A stretch of 63,979 nucleotides of DNA, the filler included, from Asterionella formosa (Eukaryota), in the NCBI GenBank assembly GCA_002256025.1. It is 23 parts of 23 records of this genome, joined end to end, with 100 filler letters (N's around TTAATTAATTAA, not from the genome) between each part and the next. Parts side by side here need not be neighbours in the genome. Positions count along the whole stretch, not along the records: positions 1 to 18,767 come from NKIB01003958.1; 22 more parts are not named here. One strand, written 5' to 3'. The position numbers and the translations under genes were made by a program. Positions 1 through 63,979 of the stretch are shown here, one piece after another (the first letter of the stretch is position 1; each line of letters begins with the position of its first letter). Under the pieces are notes generated by a model that worked only from the letters and a program-made list of their open reading frames with translations, ran no database searches and was not told where the DNA came from.

Positions 1-615
1 CGTTAAGTATTCCTTGAAAGTTCTTGTAGCACGCGTATGCGAGAAACTTCGCTTTCCACATGTGCCATTTAGCATCTTGCCCATCGAATGTCGGCAACCT
101 CACTGACGTGTCTTCGTCACTTCCCATGGTTCCTGAGTAGCCTGTGGCCTTAAAGTGAACGCTTTAAAGCGTGTTGAAAGGTCTCGTACTCCTTCCCGTC
201 TGACGGGTTCCTCTTACGTAAAACTTACCTGCTATACCACTAGTATTGTTATCTTCTTTCTGCTGCTAGCCTTCGTGCTAGTTTTCGCTATTGACCTTAC
301 TCTGTCAATTCTCACTGTTTCTTAATTATAAGATTAAACTAAAACTAAGTTTCAATCCCATTCATCACACTTCGAGAACCTGTTCTTCGTGTTCCCTTTT
401 CGTTGATGTAAACCTTCTTCTGATTGATCTAAGACATCAATCTCGTTAGCAAGCTTCTTGACATGGGAACGCACCATTTGACTCATTGGACTATAATCGA
501 GTCCACAGTCCTTGTGACTCATTATAGCCATTGATGCTATATTCTTGACATACATATACCTACCGTGACTACATTCCATTTTGATTATAGCAATAGTTCA
601 GTTACAACGAATAGC

Positions 616-1395
616 ATGGGAGCTTACCTCCGTACGAAAACTCTCATGTTGGCAATGTTGCAGCAGGAATGGTTGCCATCCACTTGTGTCCCCACCAAAG
701 AAGCCTTGTCGTCGTCACTGGCCAATGCAGGCGTGGGTCGCATTGCCTTTCTTCGACATGGCGCTACATCCAAACAGCCAACTGATGGCGGCGTTGACTT
801 TGATAGACAATTGACCAATATCGGGAGGGAACAAGCGCAAGAGGCTGGATCAGTCTTTGGACCACAATTTCATCCGTTCTTTCCAACGATACTAGTTTCA
901 CCTGCGCCTCGGACCATCGAAACCGCCAAGTTGTTCTTGAACGCTGCCAACCAATCTGAAGTACAACTTCAATCTGATTCTATCCTTTATGATGGTACCA
1001 TGCAACCCAGTGGGTGTCTCCTCTTTCGGAAGATTGGTTATTCTGGATTGCAGGATTACCTGAATTGTGAGAATGATGCAGATCAGAATGTGGCTCGGAT
1101 TGTTCTTGGATCATATGCTCATAATGTTATTAACATTATTATGAATGTACTCCAACAATCTGAAAAGACTTCTACTGCTACTGGTACTTCTAAGGAAACA
1201 ACCTTGTGGATGATTGGACATGCCATTTATCTACCTGCCGTTGCACTGGGAATTGCAACAATTCTGGAATGTGCCGACAAAAATCTTCTTCTTACCACCA
1301 ATACAGTCGAAGCTGAAGGATATGTTATTGATAATATCCACAACAGTAGTGTTCAACTCCTTCAACGACCTCAAGGATCATTATTGCAAAACTAA
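616..1395 (+). CDS. Histidine phosphatase superfamily protein (SixA/phosphoglycerate mutase-like)
   Basis: FLRHG catalytic motif, DFDRQLT..G..QA, LVSP..RT.ETA and a late GH motif. First in-frame ATG at 616 (the ORF track starts at GTG 565). Confidence 0.8.
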   Translation: MGAYLRTKTLMLAMLQQEWLPSTCVPTKEALSSSLANAGVGRIAFLRHGATSKQPTDGGVDFDRQLTNIGREQAQEAGSVFGPQFHPFFPTILVSPAPRTIETAKLFLNAANQSEVQLQSDSILYDGTMQPSGCLLFRKIGYSGLQDYLNCENDADQNVARIVLGSYAHNVINIIMNVLQQSEKTSTATGTSKETTLWMIGHAIYLPAVALGIATILECADKNLLLTTNTVEAEGYVIDNIHNSSVQLLQRPQGSLLQN

Positions 1396-1851
1396 CTACA
1401 GTATGTACAGCCAACAACTCTTTGCAAATGAGTTGATTCAACACAAAAAATGTATTTCCATATATAATTTATATTTGTATTGATATCTTCGTTACAGAAA
1501 TACTGGTACATAGACTATTATGTATACTAAAATGAATATCGGATGATACAACCCTCTTCATCAAAGGACAGGAGATGAAAATGTCAATTGAGTGGTGCAT
1601 CCCACCAGTGGTAGCATTCCCTAGGATTGATTTTGTTCCAAGCACCAACATAAACAACAAAAACACTAGAAATTCTCTTTATCATGTTGTAAAATGGTGG
1701 GTTGAGTGTCATGCTGTATGTATGTACCAGATACAAAAACTCTTCTTGGACTGTTGGAAGCAATCTAAAATAGAACAAGTCCATGTATGTATGTAGCAAC
1801 AAAGATTGTTTTCACATTAGTATAATAATAATAGTGTACTTTTGTGGTTGT

Positions 1852-3320
1852 TTACTCAAGAGCAGTGGCACCTGCTACAATCTCAAGAAGTTCTTGAGTC
1901 ACGGCAGCTTGACGAGCACGGTTGTACTGCAACGACAAGTCCTTGGCTAGTGCTCCAGCATTGTCACTGGCAGCTTGCATGGACGCCATACGAGCAGCAA
2001 GCTCGGATGCGACCGACTCCTGAAGAGTGCGTAAGATCTGCCCATTTAGGTAAAGAGGAAGGATGGAATTAACAATTTGGAGTGGGTCTTGTTCGAAGAT
2101 CATATCGTTGGGGAACTCTTGGGGGGCAGCAGCGTCAAGTGCGGTGCGTTCAACGCCGAACTTTCCGGAATCCGAGGTAAGCTGAAAGACTTCGTCTCCT
2201 TTGTTGGTAATCTCGGAAGCGGAGAAAGGCACTAGGGTGCGAGTGGAAGGAGTAGATGCAATGAGTGATACGAACTTGGTGTAAAGGAGCTCGACTGTGT
2301 CCGTCTCTCCAGCCAGGTAGGTATTGAGAATCTCCTCAGCAATAGCAAGGCCCTGCTTGGCATTAGGGTTCTGTCCACAATCAAACATTTTGCGGATAGG
2401 GTAGTTGCGGCGGGTGAAGTACTTGATTCCCTTCTTTCCGACAAGGATCATGTCAACATCGACGCCGTTCGACTTTAGCTCCTTGTAACGAGCTTCAGCC
2501 TTCTTGATCATAAACGAGTTGTATCCTCCGCAAAGCCCACGATCTCCGGTAATAACCACAAGGGTGACCTTGTTGACTTCACGTTGAGTCAAAAGGGGAA
2601 GGTCCACCGTTTCGGTTCCAAGGCGCGAAATAAGTCCTCCAAAGACAGATTGGAGTGTCTCCGAAAAGGGACGTGTCGCAAGGACAGCGTCCTGTGCACG
2701 ACGGACCTTTGCGGCAGCGACGAGCTTCATGGCCATGGTAATCTTTCTGGTGTTCTTCACCGTCTTGATACGGTCGCGAATGGCTGTTCGAGGGTGAGAA
2801 GGGCGGCAGTGTGAGCGAGCGATTCAACTGACAAGAATGTTCCGGCCAGATTCAGAGAACCGACCACGACGAAGGATGAATTGCTTGCTGTTGCTGCTAT
2901 TTTATGCATGCAGTCTCGGTCCCTCGTAGCGACAGCGAGGGAACCTCTATCAATCGTCCTCATGAGTGAAAACAGCCATGGACAGGGTAGTCTAAAATAG
3001 TTTAGACCTTTGGCATCAAAAGGTCGCGACGGCAGTAACGACTACGTAGGCTTTTCCTCAGTCGAGGTTTCGTACGTTGTACGTCGCCTAGTGATATTTT
3101 TCGTACGTAAGTGACCCAGCGCACGAGAAAGTCCACGCAGTGGGCGATACTCACCGTTGGCCTTGCCATCCATGACAATGGTGGCTCGTCGCGTGCGATG
3201 AGTATCCGGAGCAGCGACAGTGTTCAAAAGCGCCTTCTCTCCCACATTAGAGAATGCTACAGGGGAAGTGGTGAAGGCACTGGCGGTGGCCAAAAGCGTC
3301 GCGAACGATAGAAACTTCAT
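1852..3320 (-). CDS. atpC: Plastid ATP synthase CF1 gamma subunit, bipartite presequence, 2 exons (3320-3155, 2783-1852), 365 aa
   Basis: Splicing at GTGAGT (3154) and CAG (2784) restores MDGKANAIRDRIKTVKNTRKITMAMKLVAAAK. Also GDRGLCG and YNRARQAAVTQELLEIVAGA. Signal peptide ends ASA-F. Confidence 0.97.
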
Positions 3321-4290
3321 CTTGATCAAACAAACAAAAACAAATGGACCGCCTATTGTGTGCGTGCGTTTTGGTGGTGTGTGCGTATCTTGTTTGTGGG
3401 GTTGTCGTAGCCGTGAGCTTGTATGATACCAGCACGGCTCTCTGGTAAACAAATGGGACTGTGATGATCGAACGCTATATTGGATCGGGTGTTCAACTTG
3501 CTCGCATCAAGGTAGTGTCTGGCCTTGCTCCCATGGAACAGATTATGACTTTCTTAACTTGCAACAATGAAGAAATGCCTAGGAGTGTGCATGAATAGAC
3601 GAACTGCTTACATAAATGTACTCATACATGTATATATATGAATACATGGTACCAGGTATTGTACTGTGCCATGGTACCTGTTACTGGTACCTTGTACCAG
3701 GTACCAAACTCCCTAGATACCGGGTAGTGCACCTGTTCCCTTGGTTTTACCGTTACTCCAGTATGATGCTTCGTCCCCCCCCCGTCATCAAGTTGTCTAC
3801 CGATATGAGTACTGTACGCATCATGCAAATCACAGCTATCGTGCGGTAGGCTTCAAACATCACAAGCTACATATGTACCTGGTACTGGTACCTGGTACCA
3901 GGGTCCAGATACCTATCAGGTACCGGTACCAGGTACTGGTACCAGGCACCGCCAGGAGGACCTGATGGTTACCGGTACGTCATGTTCATTGCTTCGACGC
4001 TACTGGTACTGGAACCCCCAGGTACCGGTAGTGTACCTGGTAACAATCACATTCTTGGAGAACATTCGACTATTATCAATCCTCTAAGAAGCAACCTTGT
4101 ACACTACACCTACCCTGGTATTATCTAGGTGTACCAGGGCACCACGTACCAGGTACCCTCATGACAAAAATATCGTACATGTATTTACAGCATTCAATTT
4201 ATTTTTGATCAGGTAAAACTCATCGTCACACAAGCCAACAACCATCACGGCCGATTCATTCACTGTGCTCAGTACATTCAGTATCACATC

Positions 4291-4817
4291 ATGAAGTCCT
4301 TTGTTACGTTTGGCCTTGCTACTATTATAGCATGTTCTAGTCTTACTGTCGGAAACGCATTCGTTATCAACAACAACAAGCGCGTCGTCAGCATTCAGAC
4401 CTTGTCCTCCCTTCAAATGACACTGCTGAGGTATGGAGAAAAGAAAAAGGACTTTCCTGCCGGATCGCCTCTCAAGAATGCTTGCGCTAGTCTTGGAGTC
4501 AAGCCAAAATATTCTTGCAAATTGTAAGTTTTTGTCGGTTGTGTTTGTGTTGTATGCTATGATAATGAATACTATGCTACCGTATTTACATATACCTACT
4601 ATTGTTCATTTGGCTCCCCACTACTATTTCCTGTTTGATTATTTATTGTTGCTCTTACATTCATGCCTCTCTCTCTCACACACATACACACAACAGGGGG
4701 GATTGTGGATCCTGTACATTGTCAGTGGGAGGAAACAGAATGAAACCATGTGTGGGAAAAGTACCACCTGAACCAAAACTTAAATCATTGCTTGAAAATG
4801 GACTTGAAATCAAATAA
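4291..4817 (+). CDS. Small, probably plastid-targeted 2Fe-2S ferredoxin-like protein, 2 exons (4291-4523, 4697-4817), 117 aa
   Basis: GTAAGT donor at 4524 and CAG acceptor at 4696 join SCKLGDCGSC-x11-C. Hydrophobic signal peptide ends GNA-F. Confidence 0.8.
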
Positions 4818-5227
4818 CACTTTGTAAATTTGGTGCTATTCTTTATTGATAAAATGGAGGGTTGATACGATGGAGGGATGATGAAAGCTACTGGAATATA
4901 CTCTTTAATAACTGGTTCATCATAAAACATCTATAAAGTAGGAATCTCATTTGCTGAAAATGGTAAAAATGATTCTATGTAGATAGTACTGTATCATTTC
5001 AATTTGGTGCTCGAATGGTGTGTTTTCCAATCAAGAACTACCATGGTCATTGCCATTTCAAGCTCATAGGCATATTAGTATACCAGTATACAGATATTGT
5101 ACATGAATTCAATGGTATCATGACTTTGTCTAAATTTAGTGGAAACAGCTGGACATACAGTAATTTAAAGTCAATTTCAGTACTCTGCCAATGTTGATCC
5201 TTTTGATCTTAGTGTAGGAACGGCCAT

Positions 5228-6340
5228 TCAGTAAAAGGCCATGGCACTTGCCATTGTAAAATTCTGAACTAATCCTGTCACAGTCATACCACTCATATCT
5301 TCTTCCAACAACACATTCACTACATCTCCTACAATAATTGTGCTTGGTGGTTGAATGTTGTAGTCCTTGGCCAAGGTAGCAATGGTTTCCATAGTCCCCA
5401 CAACAGTCCGTTGATTGGGACATCCAGCTCGTTCCACAATGGCCACAGGTGTTGTTGATGGGTATCCTGCCAATGTGACAAGGCGCTGACACAATTCACC
5501 CAATCGACCCACAGCCATTAAAAACACAATGGTTTGTTCCTTATGGTATTGAATCAAATCAGGAGATGTCCCATCACGACCATATCCTGTACACATGACA
5601 ACTTGATTTGAAACACCACGATGTGTCACAGGGATGGATGCCAACAATGGAGCACTAAAGGCAGCAGAGACGCCCTGTACATTGTAATGAAGAGTTTGTG
5701 TTTTGTGTTTAGCGAGAGAGATTTCCAATTTGTATAAATGCAAAATGCAGTATTGTGGTCACTTTTTATAAAAACGTACAGGGATGACTTTGGGTTCCAC
5801 ACCAAACTTTCTAAACATGAGCACTTCTTCGCCACCACGTCCAAAGACAAAGGGATCACCAATTTTAAGCCGTACAACATGTTTCCCTTGTTGCAAGGCT
5901 TCATGGGCCAACCAATAAATTTCTTCTTGTGCCGATTCCGCACATCCCGGTTGTTTACGTGCCACTACAACAGGTCCTGTAATAATGTCTTGTATTTCGT
6001 CACTGACCAATCGATCGCAAATGACATAAATGTTTGGATCCATCAACAGTTTATAGGCCGCCACGGTCAACAATTCTGGATCGCCGGGCCCAGATCCCAA
6101 CAATGTTACCTTTCCTCCATTGGGGAGCTGTGATTGAGTAGGACCATTCGTGAGACGAGGGAGAGTGGCGCTGTCAGGTATTCCCCATTCATTCGAAGAG
6201 GAGGAGAGTACTGTTGTTGCAAGAAAGGCAAGACGGGGAGTTGAGGAGGGAGCGAAAAAAGCAAGGCTTGTGGCAGTCAAGCAACACCAACTGAGAAATA
6301 GCTGTTGTGTGGTTGTTCTAGTATTGGATCGTTTCATCAT
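5228..6340 (-). CDS. UPM1: Uroporphyrinogen-III C-methyltransferase (siroheme synthesis), plastid-targeted, 2 exons (6340-5780, 5674-5228)
   Basis: GSGPGDPELLT, VVRLKIGDPFVFGRGGEE and spliced VIP|GVSAA. GTACGT..CAG intron of 105 bp. Presequence SLA-FF. Confidence 0.93.
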
Positions 6341-7574
6341 TTTGGGTTTGCTTGTTGATTTGTGAAATGAGTGTGGGAATGAAAATGATTGTTTTTTGTG
6401 ATGTTGCCTGTGGAAAAAGGAGTGAAATTATAGCTACTTGTGGCTCCCTCCCTATGTGCCGTCAATGACTGCAAAATGCTGGAACAGGCGGGAATCAGAA
6501 CGGAAGGAGCAGGTGGTGGCAGTGGTGTAGGAGTAAAAAATAAAACAACACCAGGTGGGAGGCATTAGTGCGTATAGTGCGTATTTGGTATCAGGCTAAC
6601 ATCATCCACCATCAGGCATCTTCTGCGACGGGAGGAAGAAACAGGAAGAACGAAAGAAAGTAATGGCCGCCGCCGGCATTTTTTGAATCTCTTGGTTCCG
6701 GAAAGAACAGCAGGCAGACGAGGCAAAGCAAAGGTTCGCGTAACCGTACCAGTGACAGTCGACTACCGGTACTATTGTTACAGTACCTGGTACTTGTACC
6801 TGCTACCTGGTACTCCGTACCTCGTACGTACACAGTGGTGGTGGGTTTAGCTCTCATGATATGGCTATCTAACCTGGCGGTTCCAGTACCAGTACTTCTA
6901 TTTGGTCCTCCTACTTGCTTGGTGGTACTAATGAAGGGTATGGTACCAGGTCCATGGTACGGTACCTGGTACAGTACCAGTAGCGGTTGTGGCGGATGCT
7001 CGCTAGAATGCCGGCAGGCATTAGATAGGACCACAGTACGTACCGGTTGGGAGAAGCAAATATCGGTACACACGCCAGAGGTCCCTACCGGTACATGTAT
7101 ACAGAAACATGTATGTAAGCAAATGTCGTACAATGAAAACAACCAGAGTTGACATTTTACCGGTGTGGGGCGTTTTTTCGTGCATGTACTACCGGTAGGC
7201 AGACCAAATTAGCAGTTAAATCATCCAGAGCGAATACAAGAACCGTAAATTTATACGGGTATGTATGATGTATCAATCTAAGATTAGTTATTTTCAATGT
7301 CAAATACAACTTCTAGATGCACATGAATTATCGTCGCCGGCATGCGTGCATATAGCCAACGCACAAACATGGTCTACTTGAAGCAAGCAGGGGGCTCCGC
7401 GTTTACTGCAATCAATCAAAGCTACCTAGTACCTAGTACCTGGTACCATGTCCCAGTAGGTCGGCTGTCAAGCAAGAGTACCGGTACTACCACTTGATGG
7501 TTGCCTGACTACAACGGAACTCAACTCTTGTTGTACAGCCAGCCACTGTACTGCTATTGTTGCCGTCATTCACC

Positions 7575-8504
7575 ATGTCCATGGCAGCGGTTCGAGGGCC
7601 TCTTCAGTCCCCCATGGGCCAATGGGCGCTTGTGGCGCTCGGAGCCATCTACGTAATGAATCCTGAGAAGTTCCTTCACTTGCTGCAACGTGGGGTTCAG
7701 TCGCTACTCGAGGCAACGCCACAGCCTTTGTCACAGCAGCAGCTGCCCATTGTCATCCATAGCATGGGCGGTGGGTACAACCAACAGAATAGACCCATGT
7801 TTGGATACTACATGTTGATGCAGCTGACGATTGGGGCTGGACTTTGCTGGGGGTCCTACGCGGTGCTGACCACTGTTTTGCCAGACGCGGCCAAGGCCAT
7901 GTTGCCAGTCACCAAGGGATTTTTCAACACTGCCATTACGTCCTTGGGAAATGGCATCCTGTCGGTGCGAGATTCCTTGATGGAGCAACTCATGGGCTTG
8001 AGCGACAAGCAGGGGGAGTTGAGTGTCAAGCAAGACGAAACGCATGCGGAAGTTTTGGTGGTGAAGGATAGTGTCCATCATGTACGAGTTGACATGAATA
8101 GAGTTCAGCAAGTGCTGGATGAGTGCCAATCGTCCTTGACAGAAGCTGAGCAACGACAAGAGTATATCGGGAAGGGCGTGCGATTGCTGACACGAGGAGT
8201 TCATTCCTTGTTGCCACAAGATGCTGATTTGGCGTATGAATTGGATACGTACAATCGGGCTGGAACAGAGTTGCTGGACAAGCCACGCCGTACTCCCTCT
8301 GTTTCATCAAGTCAACAACAGCATCAACCAGCAGTATCAATGGTATCTCCTTCCCCTCCTCATGTTGCCAAGCACAGTACCCCCATGGTCACTGCAAATA
8401 TGGTGAATCCTGAAAATGAACATCCAATGAAGAAACGTGATTTGGATGACATTCGTGCCCTTTTACAAATGGTGCAATGTGGTTCTGTTCAAGTTATTTC
8501 GTAA
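7575..8504 (+). CDS. Membrane-anchored coiled-coil protein, DUF1664-like
   Basis: Intronless ORF with two hydrophobic segments, then MLPVTK..F..AITSL and a heptad region ending GV.LL. The family call is a recalled resemblance to DUF1664. Confidence 0.6.
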   Translation: MSMAAVRGPLQSPMGQWALVALGAIYVMNPEKFLHLLQRGVQSLLEATPQPLSQQQLPIVIHSMGGGYNQQNRPMFGYYMLMQLTIGAGLCWGSYAVLTTVLPDAAKAMLPVTKGFFNTAITSLGNGILSVRDSLMEQLMGLSDKQGELSVKQDETHAEVLVVKDSVHHVRVDMNRVQQVLDECQSSLTEAEQRQEYIGKGVRLLTRGVHSLLPQDADLAYELDTYNRAGTELLDKPRRTPSVSSSQQQHQPAVSMVSPSPPHVAKHSTPMVTANMVNPENEHPMKKRDLDDIRALLQMVQCGSVQVIS

Positions 8505-8932
8505 AATTGGACCTGTTGTTGTGGATTTTTAAAAGCACAAAGAAAATTCTCCTGTAAAATGTTGTGTGAGAGAGAGTTTGCGAGGATTTAGTTACTAATA
8601 GTAGTAGTAAGATTGGTAGATTAACAACAGTTTGTTTCCAACAGGCATGTCATATCTGATGATGTTGATGATACGGCCATCATTCTGTAGCTGGACAAAT
8701 AACATACAGCTGATGATCAGCCGTCTATCATACCTGTAATGTGGTATAAAGTTACGATGATATTATTAGACTATTAACTACTCCCAGTACATAGAGCTAC
8801 ACACGGTACCTGGTGATAAATAGATAATTTATGTATGTATTCATGCAATACACAATTCATCATGTCCTTGCTTCCATAACATTTTTATTACTGGCCTACA
8901 TTTCCCTCCAGACGTTCCTCCCCATCACCACC

Positions 8933-10452
8933 ATGACGGAATCTTGCTCCTCCTCTTCCACTGCGGTAGTAGCAGTGGTAGCCAAGGCAATCAAGGAGAC
9001 ACCCAAGAATCTAATCATTCCACCCAAAAAGCCCAAATTGACCAAAGCGGAACGACGAGCTCTTCAAGAATCTCAACGCGCTGACAAGGCTTCAACTCTT
9101 ATTGGGGACGCCAAGAAACCAGCATTATCAGTCAAGGATCCATCAACCAATACAACATCGCCTGCAATGGTAGCAGATGCCACTGTAAAAGCATCAACAA
9201 CAGCAACAACAACAACAACAGCAAACAACAGCAACAATAACAACAACAAGAAGACAGATACTACTAAAGCTATCGCTTCCTTGGCTCATTTACCTCCTTA
9301 TCGCGGTACGTATGATTGGTATTCTTTTGATTCTGATTGTGTATTATTATAGATCATACACACATACATACATACTCACCTTTATACCACTGATGCTTAC
9401 TTCTTCACCCTACCAACTATTTATACATAGACCCCACTGGTCCAGAATTTTCTGGGGTTACACTAGGTGGTCCTGAGTATTCCACCCTTCCTCCACCGGT
9501 TCTAACATTGGGTTTGGCCTACGCCCATGGGCATGTCCGTGGTGGAAATCCACGCGCTAGAACCATGTTGGAATGCTTTGCTACTGTCATTCAAGACTAT
9601 TATAATCCACCACCCAATACCAAGGATATGAGGCATCATTTGGATCAAATGGTGTTGAAACCATCATTTACATATTGGACCACTGTTTGTAGGCCCCATA
9701 GTGTCAGTATGGGAAATGCATTCACCTTTTTGAAAACAACTGTCGCTGCCTTACCTAGAGATGGCATGACCCTACAAGATATGAAAGACACATTGGTCGA
9801 AACCATTCATGAGTACATTCGAGAACACATTACCTATGCCGACCAAGCCATTGCAAATTTTGGATCGGAAAAAATTGTGACTGGTGATGTGCTGTTAACA
9901 TATGGCAATCCATCCGTCTTGCCAGTGCTGCTACAAACGGCCTTGGATCAGGGAAAGACATTTCGGCTCATTGTGGTAGATTCTAGACCACTGTTGGAAG
10001 GCAAACATCTTGTCCAACAACTGTTGTTGATGTACCCCGATTTGGACATTACCTACATTTTTCTTCATGCCCTCAGTTATGTCATGCCCCAAGTGACCAA
10101 GGTCATTTTAGGGGCTTCAGCATTGTTGAGTGAAGGATCTGTCTTATCTCGGGTTGGGACAGCTGGGATTGCTCTCTCTGCACATCAAGCGGGCATTCCT
10201 GTTTTGGTATGTGCTGAAACATATAAAATGTCGCATCGAACACAATTAGAAAGCATTACTCAAAATGAATTGGGAAATCCTCAAGATATCATTAAAGGAG
10301 AGGATGGAAAATTGTCATCCTGGAGAGTTATGAATTTATTGTATGATTTGACACCATCCCACATGGTGAGTGTCATTGTTACAGAATTGGGTATGTTGCC
10401 ACCCACATCAGTGGCAGTGTTGCTGAGAGAAATGAATCCTGGAAGTATGTAG
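8933..10452 (+). CDS. EIF2B4: Translation initiation factor eIF2B delta subunit, 2 exons (8933-9305, 9431-10452)
   Basis: KLTKAERRALQE and HLPPY in exon 1. CRPHSVSMGNA, VVDSRPLLEG, VLVCAETYK and VTELGMLPPTSVAVLLRE in exon 2. GTACGT..TAG intron keeps the frame. Confidence 0.93.
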
Positions 10453-11345
10453 CTTTGTTTTAATTGACACTGATATAATAATGCTGTCCATCATGTATTC
10501 TTTATTATTTCGATATTTACTATTAAAGTCATGCTGACAATTAGATAATAGTTTGTTTCTTGACTGTGCCTTCTTGATTTGTCAGACATTTGCAATTGCC
10601 TTGTCAATCATTCATTGAATTGACCTCTAGGTGCAGTTGCTCTCTAGAGTCCACTTAAAGGTTAGGGAAATCTTCTCCTGAAATTTCCTATTTCATTTGT
10701 TACATCCAATACACGATCCTCAACCATGTGTCTCTGAAGTAACCACCTAATAGTTTGTCGTGTCCGGTTAATGTTTTCTAGTCAGGAAACTTGAGAAAGA
10801 AACCACTGGTAAAATTACAACAATAATCTGATTTGGAATCAGGAATCTACTTCTGTTTCAATTAATATATTCGTCAACTAAATCTTCAAGCAGAACTTGA
10901 ATATCATTGTGCCTTTTTTCGTCTTGTTATTATTTTTATTCTCTTTGTCAATCGTTCACATGCATCATTATCCTCAACAAAAGTATTTCTTGACTCGAAC
11001 CATGGAAAGTCTTGATGAAGTAATTACTATTTGTCGAAATGGTGACTTTTCTTGGAAAAAAATTAATTAGCTCAAAACATCATGGCAATCGGAATTGTTG
11101 GGCGATCTGGATTGACACTATGGGTAATACAGTATATGTAGAGCACCATCAGGGTGGGGGGGGGGTTGTGAATGGGATGGATGATTTATATCTTTGCCAT
11201 TGTATGACTTTCATCTTGCTGCAACTTTTAACATTTCTATTATATTTAGAATGCTTAGTGCGAGTTCTTAAATGCACATCAATATATCAACACAAAATCC
11301 AACAACAAATGAATGAATGAATGAAATGCGCGCTGACCATCACAT

Positions 11346-14061
11346 CTAATAGAAGAATAGAATTGCAAGGATCACAGCAATAAAACCAATAAATTTGGAT
11401 CTCTCTCGATTGCGAAAATCGCGCCGGTGACCAGCGAGTCGGCCGCAATGCCAGTCAAATCGTAGACCAATGTTCCTCCATGCTCCTTTCTTAATATGTC
11501 CCCATAAGCGACCAAACTCCAAAATTATCACATACACATTCCCCAAAGAGCATGCAAGAATGCGAAACAAAAGAGGGTAAGTACCTTCTAGCAATGCTGA
11601 TCGGTTACCAAATCCTTCCCGGTCGAGAGTGTCAACGACGATATCCACAATACAAACACCAAGGCCAAAAAGCAAAAGCCGGAACAGGGATGCAAGTGAA
11701 TGATAGTATGGCGTCAACACTAGGAATACAATGAACCCGAGTGTTAATGATTCACTTGCATTTGGCCAAGATGCAAAGCAGTGGTCTGGGAATCGCGAGA
11801 ACAAAGCACAATCACCACAAGCCCAATTGAAGAAATGAGAGGATAAAGATAAAAACCCTCCTTTCCAAAAGGGGTGTTCCACAATGGCGGACGGGACAGA
11901 CTGAAATGCTCCACCGCCAAGTTGCTTTTCCATCCGTAAGCAAAAGTCAACATCTTCAACCCCCTCCTGTTTTTGCATAGTCGGTATCAAATCGCAGTGC
12001 TGGTACTTGTTTCACCATGATATTGGCTGTGACACCCCAAGCTGGATTCTTATAGTCGGCCATGGACGCAATCTCAAAGGCAAATGTCAAATAGCTCATT
12101 AACACCGCCGCATGAATCAGCTTAAGTGAAGACCGAGGAAACTTGACCATGCCAACAAGCCCCAATACTGGAACTTTCTTGTCCCTGTCGTGGCAGTGCA
12201 TCCAACTTCTATAGTTTTGGAGAAGCATCGGGTTTGGTATCACGTCATCGTCCAGAAACAACATATACTCCGACGCACTCTCGTCTAAGGCTCTATTCCG
12301 ACTTGCAGAAGCACCGAGATTGGTGGTATTGCAGCGTACACGAATGTTATTGCTCGCACCATTGCTAGACGAGCAACGGACGAGATAATCTTCCAAACAT
12401 GTGGCTGCATCCTTCAAAGTGCTCTTCATGTTGCCAGTCATTCCAAGAACATCTTCGGCGATCTCCTTCATAAGGATTGGGTTGTCAACTACCACGATGA
12501 ATGTCGTGCGCCAATCATCTGGTACTTTTAAGCTACAAAGTGTCACCAAATATTCAAGGTTGAGGCGGTAGGTAGGTATTCCAATATCCACAAGCATGAT
12601 CGTTTGTTTGCCAATGCTTGAATTTTCCAACAGGTAGGACCCAAGTGGATGACAGTCATTCACTACCCAGTCTCTCCAACCCGTTGCGTTGATTCTCTCA
12701 TATCGAGCCGGTTTCCCGTCGTTCCCTCCTGTTGTATTGGAAATTATGGCTTCTTTTAGGAACGGTGCAGCACCATATTTGAGGTACAATCTCTGAAGAT
12801 ACGGGTCTAGGTCCTGATTCCAAAACGAATGAACTCGATGTTGAGGTATCAATCCACCGAATATGGTCAAATGTTCTTTGCCTCTAATGCGAGATTTGTG
12901 AGTAAACGGATTCATTTGCTTTCGACTATTTATTTCGCATTCACTTTCAAATACTTACACCACGGGAAAAGTTGGAAACCCTGGGAACGAGGTATCGTTC
13001 CACCAAGGACATCCAAAGCCAAATGGACACTGAAGCGAATCCTGCACATCCAGAAACGCTCGATAAATGCAGCGATAGTGATAAGAACATTTGATATCAA
13101 TATCGTCACCTAAGAGCATCACCCAGCTAGCCCCACTTTCCCAGGCTAGCTTGGCCATCCGGTTCCACACAGGACAGATTGCAAATGGTTTTCCTTTCTC
13201 AACGGGTTCATTGATGATGATTTGCACCGGACAAGCTTGTCTGTGACTGTGCTTTTGAAAGACATCTAAAAGTATAGACACCTCATCACTCTCAGATTCG
13301 TCCTTGTCCACAGCCAACACGACCAAATACGTGCACAACTTGTCGTCTTCTAACTGACTGAGCATGCGGTCAATGTTCAGCCGTGATTCTTCCCCCAAGC
13401 GTAGAGTAATAAGGATTCCCTCTATTGGTCGAGTCGGACCAGCATTCTGCACTCCTGTCTCACTCAAGGCTTGCTCCCATGCAGTTCTGGAGATTTTGTT
13501 CAACTTGGACAACATGTCTGGCCATGAACTGATGTCACCAAGAGGAAGCAGTAAGCAGGGCCTGTCCTTTACCATAGTCTGCACCAAGGCTTCATGTGCT
13601 TTCGCACGTGCAAGAAGTGAGTTGGGGAGGGCTTGGCGTTCCAAACTTGTGAGTCCACATTTGTTTTCCAGGTCAAAGCGGACCCAATGATGAAGTTCTG
13701 ACAATACCGTGTCACCAACACTACGGCTGGTCACAACATAATGTACATCTACCCCGAGCCTTGCTTTGCAAAGGATCTTAAAGTCTTCAAGGGTAGCATT
13801 CGAAAGAAACACCATAATCGCAAACCAGCTATCACACAACAACTCGTGACAGGCTACCAATTCCATAATGGCATCTCTACCACCCCTCTCACTCCACCAG
13901 GTACTCACAGCATTCTCTGGATGGAACAGTATTGCTCTCATTGTTTCTTGGTCCTCATCAGGAAACTTCCGGTGAATGGTCAGGCCTAGATTTCTAGCAG
14001 CGACAGCCAGTGTTGTAGTGCCTGATCGATAGAGACCTAAATTGATAATGCATGTAGTCAT
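11346..14061 (-). pseudogene. Multidomain sulfotransferase-like P-loop + two GT2-like glycosyltransferase domains + C-terminal TM helices, about 879 aa if repaired; one intron (12958-12884) and a 1-nt frameshift at about 11958 (pseudogene or assembly error)
   Basis: IINLGLYRSGTTTL; MLLGDDI; spliced FPTFPV|VGKEHL; NLGASASRNRALD..MLFLDDD. KTGGG and EDVDFC are split by one extra T (GGT T GAA). Confidence 0.75.
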
Positions 14062-15096
14062 TATATTATAAGAAACCTCTGGTCCAAAAATATGAGAAGA
14101 GTACATTGTCACCTTCTAGCGCGATGTGTATTGAAGAGTCAGTACCAGGTACTGTACTTACTATGATGGGAATACATCATACATCATACACCATAGGACT
14201 TTTCTTTAAGTCCTCATGATAACAAGTAGGAATGAAAATTTCAATCAATATATCGGTGTACAACAGTGTACTATACCCACATAATAGTGGTACGTGATAC
14301 TCCGGTACCTGTTGAAGTATCTAACAAGAAGTAGTCTCAGGTAGTATTTGTTGAATATATGAGCTTACTAGGTAATCTTGATGTATAACTGGTTCGCTTA
14401 ACTGACACCAAAGTACCGGTATGCAAGTCTCTTGATATGCATTGAGTTCTGATGTATAAATATAAACCCAACCCTATATATATCTACGTTGATGCATGGA
14501 ATTGCTCACTCTCCCACACCGAAGGGAAAGTTCCGTCATATGCATGGTTTGTTGAAAAGTAACTGTACCATTGGCATATACTTGAATAATAGTATAGGGA
14601 CCTCATCCACAATCATCCAAGGTACTAGGATTATCCAATAGGATTAAAATCTCGTCACCTACCACCGGTACTTTGTAATCACAAAATCGTCAACGGAAAT
14701 TAGCATAACACAAACATTCATCAATTATTCCTTTTCGAAACTGATCTATTTATTGTAAATCTGTAATCAAAGGAATATTTAATACCAGGCACAGTATTAT
14801 CTTCCATTATAGTCGACCGTCGATATAGTGTATAGTATACATGCATATATAACATGCGTACCTACTGTAAATAGTCGATGAATTAAATTTTAGAGAACGT
14901 TATATCTAAACACATAATCGCACTAAGGATTTCATCATCCCTGTCCAGCATTCTCCCATCCCACCATATGGAAGAGTGAATTGCCTATTTGCAAAACAGT
15001 GTTTGCAATATGTCTGTAAATAAAAAACCGTTAGGCCTAACAGTTTTGCTGTAAGACTCACTGCCCCAAAAATTCTCAGTATGACATATTATTTTT

Positions 15097-15200
15097 TGAT
15101 TGATCATACAAAAAACTGATTGATCATACAGAAATATTGATTGATCTTACAGAAATACTGATTGATCATATTGATCATACAAAGAAACTGATTGATTGAT
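15097..15200. repeat. Degenerate ~21-bp tandem repeat (TTGATCATACAGAAATACTGA-like), about 5 units
   Basis: Repeated tgatcataca/gaaatactgat units are directly visible. Confidence 0.7.
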
Positions 15201-16424
15201 TAATATTGTTGCATTGATCTTACATATGCTTAGCATAGATCACATGCATGTTATGTAATATCTAATCGATTGCATTTGTAACATTAATAACAAAGCACAT
15301 TTAGTATACACTCATCATATATATATCAATGAGTTTTAAATCAATAGATCATACGATATGCTTATGATCAATACAGCACTCTCACTCTTATTATCAACTA
15401 ACTAGTTTTGGTGTTCGATCTAAAGATAGTAATTGTGAGATCAAATCAGTTGTTCATTCGATCTAACCTTTGGAATGCTAAAATCAAATAGAATTTTTAG
15501 CTTTCGATCAAACGTTCATTACTACTGATCTAACTTATTTCTCTCATTGATCAAACCTATAATCATCTTCGATCAATGATGAACACAAATCGAATTAAAT
15601 GGATTGCTATTTCATTCTCAAATATTCTACTTCTGGTCAACCATACTTTCCACTGTGCATCCTCTATCAGAATGAGCACACAGTGGTCTTCAATACCTTA
15701 ATTTTCACTTCTTCCGGTAGCTATGTTTAGATCATTGCCTTTTCAAAATAAAATGAGAGTAAACAAAATTGATGATGCTTTATTCGAACCTCTACCATTG
15801 CGAATGGCAGCAAGTCACATTCTCCAATGTTCTGGTATGACTTTCCTGTAAGAGAGAATAACAGCAATGTTACCAAAACTGTTGCATCAAGTAAGCAAGA
15901 CATCTAAATGTAGATATGTGCAACGAAACAATCACATGCACCTTTCATCACTCCAATTTCCGCATGAGCAGGCAATGTGCAAATAACTTGCCTGTGCTCT
16001 CATGGTTGATTGTTGCTTCCATTAAGAATGGTAGCAAGCCACATTCTCCAAGGTTCCTGTATGATTTTGAGGAGATAAATTCAATGTTAGCAAAAGTGTT
16101 GCAACGATTAAAGTATCTCCAGCCACAAATGTGCCACGAACTGATGACATAAACAATCTATATAACTTCACGTTCCAATCGACATAACGAGCATCAAATG
16201 AGAGTATAGTAACTTACCTATGCTCTCACTGTTGATTGATGGGTGACAGGTAGCGTTGTTAACCCTCACATCTGCATATATGGAAGGGAAAGATGTTATT
16301 AATGTCGAATTCCTAAATAATGGACACAGACACTACAAAGCCTCTGCAGCATTGTGCACAAACATATTAAGTGCGGTTTCTTACCTCATAATTAGGTTGA
16401 TTTTTATCGTTCGTCCTGAGGAAG

Positions 16425-16613
16425 TGTAGAAACTTTGAGTGGTAGCAGCGCACACGAACAGCGATACAATTTTATAGTTTGCTTCCGGTATCACACGGTA
16501 CCAATCATAAGACCCTTGGTAGTCACAGTTGAGAAGCAAAACAATCATATAACTAACCTCTTCTCACCGGTTGGTTTGATCCCGGTAGAAGGCTCGCCAT
16601 CACCATTCCCTCA
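16425..16613 (+). mobile_element. Possible Copia-type LTR remnant
   Basis: Purine tract GAGGAAG followed by TGTAGA, a CA end, and an internal hairpin CTTCT(C)ACCGG..CCGGTAGAAG. No pol and no TSD seen. Confidence 0.3.
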
Positions 16614-16793
16614 TCAGTTTGTTATGTGATGTCTGCATGTATGTCTACATTAAGCTCTAAAATGACCTATGCACTCCATAATTCCATAGAATTATAGTTT
16701 AAACATTGTAGTATGTTGTTCGCCCTTGATTTTCTATCCAGCTCAAGCTCTGGTTTCCCAGTCCACTGTATCAAATATCTCGGGCAAATCCCA

Positions 16794-17406
16794 TCAGGCG
16801 CGTTCCATGATATACCCCACAAAGTCAGTTCTATAGGCTGCTTCTTTAACGGCTGTGGGTAAATGACTTGCTGTAACCCATGTCTGGTTCAGCAGTAGGG
16901 TCGCCCGATGACCCGGTGGGAGTCGGTATTTGATTGTATTGTTGCTGTTGCACTTGAGACATGTTTGGACCAAACCAGCCAGTGCATCAAAGTCCACATT
17001 CAACTTAGCTTGCCATGGTAAATCAATGAATTCTGTCTCGTCATCTTGATGGGATTTCACATGATAAACTTGTACTTCCATTCTATTTTTCTTAGACAAA
17101 TTCATCGCTACCTGAATCAGATGATAGGCAGGACAAAAGGTCTAAGAGGGACAGATGTTTTTCCATTTTTAATTCATGAGACAGAGCCTTGTTATCAATG
17201 TAGACAGACACCCGACTTTGTGCTGGCCTCTCCATACATTTCCTGGAACATGGACCTGTAGATAAAAGCACATACACTGCCAGCATTGCTGCCAGAAAGC
17301 CCGTCACCTCAGGGCGTAGCGACGACATTTTTGACCCACCCCTGGGCACGAAGCCATACCCCCCTGCCTGAGCCTTGTTAACTCTACTTTTTCGAGATGC
17401 AAACAA
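16794..17406 (-). mobile_element. Degenerate RNase H region of a non-LTR retrotransposon (frameshifted)
   Basis: SSLRPE..G.LA, YIDNKAL and HVKSHQDD...LNVDFDALA RNase H motifs spread over two frames. Confidence 0.7.
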
Positions 17407-18767
17407 TTTCCTGGCATCTCCAGATTCCCAACAGCTATATCAATCTTCACAGATTCGAATTTGATCTTTTTATGCAGTAGTCATGTCCATTGTCTCTAAT
17501 GGAATTTATTTTTCATTGTTGGGTGAAATTCCAAAAGTGAACAATTGGCCTCATGTCAGTGGGCCATGGAAGGCAGGAAACTTGAGGCAAGAAAGGTAAA
17601 TTATCATGCTGCTTTACCAGTGGCGGAAGGGAAGATCGGAGCAATTGATTTTATGTTTGCATGGAAGTACCGGTGTCGCTGACCTTTCCCAGTCTTGTCT
17701 TCATGTCGGAAAAGTTGGAGTGATGTCCTGCCAACAGAAATCAGGACTGTGTTGCCCGATGATGACATGACATGTCACCAAAGTTCTTGTTGATGATCCA
17801 CATCATTGAAGATTTGTTGAGCTTCAGGTCATCCTCAAGCCTGACTTTGGAGTTGATATACTCCAACAACTTGTCAAAATGCATCCCACGGTCATTGAGA
17901 TGATAATCCTCCAAGATCCCCCTCCGAGGAGGCTAAAACAAAATAGCTCAATATTTGTGCATTTTGTGTCTTCCCATGCCGCTTCAAGTGGTTTGAACTC
18001 TTGTCAGTGATTTTAATGGAGCTTCCGGTTGAAGCGGCATGGGAGATCAATCAGTTGTTACAAAGAGCAAAAGAATGTGAACAACATGGTGAGTGACAAC
18101 AAAGCAAGCATTCTGATGTGATGATTTAATTTTTTTAGGGTTAGTGATAAACTGTAATGCTAGGCCTACTAAGGCTACCTGGTGCCCTAAAAAATTGCAT
18201 CCAGCCATACATACATATTTATTTTAGTTATGAAAATTTGTGTTAGATTACTGGTCATGGGATCAGCCAGGTACCCTGGGTTGTGATACATTTTCACATC
18301 AGGGGTTCACTACTACTATTTAGTGTGATGCATAGATAATCGTGCATTGCCCTTGTTTTCTTCGAGCTCCCTGGGTATTGTCCACTGTTTCCATCCTGCT
18401 TAGGGTCGTTCTTATCATTTTCGATTTGGTATCATTTTTTTTGAAAAAGTATCATGTAACGGCTACTCGATTTAAACCGAAAAAATCCATTCTCCACAAA
18501 TATAAAAATGAAATTGTATCACCAAAAAGTATCACGAAAATTCAACGGTTACGGGCTGGCTACAAACATGTGCTTTTCCTTCCTGACTACCGGTACATAA
18601 TGGTACCAAACCAGTCCTCAAACCATGCAAGAAATCTACGCGAATTATGTAAATGGACTACTATAGTCAATGGTATTTGCACATGTATTTGTTGTAGTCA
18701 CGTGATCATTTTCGTATTCTATTGCCTAGTACGTGCTGGACGAGAGATAGTAGAATGTACCGGTAGT

Positions 18768-18867
18768 NNNNNNNNNNNNNNNNNNNNNNNNNNNNNNNNN
18801 NNNNNNNNNNNTTAATTAATTAANNNNNNNNNNNNNNNNNNNNNNNNNNNNNNNNNNNNNNNNNNNN
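18768..18867. other. Artificial contig linker N44-TTAATTAATTAA-N44; recurs about every 1.26 kb from 37537 onward
   Basis: Identical 100-bp spacer with stop codons in all six frames. Confidence 0.99.
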
Positions 18868-20267
18868 AAAAATCTATGACAAGGGTGGTGAGATAGTATT
18901 TAGGAGGGGGGAGCAAAAGTTATCATAGCTGAATGCATTCGAAACTTGTATAGACAATAAATGGTGGCATACCATCATGGCTGCTCTTGGCTGACAGCTG
19001 CCAAGTCAAATACAAACAAAACGAGCAAGGGTGCACAAAAGACAGTCCAATTTTAATCGACTGGCTGATACTTAGTTGTGAGACTCACCATTCTGCAATG
19101 GGGTAGACTTTGATCATTGCTTCGTTCAAAGCACAATCAATTCGAATGCTGTCCAGTGAAACAGCCAATGAAAACAATTGTGGTGGCAAAAAAGCGCAGA
19201 ACAGATCAAGAGATTTCATAGGAATTAAAATAACAACAGCAGGGCATATATGATGCACTGCTCCTTGTGTAGACTAGCTATATTTGATCATTTCCATATT
19301 TCATACTATACAGGTGCATGGATGACTCCTCCCACCCTTTCATTAGATATGCAGCCATGTTGCGATAATTCTACAGGACCTATAGGATTGGTAGTCTGGT
19401 GGTCATCATTTCTGCATTGTATATACCAGTGGGAGTCATGTATGCATGCATGCTGCGATAATTGCTGGGATTAGAAATACGGAATGACTCGTCCCCTTTC
19501 AGTGATTCAATAGATCCTTTTCGATTTGGTGGCTGGCCAACCATCAATGTGGACAAAAGAAATCGGTAAGTGCTGCCAATCAGCCATCTTTGGATCAATC
19601 CACTACTGTTAGAAAAACTTACACATATGTGTTACTTCTTTCAGGATAATGGTAGACAAACAGTATTTGTAAGTTACAAACAGCAGTGTTGGAGCCCATT
19701 TATTGATCAATACTTTGCTTCTCATTCAATCTTCAACTGACACATTATTCTACAGAAATATGCATCAGTTACTTCCTCAATTTGTGGTAAGTGAAGATAG
19801 AAGCGAAATGCATGTTGTTGTGTAAGCAAAACATGAACAGCTAACAATGAATTGCTTCTCTTTGTTAGTATGGCTGATTGGAACAACAAAACGGATTCAA
19901 TAGTGTGTGAATGCAAACTCAGAACCTTCAGGAGTAAATGGAACAACGCAGGGGAACAATACAACAACCTTCAGAATTGGATTGGGGGGAATGTGGAAGT
20001 GAAAGCTGAAGCACCAATCATTGCGATGAGAGCATTGTAGAACATTCTATAGCCACTCAAGATATAGAAACATAAAACTATTCTTAAATATAGTTCTAAA
20101 TTTCGATCAATTTCATCCTATTTTAGACAGTGATATCGATGAGAATTACGATCATGCTAAGATAGATGTATGACAAAAGTATACACATCATATGACCATG
20201 TTTAACTAATTATATGATGCAATGGTATAATAACCATGATAGTATCATCATACTTTAAGCTCGGTAA

Positions 20268-20405
20268 AAGTTTACTGCATGATCATAATTATATGATACA
20301 TTGATCATATTTTTGATCGAAAAACTACCATATATGTAAAAATCCTGTGCCACTGAGCGTACAATACCCTTGATCATATATTCATGATAGTTTTTATTTA
20401 CAAAC
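20268..20405 (+). repeat. Dispersed AT-rich repeat, second copy at 51501-51640
   Basis: aagtttactgcatgatcataattatatgatacattgatcatatttttgatcgaaaaacta... is near-identical in two different contigs. Confidence 0.85.
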
Positions 20406-22332
20406 GAAGACGCCAAGGCACCATTCAACAATGATACCTTATCCAACGCAATGCCCCCGCTGTCCTGCTCCCCACATGTAGCATAAAACAGTGGGCGCTT
20501 TGCGCCCCAGTGCAACAACCCAAAGAACTCCACTAGTACTATAATCGAAGTTCCATAACGCGTACTTAAAAAATTTATTTGCAACTTTATTTATTGTATA
20601 CAGGGATCCGTAGCTTAGAGCAAGCCGCTCAATAGGGCGATTGAGCTAGAGAAAATCACGGGAGTCGAAAAAGCCGCAGAGAATTTGAATAATCGATTCA
20701 ACTATTTTTATAAATTTTTTGTAAGTCATGTATAAAAGCACTTGTGATGCATATTATTACACACCTTTGACTACACACTACTAGTTAGTACAATGCTGGT
20801 ATGTACTCCATACCAGTAATCACATATGATCATGCACACTATGAATGCGTGGCTGATGATGCTTTGTGCCTAAATAATTTGCTGTCGCTGTAGAAGTTAA
20901 TACCAAGAAAAATAAATATTATCGCTATGAGGCTAAGTTTCCAATCAATTTAGAAATATTTATATCAATCATCAAATATCATATGATGAGTAGTAAACTT
21001 CTAAACTAACCCTAATCCAAGTTCACCCTGAGCTTTGGTCGATCTGTTTCTTTGTATCTGATGAATTCCAAATCATTTACTTTGTAAAATCTGCTGAATC
21101 GACGCTATTTATTTAGTTTTCCGGGTTATTTCATTCATCAGATTTGGAGCAATAAGAGGCAGTGTCTATATAGGAATGCTTGGATGTTTTGTGAATATGC
21201 TCTATGTCCGCCACAGCCACCTTTTTCTTGTCACCATGGCTGGATAAAAACTTCAAGGCAATTTGGATGTAATTGAATTTTAGTTTTATGTTCTTTAAGT
21301 AAAAGATGACTATGAAAATTACCTTTCTGACCCCTTAAATAGGGATTATTTCAATACGCCTTAATATACCAGTAGTACCAGTGTAGTATGCAGATTATGA
21401 TAATTGATTTGGTTGTGCATTGACTTCTATTGAAGATTCACTGCAAGTAGCTACGCATGGCTGCAAGTAAGTGAATGACAGAACAGATTGCTGTCACTTG
21501 CTCATCCTGGTGCTATCTAAATAAATCTAAGTTTTGATCTGAATAAAAAGATTCAGCTGAAATGACATAGCTAGCAGATCAAGTACCATTATTTCAGGCA
21601 AGCAATCTATTGATATGAACAACAACTGATTAAAAATCTCAAACCAATTACCGGTACACAGCTGACTAGCCCTAGCCTACAGAATGCTCACAAAGGAGCC
21701 AGAATACTCAGAATTTAATTTGCAAAAAAGGTTTTGATAGCAAAACAAGGTATTCTACATTAAATGGGTCAGAGCTGTACATACAATATTCTCAATGGGT
21801 CATGGCAGTTATATACTGGCACCTGGTTGAGTACTGTGTATACCATATGCAGTCCACCAAAACTATTATATATATATACAATGTGTGTATATAATTGCGC
21901 ATGTTGTGATTGTACCGTTATTATTTTTGCTTTTGCTTTTTTTTTGCTTGTATGTGTATGCATAAAATATAGTGAGTAGAACGGTATTCAAAAACAAATT
22001 TTCGCGCCAAACAATGGTGTCAGTTTTCTGTGAGCGAAGTCTGGGATGGATACCTGGACCTGGTACCAGTAACGGTCAACGGTCAACACTCATACCTGTA
22101 TGTATATACAATGCTTCCATTGTGGAAGGAAACCATAAAAAATGCGTATGAAATTATATGTAGAAAAAAGGCGGGCACTGTAGAGGCTTGTGCAATTCCT
22201 GAGGGAGGCTAAAAGATTCTTCCTAACTCGTCCGCCTACATACTAATACCAGGAGAAGTTTTCGATTGTTGTCATGCATGTTCCGTCGTTATTTTCCAGC
22301 AACAAAAAGATCAGTAGAATAATCCCTTCACC

Positions 22333-24026
22333 ATGTCAGCTCCTTTCTCGCTTCACTGTTCTATTTGCATCGAGGCGTTCGATACCTCGGATCGTGTTCC
22401 CGTGGTCTTACCGTGTGGACACACATTTCTGTGCTTGCAATGCTCCAAACGCCTGAAGAGTTGCATGGAGTGCAGGACACCCCTATTTGTGTCATGGAAA
22501 GTACAGCCGCCCACTGTCCATCGAGTTTCTTCTTATGGTCGCACGTCAACTTATTCTGGCCAAGCTTCTATTATTTTGCAGAGTCAAACCACCCCGACAA
22601 TGTCCGCACTGCCGATTCCGAAGAATTTGGTTCTATTATCGCTTCTGGAAAACTCCAAGCGCGCGACAATAATCGACGAAGAATCTGATAAAGATTATGA
22701 TAGTGGCGACGACGATGAGCAGGTGATTCAAGGAATTTCCATGATGACAAGTACATGCGGCACCTTTGTTGTCAAGGCGAGAGAGGGACTAGTTATTGAT
22801 CCTGCATTTCCGTCGTTGTCAAGTCCATTCGCAACTTATGACAAAGAGAACCATCATAACGATCCAGCAAGGAAAGATGAAGGAGGCATAAAGTTGCAAA
22901 TGCCGCTTGTGGACGAACGTATGTTGGAGCTTAGCATTTCGAGAAGCAGCGTGGATGAAGTCGAAGCTCCACTTTTTTGCCGGCACCCGATTGATATGAA
23001 CGAGCACAGACTAAAATACGGCCAAACCGTCCAAGTCGTCTCTATTCAGAATGGAATTGCGAAGCTCGCCCGAGATCGGGGCTTCATCCAGGCAAAAAGT
23101 AACCAGCTGGTGAAGAGTAAGTTTCTTGTTTGAATCCCACCTGTCATGCAGATGGATCTGTACTTGTCTTGCTCATTTTTAAGTTGTTTGTTGCAGTTTG
23201 TGACCCCAAAGACCGCGCCTGTCAACTCGAAGCAACTTTAGAATCGTTGACTCAACGTAGAAAAGATATGTTACGAAAAATTGATCGCCTTGAAAAAATG
23301 GAAGCTAAGGTGGAGACGGAGCTCAACAATGCTCTGCAAACACCCTACGACAAACCATTTGCAATGGCTCCAGCATTTGAAATCGAGCAAGCGACGGAGA
23401 ATACCGCCGATTTCTCTGGCAACACTTCACCCAAAAGTCCGAAGAGGCACAACATATTTCCCAGGCCGCTGTCTATGAATTTGAGTTCTAGTGATGACAG
23501 CGTTGAAATGACCTCAAGCCTTGATTATTCACCAACCAATCCCTCCGAGCTTTCTTCAAATGCCGTGATATCGGCAATTAGCAGTGGGCGCGTCTTTCCC
23601 CCGTTTCCCCCGGGGAATGAAAACTCTGGTCTATCTATTCCATCCATTGGTTGCACCTTGCTTCCGTCGTTTTTTGACAACGAAAGCAGCGACGATGACG
23701 AGCGGGCCTCAGTAGTGCGCACACGCACACTGCAGCATAGCCCCCCTACCTCACCGTTCCCGACGACCACATCGATTTCCGGCAGATCCATTGACTTCCG
23801 TACCGGAATGAGTGGTCATTTGGCCTTGGCTAGCTCTTCTTCTCACGTCAGTAGAGCGGCCCAGACCAGAGGCGAGATTCGCATGATGGGTGAGCATAGA
23901 GGAATTGGCAGAATCCGACCCCAGCCTCGATCTGGTCCTCCCTCACCCATTGTCACGTCTGCGAAAACGGCGTCTCCCTCAGAGTATTACGACATGTTAT
24001 TCAACCACATTTACTCAGAGGAATGA
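22333..24026 (+). CDS. RING (C3HC4) finger protein, probable E3 ligase, 2 exons (22333-23116, 23197-24026)
   Basis: CSIC..PCGH..CLQC..CMECR. GTAAGT..CAG intron of 80 bp keeps the frame. Coiled coil and Ser/Pro-rich tail follow. Confidence 0.85.
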
Positions 24027-24154
24027 TTGGTATCGTACTAACGGGCACTACAGCAAAATGACACTCGCTGATTCCGTTAATCTAATGCATTCAACCAATT
24101 TTTGTGTGCAAGACAAATTTAGGACGCTTTCTAGAATAAGTATGTATAGAAGCA

Positions 24155-25657
24155 TCAACTATCTAATGAGATATAATCGTCAGGAGCAAGAGCCACATGG
24201 ATCAGCTGGTCATGATCAGAAATCTTTTCTCTGGGCTGCTTTGGACTTCGTTTTCGCCTTGAATTTGATTCGAAAGCTTCGATCTTTTGATAGGCGTTCC
24301 AATTAATCACTTGCACCCCACGTGATTGTAGAAGTGACAGAAGACAGCTAGAATCACCATTGATTGGTGAAGGGGATTCGTTCAAATCTCTAACAATAGA
24401 TGCAACCGTGTCTTTTGCATCTGCAATATTTGTGCCGATAATGCCGCTAGGACCTCGTTTCAACCACCCAGAAACATACAATCCTCCTTGCGTCTCTGAT
24501 CCAGAATTAACCTTGCCGTGACTATTCAAGACAATTCCTCGTCTGTCATCAAAGAATTCTTCCAGATCGGGAACCGCAAGACCCTTGTATCCTATACTGA
24601 CAAGGACAAGATCTGCAGGGATTACCTCATATTCACCAGTTCCAATGGCGCTTTGACTTCCTTCTTCGCCAGTCAGCTGTGTTCGCTCACAAACAACGGC
24701 TCCAAGACATATTCCATTTTCCTTTGGTTCAAACTTGTATGGATTTAGTAGAAACCTTAGGTGTACTTGTTTTTCTGTTTTAGGATTCGTTGCTGCTACT
24801 TCGTGCAAGAGAGTATCGATGCGTTGTTTGGGCCTCGAATTTTGCAGCTCGACCAAAGAAGCATCTGTGGCACCAAGTTGTAGTTCAGTTTCAAGCACTA
24901 CAAAGCTTGTATTTTCCAGCTTGGTTAATTCGCGCAACTCCTTTATAGTGAATGCTCCCTGAACATGGCCACGTCGTCCCAAGATGGTTGTATTCTGAAC
25001 TCCTTCTTGTAATACGTCTAAAGCATGAAACGCAATATCTGTCTCCAGTAGTTGCGACATACCCTTCGTTAAGATCCTTGCACAGTCCAATGCCACGTTT
25101 CCTTGACCAATTACCACCACACGGGCTTCCTTTACCGTTCCAAGTGCTGATTTGACTGATTCTCCAATGTGTACAAAATCTGGATGTCCATTGTACCATG
25201 CAACAAATTCTCGTGCTGACAAAATCCCTTGCAACGACGTTTCTCCCTCAATTCCGAGTTTGCGATCAGATTCGCACCCATATGCCAAGACAACAATATC
25301 GTACATTTGCCTCAGCTCATGCAAAGCAACATCTCTTCCGACCTTGACATTGGCAAGGAGCTGAACGGCATGTTCGCCCTGAAAGAGCAACGAAAAATCA
25401 TTCTGTACGTTCTTCACTTCTGGATGATCTGGTGCCACACCCGATCGGACTAAACCAAAGGGTGTTGGTAACTTTTCGAGCATATCTATGGACGGTGGGT
25501 CATCCTTAAGTGCCATTTGCAGGTATTTGGCTGTATAGCATCCAGACGGGCCACTCCCGACTATTGCGACCTTGGCACCAAAAGTTCGAGTCTGCCAAGC
25601 GCGATATAAGCTGGCATTTTGACGTAGCAGTCGTTGGCTGCTTTGGAACCACATCAT
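24155..25657 (-). CDS. FDXR: NADPH:adrenodoxin oxidoreductase, mitochondrial
   Basis: VAIVGSGPSG, PFGLVRSGVAPDHPEVK, VVIGQGNVALD and GWLKRGPSGIIGTN. Arg-rich N-terminal presequence. Confidence 0.95.
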   Translation of the reverse strand: MMWFQSSQRLLRQNASLYRAWQTRTFGAKVAIVGSGPSGCYTAKYLQMALKDDPPSIDMLEKLPTPFGLVRSGVAPDHPEVKNVQNDFSLLFQGEHAVQLLANVKVGRDVALHELRQMYDIVVLAYGCESDRKLGIEGETSLQGILSAREFVAWYNGHPDFVHIGESVKSALGTVKEARVVVIGQGNVALDCARILTKGMSQLLETDIAFHALDVLQEGVQNTTILGRRGHVQGAFTIKELRELTKLENTSFVVLETELQLGATDASLVELQNSRPKQRIDTLLHEVAATNPKTEKQVHLRFLLNPYKFEPKENGICLGAVVCERTQLTGEEGSQSAIGTGEYEVIPADLVLVSIGYKGLAVPDLEEFFDDRRGIVLNSHGKVNSGSETQGGLYVSGWLKRGPSGIIGTNIADAKDTVASIVRDLNESPSPINGDSSCLLSLLQSRGVQVINWNAYQKIEAFESNSRRKRSPKQPREKISDHDQLIHVALAPDDYISLDS

Positions 25658-26400
25658 TTCCTCGCCAGCCTTATGCTTTCTTGTTTGTAGTTTTGCGGAC
25701 AATCTTTTGTAGTCCTGCTTTGCAAGATAAAGAATGTGCTGGATTGATGAGAGGATCTATTTGTTCACTTGGTATTCATCCCAAGAAAGAGAGGAGCTGA
25801 TGACGAACCAACCGTGATCAAGAAAGGAGTCGTCCCGCCGGTACTAAGTATCGTCTTTATTGAAGTCGCCGCTGTATCATTATTATTATCTATATAAATA
25901 CTTATTCATACCGGAATATCTTTTGTTTCATGAAATAGTGTACGGGTAGTACATCATTCCTGTATTTAAATCTCAATCATAGTAAACTGCGAGTTGAGGA
26001 GACATGATGCATCCGCCCCAGCAGTGCGCCAAAACAATACTTAGACGTATGCATTGTCAATATTCGCTCATACTAACTATGCTAGCTATGTATTTTATTA
26101 ACATATATGGTGGGAAAGAGGACGACTCCTCGTCGCCTACATACCTCATTCGACATGTATGGATATACACATAGACAACAATGTATTTATGTACATGAAG
26201 AATGATTCACATCGTCGCTGGACTCAAAACTCAATACAGTATAGCTAAAAAGTAGTCTGCTCCTAATGGATAAATGCATTGCTCACCAGTATACCGGTAG
26301 CACGGGGTACCGGCGCTACGGCAGTCGGAATCATAACTAATTCTGTTACTACTCTTGGAACATATTTTGCAATAGAAGCAAGCAACAGAACCTCGTCAAT

Positions 26401-26856
26401 ATGGCAGAGCAAGAACAAGGATGTTACCCTCGACTCAATGGAGCCATGCTCCAAAGCGGAGCGTTTGCCAATCAAATCGTTAGCGTTGTTGGGGTTGTTG
26501 TAAGCTTTGACGGTGTCACTTTGCAAATCAAGGCGTCGGACGGCATCGTCGTGTTGTGCTTGGCGGATGAAGTGACCGCAATACCAGGCACTGTCATTGA
26601 AGCCATTGGGGCAAATGGGGAGGATGGGACCTTGCAAGTGAGTGAAACAGCGTTACTCTTGTCCGTGAATCACGAATGTATGCTGGCGTTCTACTGACAC
26701 ACTTTATACAAATAGCTCTTTGTGACTCGCGAATTCCAAGGAGGTGCGGATATGGAGGTTTACAATCGCATGATTAAGGAGGTTATTCTCAACCCTAAGT
26801 TTTCCGAATACTTTGGCTCGTCGTTGGGTGTCATTCCCATGAGAATTGGTCAATGA
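26401..26856 (+). CDS. RPA3: Replication protein A 14-kDa subunit, 2 exons (26401-26637, 26716-26856)
   Basis: PRLNGAML...VSVVG OB-fold start. GTGAGT..TAG intron. Exon 2 reads LFVTREFQGGADMEVYNRMIKEV..KF.EYF. Confidence 0.85.
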
Positions 26857-27267
26857 ACTTATGCACTGATGGCCCTTTGCAATTAGAATGCCACAGTTTT
26901 TGTGGGGGAAACTTTGAGGGGAAGATTCACTAGATTGACTTTGTGTCGTCATGATATGCGTATTCGCATCAGAGAGTAACAAGGGTATTGAAACATCAAT
27001 GAACAAAATCTGTTTGAGTGATAATCTATCAAATGCGAATGATTATATTTGGTTGCCTCGTTAATTTTCATTGCTCGAATAACATTACTATAGTTTGCAG
27101 CTACAGTATAGCTGAAACAAGATAGTGATACTGCCTGCGTGTCAATTGATACAGAACTGACAGTGAGCCTTCAAAAGGGTACTATTTCAATGGACACACA
27201 TCAGAAAACTAATGAATGTGTCCAAGATCAGCATCACGTACTGTCATGAAGATTGTATTGATAGATC

Positions 27268-28725
27268 CTATGGCGAAATACCTGTTAAATCTGGACTTTC
27301 CCCTCCTGCTGCCCAGTCTCGTAGGCCAATAGCACAATCCAGCAGAGTCCGGTGATGGCACCAACGTAAGGATGCAGCAAGCTGTTCTGCAATGACATTT
27401 TCTGGATCCTCTTCTGTGTTGTCATCGTTCCCTTTGGAACATGGTTGATGCAATACGAGCTGAAATGCAATGTCAGAAAGTCGTTTTGCCAAGCTCAAGG
27501 CAATCAATGGAGTCAACGTTAATTCATCGGCATTCGTATTGCCTGTCATTAGGCCATTTTGCTTCATGAATTGGTCCTCCGCTTCAACCAATTCATATGG
27601 GATTTTTGATGGCCCAACTTCATAGCGGACACCATTCAAATATGCTTCTGCAACACTATCATCGGTCTTCTGGCCACCCAAAAATCCATATGAAAACAAA
27701 CACTTCCATGATGGCTTAGCAGATTCACCATAATCAATAAAAACCTCCGTCCCCACTCCAATATCTTTCTTGGCACGCACTACTAAGTAATCGCCTTCTT
27801 GTTGAAAACAAGCATTTGCCGCTGTTCCCGCGTGATTGATGAAATCAAAAATGGGCGCCAAGACACGGACCGGGTGTCCTCCGTGCCCAACCAGCGCCGC
27901 TGTTGGTTCCATCAATCGACACGTTCTTGTTTGCACAATATCCAACGCATAGTCACATTGTTGCTTAAGTTTTCGAACAACACCGTCGTCGTCCATGTCA
28001 ACCTCGTCACTGCTTGCGAGCAGTACGAGTCCATCCATAAGATCCGCCACCGCTTGAGCTCGAGCGAAGTAGGCCGAGTCAACAGCAAGTTCTAGTGCTG
28101 CACATTGCGCACTGACGAGCACGTCCTCTGCCCAATGGATGGGCAGAGTGGCACGGAATTGAGCCGCATCCGGGAGCAAGTCTTTGTACCTACCTGGGGG
28201 GAGGTCCAATACACATGCAGCCAGGCGAGTGGCCCATTGCGACGGATGCTGCAAATTCGTAATGCCATCATGTTCTGGTTGCAGCCATTTCGGTGGTTTC
28301 GAATCCATGAGACACGATGAGAGCGGAACTTTGAGAAGGACGTGTCCGGTATCGACGGGACGATTTGCGTGGACGCCTCGAATTCCAGTAACAGGGTCTA
28401 CTAACAATGCCAGTAGATCGTGAGGAGACGTGACATTCATTATGGAGCACAGGTCGGTGAGGTCGACAGCGTCAGTGTTTTCATTGCTGCTGCTCAGCTG
28501 GGGACCTGGAGTCGCACCTATCCTGGGAGGTGGAGGAACATTGTGCTGACGGCCTCGTCTTTGCGAAACGTTCGTTCTTGTCTTGGCGGTGACGGCAAAG
28601 GCGATCGTGACTGCTTTGGAAAATGCAGTCATCGCTGCTTGTTGAACAAAGTCAGAACCATCGTTTAGGCAAGTCGGGGACACGAGCACCGGTAAACCGG
28701 CGCGTAATAGTAATACCAAAAACAT
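27268..28725 (-). CDS. SET-domain protein lysine methyltransferase (Rubisco LSMT/SETD6-like); start codon uncertain
   Basis: GIRGVHA, LLKVPL, LAPIFDFINH and EVFIDYG...LFSYGF. Confidence 0.85.
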   Translation of the reverse strand: MFLVLLLRAGLPVLVSPTCLNDGSDFVQQAAMTAFSKAVTIAFAVTAKTRTNVSQRRGRQHNVPPPPRIGATPGPQLSSSNENTDAVDLTDLCSIMNVTSPHDLLALLVDPVTGIRGVHANRPVDTGHVLLKVPLSSCLMDSKPPKWLQPEHDGITNLQHPSQWATRLAACVLDLPPGRYKDLLPDAAQFRATLPIHWAEDVLVSAQCAALELAVDSAYFARAQAVADLMDGLVLLASSDEVDMDDDGVVRKLKQQCDYALDIVQTRTCRLMEPTAALVGHGGHPVRVLAPIFDFINHAGTAANACFQQEGDYLVVRAKKDIGVGTEVFIDYGESAKPSWKCLFSYGFLGGQKTDDSVAEAYLNGVRYEVGPSKIPYELVEAEDQFMKQNGLMTGNTNADELTLTPLIALSLAKRLSDIAFQLVLHQPCSKGNDDNTEEDPENVIAEQLAASLRWCHHRTLLDCAIGLRDWAAGGESPDLTGISP

Positions 28726-29329
28726 GATACTAAAAGTCTCTATATAGTTTTGAACGAAATTCAGGTACCAGGTACCAGGTACTATGTCACGGTACTACAC
28801 TGTACCTGGTATGTACTCTGCATAGAGGCGCTGATGTGCGTACCGGTATACCGATTCGCATTTCATCCTTGCTTGTGGTGGTAGCAAAAGCGAGCACACA
28901 TCGCTCCGCCGGAGAAGAGTTGTGACCCCTTCCTAAAATACCATGTAAGCATCATTGGTTATTCTGTGTCTTTCATAACAATAGACATTCAAATGTGCTG
29001 CAAATACATCGGGATGAATGCACTGACGACAAAAATGGCAGCTGGGACTTGTATAACATTTGCTATCACTTGTACCAGCTTGCTTCGAAAGGGCGCAGTT
29101 CGAAACTCTGCATGATCGCTCACTTGTGCATGAAAAAGCATTGGATGGCATTATACCATCATCCATCAGCTTGTTTGGTACCAGGAGTTCTTAACTTGCG
29201 AAGACAAAATTGAGAAGTGATGAACAAATGCGAATTCCATTTCTGAGATATTTGCCACCGTCTCATATTGGCTTGTCCCATAAAGTCACGCACTGCATGA
29301 GTAGAAACAACATATTTCAAAACAACATC

Positions 29330-30715
29330 ATGATTGTTGGGCATTCGCTTCCCAAAAAATTCGCATTTATTGGACTTTTCGCTCTTGTGCTTGGAGTAGG
29401 ATGGGGGAATGCAGCCAGCTGGAATAAAGGAGATTTGTTTGTTGCGGTAAATGGCGGCGGCTTCCGAGTTTACAGTAATGATGGAACATTTAAGGAAAGA
29501 TTTTCCGCTGATACTCTATATCGTTATGGCTGTGCATTCAATAATGACCAGTCAATGTTGCTCTCAGGAAGCTATTCTTATGGTCCTATCTACGTGACAG
29601 GATTTGATGTGAAAGTTCCACACAATTTGACTATGCAGTCAAATTTACGAGCTTTTGTTTACAGTTATGACAGAGGTGGCATCGCTTTCAATAATAACGA
29701 CGAATTCTTCATTTCGGCAGGTACTAATTTATTTAAATTAAATGGAACAGGAGCTGCTTTGTCGATGTACTCACTGGAAGTTGAAAATACTAATGGGGGT
29801 TGGATTTTTGATCTGTCTGTAGACCAGAGTATTTTGTTCTACACATCTGGGGGAACAAGGATCCTTCGGTACAATGTGTCGAAAAGGACTCAATTCGATG
29901 ACTTTGCACTCCTACCAGAAGAAAACAAGACTACAGTGGCATATGGGTTGCGCTTGTTGCCACCAGGGGACGGAACCGGTGGCCTTTTGGTTGCCACAGA
30001 CAATAACATTAAAAGGCTTCATGGCAATGGAAGCATTGCCATGACCTATGATGTACCTGATGAAGACTCCTGGTATACAATCAATTTGGATCCAAATGGT
30101 GTCTCTTTCTGGGCTGCAAACTATGACAGTGGCAATTTTTACAAATTCAACATCAAAACTGGAGATATCGAAGTGGGGAAGACAAATGTGGAAGATGCCA
30201 AAATATATGGTTTCTGTGTGTTGGACGAGATTGTTGCTGCGAACATGTCAGTTTCCTCCCCTCTAAACGCTACTGTTGTGCAAAGTCCTGTGCCCACTCC
30301 ATCGCCAACCGATCAGATGACTCCATCACCAATCAATCAAATGACTCCATCACCAATCGATCAGATGACTCCATCGCCAACTCTCGAATCCACTCCTGCT
30401 CCCCCCATATCTCAAGGACCCATTATCACGACCACCAAAAATCCCATTACGGCGCAGCAAATTCGAAAGTGGCTCAACCAGAACCCTCTCAAGCCCACTC
30501 GTAAGCCCACAACTAATGGCCAGAGTCATTCCCATAAAAAGCACAAGAGGAGGCCGCTCAGACATAAAATGAATAGTCGTTCCAGAAAGGGCAAGAGAAG
30601 CCAATTCAATAATCACATGTCCAGCATTTTCAATCCTAATCCTACTCAAACACAGAGACGAAAGCACAACAACGGCAACAACGAAATCTTTCACGTCAAG
30701 AAAGGGTCTCATTAA
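29330..30715 (+). CDS. Secreted beta-propeller-like protein, paralog 1, with TPSPIDQM repeats and a basic tail
   Basis: Signal-like hydrophobic N-terminus, ~290-aa beta-rich domain clearly homologous to 31650-33311, and a Pro/Thr repeat at 30295-30380. Confidence 0.8.
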   Translation: MIVGHSLPKKFAFIGLFALVLGVGWGNAASWNKGDLFVAVNGGGFRVYSNDGTFKERFSADTLYRYGCAFNNDQSMLLSGSYSYGPIYVTGFDVKVPHNLTMQSNLRAFVYSYDRGGIAFNNNDEFFISAGTNLFKLNGTGAALSMYSLEVENTNGGWIFDLSVDQSILFYTSGGTRILRYNVSKRTQFDDFALLPEENKTTVAYGLRLLPPGDGTGGLLVATDNNIKRLHGNGSIAMTYDVPDEDSWYTINLDPNGVSFWAANYDSGNFYKFNIKTGDIEVGKTNVEDAKIYGFCVLDEIVAANMSVSSPLNATVVQSPVPTPSPTDQMTPSPINQMTPSPIDQMTPSPTLESTPAPPISQGPIITTTKNPITAQQIRKWLNQNPLKPTRKPTTNGQSHSHKKHKRRPLRHKMNSRSRKGKRSQFNNHMSSIFNPNPTQTQRRKHNNGNNEIFHVKKGSH

Positions 30716-31649
30716 AAGTGTATATGATTCACCAATCCATTTTTTTCATGTTCAAGCATTTATGTCAGGCCGACTTGCGAAAGCAAAAAGTAGTGAGAAA
30801 TGCATTCATACATAAATTCAAAATAGGGTATGTAAAAGACAACCACATTACGAAGCTCTAGTAAAACACATGGTAAACAGCGTCATAATACCTTTTTGGT
30901 GTGCTCATATGCATCCTATCTCGCACAACCAAATGGATAACAGGTACACTGATGATGAGAATTCAGAATTCGCATTTTCATTCTTGGGAAAAGCAAACAG
31001 ATTTTCAAATGGAGAAACAATTAATTTCTTGGCCCATGCATGCATATGATATACCATGCAAGCATCGCTACTGGTATTTGTTGGGTTTCACAATAATGAA
31101 CATACACATGTGATACAATGAACCTTGATGAACACGCTAATGATGTGGGTAGAGATACATTCATACATCAAATTCAAAATAAGGCATGCAAAAGGCCATG
31201 GCATTAATACGCTGTAATACAATGCATGGTAAATAGCTTAAGACAATGCTTTCTTTCATCTTGTGTTTGCCTGCATTCTATTTAGCATGACTGAAAGCGA
31301 ATACCAGTGCTTATTTTCCAAATTCGCATTTCATTCGTGGGAAAAGCGAACAGGTTCTCAACAGGAGAAACAAGTCTATCTTGGTAAAGTGACTTGCAGA
31401 ACATATTCCAGAATTGTACCAGCTCGTTTTACCAAGGGCGGTTCCGAACTGCGCAGGCTAACTTGCGAAGGCATTGCATAATCGAAAAACATCAGCCATC
31501 ATCTTGTTTGCTACCAGAATCTTGTAACCTTTGAATACTGAATTGAGAAGTGACGAACAAATGCAACTATATTTTCTGAGGTATTTGCATTCTTTGCTTA
31601 GCCATTCTTCTCATAATTACTAAAAACTAAAATGTTTTAGAACATCAAT

Positions 31650-33311
31650 ATGATTTTCAGGTGTGGGCTTCCCAAACAAGTTACATTCCTTTGGCTTGCC
31701 ACTCTTGTGCTTGGAACAGGATGGGCGAATGCAGAAATCTGGAATGCTGGAGATTTGTTTGTTGCAGTCATCGGAAAGGAATACCAAGGCTGGAGCTACA
31801 ATGTTTACAGTAATGACGGAATGTTTAAGGAAACAGTCGACTATCCTTACATGATTGCTGCTACAAGTAAAGGCTGTGCCTTCAATAATAAACTGTCCAA
31901 GTTGTTCACAGCAGCCTCTGCTGGTCAAGGCTCGATTCTAGTATATGATGTCGAAGACTCACATAATCTCACAGTCTACAATGCTAATAACCCAAATCCC
32001 AACTCCATCACTTTCAATGCAAATGATGAATTCTTTGTTGGGACCTCTGAAAATGTCGTAGAAAAGTTCAATCTCACAGGTGGAATGTTAAACACTTACA
32101 ACCCAGAAGTCGAAGTGCAAGGGGTTGACTGGATTGATCTTTCTGTGGACCAGACTACGTTGTTCTACACATCAAAGGGAAAGAGGATCCTTCGGTACAA
32201 TTTGTTGAAAAAGTCACAACTCGATGACTTTGTGGCTCTCCCAGAAGAAAACAAGTCTGTGGCATGTGCATTGCGATTGTTGCCACCAGGAGACGGATCT
32301 GGTGGCCTCTTGGTTGCCACATATAGTGACATTAAAAGGCTTGATGGCTATGGACGCATTGTCAGGAGATATGATGTACCAGGTGAAGGCTCCTGGTATA
32401 CAATCAACTTGGATCCAAATGGTGTATCATTTTGGTCTGCCAATTTTGACAGTGGGAATTTTTACAAATTCAACATCCAAACTGGAATTGTCGAAGTGGG
32501 TAATGAAAATGGGGAAGGTCCAAATATAAATGGTTTCTGTGTATTCGGCGAACCGGCGGCTGCAAACATAAATGCTTCCCCAAACACTCTGCAGGCACAT
32601 CTGCCTAGGTCTAGCCCAACAACATTTCTTGAGCAGAACAATTTTTCACCGACTTCTGTACCTAGTTCTGCTGAGTCAACTTCAGAGTTCCTCTCTGAAC
32701 ATATTTCTGAGTTCACTTTGGAGCCTACTTCTGAGTCGTCTTCTGAGGTCTCTCCTGAGCCTTCGTCTGAGGTCACTTCTGAGTCTTCATCTGGACCTAG
32801 CTCTGCTGATTCATCTTCTGAGTTCCTCTCTGAGAGTATTTCTGAGTTCACTTTGGAGCCTACTTCTGAGCCTTCGTCTGAGGTCACTTCTGAGTCTTCA
32901 TCTGGATCTAGTTCTGCTGATTCATCTTCTGAGTTCCTCTCTGAGAGTATTTCTGAGTTCACTTTGGAGCCTACTTCTGAGCCTTCGTCTGAATTAACTT
33001 CCAAACCTATCTCTCAGCTAACTGTTGAACCTATGTATGAACACATTTCTGTTCCTTCTTCTGAATTCCCTCTTAGACGTACATCTGAGCCAACGCCTGA
33101 GTACCCTCGTGCGTCCACCGAAGTTTACGTTACTGCAAAGAGAATTCAAGAAACGATATCCGAGACCAGCAAGGGAAAAATGACCCAATCCAAGAATGTC
33201 TTCACCATCGTCAATCCGAATCCTACGCAACAACAGATGAGGAAGCATCACAAGGGCAAGAATAACATCTTTCATGTCAGGAAAGGTTCTCATAAGGAGA
33301 AGCGTACATGA
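31650..33311 (+). CDS. Secreted beta-propeller-like protein, paralog 2, with Ser/Glu repeat stalk and a basic tail
   Basis: Shares LRLLPPGDG.GGLLVAT and SWYTINLDPNGVSFW with paralog 1. 111-bp repeat period (32820/32931). Confidence 0.82.
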   Translation: MIFRCGLPKQVTFLWLATLVLGTGWANAEIWNAGDLFVAVIGKEYQGWSYNVYSNDGMFKETVDYPYMIAATSKGCAFNNKLSKLFTAASAGQGSILVYDVEDSHNLTVYNANNPNPNSITFNANDEFFVGTSENVVEKFNLTGGMLNTYNPEVEVQGVDWIDLSVDQTTLFYTSKGKRILRYNLLKKSQLDDFVALPEENKSVACALRLLPPGDGSGGLLVATYSDIKRLDGYGRIVRRYDVPGEGSWYTINLDPNGVSFWSANFDSGNFYKFNIQTGIVEVGNENGEGPNINGFCVFGEPAAANINASPNTLQAHLPRSSPTTFLEQNNFSPTSVPSSAESTSEFLSEHISEFTLEPTSESSSEVSPEPSSEVTSESSSGPSSADSSSEFLSESISEFTLEPTSEPSSEVTSESSSGSSSADSSSEFLSESISEFTLEPTSEPSSELTSKPISQLTVEPMYEHISVPSSEFPLRRTSEPTPEYPRASTEVYVTAKRIQETISETSKGKMTQSKNVFTIVNPNPTQQQMRKHHKGKNNIFHVRKGSHKEKRT

Positions 33312-34006
33312 TTCACGAGATTCACGAGGTCCACTTCATTGTTTTGCGCGAGAAATTATTTTGGATAGGCCAGCGAAGGCAGAGAAAGAGCAAGAAATGC
33401 GTTCATACCATATCAATTTATAGTACACCTATGCAAAAGGCGAGGATAATACTAAGCTCTAATATAACAAATTGCAAACAGCTGAAAGATACTTTCTTTC
33501 CTATAGCATCCGAATGCATCCTATTCTGGCAAATTAACAAAGCAAACTTCAAAACTGATGATCAGATCTCGAAACGAAGGAGAAATGATCCTTGCTAATG
33601 TCATTACTATTTGTAATAGATGTTGAATAATTGAATGGTCAATAATCTGTTGATCCTCGAGCCGCCCGATGATATCTAGAATGTTACCGGGAATAGATAG
33701 TCCTGGGTAGCACATCAGCTTGATTCGTTTATTACCCTGTCACGTTGACCTGCGATTACGACAGCACAGTGGCAGGTGTCTGACGCGATCCAATCGTTTT
33801 GACCTCAGCGACAAAAAATAAAGTTTCTTCGTCTCGTGGATAATTGCTCCATTTCGAGATTCCATTTTTCGATGAAACATCAAATAAAGGCTAAATCACC
33901 AAATATGTAGGCTACGAATATTGTCAACTCAATAGAATTTCCTCACTGATATGAAGCAAAGCCGGCGTTTTTTCCTACACCGTTGTTCCAACAGCGTCGG
34001 ACCTCG

Positions 34007-34663
34007 CTACAGATTTGCCAATAATTCCTTCAATTGACCACTTTCAGCCAGAGGCAAAAGTCCAGGACCATCATTGCATCCTCCAATGTACTGTCCCTTG
34101 ATAAAAATGGAAGGAACTGATGTTCGCTTCGTCTTGCGTCCCAAAACTGCACGAATTTGGTTTCCTAAATTTCCATCCAGTTCGTCCAGTTCCATGGCAG
34201 TATAGCTGATGCTATTGTCTTCCATGTAGTCCTTGGCTCTTCTGCAGAATGGACACGAAGTGAAGCTAAACATGGCAACGGTATTGTTTTGTATGAAGCT
34301 GTCCACTTGAGCTGTGACTATGTCTTGATCAAAGTCGCCTGCTACAATGTCAGCCACAAACTGTTTAAAGCTATATCCCAAAGGGTTGTTGGCGACAATA
34401 GCTGAGAATTTATTGGCCAATGAGTCTCCTTCGCTCCATTCCATGGGCTCGCCGAGTCGGCCCTTCTCGTCCACTTCCGAACTAGCTTCGACACGAGCAT
34501 TTTCGAGCTTGAAAAGGGCGGAGGCGATTTGATCGAGAATTGGTCGCTTCATTTCGGATATTCGAAACGATGGTCGTCCATTGCGTGCTTGCTGAACGAA
34601 GGAGGTACAAAAGCGGATTGGTAGCAAAAGGGATATACATTGAAGTGCAGATAGACGCACCAT
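34007..34663 (-). CDS. Dithiol glutaredoxin (CPFC), probably plastid-targeted, with N-terminal extension
   Basis: FSFTSCPFC and RTSVPSIFIKGQYIGGCND. Signal peptide ends CTS-F. Confidence 0.9.
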   Translation of the reverse strand: MVRLSALQCISLLLPIRFCTSFVQQARNGRPSFRISEMKRPILDQIASALFKLENARVEASSEVDEKGRLGEPMEWSEGDSLANKFSAIVANNPLGYSFKQFVADIVAGDFDQDIVTAQVDSFIQNNTVAMFSFTSCPFCRRAKDYMEDNSISYTAMELDELDGNLGNQIRAVLGRKTKRTSVPSIFIKGQYIGGCNDGPGLLPLAESGQLKELLANL

Positions 34664-35895
34664 GATGGTTGGTGGCTGCTGCTGCAAATCCGAAATGACA
34701 TTGTGCTGCTGTCGTTGATTGTCACATACCTGATGCCGTGTATCGTTTTCCTCTACTACCGGTATACCGGTAGGCTACTGCACACATCACATGGGTGGAT
34801 GTGCTGTGACTTTGTTGTTCCTCTACGCCTTGCTTGCTTGCAGCTGGCATGGCGGTACTGCAGGTGGTACTCTACATTCTACATACATAATACATCGGAT
34901 GCATATCATGCCTATCCGTTAACGTTTCATTGGCACTTGGTACATACTAGGTACCAATATACATGCACCATCAAGGTAGACCTTGTCAACCCACAAGTTT
35001 TGACAGAACAGGAACAAGATGAACTACCAGTAAGTCACATTGATAGTGGGACAGTGGATGAGAGAGTGTCACAAAGATTCAGATATGTTTATGTTTCACT
35101 AAGTTCGTTCTTGTTTCGACTGCTGTGCTCTTGTTATCCCCAACTATTATGGTGAAGGAGAGTCACAGCAGTTTACTGACATATAATGAGCATGATCACT
35201 TGCTTGAATCAGGTAGAATATTTTAATTTTCCATTCATTTCTTCTCATATTCTTAGATTGTTATCATTGTTCTTGTGGTTGAGCCATTATGTTTGCCTTG
35301 CTGTGTATGCAATCGCAATTACAGGGTTGTTGTCTCGTCTGTAGTTGATGAGAGATAGGGATCATGTGACAGAAGCAACAAAAAACAATGACAAAAGAAT
35401 AATTACAATAGCAAATGGCAAAATAAATCAATTCTGTTGAATCTATTATACATGACCAATCCCAGGAAGAAGGGGGGAAGTTTTGCCTGCTTCCCATACC
35501 TCACTTGCTAACAGGAGCATTTGCTTCTTCTTAAACTGCTCAATGGACTACACTGTTCCTCAGATGGTACCTGGTACCCATTTCTTCCAAATTGTCTCAT
35601 GCCAAATTATCATGAGGTGGTGGGTATATGTCTCAATCTCCAGTTGTCATGGTACCGTATCTCATAATCTACTAAAATGAATGCTACTCGATCTATGCAT
35701 TCTTTCTTTATCCACAACAGGTACGGTAGACTAGATACCAATACGTGCACCGGTACCAGGGTACTCCTGGTACCTGGTACAAAATCTGCTAGCCACGGTT
35801 GTCAACAGATTATTGCCCGGCAGCAGCATGATAAAAATTATGATCATGTACCGGTATTATTAATAAATAAGTATGTATGTGGCGCATGCTATATT

Positions 35896-37013
35896 GGGCG
35901 CGCTCTGATAATAAAAAATTATTTTATCATGTGTGTATTATAACACAAATTATTCTGGTGATCTGCTACATAATATCGTCCTTGCGCTCTGATAATAGAG
36001 ATATTTTAGATTACTTCTCTGACATTATATATATTTTTAACTTTAATTTTCAACAGTTAAATTTTCATATCGATGCATCCTCTTGTATGCTATGCCGCCT
36101 CTTGTTCATTATATGCATGAGTTCTATATATTCATCATCGTTGGTCACTGACCATGTCGACTTTCATCTCATCTCCTGATGATGATGATGATGACATTAT
36201 GATCACATTGCTACTGTTAGCAATGTGCTATCCACCAGTAAATAGGACGCCATCGTTCAGGGAAAGTTTGACTGTTGACGAGGTCAGAAGAAGAATTGGC
36301 AAAATCCGTCGCCACGCACTACAGCATCCATTATCGAGTCCATTCTGGACTTTGTTCAACAGCAAGCATTGCCGTTCTTGAAACTGAACTAGTAGGAGCA
36401 CGTGAAAAATCGTTGTTGTTCCTTGATGGGGACTGAGTAACCCCAGAAACACCAATCTGAGAAACACATGGGACACCTATCCTACTATCCTCATCGTCAC
36501 TGGCAAACTCATCAGCACCAGTGTCATCTTCATTCTCGTCGTCGTCCTCCTCCTTTTCTTCTGGTTGAATCTGTTGTTGTTCTTGTTGCTGGTGACAACG
36601 ACATTCAAGCAGCCTTGGCGAGGAAGGGAAGCCCTCCCTGGCTGCTCTCCTTTGACCAGAAGAAGATGAAGACATGGCCGAAATCTAAAAGCGATGACGA
36701 TCGATTTATTGAGGAGGTTGATTGATATGTAACGATATGCATATGTATATGCATACCTATTTTGGCAAGAGCAAGCCATTTTGAGTATGAGCAAGCAGCA
36801 AGTCTTGAAATATTCTGGGAAATTCTATATAGTCATTCATGTCTAAACATCTTTTTATATAATGCACTGTTATTTATAACTGTAAAAAATTTGTGTTTGT
36901 GTTGACCAAATTTGGTAAACCTGGTAGAACACAAACACAAATTTTGGGGTTATGGGTACAACGATTTGTGTTATAAACATGATATAATAATTTTTTATTA
37001 TCAGAGCGCGCCC
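35896..37013. mobile_element. Non-autonomous TIR DNA transposon, PIF/Harbinger-like, 1118 bp
   Basis: ~50-bp TIRs GGGCGCGCTCTGATAATAAAAAATTATT at both ends. ATT target duplication at 35893-35895 and 37014-37016. Confidence 0.85.
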
Positions 37014-37636
37014 ATTTACTATATGCAACCCTGGTACCTGTTACAACCGGTACACTCCCGATACCTAGGCACCATACTGTAAGATACAGCACCACTTACC
37101 GGTACTTTGCATGTAAGCATTGCTGTGTACTCTGTATTAACAGCTGCACCAGTGCTGGTAACAGGTACTGGGAGTACCTCAGTAAGTACCCGGCAAGCAA
37201 ATAGGAATCGTACTTCGAGTACCTGGTACCTGTTACCGTAAAACCTGGTGTCTCGTACCCCTCAATGTACACAGCCACGACTGATTTTACTTAGAGGGGA
37301 GTACAAGACATCGGACCTTTTTTGATAATCCAACACTGCGAGCAAACCAACTTCACCACCGTTTTCTCCGTAGTCTAAAACGTAAATAGCAATATTAAAA
37401 GATATTTAGTTGTAGGTTCAAACAGTTTCTATGATCAATACAATTTCTGTTTTTGGTGCACCGGTGCGCCCGAGTTTTGTGATGGCATCAATAGTAATTC
37501 CAAGTGTGTGTACCCATTTGTACCTAAGCCTACAACNNNNNNNNNNNNNNNNNNNNNNNNNNNNNNNNNNNNNNNNNNNNTTAATTAATTAANNNNNNNN
37601 NNNNNNNNNNNNNNNNNNNNNNNNNNNNNNNNNNNN

Positions 37637-38797
37637 AACCTGGCTTCAGGAATTGGTCCTAAGACCATTCCGAAGTCAGAAATGGACATGGTGCTCAGGG
37701 GTTCCGCGCTGGCTGAAACGCTATGCGCTCCCCCATGCGCCAGTGTCTATTGTGGAGAGGTACCGGTACTTGGGTGCTGGATGGCAGAGCCTGGAACCAA
37801 AGGTACTGGCTGAGGTAGTGAAAGCATGCATCTTGGAGAGAGAGTGTGGGATCCGACGGAATTTGACTCGTCCGTCAGGGGCCCGCACAGTGTGGTATGA
37901 GGGAGCCGGATTTGACAAGCATCCACTCACACGGTCACGTGTGGGGGGCAGTCCCAACGACCAAGCAGGACTGGCTTTGATAGTTCGGTGTCGGATTGGG
38001 GCATTTGTAACTGTCCCCACCTTGGTGGGGTGGAAGCGAATGCCTCATAGGTATTTGAGGAAGTGTCCATTTTGTGGTATGGATGAACCAGAAACGCTGG
38101 AACACTTAGTGTTCACGTGTGGTCGGTGGCGTGGTCTACGCACCGAGCCACACATGGCAGAATTGATCGCGAAAGTTCGGACGTTAGGGCCGAATTTCGC
38201 CCTCGGTTTTGACCAACAACGGTTGGCATGGCTCCTCGGAGGGAGTTGTGATAACCGCTGGGTACATGGATGGATGATGGGTGAACCAACCGGAGTCACA
38301 GCACAGCAAAACTGTGACTCTTCGGTTGACAGCTCATCATCCGATGGGGACGGTAGCCAGATGGAACGGAACCCGGCAGGGGCCACCACCCTTGCCAGGT
38401 TCCTGATGAGCGTTGTTAGCCTTCGTGCTAACATAATCAGGTCCCGTTGGGGGTCTTACGCAAGTGAGGCATTTGACGGGGTCCCACACACCTCCACGGG
38501 CCAACGCCCCGACGGGTAGGGCAGACCGCGTACTGGTCAAGACTGGGGCTGCACACAGGTTTTTAGTGAGTGAAAGTCTCACACTACCTCGCCCAGGTGA
38601 GAGGGGCGGGGTGCCTCACCGGACACTGGGACATGATTGGATGACGGGGTGCCTCAAAAACATTCCTGAACACATGAACTGGTGGGAGGAGTTCGAATCC
38701 TCCCATGATGCCCCCCAAGCACCCCACATCGATGGGGCAGGCGGGCAAAGCGGCCGGATAGGTTTTCTCCTGGCGCCTTGGAACAGCCAAAAAAAAA
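37637..38797 (+). mobile_element. LINE 3' end, copy 1: ORF2 C-terminus with CCHC zinc finger, 3' UTR and poly(A)
   Basis: CPFC-x8-H-x4-C, stop at 38519, A-run at the contig end. Confidence 0.88.
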
Positions 38798-38897
38798 NNN
38801 NNNNNNNNNNNNNNNNNNNNNNNNNNNNNNNNNNNNNNNNNTTAATTAATTAANNNNNNNNNNNNNNNNNNNNNNNNNNNNNNNNNNNNNNNNNNNN

Positions 38898-40058
38898 AAC
38901 CTGGCTTCAGGAATTGGTCCTAAGACCATTCCGAAGTCAGAAATGGACATGGTGCTCGGGGGTTCCGCGCTGGCTGAAACGCTATGCGCTCCCCCATGCA
39001 CCGGTGTCTATTGTGGAGAGGTACCGGTACTTGGGTGCTGGATGGCAGAGCCTGGAACCAAAGGTACTGGCTGAGGTAGTGAAAGCATGCATCTTGGAGA
39101 GAGAGTGTGGGATCTGACGGAACTTGACTCGTCCGTCAGGGGCCCGCACAGTGTGGTATGAGGGAGCCGGATTTGACAAGCACCCACTCACACGGTCACG
39201 TGTGGGGGGCAGTCCCAAAGACCAAGCAGGACTGGCTTTGATAGTTCGGTGTCGGATTGGGGCATTTGTAACTGTCCCCACCTTGGTGGGGTGGAAGCGA
39301 ATGCCTCATAGGTATTTGAGGAAGTGTCCATTTTGTGGTATGGATGAACCAGAAACGCTGGAACACTTAGTGTTCACGTGTGGTCGGTGGCGTGGTCTAC
39401 GCACCGAGCCACACATGGCAGAATTGATCGCGAAAGTTCGGACGTTAGGGCCGAATTTCGCCCTCGGTTTTGACCAACAACGGTTGGCATGGCTCCTCGG
39501 AGGGAGTTGTGACAACCGCTGGGTACATGGATGGATGATGGGTGAACCAACCGGAGTCACAGCACAGCAAAACTGTGACTCTTCGGTTGACAGCTCATCA
39601 TCCGATGGGGACGGTAGCCAGATGGAACGGAACCCGGCAGGGGCCACCACCCTTGCCAGGTTCCTGATGAGCGTTGTTAGCCTTCGTGCTAACATAATCA
39701 GGTCCCGTTGGGGGTCTTACGCAAGTGAGGCATTTGACGGGGTCCCACACACCTCCACGGGCCAACGCCCCGACGGGTAGGGCAGACCGCGTACTGGTCA
39801 AGACTGGGGCTGCACACAGGTTTTTAGTGAGTGAAAGTCTCACACTACCTCGCCCAGGTGAGAGGGGCGGGGTGCCTCACCGGACACTGGGACATGATTG
39901 GATGACGGGGTGCCTCAAAAACATTCCTGAACACATGAACTGGTGGGAGGAGTTCGAATCCTCCCATGATGCCCCCCAAGCACCCCACATCGATGGGGCA
40001 GGCGGGCAAAGCGGCCGGATAGGTTTTCTCCTGGCGCCTTGGAACAGCCAAAAAAAAA
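38898..40058 (+). mobile_element. LINE 3' end, copy 2, with a premature TGA at 39115-39117
   Basis: Near-identical to copy 1; CGA changed to TGA. Confidence 0.88.
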
Positions 40059-40182
40059 NNNNNNNNNNNNNNNNNNNNNNNNNNNNNNNNNNNNNNNNNN
40101 NNTTAATTAATTAANNNNNNNNNNNNNNNNNNNNNNNNNNNNNNNNNNNNNNNNNNNNTACTTGTTGAGCATAGTTGAGCAT

Positions 40183-40885
40183 TGCATGTCTCCGTAGTGA
40201 TTCTAAATTGAGATGTGCCACTATGGCCTTCTCATTTTCGGAGCTGCTACAAATAGTCTACAGCGATAACTCTAGCAAGTACAATATAGAAAAAGAAGCA
40301 GAGGATGAGTAGCTGACAACAATTGAATTCGTAAAATCGTTAAGAATGAGCTGTTGCATATTTTAACCTTGCATGTCGCCGTAGTGAGTCAAAATTGAGA
40401 TGTGCCACGATGGCCTTCTCATTTTCGGATCGGCTACAAAAAGTCTACAGCGATAACTCTAGCAAGTACAATATAGAAAAAGAACCAGAGGATGAGTAGC
40501 TGACAATAATTGAATTCGTAAGTTCGTTAAGAAACAGCTGTTGCATATTTTAAATATTCAATGCATGTTGCCATCATAGTGAGTCAAAATTGAGATGTGC
40601 TGCAATGGCCTTCTCCTTTTCGGATCGGCTACAAATAGTCTACAGCGATAACTCTAGCAAGTACAATATAGAAAAAGAAGAAAAGGATGAGAAGCTGACA
40701 ACAATTGAATTCGTAAAATCGTTAAGAAACAGCTGTTGCATATTTTAACCTTGCATGTCGCCGTAGTGAGTCAAAATTGAGATGTGCCACGATGGCCTTC
40801 TCATTTTCGGAGCGGCTACAAAAAGTCTACAGCGATAACTCTAGCAAGTACAATATAGAAAAAGAAGAGAAGGATGAGCAGCTGT
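40183..40885. repeat. Tandem satellite A, ~187-193-bp unit, about 4 copies
   Basis: tgcatgtcgccgtagtgagtcaaaattgagatgtgcc...actctagcaagtacaatatagaaaaagaa recurs at about 40183, 40369, 40562 and 40752. Confidence 0.92.
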
Positions 40886-41300
40886 AAATTGGTGGAGAAA
40901 GCAGGTATGGAAGTTTTGTTGCCAAAGTACTAATGATCAGTCCACAAGCAACGAATATTTATTTCATATCCTGATGACCAATTGAATCAAAATATGTTCA
41001 TTCTGAGAATATCGCCATTCGCCATGACGGTATTGCTCTCGTGGACATCGAATACTATGCTGGATAGAAATCGGCCTTAAGTTGGTGGAGAAAGGAGGTT
41101 TGGAATTCTTGTTGCCACAGCACTGATGATCAGTCCACAAGCATCCGAAAATTTTACTCATCCTGATGCCTCCATTGATCAATATATAGTCGTTCTGAGA
41201 ATATCGACATTGTTCATGACGACTTTGATCTCGTGTACATCGAAAACTTTGCTTGATAGAAATCGGTCTTAAATTGGTGGAGAAAGATGGTTTGGGATAC
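40886..41300. repeat. Tandem repeat B, ~193-bp unit, just over 2 diverged copies
   Basis: aa(a/g)ttggtggagaaag recurs at about 40886, 41079 and 41271, with matching gatcagtccacaagca and gatagaaatcgg blocks. Confidence 0.85.
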
Positions 41301-41419
41301 TGGTCATGCAGCAGTTCACNNNNNNNNNNNNNNNNNNNNNNNNNNNNNNNNNNNNNNNNNNNNTTAATTAATTAANNNNNNNNNNNNNNNNNNNNNNNNN
41401 NNNNNNNNNNNNNNNNNNN

Positions 41420-42580
41420 AACCTGGCTTCAGGAATTGGTCCTAAGACCATTCCGAAGTCAGAAATGGACATGGTGCTCGGGGGTTCCGCGCTGGCTGAA
41501 ACGCTATGCGCTCCCCCATGCACCGGTGTCTATTGTGGAGAGGTACCGGTACTTGGGTGCTGGATGGCAGAGCCTGGAACCAAAGGTACTGGCTGAGGTA
41601 GTGAAAGCATGCATTTTGGAGAGAGAGTGTGGGATCCGACGGAACTTGACTCGTCCGTCGGGGGCCCGCACAGTGTGGTATGAGGGAGCCGGATTTGAGA
41701 AGCATCCACTCACACGATCACGTGTGGGGGGCAGTCCCAAAGACCAAGCAGGACTGGCTTTGATAGTTCGGTGTCGGATTGGGGCATTTGTAACTGTCCC
41801 CACCTTGGTGGGGTGGAAGCGAATGCCTCATAGGTATTTAAGGAAGTGTCCATTTTGTGGTATGGATGAACCAGAAACGCTGGAACACTTAGTGTTCACG
41901 TGTGGTCGGTGGCGTGTTCTACGCACCGAGCCACACATGGCAGAATTGATCGCGAAAGTTCGGACGTTAGGGCCGAAGTTCGCCCTCGGTTTTGACCAAC
42001 AACGGTTGGCATGGCTCCTCGGAGGGAGTTGTGACAACCGCTGGGTACATGGATGGATGATGGGTGATCCAACCGGAATCACAGCACAGCAAAACTGTGA
42101 CTCTTCGGTTGAAAGCTCATCATCCGATGGGGACGGTAGCCAGATGGAACGGAACCCGGCAGGGGCCACCACCCTTGCCAGGTTCCTGATGAGCGTTGTT
42201 AGCCTTCGTGCTAACATAATCAGGTCCCGTTGGGGGTCTTACGCAAGTGAGGCATTTGACGGGGTCCCACACACCTCCACGGGCCAACGCCCCGACGGGT
42301 AGGGCAGACCGCGTACTGGTCAAGACTGGGGCTGCACACAGGTTTTTAGTGAGTGAAAGTCTCACACTACCTCGCCCAGGTGAGAGGGGCGGGGTGCCTC
42401 ACCGGACACTGGGACATGATTGGATGACGGGGTGCCTCAAAAACATTCCTGAACACATGAACTGGTGGGAGGAGTTCGAATCCTCCCATGATGCCCCCCA
42501 AGCACCCCACATCGATGGGGCAGGCGGGCAAAGCGGCCGGATAGGTTTTCTCCTGGCGCCTTGGAACAGCCAAAAAAAAA
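41420..42580 (+). mobile_element. LINE 3' end, copy 3 (variant type)
   Basis: Same sequence with substitutions such as FEKH, RVLR and GDPTGI. Confidence 0.88.
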
Positions 42581-42680
42581 NNNNNNNNNNNNNNNNNNNN
42601 NNNNNNNNNNNNNNNNNNNNNNNNTTAATTAATTAANNNNNNNNNNNNNNNNNNNNNNNNNNNNNNNNNNNNNNNNNNNN

Positions 42681-43841
42681 AACCTGGCTTCAGGAATTGG
42701 TCCTAAGACCATTCCGAAGTCAGAAATGGACATGGTGCTCGGGGGTTCCGCGCTGGCTGAAACGCTATGCGCTCCCCCATGCACCGGTGTCTATTGTGGA
42801 GAGGTACCGGTACTTGGGTGCTGGATGGCAGAGCCTGGAACCAAAGGTACTGGCTGAGGTAGTGAAAGCATGCATCTTGGAGAGAGAGTGTGGGATCCGA
42901 CGGAACTTGACTCGTCCGTCGGGGGCCCGCACAGTGTGGTATGAGGGAGCCGGATTTGAGAAGCATCCACTCACACGATCACGTGTGGGGGGCAGTCCCA
43001 AAGACCAAGCAGGACTGGCTTTGATAGTTCGGTGTCGGATTGGGGCATTTGTAACTGTCCCCACCTTGGTGGGGTGGAAGCGAATGCCTCATAGGTATTT
43101 AAGGAAGTGTCCATTTTGTGGTATGGATGAACCAGAAACGCTGGAACACTTAGTGTTCACGTGTGGTCGGTGGCGTGTTCTACGCACCGAGCCACACATG
43201 GCAGAATTGATCGCGAAAGTTCGGACGTTAGGGCCGAAGTTCGCCCTCGGTTTTGACCAACAACGGTTGGCATGGCTCCTCGGAGGGAGTTGTGACAACC
43301 GCTGGGTACATGGATGGATGATGGGTGATCCAACCGGAATCACAGCACAGCAAAACTGTGACTCTTCGGTTGAAAGCTCATCATCCGATGGGGACGGTAG
43401 CCAGATGGAACGGAACCCGGCAGGGGCCACCACCCTTGCCAGGTTCCTGATGAGCGTTGTTAGCCTTCGTGCTAACATAATCAGGTCCCGTTGGGGGTCT
43501 TACGCAAGTGAGGCATTTGACGGGGTCCCACACACCTCCACGGGCCAACGCCCCGATGGGTAGGGCAGACCGCGTACTGGTCAAGACTGGGGCTGCACAC
43601 AGGTTTTTAGTGAGTGAAAGTCTCACACTACCTCGCCCAGGTGAGAGGGGCGGGGTGCCTCACCGGACACTGGGACATGATTGGATGACGGGGTGCCTCA
43701 AAAACATTCCTGAACACATGAACTGGTGGGAGGAGTTCGAATCCTCCCATGATGCCCCCCAAGCACCCCACATCGATGGGGCAGGCGGGCAAAGCGGCCG
43801 GATAGGTTTTCTCCTGGCGCCTTGGAACAGCCAAAAAAAAA
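42681..43841 (+). mobile_element. LINE 3' end, copy 4 (variant type)
   Basis: Almost identical to copy 3. Confidence 0.88.
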
Positions 43842-43941
43842 NNNNNNNNNNNNNNNNNNNNNNNNNNNNNNNNNNNNNNNNNNNNTTAATTAATTAANNN
43901 NNNNNNNNNNNNNNNNNNNNNNNNNNNNNNNNNNNNNNNNN

Positions 43942-44147
43942 GCCTCGGCATCTGAAACGTCGATCGTGCGGGTTTCACATGGTACGCCCAATTCGTCGAA
44001 CTCGGCTTTGCGCTCAGCAAGCAGCGAAGAATTGATATCCACCAGAGCCAGAGATGCTCCTTCCGCGGCCAACGCCCTTGCAATCCCGGCGCCTAAGCCG
44101 CCACCTGCTCCGGTGATGAACGCAACACGGTTGGCGATGTCAGTCAT
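43942..44147 (-). CDS. Bacterial SDR oxidoreductase, 5' part only
   Basis: VAFITGAGGGLG..ALVDI, purine-rich RBS-like sequence upstream, truncated by the contig end. Confidence 0.85.
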
Positions 44148-44167
44148 GGCTGTCGTTTCCGCCTTCT

Positions 44168-44950
44168 TTATCCTGACCGGCTCAGAAAATCCCTGCGACC
44201 ACCATCAACGGTCAGCACCTGGGCTGTAATGAAGGAGGCCTCTGGACCGGCCAAGAAGGTTACCACTCCGGCAATGTCCTCGGGTCGGCCATTACGCTGC
44301 AGCAAAGTGGTAGCAGCGGGATTGTCGACCGTAGCCCGGAACTGCGGGTCGGCATGCGTTGTTTCATTGAGGTCGGTTAAGATCATTCCAGGGCTGACGG
44401 CATTGACCGTGACCCCGAACTCTCCGAGCTCGGCCGCTAGCCGCTTGGTGAGCATGTTGAGCGCCGCTTTAGTCACGGCATATCCGGCAACACTGTTAAT
44501 CGCGGTACCGAGCGAACCGATCGAGCTGATGTTGATGATCCGGCCATGCCGCCTTGCGATCATGTGCGGAGCGACTAGCTGCGCTGCCGCCAGCGGGCCA
44601 TTGAGATTAACCTTCATTAGAGCGTCGAGCTGCTCGTCGGAGGTCGTCAAGGCTGTCCCAAGCGCTGCTGCGCCTGCATTGTTGACGAGTATGTCGCAGG
44701 TACCGAAGCGATCGACACATTGTCCGATCGCCAGTTCGATGCTTTGCCGGTCGGCCATGTCGAGCTTAGTGGGAAACGCATTCCCTCCGGCCTCCTCAAT
44801 CCGCTTCACCACCGCTGTCGCAGCGGTCTGGTTTGAATGGTAGCAAACAGCTATGCGTGCACCATCTTTTGCCAGCCGCACGGCGATTGCGGCGCCAATC
44901 CCGCGCGATCCTCCGGTGACAAGGGCTGTCTGACCTTCGAGGGGGCGCAC
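44168..44950 (-). CDS. Bacterial classical SDR oxidoreductase (FabG-like)
   Basis: TGGSRGIG, NNAG, YAVTK and VNAVSPG. GGAGG Shine-Dalgarno before the GTG start. High GC. Confidence 0.93.
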   Translation of the reverse strand: MRPLEGQTALVTGGSRGIGAAIAVRLAKDGARIAVCYHSNQTAATAVVKRIEEAGGNAFPTKLDMADRQSIELAIGQCVDRFGTCDILVNNAGAAALGTALTTSDEQLDALMKVNLNGPLAAAQLVAPHMIARRHGRIINISSIGSLGTAINSVAGYAVTKAALNMLTKRLAAELGEFGVTVNAVSPGMILTDLNETTHADPQFRATVDNPAATTLLQRNGRPEDIAGVVTFLAGPEASFITAQVLTVDGGRRDFLSRSG

Positions 44951-44951
44951 T

Positions 44952-45101
44952 TCAGCCTCCCATCAGCTCGATCGTGAAGCCGTGACGGTCGCTGATATAG
45001 GTCGCGCGCATGCCCTGGTTTGGGCCTGCCGCGATTACGGGCAGGTTTGGCGCCGCCGGTTTGAAGCCATAAACCGCAGCGCGCTGGACGAGTTCCGCCA
45101 C
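44952..45101 (-). CDS. Bacterial VOC/glyoxalase family protein, 3' part only
   Basis: Manual translation gives ..GPNQGMRATYISDRHGFTIELMGG*. The stop lies 1 bp before the SDR start. Confidence 0.7.
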   Translation of the reverse strand: MAELVQRAAVYGFKPAAPNLPVIAAGPNQGMRATYISDRHGFTIELMGG

Positions 45102-45254
45102 NNNNNNNNNNNNNNNNNNNNNNNNNNNNNNNNNNNNNNNNNNNNTTAATTAATTAANNNNNNNNNNNNNNNNNNNNNNNNNNNNNNNNNNNNNNNNNNN
45201 NGATGGTTCCTCCACCTGAAATGAAAATACCTCCAACTGCTGACACACTCGACA

Positions 45255-46361
45255 TTGACGAGATGGATCCATCCGAAAATGTCGTACCTGCAACTACTAC
45301 TGGTACACTTCTTGACATTAACGAGATTGGTCCCCCTGAAAAGATTTCCCGGTTGGCTAGCCAATATTGATGAGTTCGTCAACTCGCTCATAGTACCAGA
45401 TGACTTTATTCTGGATGAAAGTGGGCTGGGATTGATTCATATAAAAGGAATCGACATAAAACATATATCTGTCAAGGTACTTCGAAAAATTTGCGTGAGA
45501 TTTAAAGTGTCAGGGTACAGGAATGGCAAGAAGGACTCCACTATTTCCTTAATTGTCCGTTTACTGAAAAGAGACTGGCTGGTTGGTCAACTATACCCCC
45601 CCCCTCCTATGATCACTTATAATGAAGTGATTGGCATCCACAACAACAACAGGAACAATAATGAATCTATTATTGAAGATGAAGAAAAGAGTTGTGGCAA
45701 TGTTGATATGGACTCTGATTGTTCACAGAAAGGGAAGAATGATGAAGCAGAAAAAGACCCTGACTATGTTCTTAATTCGCAAAATAGCAGTGATGACGAT
45801 GACATTGACTCTTCCTCCTCCTGTTGCAAAGAAGGCAACAAAAAAGAAAAAGGCTACAGTAGCAAAATCAACTCCTCCAAGCAGTGTTACATGTGCTAAC
45901 ACATATTTTCGTGTCATCAATGTGTACATGTGTGAGCAACACAGAAGTGATGTGTTGATGCTTGGTCAGCCTCCAACTATGGCTGAACTGGATGTAAGGA
46001 AATTCAGGCACAAATACATTTTCGATAGACTCATAACTACATTCCTTGATGATGAAGATGATGACAGCAATAATCTTGCATTTTCACAAGATCCTTATTG
46101 GGAACAAATGGGAATAGACAGTTGTTACCCAAAGACGTATGACGCTCTGTCCTCTGTCGAATTTTCTATGGCAATGGGGTACATTAACTATCATTACCAA
46201 ATTGCATACAGGAACAACAAAAAGTCAGGAAGTCATGATGACTTTGTTAATTTTGTTGGAAGCCGACCTTATATATATTACTACCATTTATGGTTGTGCC
46301 AAGTTCCTCACCTTCTCAATTTCGCTGTTCCATTGCTTCCAAAATCATCATTCCGTGAAAG
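45255..46361 (+). pseudogene. Frameshifted coding fragment of unknown, probably repeat-associated, protein
   Basis: Two overlapping ORFs each read protein-like on one side of about 45810 (acidic tract, then PPPVAKK...KSGSHDDFVNF..YYYHLWL). Confidence 0.45.
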
Positions 46362-47444
46362 NNNNNNNNNNNNNNNNNNNNNNNNNNNNNNNNNNNNNNN
46401 NNNNNTTAATTAATTAANNNNNNNNNNNNNNNNNNNNNNNNNNNNNNNNNNNNNNNNNNNNTGCCGTTGATTTGGAAACGACAGAAGAGGAAGTCTTGAA
46501 ATTGAGATTGAAATTTGTAGCACCAGTATGTGGTTGTTGTAAAATACATTTTGTTTGCGATACGAGGAGGGCCCTGCCTCCTTGCCTTGCTAATTTGCAA
46601 TTGCCAGTAAATGCCGTTATCTTCAACAGGACTCATCATTCATTTTGCATGCCTGAATGAGTGGCTGAGTGGCTCAGTGCCTTCCCTCATAATAATTCGT
46701 TCTTTGTTGTAGTCTACTACTGTTTGTACATGTACATACGACACACCGGTACCGACGGAAGTTCACCGGTGCTCCAGCTGATCCGTTTAGTTAGTATGCA
46801 TGTACCAGCATACCTTTTGTTGCTGTCCATGTAGAAAACGATACCAGGTACCTGGTACCATCCCGGACCTCGCCAACAAAATACCGGTACAAATAAAAAC
46901 TTATTGCATTTACCGCTGCTGAGAGGAGCACCTTGAGTGTTCTCGTGTTGATGGTGGCCTCTCGGAACCCAGTCGTATTGTAAAATAAGTATACATTACG
47001 GTACATCCCGGTAAGCACTGCTGGATAGGAGTAGAATTGCTATGTACTTTACCGGTAGTGCTGCTGGGGTGTAGTGCCTGGAGTGATGGTTGTTCTCTTG
47101 GTCCCAATGATATCATACTAACAAAAGTTATACTACTATTCTAGCTACCCGGTATACATAAATGTAGGCCTTGTTGTTCCGCGACACCAATACAGCAGCA
47201 TCGGTCGTCTCAGCATGTATCTGCTTGTGAGCACAACGAAAAAACACTTGCTGTGTGAATCCTTCCCATCGCTTTGGTTTGTACGTACCAGTATGTACGG
47301 GTACCGGGTAATGGTGGCCAAGACCTCGTGTCGGTATGTGTATTGTACTACCGGTAGGCGGTATGTATGCTGAGGATAGACATTTCTGAAATCCAGTGCT
47401 GCCTGATGAAACTACTCGACGAATCCAAAAACAGATCGACCAAG

Positions 47445-47621
47445 ATGAGCGCTGAGGAGCCCCCCTGCATCCTAGTCACCGGTGGTTGTGGCTATATTGG
47501 ATCCCACACGATCGCTGTTTTGTTGGAGCATAACTACAATGTCGTTGTCGTGGACAACTTTGTCAACTCGTCCCTGATCTCACTTGATCGAGTCGCGGAG
47601 ATTTGCAATCTGTCGGAAGAC
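47445..47621 (+). CDS. galE: UDP-glucose 4-epimerase, N-terminal fragment
   Basis: [14 protein letters not shown]...[16 protein letters not shown], truncated by the contig end. Confidence 0.85.
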
Positions 47622-47949
47622 NNNNNNNNNNNNNNNNNNNNNNNNNNNNNNNNNNNNNNNNNNNNTTAATTAATTAANNNNNNNNNNNNNNNNNNNNNNN
47701 NNNNNNNNNNNNNNNNNNNNNTTATCCTTAATACATGAACGGGTTATGCCTCAAGGTATTTCTTTGTCTGACGAGACTTCCCAATTAATACATACCATAG
47801 CTGGTACTTCTTCATCTCATGCCAGTGTCATGCTATATGACCTGATTCTACCAGAATTTAATCAATCCGCTCATATTTTACAACAAAAGTGTCAAGTCTT
47901 TACTGGTCTATGCACATTTGATGTTATTTAAGGACGTGATTTCCTCCGT

Positions 47950-48320
47950 CAAGTTGGTTTAACCATTGATTTCGTAAATAACACCATGTCCTGTATGGAT
48001 ATGATTGTTCCTGTGCATCCTAACGTTTACGAGATGTATTATTATATTTCGATGCACCCATGATTGTGGAATCTTCATATGCGCTGGAAATTAAAGCTGC
48101 TGAATATAATTACATAAATATTGATACAGTGGTGTATAAACAGATACATTTGACAACAATACAATGATCATGTTTACGAACTATTTTGGTTAAATATCAA
48201 ACAATTTTTGGGGGTGAAACAATCATGATCTGATATGCATTGCACAAGAAACTATGGAACAGATCATTAGTGATTTAGATGATGTGGAAATTTATATTGA
48301 TGATGTGGGTTATTTTTCAA
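47950..48320 (+). mobile_element. Decayed Ty3/Gypsy pol remnant
   Basis: Manual translation gives GLTIDFVNNTM..DMIVP (protease tail) and AQETMEQIISDLDDVEIYIDDVGYFS (RT YIDD motif). Confidence 0.7.
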
Positions 48321-48506
48321 TGAATTTTAGCAAGAACATTTTATTATATATGCATTTATTTGATCTTATAAATGTGATCATACTATCATAGGTTGAGTTA
48401 CGAATGATTGTGAGTATTTGATAATGAATTTTAAGTCAACTGTTGTAATCATACGATAATATGATATTGACGGTACGATCTCTTTTGAGTGTACAGAACC
48501 CTACGT

Positions 48507-48775
48507 CACCTTGTTTGTACGAGATGAACGTGTGATTGTTGCGTACGAGTTACCTGGTGAGCAATCCTACACATCGATACAGATGTGTATAGGGTTAGGG
48601 TTATATCCTTGTTTGTAAGAGACTTGTTATTGCATACTCAACATCTCATACAGGTACCGGTACCAACGACACCTTGCTTGTTTGTACGAGAAGAACGTGT
48701 GATTGTTGCGTACGAGTTACCTGGTGAGCAATCCTACACATCGATACAGATGTGTATAGGGTTAGGGTTATATCA
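48507..48775. repeat. Direct duplication of about 100 bp
   Basis: ttgtttgtacgaga..gaacgtgtgattgttgcgtacgagttacctggtgagcaatcc...agggttagggttatatc occurs twice. Confidence 0.9.
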
Positions 48776-49672
48776 AATATATCGGAATTCAATAATGAGA
48801 GAACTCGACTAACACCCATTCTATACTTTGATGTCAGTTCAGGAAATGAGTTGTACATAAGGATTAATTAATAAGCTCATANNNNNNNNNNNNNNNNNNN
48901 NNNNNNNNNNNNNNNNNNNNNNNNNTTAATTAATTAANNNNNNNNNNNNNNNNNNNNNNNNNNNNNNNNNNNNNNNNNNNNATGGATGGTAAACAGAATA
49001 AATCAGACGACTACATAATCAAACGAACATTTTCATGGCTGTCATGATATCTAGTCATCAACATTCTATTTTAAAATCACATCCACACATGCAACGAGCT
49101 GTTAGAATGGTGGTCGCATTACCAACATGCAACTGTCACAAGATACCACAACCCAAAGTTCACCCGCAATTTTGCTGCATACTACTAGCTAGTATTTCAG
49201 AGATTGACGAGACAGCATGGACTTCGGTTGATTGCTGCGATAATCGATCATCGCTTCATACAAATGAGCACATCCGTAGCTAGCAATGACAAAGGTGAGC
49301 CGTGGCAAAATGTAGACCGATCATATGGTTTCGCAATATTTAATGACAAGGACAAAGAAAAGTTCATGCCGACAAGATTCTACAACACACCGGTACGTAC
49401 TGACATGTATGTATGCGCATCCATCAGGTACCAGGTACCTGGTACCTCGTACCGGTATTGATACTCCATAATATCATAGTAAGTCATAAGTACCGTCAAG
49501 TATAATTCTCTATTTATCTACCGGTACATCAATGCTCGATGTCAGGTGCCTATCAGGTACCTGTTGCCTGGTACCGGTACATCCAATGCATCACGTACCG
49601 ACCTCAAGCTAAGTACGGTATGAACCATCAGAATCCGTCATCCGTTTTACACTGTACAAAAGTATTGAATGC

Positions 49673-49830
49673 AGGGAGTCATTATTAGGTTTTCCCGCAC
49701 CTAAAATTCCAAGAACTGAAAAGGAAGTTTAACTTCGTCTGTAGCCTTGTACCAACATTTGTCTGTAGGACGAGAAAATATTCTCAATCATTTCCTGAAT
49801 TTTAGGTGCGGAATAACCTAAAATGACCCT
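49673..49830. mobile_element. MITE-like inverted repeat
   Basis: taggttttcccgcacctaaaattc pairs with gaattttaggtgcggaataaccta, with weaker extension outward. Confidence 0.6.
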
Positions 49831-52800
49831 CAGGGGCAATTAATTTAACCTAAAATTCCCCACCTTCTTGCTTCTCGCTAAATTCGCCAGCAAACGTCAT
49901 TTTTGTGTGTTCCTTTCTCGTCGTTGTCGTCACCGCTGACGTCCAGCACATCCTATTGACGTCATGAACCGGCAAGAGTGCCATCATCAGCCATGTTTCG
50001 GCATACGCTCTCTCGAAGTCTGCCTCTGGAGAATACCTCGGTAAGCATTGATGCATTACTTTCTCACTTTTTTCGTCACTTTCGGAAACTTGATTTTTGT
50101 AAACATCGTAGATACGTCATAAGTAGCTTTCCTGGCATCACNNNNNNNNNNNNNNNNNNNNNNNNNNNNNNNNNNNNNNNNNNNNTTAATTAATTAANNN
50201 NNNNNNNNNNNNNNNNNNNNNNNNNNNNNNNNNNNNNNNNNAACAGTATGAGGATAAACTTTTTGTGGCTAATAGCAAACAAATACCTATAATAGTGCGT
50301 GTGTTCTAATGCCAACGTTAATAATTATTTTGATATTTTAACAAGAAACGAATACATTATTGAGTCCCACAGGAAAAGAGAGTTCTGAAAATGTTTGAAT
50401 CATCTGTTGGAAATCGAGCCCAAGCATTGCCATCATCGCAATTCACCAATCCTTTGCTTACCATCAGTCAATTCGAATTGGAGCGCTCTGAACGATGTTG
50501 ATAATGAAGCGCTTCAATGACAGAAGCAAGAGCACGGTTAAGAAATTTCATTCACAAACAATACAACAACAAAGCCTTCACCAATTTGGACTACTAACAT
50601 CATGTTGCATGGAACAAACGGAGCTGACTGTTGCCTTTCCAATCATTCGACGATTCACTGATCCTTCAATTGCATCGAAAGGAGCATTGAGACAGAGATG
50701 GTGTCTCTGAAGCACTCCTGAACTGAACAGAACCACGATGATAGGTGAGAAATAATTCAAAGGCGATTTTTCGGTATGTCTAAGAAAGTCGCAGGACCTA
50801 CATGCTATCATGGCGTAAAGCAATTTCAATTCCTCAAGCATGACACCTTACTTATTATTATGAGCATTCTCTGTTCCACTGATGGAGATGAGTGAAACAG
50901 TGAGACAATGGTTTCCGCACATCGTTGTAAAGGATAAGAAATATAACTTGGAGGTATTATTTGTTTTGATGTCAATAAATAGCGTTGACTCAGTGATGAT
51001 TTCCCGTGTGTATATATATATACCGGTACTATGCTATCATATGCAATCAGTACAGAATAATTTGAACAAGAACATATCATATGCCAGCCAGAGACATAAA
51101 AAAATTGAAAGTATACAATACTTTATTATAATATGAAACACAAAATGACAGTTTTATATGATCAATAAACCTAGCCAAAATTTTGAAAGTATACATTACT
51201 TAATGATCATATAAATCGAAAATTACGGTTTTATCAATATGCATCATACTATATGATATTGTATGTACACTTTACCAGCACTATAGACCAATACAGGGTC
51301 AACCTTGACTTGCAAAATGCTGTCACCTTGTATTGGGATGAGATGTAGTACCGCCAAAACCCAATACAGGGCGGGGCAACCTTGAATTTGGAAAATATTG
51401 NNNNNNNNNNNNNNNNNNNNNNNNNNNNNNNNNNNNNNNNNNNNTTAATTAATTAANNNNNNNNNNNNNNNNNNNNNNNNNNNNNNNNNNNNNNNNNNNN
51501 AAGTTTACTGCATGATCATAATTATATGATACATTGATCATATTTTTGATCGAAAAACTATCATATATGTGAAAATCCTGTGCCACTTAGCGTACGATAC
51601 CCTTGATCATATTTTCATGATTTTTTTTATTCACAGACAAATGTATTAGTTCTTTCCAAAAACATGATTTTTCGGTTCAATACAGTGTAGTTATTGTGAT
51701 TGGCTGGAGCATCCTGCATCATGTTGTTGCAGCCTTGACCATAACGAAAATAGCGGAAATCTCTACGAAAATTTAGAACGACACTCACCTATTCAGTTGA
51801 TGTATGAATCACGACATAGACAATACAATCTTAAAAGAATTATTGAAATAGCACCAATATTGACGACGAAAATTGAATTCGCAAATTGCATTAATTTCAT
51901 GCATATTCCTTCATTTTTGGTGCGCTCCATGCATTTTGATGTGATTTCTTTGTCTAAACTTCGTTTCCTATGTATTTAAGGTTGCGGCCCCGGCTTAACC
52001 CTAGTTTGCTGAAAATATCGCTAGGGTTGTGAAAACGGCGTGGAACAGGGAGTTTCCTACTATGAATTCCCATGATTCAAGTGTCCATTTGAATATTTGA
52101 ATGAAATAGGAATCGGCGCCATATTGATAAAGTTCCATTTGAAACAAACAAAAATGATATTTAAACGTAAATACTATATGTCCATTGCTGAATGTAGACA
52201 TGATTTTTCTCAATGCCAAAACACATATATAAATCAGGAGTATGCCAACATGCATGCTCATGGTTCGTGTTTGTACGTTATACTGAATCTACGCACGCTG
52301 CTGGATGTTGATTTGATAAAGATCAGCACGGTACCAGGTACCGAAGTACCGAAGGACCCTGGTACCAGAGTACCTGTCTACCGGTTCTACCTGGTAGTAC
52401 ATTTTGTTCTACATTTTATATTACGGACAAGGACAGATGCGATGGAGTTATACCAGTCGAGCACCAGACGCACTAGAAAAACCACGCGATGCGAATCGAA
52501 GGAGTCGAAGCTGAGAAATTAATATAGCGACGACGCGACTATTAAGTTCTAGCTTTTAGAGTTGAATCGAACAACCAAGAATCGGCAGCTAAGACAACAA
52601 GGGAAGAAGACAGCAACCACGCGAGGTTAAACAAGAAAGTAGTAGTACAGGGGTGAAGCNNNNNNNNNNNNNNNNNNNNNNNNNNNNNNNNNNNNNNNNN
52701 NNNTTAATTAATTAANNNNNNNNNNNNNNNNNNNNNNNNNNNNNNNNNNNNNNNNNNNNACGCATAAATTTGCTACTTACCGGTACTTATTATCTGAAGA

Positions 52801-54018
52801 TGGCTCATAGCACAGCCCAATGTTTGGACCTGATTTTAGCTACCGGTATGGCTGTGTATGTAGAGCATCTGAACCCAACTGCATGTAAGTACATCCTATC
52901 GACAAAAAGCCAAACCAATTTAAGCTTCCGGTCATAATGAATTACTGTGCATTTCTCTTGTTTTAAAATATGGCTCACGCTGGCAGCATAACGCCAACCA
53001 GTGCACCGGTGATAGTAGGTGTACACAACTGTGCCATCTGTTTGTGTACTTTCAGACTCATGTATAATCGAATACCGGTCCCTGATGATTGCGACAATGA
53101 TATCATAACGGTACTGTACCAGGTACTGGTTCCTAAATATCTACACAAGAATAACAATGGTATGTACTATTTTATATGATTTGCATGATTGGGAGAGTAT
53201 TTAGCTAAGGGATTAGCATAGCACAAATATCAAGTCTGAAGATCGAAATAAGATGCATCTGCCACCCCGGCATCTGAATCCTATCTGCACACAACAAGTT
53301 CTCCATGTGTATACCAGATTTGTATAGATAGACTACTAAGTAAATTTGATTTTGTACTCCTGTAGTAGGGGGGCGATGATTCACTCAACATCTCCACTAA
53401 AATTCTCAATGAACCATTCCTATTTCACACGTAAATCTAGCCTAAAATAAACGAGTTAATCGTTCAATATACAAATTGCATCAATATTGAAAATAAAAAC
53501 TGAAATCACCGCTAGAAGTTTTTTGTCGTCGTTTGAACAATTTAAAGATATTACCAAAGTAGAGACATCTTTGAATCCGCAGTTTCTCGCTTGATAACTG
53601 ATTATAGATGATTATTTACTTTACGAATTAACGAAAAAACTTAAGAAAATGAAATCTCGGAAAGGGCGCAACAACTCAAAATGCAAGAAAATACCTACAT
53701 GTTTGTTTTGTGCTGAGTTTCATGTACACACTAATTGTTGTGGTTCATATTCCTATGGAATCTTGATTAGGTCATTTTGCTGTTTAACAAAGACATTAAA
53801 CAAGACACTGCTTGTTCTTTAGGTGACTAGAAATACTGCATCGCGAGAACTATCACTAATTCCCCTCACTAACCCATTGTGTATTTTCGGAGGACACATT
53901 CTTTGTGAAATGAAGTTANNNNNNNNNNNNNNNNNNNNNNNNNNNNNNNNNNNNNNNNNNNNTTAATTAATTAANNNNNNNNNNNNNNNNNNNNNNNNNN
54001 NNNNNNNNNNNNNNNNNN

Positions 54019-55107
54019 GACTCGATCAGTCACAGCATGTTCTCTAGCCAGTTCTGACTCTAATGTTCTAGCCAGCACTCTGGAGGTTGGTGAGCCAATG
54101 TTTGTCCTTGACTCCAATGTTGATAAGTCTGTATATTTCATCGTTTCCTTTAAATCTGCAAGTTCTGTTTCTAGCGCTTTGTTCTTCGTTTCCAGTGTTT
54201 CCACTTGTATTTGCATGGAATCTTTCAAGACAGCAAGCTGATGTTCCAGTCCCTCTTTTTGAGCTTGCAATGTTGCATTGTCACGATGAGACATGATCAA
54301 TTCTGTTTGTACTTTTTCTGTGGATGACTTCCAAGTCTCCAATTCTGCTTCAATTCGTTTCATGCTAGTCTCTAGACTAATATTCTTTTGTGATAGTTCC
54401 ACACACGTTTGTTCAGCAAATTTGACTTCCTTGACCAGCGTTTGATTTCGTTCCAACATGGAGGATGGAGGGGAAGGGACTGTTCGTTGTTTGGTTGGTT
54501 CTTCCGATGCCGTTGCCTCAATATGGTGATGGTTACAATCCAGTGTCTCGTCTATCCCAATTTCCAGCGACTCGGGCAATGCGTTCTTGCGAAGCCACTT
54601 TCGTAAAAGTGGATCCCTGGGAGGAGAATCGTCCCAGCCAGTGGAAGAAGTGGAAAGAAAGGATGATCCTAGTAAGGAGGGATCTTGCAACAAGAGATCC
54701 ATGGGCAGTGTCTGGTCCAAATCCATCATGGCCCATGCCGACGTATTGGTGGGATCGTTGTACTCGTCGTTGACTTCATCGTCTTCTTCTTCTTCTAGGG
54801 TGACTGCCATTGGAATTCCCTGATCCTGTAGTGCTGCTGTTCTAGGTGTAGGTGCAACGATCTTGGTGGCATTCTTCTCCTTCATGCGCTTCCAAACAAC
54901 AGCATGCTTGCCACCAACCGGAGGAGGTTTCTGAGCAAGCTGATCCAACAGAGAGTGAGTGGAAGCATACCATATTTAATTGTATACATACAGGTAATTG
55001 TCTCGTCATGATGAATATCTCTCGATATTGATCTCCTCGACAAAGCTGTGTCGTTCACTCACCTGTTGTATCATCGCTAGATCAGCACTTGATGCTGCCG
55101 TCGCCAT
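54019..55107 (-). CDS. Coiled-coil protein, 5' part, 2 exons (55107-55063, 54939-contig end)
   Basis: MATAASSADLAMIQQ|LAQKPPP joined by a GTGAGT..CAG intron. Heptad-rich C-terminal region. Confidence 0.7.
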
Positions 55108-56117
55108 GGTGATGGTGTTCGAGTGAACGAACGACAATACGAATATAGAATACCGGCAGATTTATTACCGGAAATTNNNNNNNNNNNNNNNNNNNNNNNN
55201 NNNNNNNNNNNNNNNNNNNNTTAATTAATTAANNNNNNNNNNNNNNNNNNNNNNNNNNNNNNNNNNNNNNNNNNNNCTCATATGCATTCCCTATGCTAAT
55301 TATCTATCATACTAGGGCTACGGTGGCTACTCTATGTACTCTGAGCATGATTCCAGCCATATCTTTATCCCAGATTAATTTGTTGATTTAAGGTTCCTGC
55401 ATTGCAACCCTAAGGCAAAAATTACAATATTGCTTAGGGTTGCCGATATTCCCTGGAACTAAGAATTTATATGAGCTATTTTTGAGTTACATGATTCCAT
55501 TTGAAATATTCAAATCAGTGGAAATTTGCGCGTTCATGCCTACTAGATTCCTTTTCAAATTCGCTGAATACCGGGGTATATAGCTAGATAGATTGTACAT
55601 CTGTATGTATATACCGGTATACACTCTATACACCAAGTGACGGTTGATGTGTCATACGACCCGGCGGCTCCGCAAATATTTGAAGTGCTTTCTAGGAGTG
55701 GTTCGCATGTGTCAAATGATAATCATCTACCGGTACCCGTAGTGGATATGCTGGTACCGGCATACCGACGATCAGCCACCAAAGAAATTTTAAATCCAGT
55801 GTGACCGGTGTGGGTTTGCAAGACCTCTCAAACCGGGCCAATCAAATATCGCTAAGTAATTGAACTTGACCAATCAAAATATTTATAGTGAAGCGGACAC
55901 TTACAATGGAACTTTTGTACAGAAGATTGTAGGACGAAAAACTGAATCACAAGCAAGACTTCAGTTCCGATGATGACGTTTTGGCGATTATTGATTCTGA
56001 TTCCGACGTTTTGGAGACCGTTGAGAAGGCCAATATTGTCGAATTTTTTAACGACAATAGCAAAGAAGACTTAAGTACATAGGGAATCTTCATATAGCCC
56101 CAGAAGTTAACTTTCGG

Positions 56118-56236
56118 CGAGAAAGTGCAGAAAGGAACTTCGGTTTTTTAATTAGGCCAAATAAACGAGTTGGCCCAGTAAAATCCACTATTTCCAGCAT
56201 AGTTAAAAAACCGAATTTCCTTTCTGCTTTTTCTCG
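56118..56236. repeat. ~37-bp inverted repeat (hairpin or MITE-like)
   Basis: cgagaaagtgcagaaaggaacttcggttttttaatta pairs with tagttaaaaaaccgaatttcctttctgctttttctcg. Confidence 0.8.
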
Positions 56237-57044
56237 ACATATCCTGTATCCTGACGATATATAGTGTTGACCTATAGTACCCCTATCTTATTTTGTCAGA
56301 AGACTTTATCTAAGCATATGGAAAGGTTGCATATTGGTGAAAGCTCCGTTTAGCGATATACATTTATGTTTCACTCGTAAGAAGTGTGTGTTTGAGTTCT
56401 CTGACTCAATATTATTTTTTAACCCTACCTCTAANNNNNNNNNNNNNNNNNNNNNNNNNNNNNNNNNNNNNNNNNNNNTTAATTAATTAANNNNNNNNNN
56501 NNNNNNNNNNNNNNNNNNNNNNNNNNNNNNNNNNTTTTTTTTCTATTTCTCATTTGATGCTACTTATTACATCGCATTTCATACTTTGGTTGCTCCAAAC
56601 ATCATGTTCAATTTTCATTGATGTTGCATGTTACAATCATTCTCGTGTGTTTTACGCTTGTTGTACCATCTCTATGCATATTACAGATATTCTGGTTGTC
56701 ATGCTAAAATCGGCAATTTTATTGCCGAAAAATTCGATGTGCCCCATATTGCCCTTAAATAAAAATTACTTAAGAAATTACTTAGAGCCTAAAAATTACT
56801 TAGAAGTACCCGAATGGCAAGACGATAGCTGGAGCGGGAATTGCTAGTACACTAGCTTTCACTACGGTCTTAAAGGGTTGCACTGGGGGTTGAATTTTTT
56901 GCATGTACCACCCTGGTTCGATACCAGGTACCCTGGTACCAGGTACAGTACTCCAATTCCTGTTGGTACGACCAGTTACCTGGTACTGGTACCTGGTAGA
57001 AGGTACCGATATCTGGGAAACTGGTACCAGGGTACCTTGGTACC

Positions 57045-57290
57045 AGGTACCATCATTTTCGTGATCATGTGTGGCGCAAAATTATCCGCATTGAGCATGT
57101 CGACACGGAGGATGAGGTGGCTGATATGTTCACCAAACCACTCCCCCTGATGACTTTTTTGCGTCATCGCAAATCGTTGCAGCGCTGGTGACCATCACGT
57201 GTATGTTGCGCAAGTTGTCTGCTCGAATAAGGGAGTGTGAGAACATTCGAATGTCCTACGGGTAACTAGTCGTGCAATCCCTGTATGAAA
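57045..57290 (+). mobile_element. Ty1/Copia 3' remnant: RNase H tail, PPT and LTR start
   Basis: YHHFRDHV..IIRIEHVDTEDEVADMFTKPLP..FLRHRKSLQRW*, then AAGGGAG-TGTGAGA at 57236. Confidence 0.8.
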
Positions 57291-57792
57291 CTATCTGATG
57301 GGTTTCCGGATTTGTTTTCGTTTGTTGTTGTTGGATTCGATTTGTAACTTGCTTCAGATGCCGATGCCGTTTCCATCAAAGCTGGGTCCTCCTCGACAAA
57401 TGGTTGGTGGCAATATCAGTATCGATTGGAGAGGTGGTATGGGCGATGTTACAGGTGTCATTCATGTATATCCATTATCTTGCTTAGGACCGCTTGTCGA
57501 GGCCACCAGGACAAAATGAAAAGATCGGTTGCTTATTCTTGACATTGTCATTGCCGTTCCTGTTGTAAACCGGTATACCTTGCTTTAGGATGATTGACAT
57601 GTCTTATGATCATAATGCAAACCCTATTTGCTGCGAGCATGCCATTTCGGGCAAGGTCAATGTCCACAAACTCCCTGGTATCATAGCTTTGANNNNNNNN
57701 NNNNNNNNNNNNNNNNNNNNNNNNNNNNNNNNNNNNTTAATTAATTAANNNNNNNNNNNNNNNNNNNNNNNNNNNNNNNNNNNNNNNNNNNN

Positions 57793-58638
57793 ACCCCTTA
57801 TCGCTCTGGCCTGGTCTATGACCGCATTGTGCCTGATGGTGCTGAACTTTCCCCCAAAGCTCGCGCGGCCATTATTACACAATACCAGTCACTCATTGGG
57901 GCTCTCAATTGGCTGGCTGTCAGCACACGTCCTGATGTCTCTGTGGCCCTCACTCTCCTGGCTCAGCACAACTCCTATGCCACCCCTGCTCACCTTTTAG
58001 GTGCCAAGTATGTGTTACGATACCTGGCTGGCTCTGCCGCTCATGGCATTGCCTTTACCTCGCAATTTGCTTCCTCATACCTCTCCACCCCCTTTGGCTG
58101 GCCCAAGGACACTCCCACTCTCCCCACTTACACCGATGCCAACTGGGGCCCCCAAGATGCTTCCCAACCCAACCCCACCGACATCATCTCTCTTGCCGAG
58201 TGTTGCTCCCTTCTTGGTTCCATCAGTACACGTACAGGTGGCCCCATTGCCTGGCATGTCATTCGTGAACCTCGTGTGAGCCGCAGTACCTGCGAATCTG
58301 AAATCAAATCTGCAGATGAGGGCACCAAGGTTACCCAATTCATCCGCCATATCCTTAGTGACCTCCACATGCCTGATGTAACTCTCCCCACCCCTCTTTG
58401 GAATGACAACCGAGGTGCTGTGGACTGGTCCCACAACTGTGCTAACAAAAAGATGCGGCATATTAATATCCGCAACATGGCTGTGCGCGACGCTCACCGT
58501 TTTTCCGAAATCTTTGTCACCCACCTCCCAGGGGATACCAATGTTGCTGATCTGTTCACCAAAGAACATAAAGATGATGCCCATTTTCTCCGCCTCCGCA
58601 ATATTATTGTCCCGTCTCATGGGAATTTTCTCACTTGA
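57793..58638 (+). mobile_element. Ty1/Copia pol 3' part (RT end + RNase H), open frame
   Basis: YQSLIGALNWLA..TRPD, YTDANWG, SRSTCESE, DNRGA, KMRHINIR and ADLFTK. Confidence 0.95.
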
Positions 58639-58644
58639 GGGGGG

Positions 58645-58815
58645 TGTTGGTACCATATACCGGTTACTCCGTATATCCTACCAAGATTCCTGTAAGTGCT
58701 TAATTCCCGTGAGTACTGGTCCCTCTACAGCTAGTTAAATACTACTTTAGAATCTCAGTTCCTTGTTAATGTAGCTGCCGCTGGCATCCGTTGCAAGCGT
58801 TTCTCCCTCTCAACA
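58645..58815 (+). mobile_element. Copia 3' LTR (171 bp) preceded by a PPT
   Basis: GAGGGGGG followed by TGTTG...CAACA inverted termini. Confidence 0.8.
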
Positions 58816-59050
58816 CACACACCGATATGTACCCTGATGGTATCAGGTACCACTGGTACCTGGTACCAAGGTAACTACAGGAAGAGGGTTGAATGATGAG
58901 GCCGTTGCTAACGGTGGACCAAAACGCACACCAAACAGTGTTTTGGTTTCNNNNNNNNNNNNNNNNNNNNNNNNNNNNNNNNNNNNNNNNNNNNTTAATT
59001 AATTAANNNNNNNNNNNNNNNNNNNNNNNNNNNNNNNNNNNNNNNNNNNN

Positions 59051-60208
59051 ATATGATACGGTGCCCCACGAGGCACTCTTTGCGAAACTATCCCGGTTTG
59101 GGATCAGGGGACGTTGCCTTGCTTTTCTACGTGCCCTTTATCGCAGCAGTACAATCAGGGTACGAGTGGGGGGTGGCTTGACTGCCCTTTACTCGGACCC
59201 CTGCAGACTGTTGCGAGGTGTGCGGCAGGGTTGCCCTCTTTCGCCTATACTGTTCAACATCTTCATTGATGACTTGGCAGTGGGGACGGAGGAGAGCGGT
59301 GCCCTGGTACCAACTGGGGACAGTCGCACATGGCGGAACTCCACACTGACAGTGGGATGTACCCTCTTTGCTGATGATGCGGCCGGAATATGGCTGTGGG
59401 GCACCACTGGTGGTGGGCACCCTTAACATCAATGGGCTGCAGCGGAAAAAAACCGATCTTCGGTTTCTGTTGCAACAAACCCGGTGTGATGTTATGGCGG
59501 TGCAGGAGACGCTGCTCCGATCAACGGATTGGCAGCTTCGTTTGCCAGGTTACCATTGCCTCACAGCAATGGGGGACCTGACAGCGTCGCAGCGAGGTGT
59601 GGCAATACTGGTGTCGACCAAATTCAACTGTACCCCAGTTGGTAAGGCCACACCATTTTGGACTTTTGCGAGAGTCTATGGGGCCACCCTCTTGAGGCCT
59701 TTTCTTGTGGGAACAATTTATGTCCCATGCAGAGCGTATCGCATCCGAGTGCTCAGGGCCCTGCCCCGAGCCTTGGACGCTCTACATCGGGAGTTTCCAG
59801 AAGATCCCATTGTGATGATGGGAGACTTCAACATGAAGATGATGGAGCTGCAGATTCTGATGGGACCGTGGCGGCTTCCCTTTCGGGTGTTACCCATCCG
59901 AGGGGGGGCCTCCACTCGCCAAAGCCGGCGGGAGGGACAGCCAACACCTGCCATTGATTTCATCACATATTGTGGTGACACAGTGGCGGCTGTCCCCCCT
60001 GCCAGGGTCCTCGACACATGGGATATTTCGGACCACTTCCCAGTTGTTGCGGACCTACCTGGGCTTACCAGAATCCCAGAGATGGGGATTGCCCCACCAC
60101 GGCCGGAATCACTGTACCGGCGGATTGTGATGGAGGAGAAGGAACTCAAAGTAACCGTGGCTAATAGTAACTATTGGCAGCCACTAGCTGACTCGCTGGA
60201 AGAGGACC
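59051..60208 (+). mobile_element. LINE fragment: RT core (59051-~59390) joined out of frame to an APE endonuclease (~59400-60208)
   Basis: YDTVPH, GVRQGCPLSPILFNIFIDDL and LFADD, then TLNINGL, AVQET, GDFN, IDF and SDHFPV. Confidence 0.92.
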
Positions 60209-61732
60209 NNNNNNNNNNNNNNNNNNNNNNNNNNNNNNNNNNNNNNNNNNNNTTAATTAATTAANNNNNNNNNNNNNNNNNNNNNNNNNNNNNNNNNNNN
60301 NNNNNNNNAAAAAGAAAACGGAAAAAGAAATGATGGAACAAAATTATAAGAATAATGCTAACAGTAGCACTACTACTGGTATGGAGCAGGCCATGGACTG
60401 CAATGAACATGAAATGCTGAATTATGATGATGATGCGGAGGAGGAGGATGAATATGACAGTGATTCCTTCCAGGATGGAATTTCTGATGAAGGGGAAGAT
60501 GAAGGTGTTGATGACGATGAGTATGACAGTGATGATGACGACGAGAATGAAAATGACAGTGACGACGACAAGACGAAGAAATAAAGAAACATATTTGTAG
60601 CTAGAAAAAGATTGGCAATCTATTTCAGAAATCATCCTAATGTTCATTGTTGCTCTTCATTCATCCATTTACCAACATTGCTCCCCCACTTATGAATGAA
60701 TATAAGATACTACATGATATTTTTTCATTTGAATGGAGACTCTACGACAGGTTAACCAGCAAACTTTGAGCAGGGACCATCAAGCAATGTCAGGAGTAGA
60801 TTTTTCATAGGAAAAATTTTAGAAAGCAAAAGATGATGCCTCATCAAAAATGCATGGACCTACCAAATACCGGTATATGCATGAAAAATGATCACACAAA
60901 ATGATTGTGACAAGCATCGAAAAATTCAAAATGTTGTTAAGTAACCAAAGTTGTGAAACAGAAATCAAAAGGTAGGGTATGACAATCACAAACAATGAGT
61001 TGAATAAAAAATGAAAAAGAAAATGGGCCAGCAAAAAATCATGTGAAAAATTGTCAAAGCATTTTCATTAACAATTGTCAACTCACACTTTTTGTCATTG
61101 CAACGAAATCTAGAGAAGGAGGTGATCAGAAAGGCTTTTGGAATTCAACAGAAAGGGAACCAAAATTTTGGCACCACTCTGATGAAGCAAGTAAGATCTG
61201 ACGATATTGCCATGCATGTCCCATAAGAAGTCAAATTATCTAACAACCAGCCACATCCATTTGGTGAAGAGTCATTACTTGAGTCATCAATGAAAAGAGT
61301 TTGTATACATTGGAGCATGCTGGAGGATAGCAGGGTCATATATAGTGGAATTGCCATCAACACTTTACAGAAAACCATCATTTTCTGCCTTCGTGTGGTT
61401 CATCCTACTCTCATCCAATTTCAGCAGTGAATTTTCCTAAAGTGAATGGCAGTCAATTGAGGGGCNNNNNNNNNNNNNNNNNNNNNNNNNNNNNNNNNNN
61501 NNNNNNNNNTTAATTAATTAANNNNNNNNNNNNNNNNNNNNNNNNNNNNNNNNNNNNNNNNNNNNTCAGGTGTTGCAAACTACAATGAAATGAATCATCA
61601 GCCACTACATATAATATTTTACACTGTCTAGATATGATACCATAAAACCAACAGTGCTATTTACATTATCATATACAAAATCAGAACCGAGTTTGAGTAA
61701 TAGCATATCTTGTTTTCAATGATACGATTATA

Positions 61733-62035
61733 CGATCCTAAAAATATGATGCTTTACTGTCCCGCTGCAGTCATGATCATATGGTGTTCTGTTGCTCGCT
61801 TACTACTCCGACTACTCTCTTTCAATTTCATGATCGTACAATCCTAAAAATATGATGATTTACTGTCCCGCTGCAGTAGCAACAGTCATGAACATTTTGT
61901 GTTCGGTTGCTTGCTTACTACTCCGACTATCCTTTTTCAATTTTATGATCATAAGATCCTAAAACTATGATGATTTACTGTCCCACTGCAGTAGCAACAG
62001 TCATGAACATATGGTGTTCTGTTGCTCGCTTACTG
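61733..62035. repeat. Tandem repeat, ~105-116-bp unit, about 3 copies
   Basis: atcctaaaaatatgatg..ttactgtccc(g/a)ctgcagt...gttgctcgcttact recurs three times. Confidence 0.88.
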
Positions 62036-62822
62036 AGTGGGAATCTGACTACCTGGTACCCCCAGTATATCACTGCCTACCTGCTAGCTACTGGTACTCT
62101 GTATATATATATGATAAATTGTTATTGTCGTATCATGTACTGGTACACATGAAGAACTCCCGCCCAAAAAAGGGGCTTAAAAACAATTTGCTACCAATAT
62201 CCTTGCATATAAATGATGATACAAATGGGTTGTGACTTAGTACACCAATTGAATGGTCAAAATAATTAGTTCCAACGGATGTAGAAAATATTGATGCAAA
62301 CAAATTTCAGAAACAGTACCAGTACACCAAGTTGTGGAAAACAATGAACATATCGTGCATTGAATATTTTCGAATTATCTATATGCGAATATGATCATCT
62401 TAACAATACCAGACGTTCCATATTGAGAGTGCCTTTGATTTTTATAAATGTACGACACTTGATATATTTATATATTTACAAATTTTATAACTATATACAT
62501 GGCAAATATATTTGAAATTGTTCTGTCATGTTAACAAACAATGCCTGCTTAATGAAAAGAAATATCGTTAAGCACATGACAAGAAAAAAAGTTTACGCAA
62601 TAACGAAAAACATTGTGGCTTCAACACATTGCGCCTTCGAAGGATGGAGTATGTTTAAGGTAATGAAGCCATCAATGTGGTACTTGGATGACAATCATTG
62701 GGAGGCAGGACAACAACAAATANNNNNNNNNNNNNNNNNNNNNNNNNNNNNNNNNNNNNNNNNNNNTTAATTAATTAANNNNNNNNNNNNNNNNNNNNNN
62801 NNNNNNNNNNNNNNNNNNNNNN

Positions 62823-63060
62823 TGTAGGTAGTAGTACGGAAGAGGATGAAACTGATTGAGGAGTTTCAGGTGGAAAAGCACTCTCGACCTTTTCAAAAGC
62901 TGCAATGCGGGTCTGGTTTGCTTTGCATCTCCATAGCTCCGCAGAACTGACATTCCTTCAAGTCGATGACCTTTTCCAACGTTCAGATGATGATTTCGGA
63001 CCCACAGTGAGGGGTGAATGTACTTGGATAGGCATGAAACGATGGCACCTTTGCCCATGG
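62823..63060 (-). pseudogene. Degenerate coding fragment, possibly a DNA-transposase N-terminus
   Basis: GKGAIV..SKYIHPS..VR......HRLEG resembles, from memory only, diatom IS4/piggyBac-like transposase N-termini. Confidence 0.25.
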
Positions 63061-63493
63061 TCAATTTTTGTTTTCGTGCCTTCCTGCACAAACATTTTGA
63101 GATTTTTTCGGCTGGTCGCTAGGCTTCTCATGTATCTGAATTTTTTTGAACCTATAAGCTTATTGCCATGCATACCTCCAGAAACCTACAGTTCTGTAGA
63201 TTTAGATTAACTTTTCAGAAATGAATTATCCGTCGAATTGATCTACCAGTAGGGGCAAGGGATTGAAAACCCAGACCGAATCCAGTCTATTAGACTGAAC
63301 TCAGCCTAGCCGGAAAGAATCCAATAGCTATAAATAAATGACACATCAAAATATATAAAACAAATACCGGGTTGGTACACTTTGTTAGTCTCCATATACC
63401 AATTTAGTTTCAATGTACCAGGTAAACTAGTCTACCTAAATACTGGTATGCAGACTAGAATGTTCTAAGAATTTTAGGCAAAAAAGGCAAATA

Positions 63494-63588
63494 CCAGCAA
63501 GTTGCGGTAATTTTGCTGAAACTAAAGATTTAGCTATCTTTATCCCAGATTAAAATGCTAGTTTAAGCAAATGACCGCAACTTGCAGG
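63494..63588. mobile_element. 95-bp TA-flanked MITE (Tc1/mariner-like)
   Basis: TA-CCAGCAAGTTGCGGTAATTTTGCTGAAACTA ... TAGTTTAAGCAAATGACCGCAACTTGCAGG-TA; ~31-bp imperfect TIRs. Confidence 0.7.
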
Positions 63589-63979
63589 TAAACAATTCCA
63601 AATTCATAGTTTATAGTGTTATGTTATTTAGTGGACCGACAGATTTTGAAAACCCTAATTTCGTCCACCAACATGTAAAGATCTAGCATCCACTCATTCT
63701 GCAGAACGTTTATAAACGCACTGCTACTCGATCACCTATGACTTGTGTAAGAAATATTTACAACCAGCTATCGCCTGTACCAGTGCGACTTGAAGTTGAA
63801 ATACAATGAGAGAACACCGCGCTCAAACGTGCAGCGAAAGCCTCGCTTTCTAGACTTGTTCCATTCGCGATTTATGATCTTGAAGGCGATATCTTCGTAG
63901 GGAGGTCCCGCATGGAAACGAATGATGCAAAACTCATCTGAATCTGACCGATGGAGGGTATATTGTGGAGTTTTTGTCT

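Follow-up and report, generated by a model that had tools for sequence, protein, structure and literature searches.

TA-bounded palindromic modules upstream of genes in Asterionella formosa, probable scars of transposon excision

The closest described counterparts of the sequences considered here are the footprints left by Tc1/mariner-pogo elements. In the accessible parts of the reports concerned, excision footprints of 0 to 4 bp are given for Passer (PMC9976928) and for ZB and Sleeping Beauty (PMC7913693), while the Tc1 footprint is cited as TACATGTA (PMC3520976). The modules of this genome resemble such footprints, as far as those texts go, in that TA is kept on both sides, the added bases match element ends, and the derived state is an insertion at a plain TA. 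They differ in the copy number of a single word, which runs to tens of thousands, in forming stacked periodic arrays, and in having a 5-base CCWGG core, which exceeds the 0 to 4 range and has no source in the ~0.9 Mb examined. In the Triticeae, the accessible text of PMC1925063 describes repeated insertion and excision of Stowaway elements at one site, with a TA..GTA scar, CTCCCTC ends and a TIR consensus. An element beside an older footprint at the same TA, and CTCCCTC ends, are common to both cases; the Triticeae example concerns one intron, whereas here the modules are genome-wide, lie 5' of genes, involve several element types and keep a 7-base register. A further parallel comes from another stramenopile, Phytophthora, in which the palindromes M93 (TACATGTA) and M94 (TACCGGTA) are listed for promoters (PMC3597505, PMC3520976, in their accessible portions). 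The identical 8-mer TACCGGTA is abundant 5' of genes in both organisms, but in Phytophthora the words are treated as factor-binding sites and a footprint origin for TACATGTA was dismissed on abundance (PMC3520976), whereas here TACCGGTA is seen to arise by insertion and TACATGTA is enriched just 1.4-fold (458 kb). No description of such footprints or promoter palindromes in a diatom, and no relevant title on footprints as a source of tandem repeats, was found in the literature searched, a search outside which most subscription journals fall.

The window analysed is a stretch of 63,979 nucleotides, filler included, composed of 23 contigs of the A. formosa assembly GCA_002256025.1 (15,436 contigs, 68.4 Mb in total); contig C3958 supplies positions 1 to 18,767. 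An initial annotation of this stretch had reported a lattice of overlapping palindromes in the spacer between atpC and a ferredoxin gene. The lattice is real and the flanking genes fit: positions 3646-4160 are one 7-mer-dominated array between two divergent genes, 131 to 645 bases 5' of the ferredoxin-like start (4291) and 326 to 840 bases 5' of atpC (3320). The leader exon of the nuclear atpC and the occurrence of this stretch in freshwater sequencing runs suggest a freshwater alga with a secondary plastid, probably a diatom. The array contains TACCWGGTA 7 times, TACCGGTA 3 times, TACTGGTA or TACCAGTA 4 times and GGTACC 11 times, above the maxima of 1, 1, 2 and 5, respectively, in 1000 dinucleotide shuffles (means 0.05, 0.05, 0.14 and 0.94). 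The genes and the module parse are as follows.

1852-3320, minus strand: atpC, a nuclear gene (PF00231, E 5e-91, and ORFs), with a leader exon at 3320-3155 and a main exon at 2783-1852, limits by eye.
3643-3706, no strand: older 7-base array of perfect and decayed units, with TA-bounded cores CATGG, CCAGG, CCTGT, CTGG, CCTTG and CCAGG.
3876-3946, no strand: dense block with shared TAs, cores CCTGG, CTGG, CCTGG, CC, TCAGG, CCGG, CCAGG and CTGG.
3970-4042, no strand: TACCGGTA twice, TACTGGTA once and TACCTGGTA once.
4111-4157, no strand: TACCCTGGTA at 4111 and TACCAGGTA at 4147.
4291-4817, plus strand: small ferredoxin-like gene with two exons (4291-4523, 4697-4817), limits by eye; the second exon alone has a 2Fe-2S match, to Fer2_3, which is weak and misses the cut-off (E 0.08), and exon 1 has none.

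The same chains had been noted at 10 other stretches of the window, all 10 of which contain at least one TACCWGGTA. The further statement that the chains have no fixed period is only partly right, as the 6-mer and the 7-mer differ and the latter keeps a dominant 7-base register in which decayed units (CATGG, CCTGT, CCTTG, TCAGG) sit between TAs.

The predicted enrichment over background extends to the whole genome. TACCGGTA is found at 28,528 sites compared with 1,718 for the reversed word, and TACCWGGTA at 26,886 (TACCAGGTA, 13,279 + 13,607) compared with 902 for its reversed control. Several related words are raised in 458 kb, namely TACCAGGGTA (41-fold), TACCCGGTA (8), TACCAAGGTA (7), TACCAGTA (6.6), TAGCTA (2.4) and TACTA (1.5). 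This sample of 434 to 458 kb, made up of the window contigs and 10 long contigs, is not random, 6 of the 10 being known to carry a tract and 4 a pogo end. One-mismatch variants are also in excess (682 versus 186, and 237 versus 88), as decaying scars would lead one to expect. That the chains would lie 5' of genes and be rare in exons has likewise held up. With ORFs of at least 150 aa counted as genes, the 6-mer and 7-mer occur at 0.04 and 0.01 per kb within ORFs, at 1.35 and 1.54 per kb in divergent spacers, and at 0.21 and 0.07 per kb in convergent spacers. Up to 500 bases 5' of ORF starts there are about 1.5 modules per kb, compared with 0 to 0.2 on the 3' side of stops, at a level TA density of about 70.

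The chains of 3646-4160 and TACCGGTA are two classes that differ in behavior. All 199 cases of the 6-base module (TACCGG) are single, their flanks vary, and GG..CC-flanked doublets of this module number only 45 genome-wide, against 2,186 for the 7-mer. The 7-base module (TACCWGG) occurs in a GG..CC context, with G before it in 83%. Its doublets comprise 1,234 pairs with the same W (56%), 595 that read T then A and 357 that read A then T. Pure slippage would produce almost no mixed pairs and independent orientation would produce half; since A/T differs between neighbors in 952 of 2,186 pairs (44%), most units are not slippage copies, and the proportion implies about 13% slippage if slippage and independent orientation alone act. 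Slippage does act, given that runs of 9 to 10 identical units exist. Tandem units copied from neighbors, the hallmark of a slippage microsatellite, do not characterize the chains as a whole, and are found in part in these long runs.

The origin of the modules was approached by comparing strains and repeat copies. Contigs of four runs (X2, X6, X7 and X8), from four studies, were aligned to positions 3300-15000. Run X2 has gaps inside the tract at 3646-4160 (record 3974-4398, 20 gap letters), and the strain indels described here come from the 12 of 71 rows listed, none of them inside that tract.

6783-6792, no strand: TACCTGGTA, at which X2 has six extra bases, TACTGG, at the left TA of the existing module.
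7375-7376, no strand: plain TA (ggtc-TA-ctt) that reads TACCGGTA in X2, X6 and X8 and not in X7; the flanks hold no template.
7423-7448, no strand: TACCTAG twice, then TACCTGGTACC; X2, X6 and X7 lack one of the TACCTAG units, a slippage-type difference.

No element-filled allele was seen at a scar site among these 12 of 71 rows. A 9-base in-frame insertion at 8333, within the ORF at 7575-8504, is carried by X2, X6 and X8. Over 9,759 bases, X2 and the window differ by 51 substitutions, and at least 2 modules distinguish them. With a diatom mutation rate near 5e-10, this would take hop rates of the order of 1e-6 to 1e-5 per copy per generation, a plausible range, as a rough figure.

When 946 kb of DNA was aligned against itself, with a strict filter and de-duplication, 476 non-tandem indels of 3 to 16 bases between repeat copies were obtained. 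Pooled, 84 of these are TA-bounded and 79 are bounded by CA/TG, so the signal lies in fixed cores and not in TA-bounding as such. The TA-bounded cores include C/G (27), GC (14), CCGG (9), CCG (3), CCAG (3), CC (2), CCA (2) and CCAGGG (1). Of 49 non-tandem 6-base indels, 16 are TA-bounded, and 9 share the identical core CCGG; six of these nine events have the filled allele in the minority, three are tied and none has it in the majority, with one case of 1 versus 58 loci. Module-sized insertion at TA, as the initial annotation had supposed, is therefore documented by the polymorphism at 7374 in 3 of 4 runs and by the nine CCGG events, and TACCGGTA shows TA on both sides, an empty allele with a single TA, a derived filled state and no copy of the flank. 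Compound insertions of 9, 13 and 14 bases (TACCTGGTACCGG, TACCTGGTACCAGG and TACCGGTAC) occur at plain TAs, which shows that different scars stack at one TA, again as supposed, and the double 7-mer modules of 13 and 14 bases are among the insertions that arise at plain TAs. A single TACCWGG at a plain TA was found in 0 of 16 strict non-tandem 7-base indels; looser filters, in which counts are not de-duplicated, gave one, adjoining a TACCGG-like word, together with one GGAG core inside a tract. One tandem TGGTACC indel was also present. A separate scar class consists of TAGC insertions at TA (14 events; TAGCTA 2.4-fold enriched), with weak upstream bias.

The genome contains the resident TA-targeting families with CC..GG ends and a transposase that a footprint origin had called for. 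DDE_1 has 93 matches in the genome. The pogo-like family A has ends reading TA/CCGTAAAACC (TA/CCGT; 109 ends), copies that are 99 to 100% alike, and a transposase encoded by an intact 433-aa ORF (DDE_1, E 3e-20) with 34 to 35 residues between the last two catalytic D. In one full element (L069:466-2930), the transposase gene is accompanied by another ORF, of ~145 aa and convergent to it. Family B, also pogo-like, is CCG-ended (TA/CCGTATAC), and family C ends in TA/CAGTG. A CCGG-ended family is represented by one end (TA/CCGGGAACG; 42 ends, varied flanks), and neither the opposite end nor a transposase for it turned up in the ~0.9 Mb of 68 Mb examined. The cores CCGG, CCG, CC, C/G and GGAG are all ends of resident TA-targeting elements (families A and B, the CCGG-ended family and a CTCC-ended mariner). 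Family A shows no preference for CCWGG (1 of 36), and a motif lies no more than 40 bases away in 9 of 36 ends versus 4.7% of TAs. When 220 isolated 6-mer half-flanks are set against 36 family A flanks, some positions deviate weakly in the same direction. Inverted repeats flanked by TA and beginning with CGAG and CGGT, unclassified as to family, were noted at L023:985-3490 and L029:8509-9319.

The element with CCWG ends that had also been predicted was not found: the ~0.9 Mb examined, about 1.3% of the genome, held no TA-targeting element with CCA or CCAG ends, and candidates yielded 0 of 16 for DDE_3 and 0 of 2 for Transposase_1, for which the positive control was likewise silent. A candidate CCAG-ended element on contig C12935 turned out to be a CTCCCTC mariner within a TACCAG-TA-CTGGTA site.

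Excision by Tc1/mariner elements leaves overhangs. Pogo-like and related CCG- or CCGG-ended elements would insert at TA and excise, with end-joining leaving TA-CCGG-TA. In the case of CCG ends, the 3-base overhangs would pair through the terminal CG to give exactly TACCGGTA; alternatively, the word may derive from CC contributed by each end, or from a CCGG overhang. The plain-TA insertions and the CCG- and CCGG-ended families together argue strongly for a footprint origin of TACCGGTA, the insertion itself being observed and the excision of TA-targeting elements being very probably its agent. Counting against the explanation, the resident ends number a few hundred, and hopping would have to be long and steady to leave ~28,000 scars.

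That elements land in the tracts was also anticipated and is seen for an LTR retrotransposon, a mariner and motif-adjacent family A ends. Examples in the window are listed below.

14313-14508, minus strand: decayed 3' LTR of the CCWGG-targeting LTR retrotransposon, with outer flank GGTACCTGT; a 7-base insertion near 14336 resembles a decayed module.
14660-14670, no strand: 9-base insertion giving TACCACCGGTA inside this decayed element; at this point young copies have CA, not TA.
37234-37300, plus strand: a terminus of the pogo-like family A, TA/CCGTAAAACCTGG, with a TACCTGGTA 14 bases away.
48551-48881, plus strand: two TACCTGG/LTR junctions, with LTR starts at 48558 and 48725.
63498-63584, no strand: 87-base MITE in the centre of TACCAGGTA (taccag[...]caggta).

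The LTR retrotransposon has TG..CA LTRs, its integrase last (Integrase_H2C2) and a fixed 5-base duplication, CCWGG; its domain order suggests a gypsy-type element. Directly outside the LTR stands CCWGG, at 41 of 59 outer ends in one set and 40 of 53 in the other (81 of 112; hand counts among 100 of 516 and 100 of 318 matches listed, a few rows being duplicates), and the exact GGTACCWGG at 35 of 59 among the matches listed. A flank set of 23/27 was left out because the query contained the flank. Both true solo LTRs (2 of 2) have the same CCWGG on either side. On contig C1361 (L096), a single array has taken two LTR elements, with one 7-base unit between their insertion points. Among sequence-specific LTR retrotransposons, gypsy, ZAM and 17.6 of Drosophila use a palindromic target centred on the duplication, and the same is true here; the difference is that this target is 13 bases long (GGTA-CCWGG-TACC), is made by mutation and is shared with two DNA transposon types.

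One of these is a DD39D mariner of the Stowaway type, which has CTCCCTC ends, a TA duplication and 39 residues between D2 and D3 (185 ends; the copies read have broken frames). Among 100 of 185 matches listed, hand counting gave CCWGG before the TA in 35, GG in 60 and TACCGG in none, compared with 1.0% (CCWGG) and 7.4% (GG) of all TAs; a flank set of 28/62 was left out because some of its loci were picked by flank. The two flanks of one element differ, and CCWGG is therefore the target and not the element end. Six further DD39D loci, 45 to 70% alike to the query, showed neither paired ends nor a CCAG end. DD39D-family elements were also seen in a TA within the end of a family A element (L199:502-1312, C5930) and within an LTR end (C7316). 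The second type is a MITE of 87 to 89 bases, which sits at the centre of TAC-CWG-GTA with a target duplication of 1 or 3 bases, C, W and G occupying positions -3 to -1 in 81, 78 and 88% of 44 local ends. It had been tried as a CCAG-ended element and was rejected, as W tracks the target and not the end type, making CWG target DNA. The three elements are unrelated and none has ends spelling CCWGG; all land in register on the 7-mer, which makes the arrays hotspots of insertion. Both the upstream bias and the shared targeting may stem from accessibility or from a host protein.

Because the ~0.9 Mb examined held no CCWG-ended element, no clean single TACCWGG passed the strict filter and slippage acts, we only infer that the 7-mer chains dominating 3646-4160 originated as footprints, so that the initial proposal of stacked footprints is strong for TACCGGTA and weaker for the remainder. 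The chains are probably explained by a two-tier scar process upstream of genes. Every 6-mer scar would create TAs flanked by GG or CC, and these would take 7-base CC(A/T)GG modules in near-random orientation. We lean towards the 7-mer being the scar of an unfound, or perhaps extinct, CCA(G)-ended element preferring GG-TA-CC. Each 7-base module makes two new targets of the GG-TA-CC type, and arrays would grow as a result. Slippage lengthens some arrays and substitution decays them, and the LTR retrotransposon, the DD39D mariner and the MITE now land in register, which turns them into hotspots. The main rival for the 7-mer is templated repair after mariner cuts, in which GG-TA-CC is cut at its TA, by the DD39D mariner or a different nuclease, and the neighbor is copied forwards (same W) or by fold-back (opposite W). 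After a cut by the mariner, its C-end would leave GGTAC-3', from which copying of the next unit could be primed directly, and the mariner target profile given above fits the array, as do the G before 83% of 7-mers and the lack of a CCAG-ended element in ~0.9 Mb. Such repair would, however, require a first 7-mer as template, yet some plain TAs have gained double modules although their surroundings offer no template; the near 50:50 split of same and opposite W would be a coincidence; and the sole mariner scar seen in a tract is GGAG, the mariner's own end. We regard this route as unlikely. A degenerate microsatellite, (GGTACCW)n, growing by replication slippage alone would account for the runs of 9 to 10 identical units, the TACCTAG unit gained or lost at 7423, the tandem TGGTACC indel and the 56% of same-W pairs, but the 44% of pairs with differing W, the almost complete lack of tandem 6-mers and the non-tandem insertions at plain TAs make it very improbable. 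Slippage had been named as an observation that would tell against footprints. It contributes to the 7-mer chains, whereas as sole cause of the 6-mer it is refuted by the single status and non-tandem plain-TA insertions of TACCGGTA.

Two further readings fare worse still. The LTR retrotransposon could itself build the arrays: its target duplication is CCWGG, and if the element were lost except for its terminal T and A, CCWGG-TA-CCWGG would result, arithmetic that yields one new unit. Only same-W pairs would be expected, yet 44% differ, bare CCWGGCCWGG occurs 0 times in 458 kb, and LTR elements are not known to excise routinely, so this origin seems hardly credible. CCWGG is a known bacterial methylation word, and the enriched window word TTAATTAA is indeed a spacer artefact, but methylation of CCWGG or GTAC inserts no bases and the tracts are present in contigs of four independent runs; a methylation motif or an assembly artefact has the least to recommend it of all. 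A reading of a different kind is that the modules are selected as binding sites, with origin a secondary matter; the promoter protein concerned, which might bind GGTAC half-sites as a dimer, would also tether integrases. The modules do have the positional bias of promoter sites, with about 1.5 per kb in the 500 bases 5' of ORF starts versus 0 to 0.2 downstream at equal TA density, and three unrelated element types land in register. In the accessible portions of the Phytophthora reports, TACCGGTA is promoter motif M94 (PMC3597505) and TACATGTA is read as a homeodomain site, its footprint origin being dismissed (PMC3520976). Against this, modules come and go between populations, appear in transposon copies and decay freely, and insertion preference explains the upstream bias equally well. 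Selected binding sites are rather doubtful as the main account, although they are compatible with the two-tier scar process and neither excludes the other. Searches of metagenomes for orthologous loci gave 0 matches to an exact 24-mer and 341 pattern matches to a protein query, none confirmed, and a 20-mer had 0 matches in viral contigs.

Together the two words amount to ~55,000 perfect copies, one per 1.2 kb, lying 5' of genes and differing between wild populations. Footprints are usually rare single-locus curiosities; here past transposon traffic that has left no element in place may be a main source of promoter variation. Abundant palindromic promoter motifs identified from enrichment alone can be mutational scars, a point of some relevance where the same 8-mer is listed for Phytophthora (PMC3597505, accessible portion). 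Three unrelated integrases acting on one genome-made word also offer a testable case for the evolution of target specificity. As a tentative conjecture that we would not back at even odds, a self-feeding scar ratchet might write most of the over-represented promoter words of this genome: pogo scars would seed GG-TA-CC, a transposase-driven step would extend them to 7-base arrays, and the arrays would serve as a landing code, perhaps through one host protein, shared by mariner, LTR element and MITE. In oomycete promoters, too, TACCGGTA and TACATGTA may have come about in this way.

Some minor features of the window can be recorded. The contig joints (18768-18867 and 21 others) read N44-TTAATTAATTAA-N44, from which the top enriched 8-mer, TTAATTAA, arises as a spacer artefact and not as biology. 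A repeat with GGTACCGGTAC is common to several 1161-base contigs at 37637-43841 (37759, 39020, 41542 and 42803) and slightly inflates window counts. The ORF at 535-1395 resembles a histidine-phosphatase (by eye), that at 5228-6340 matches tetrapyrrole methylase (PF00590), and that at 9394-10452 is like an eIF2B-type subunit (by eye).
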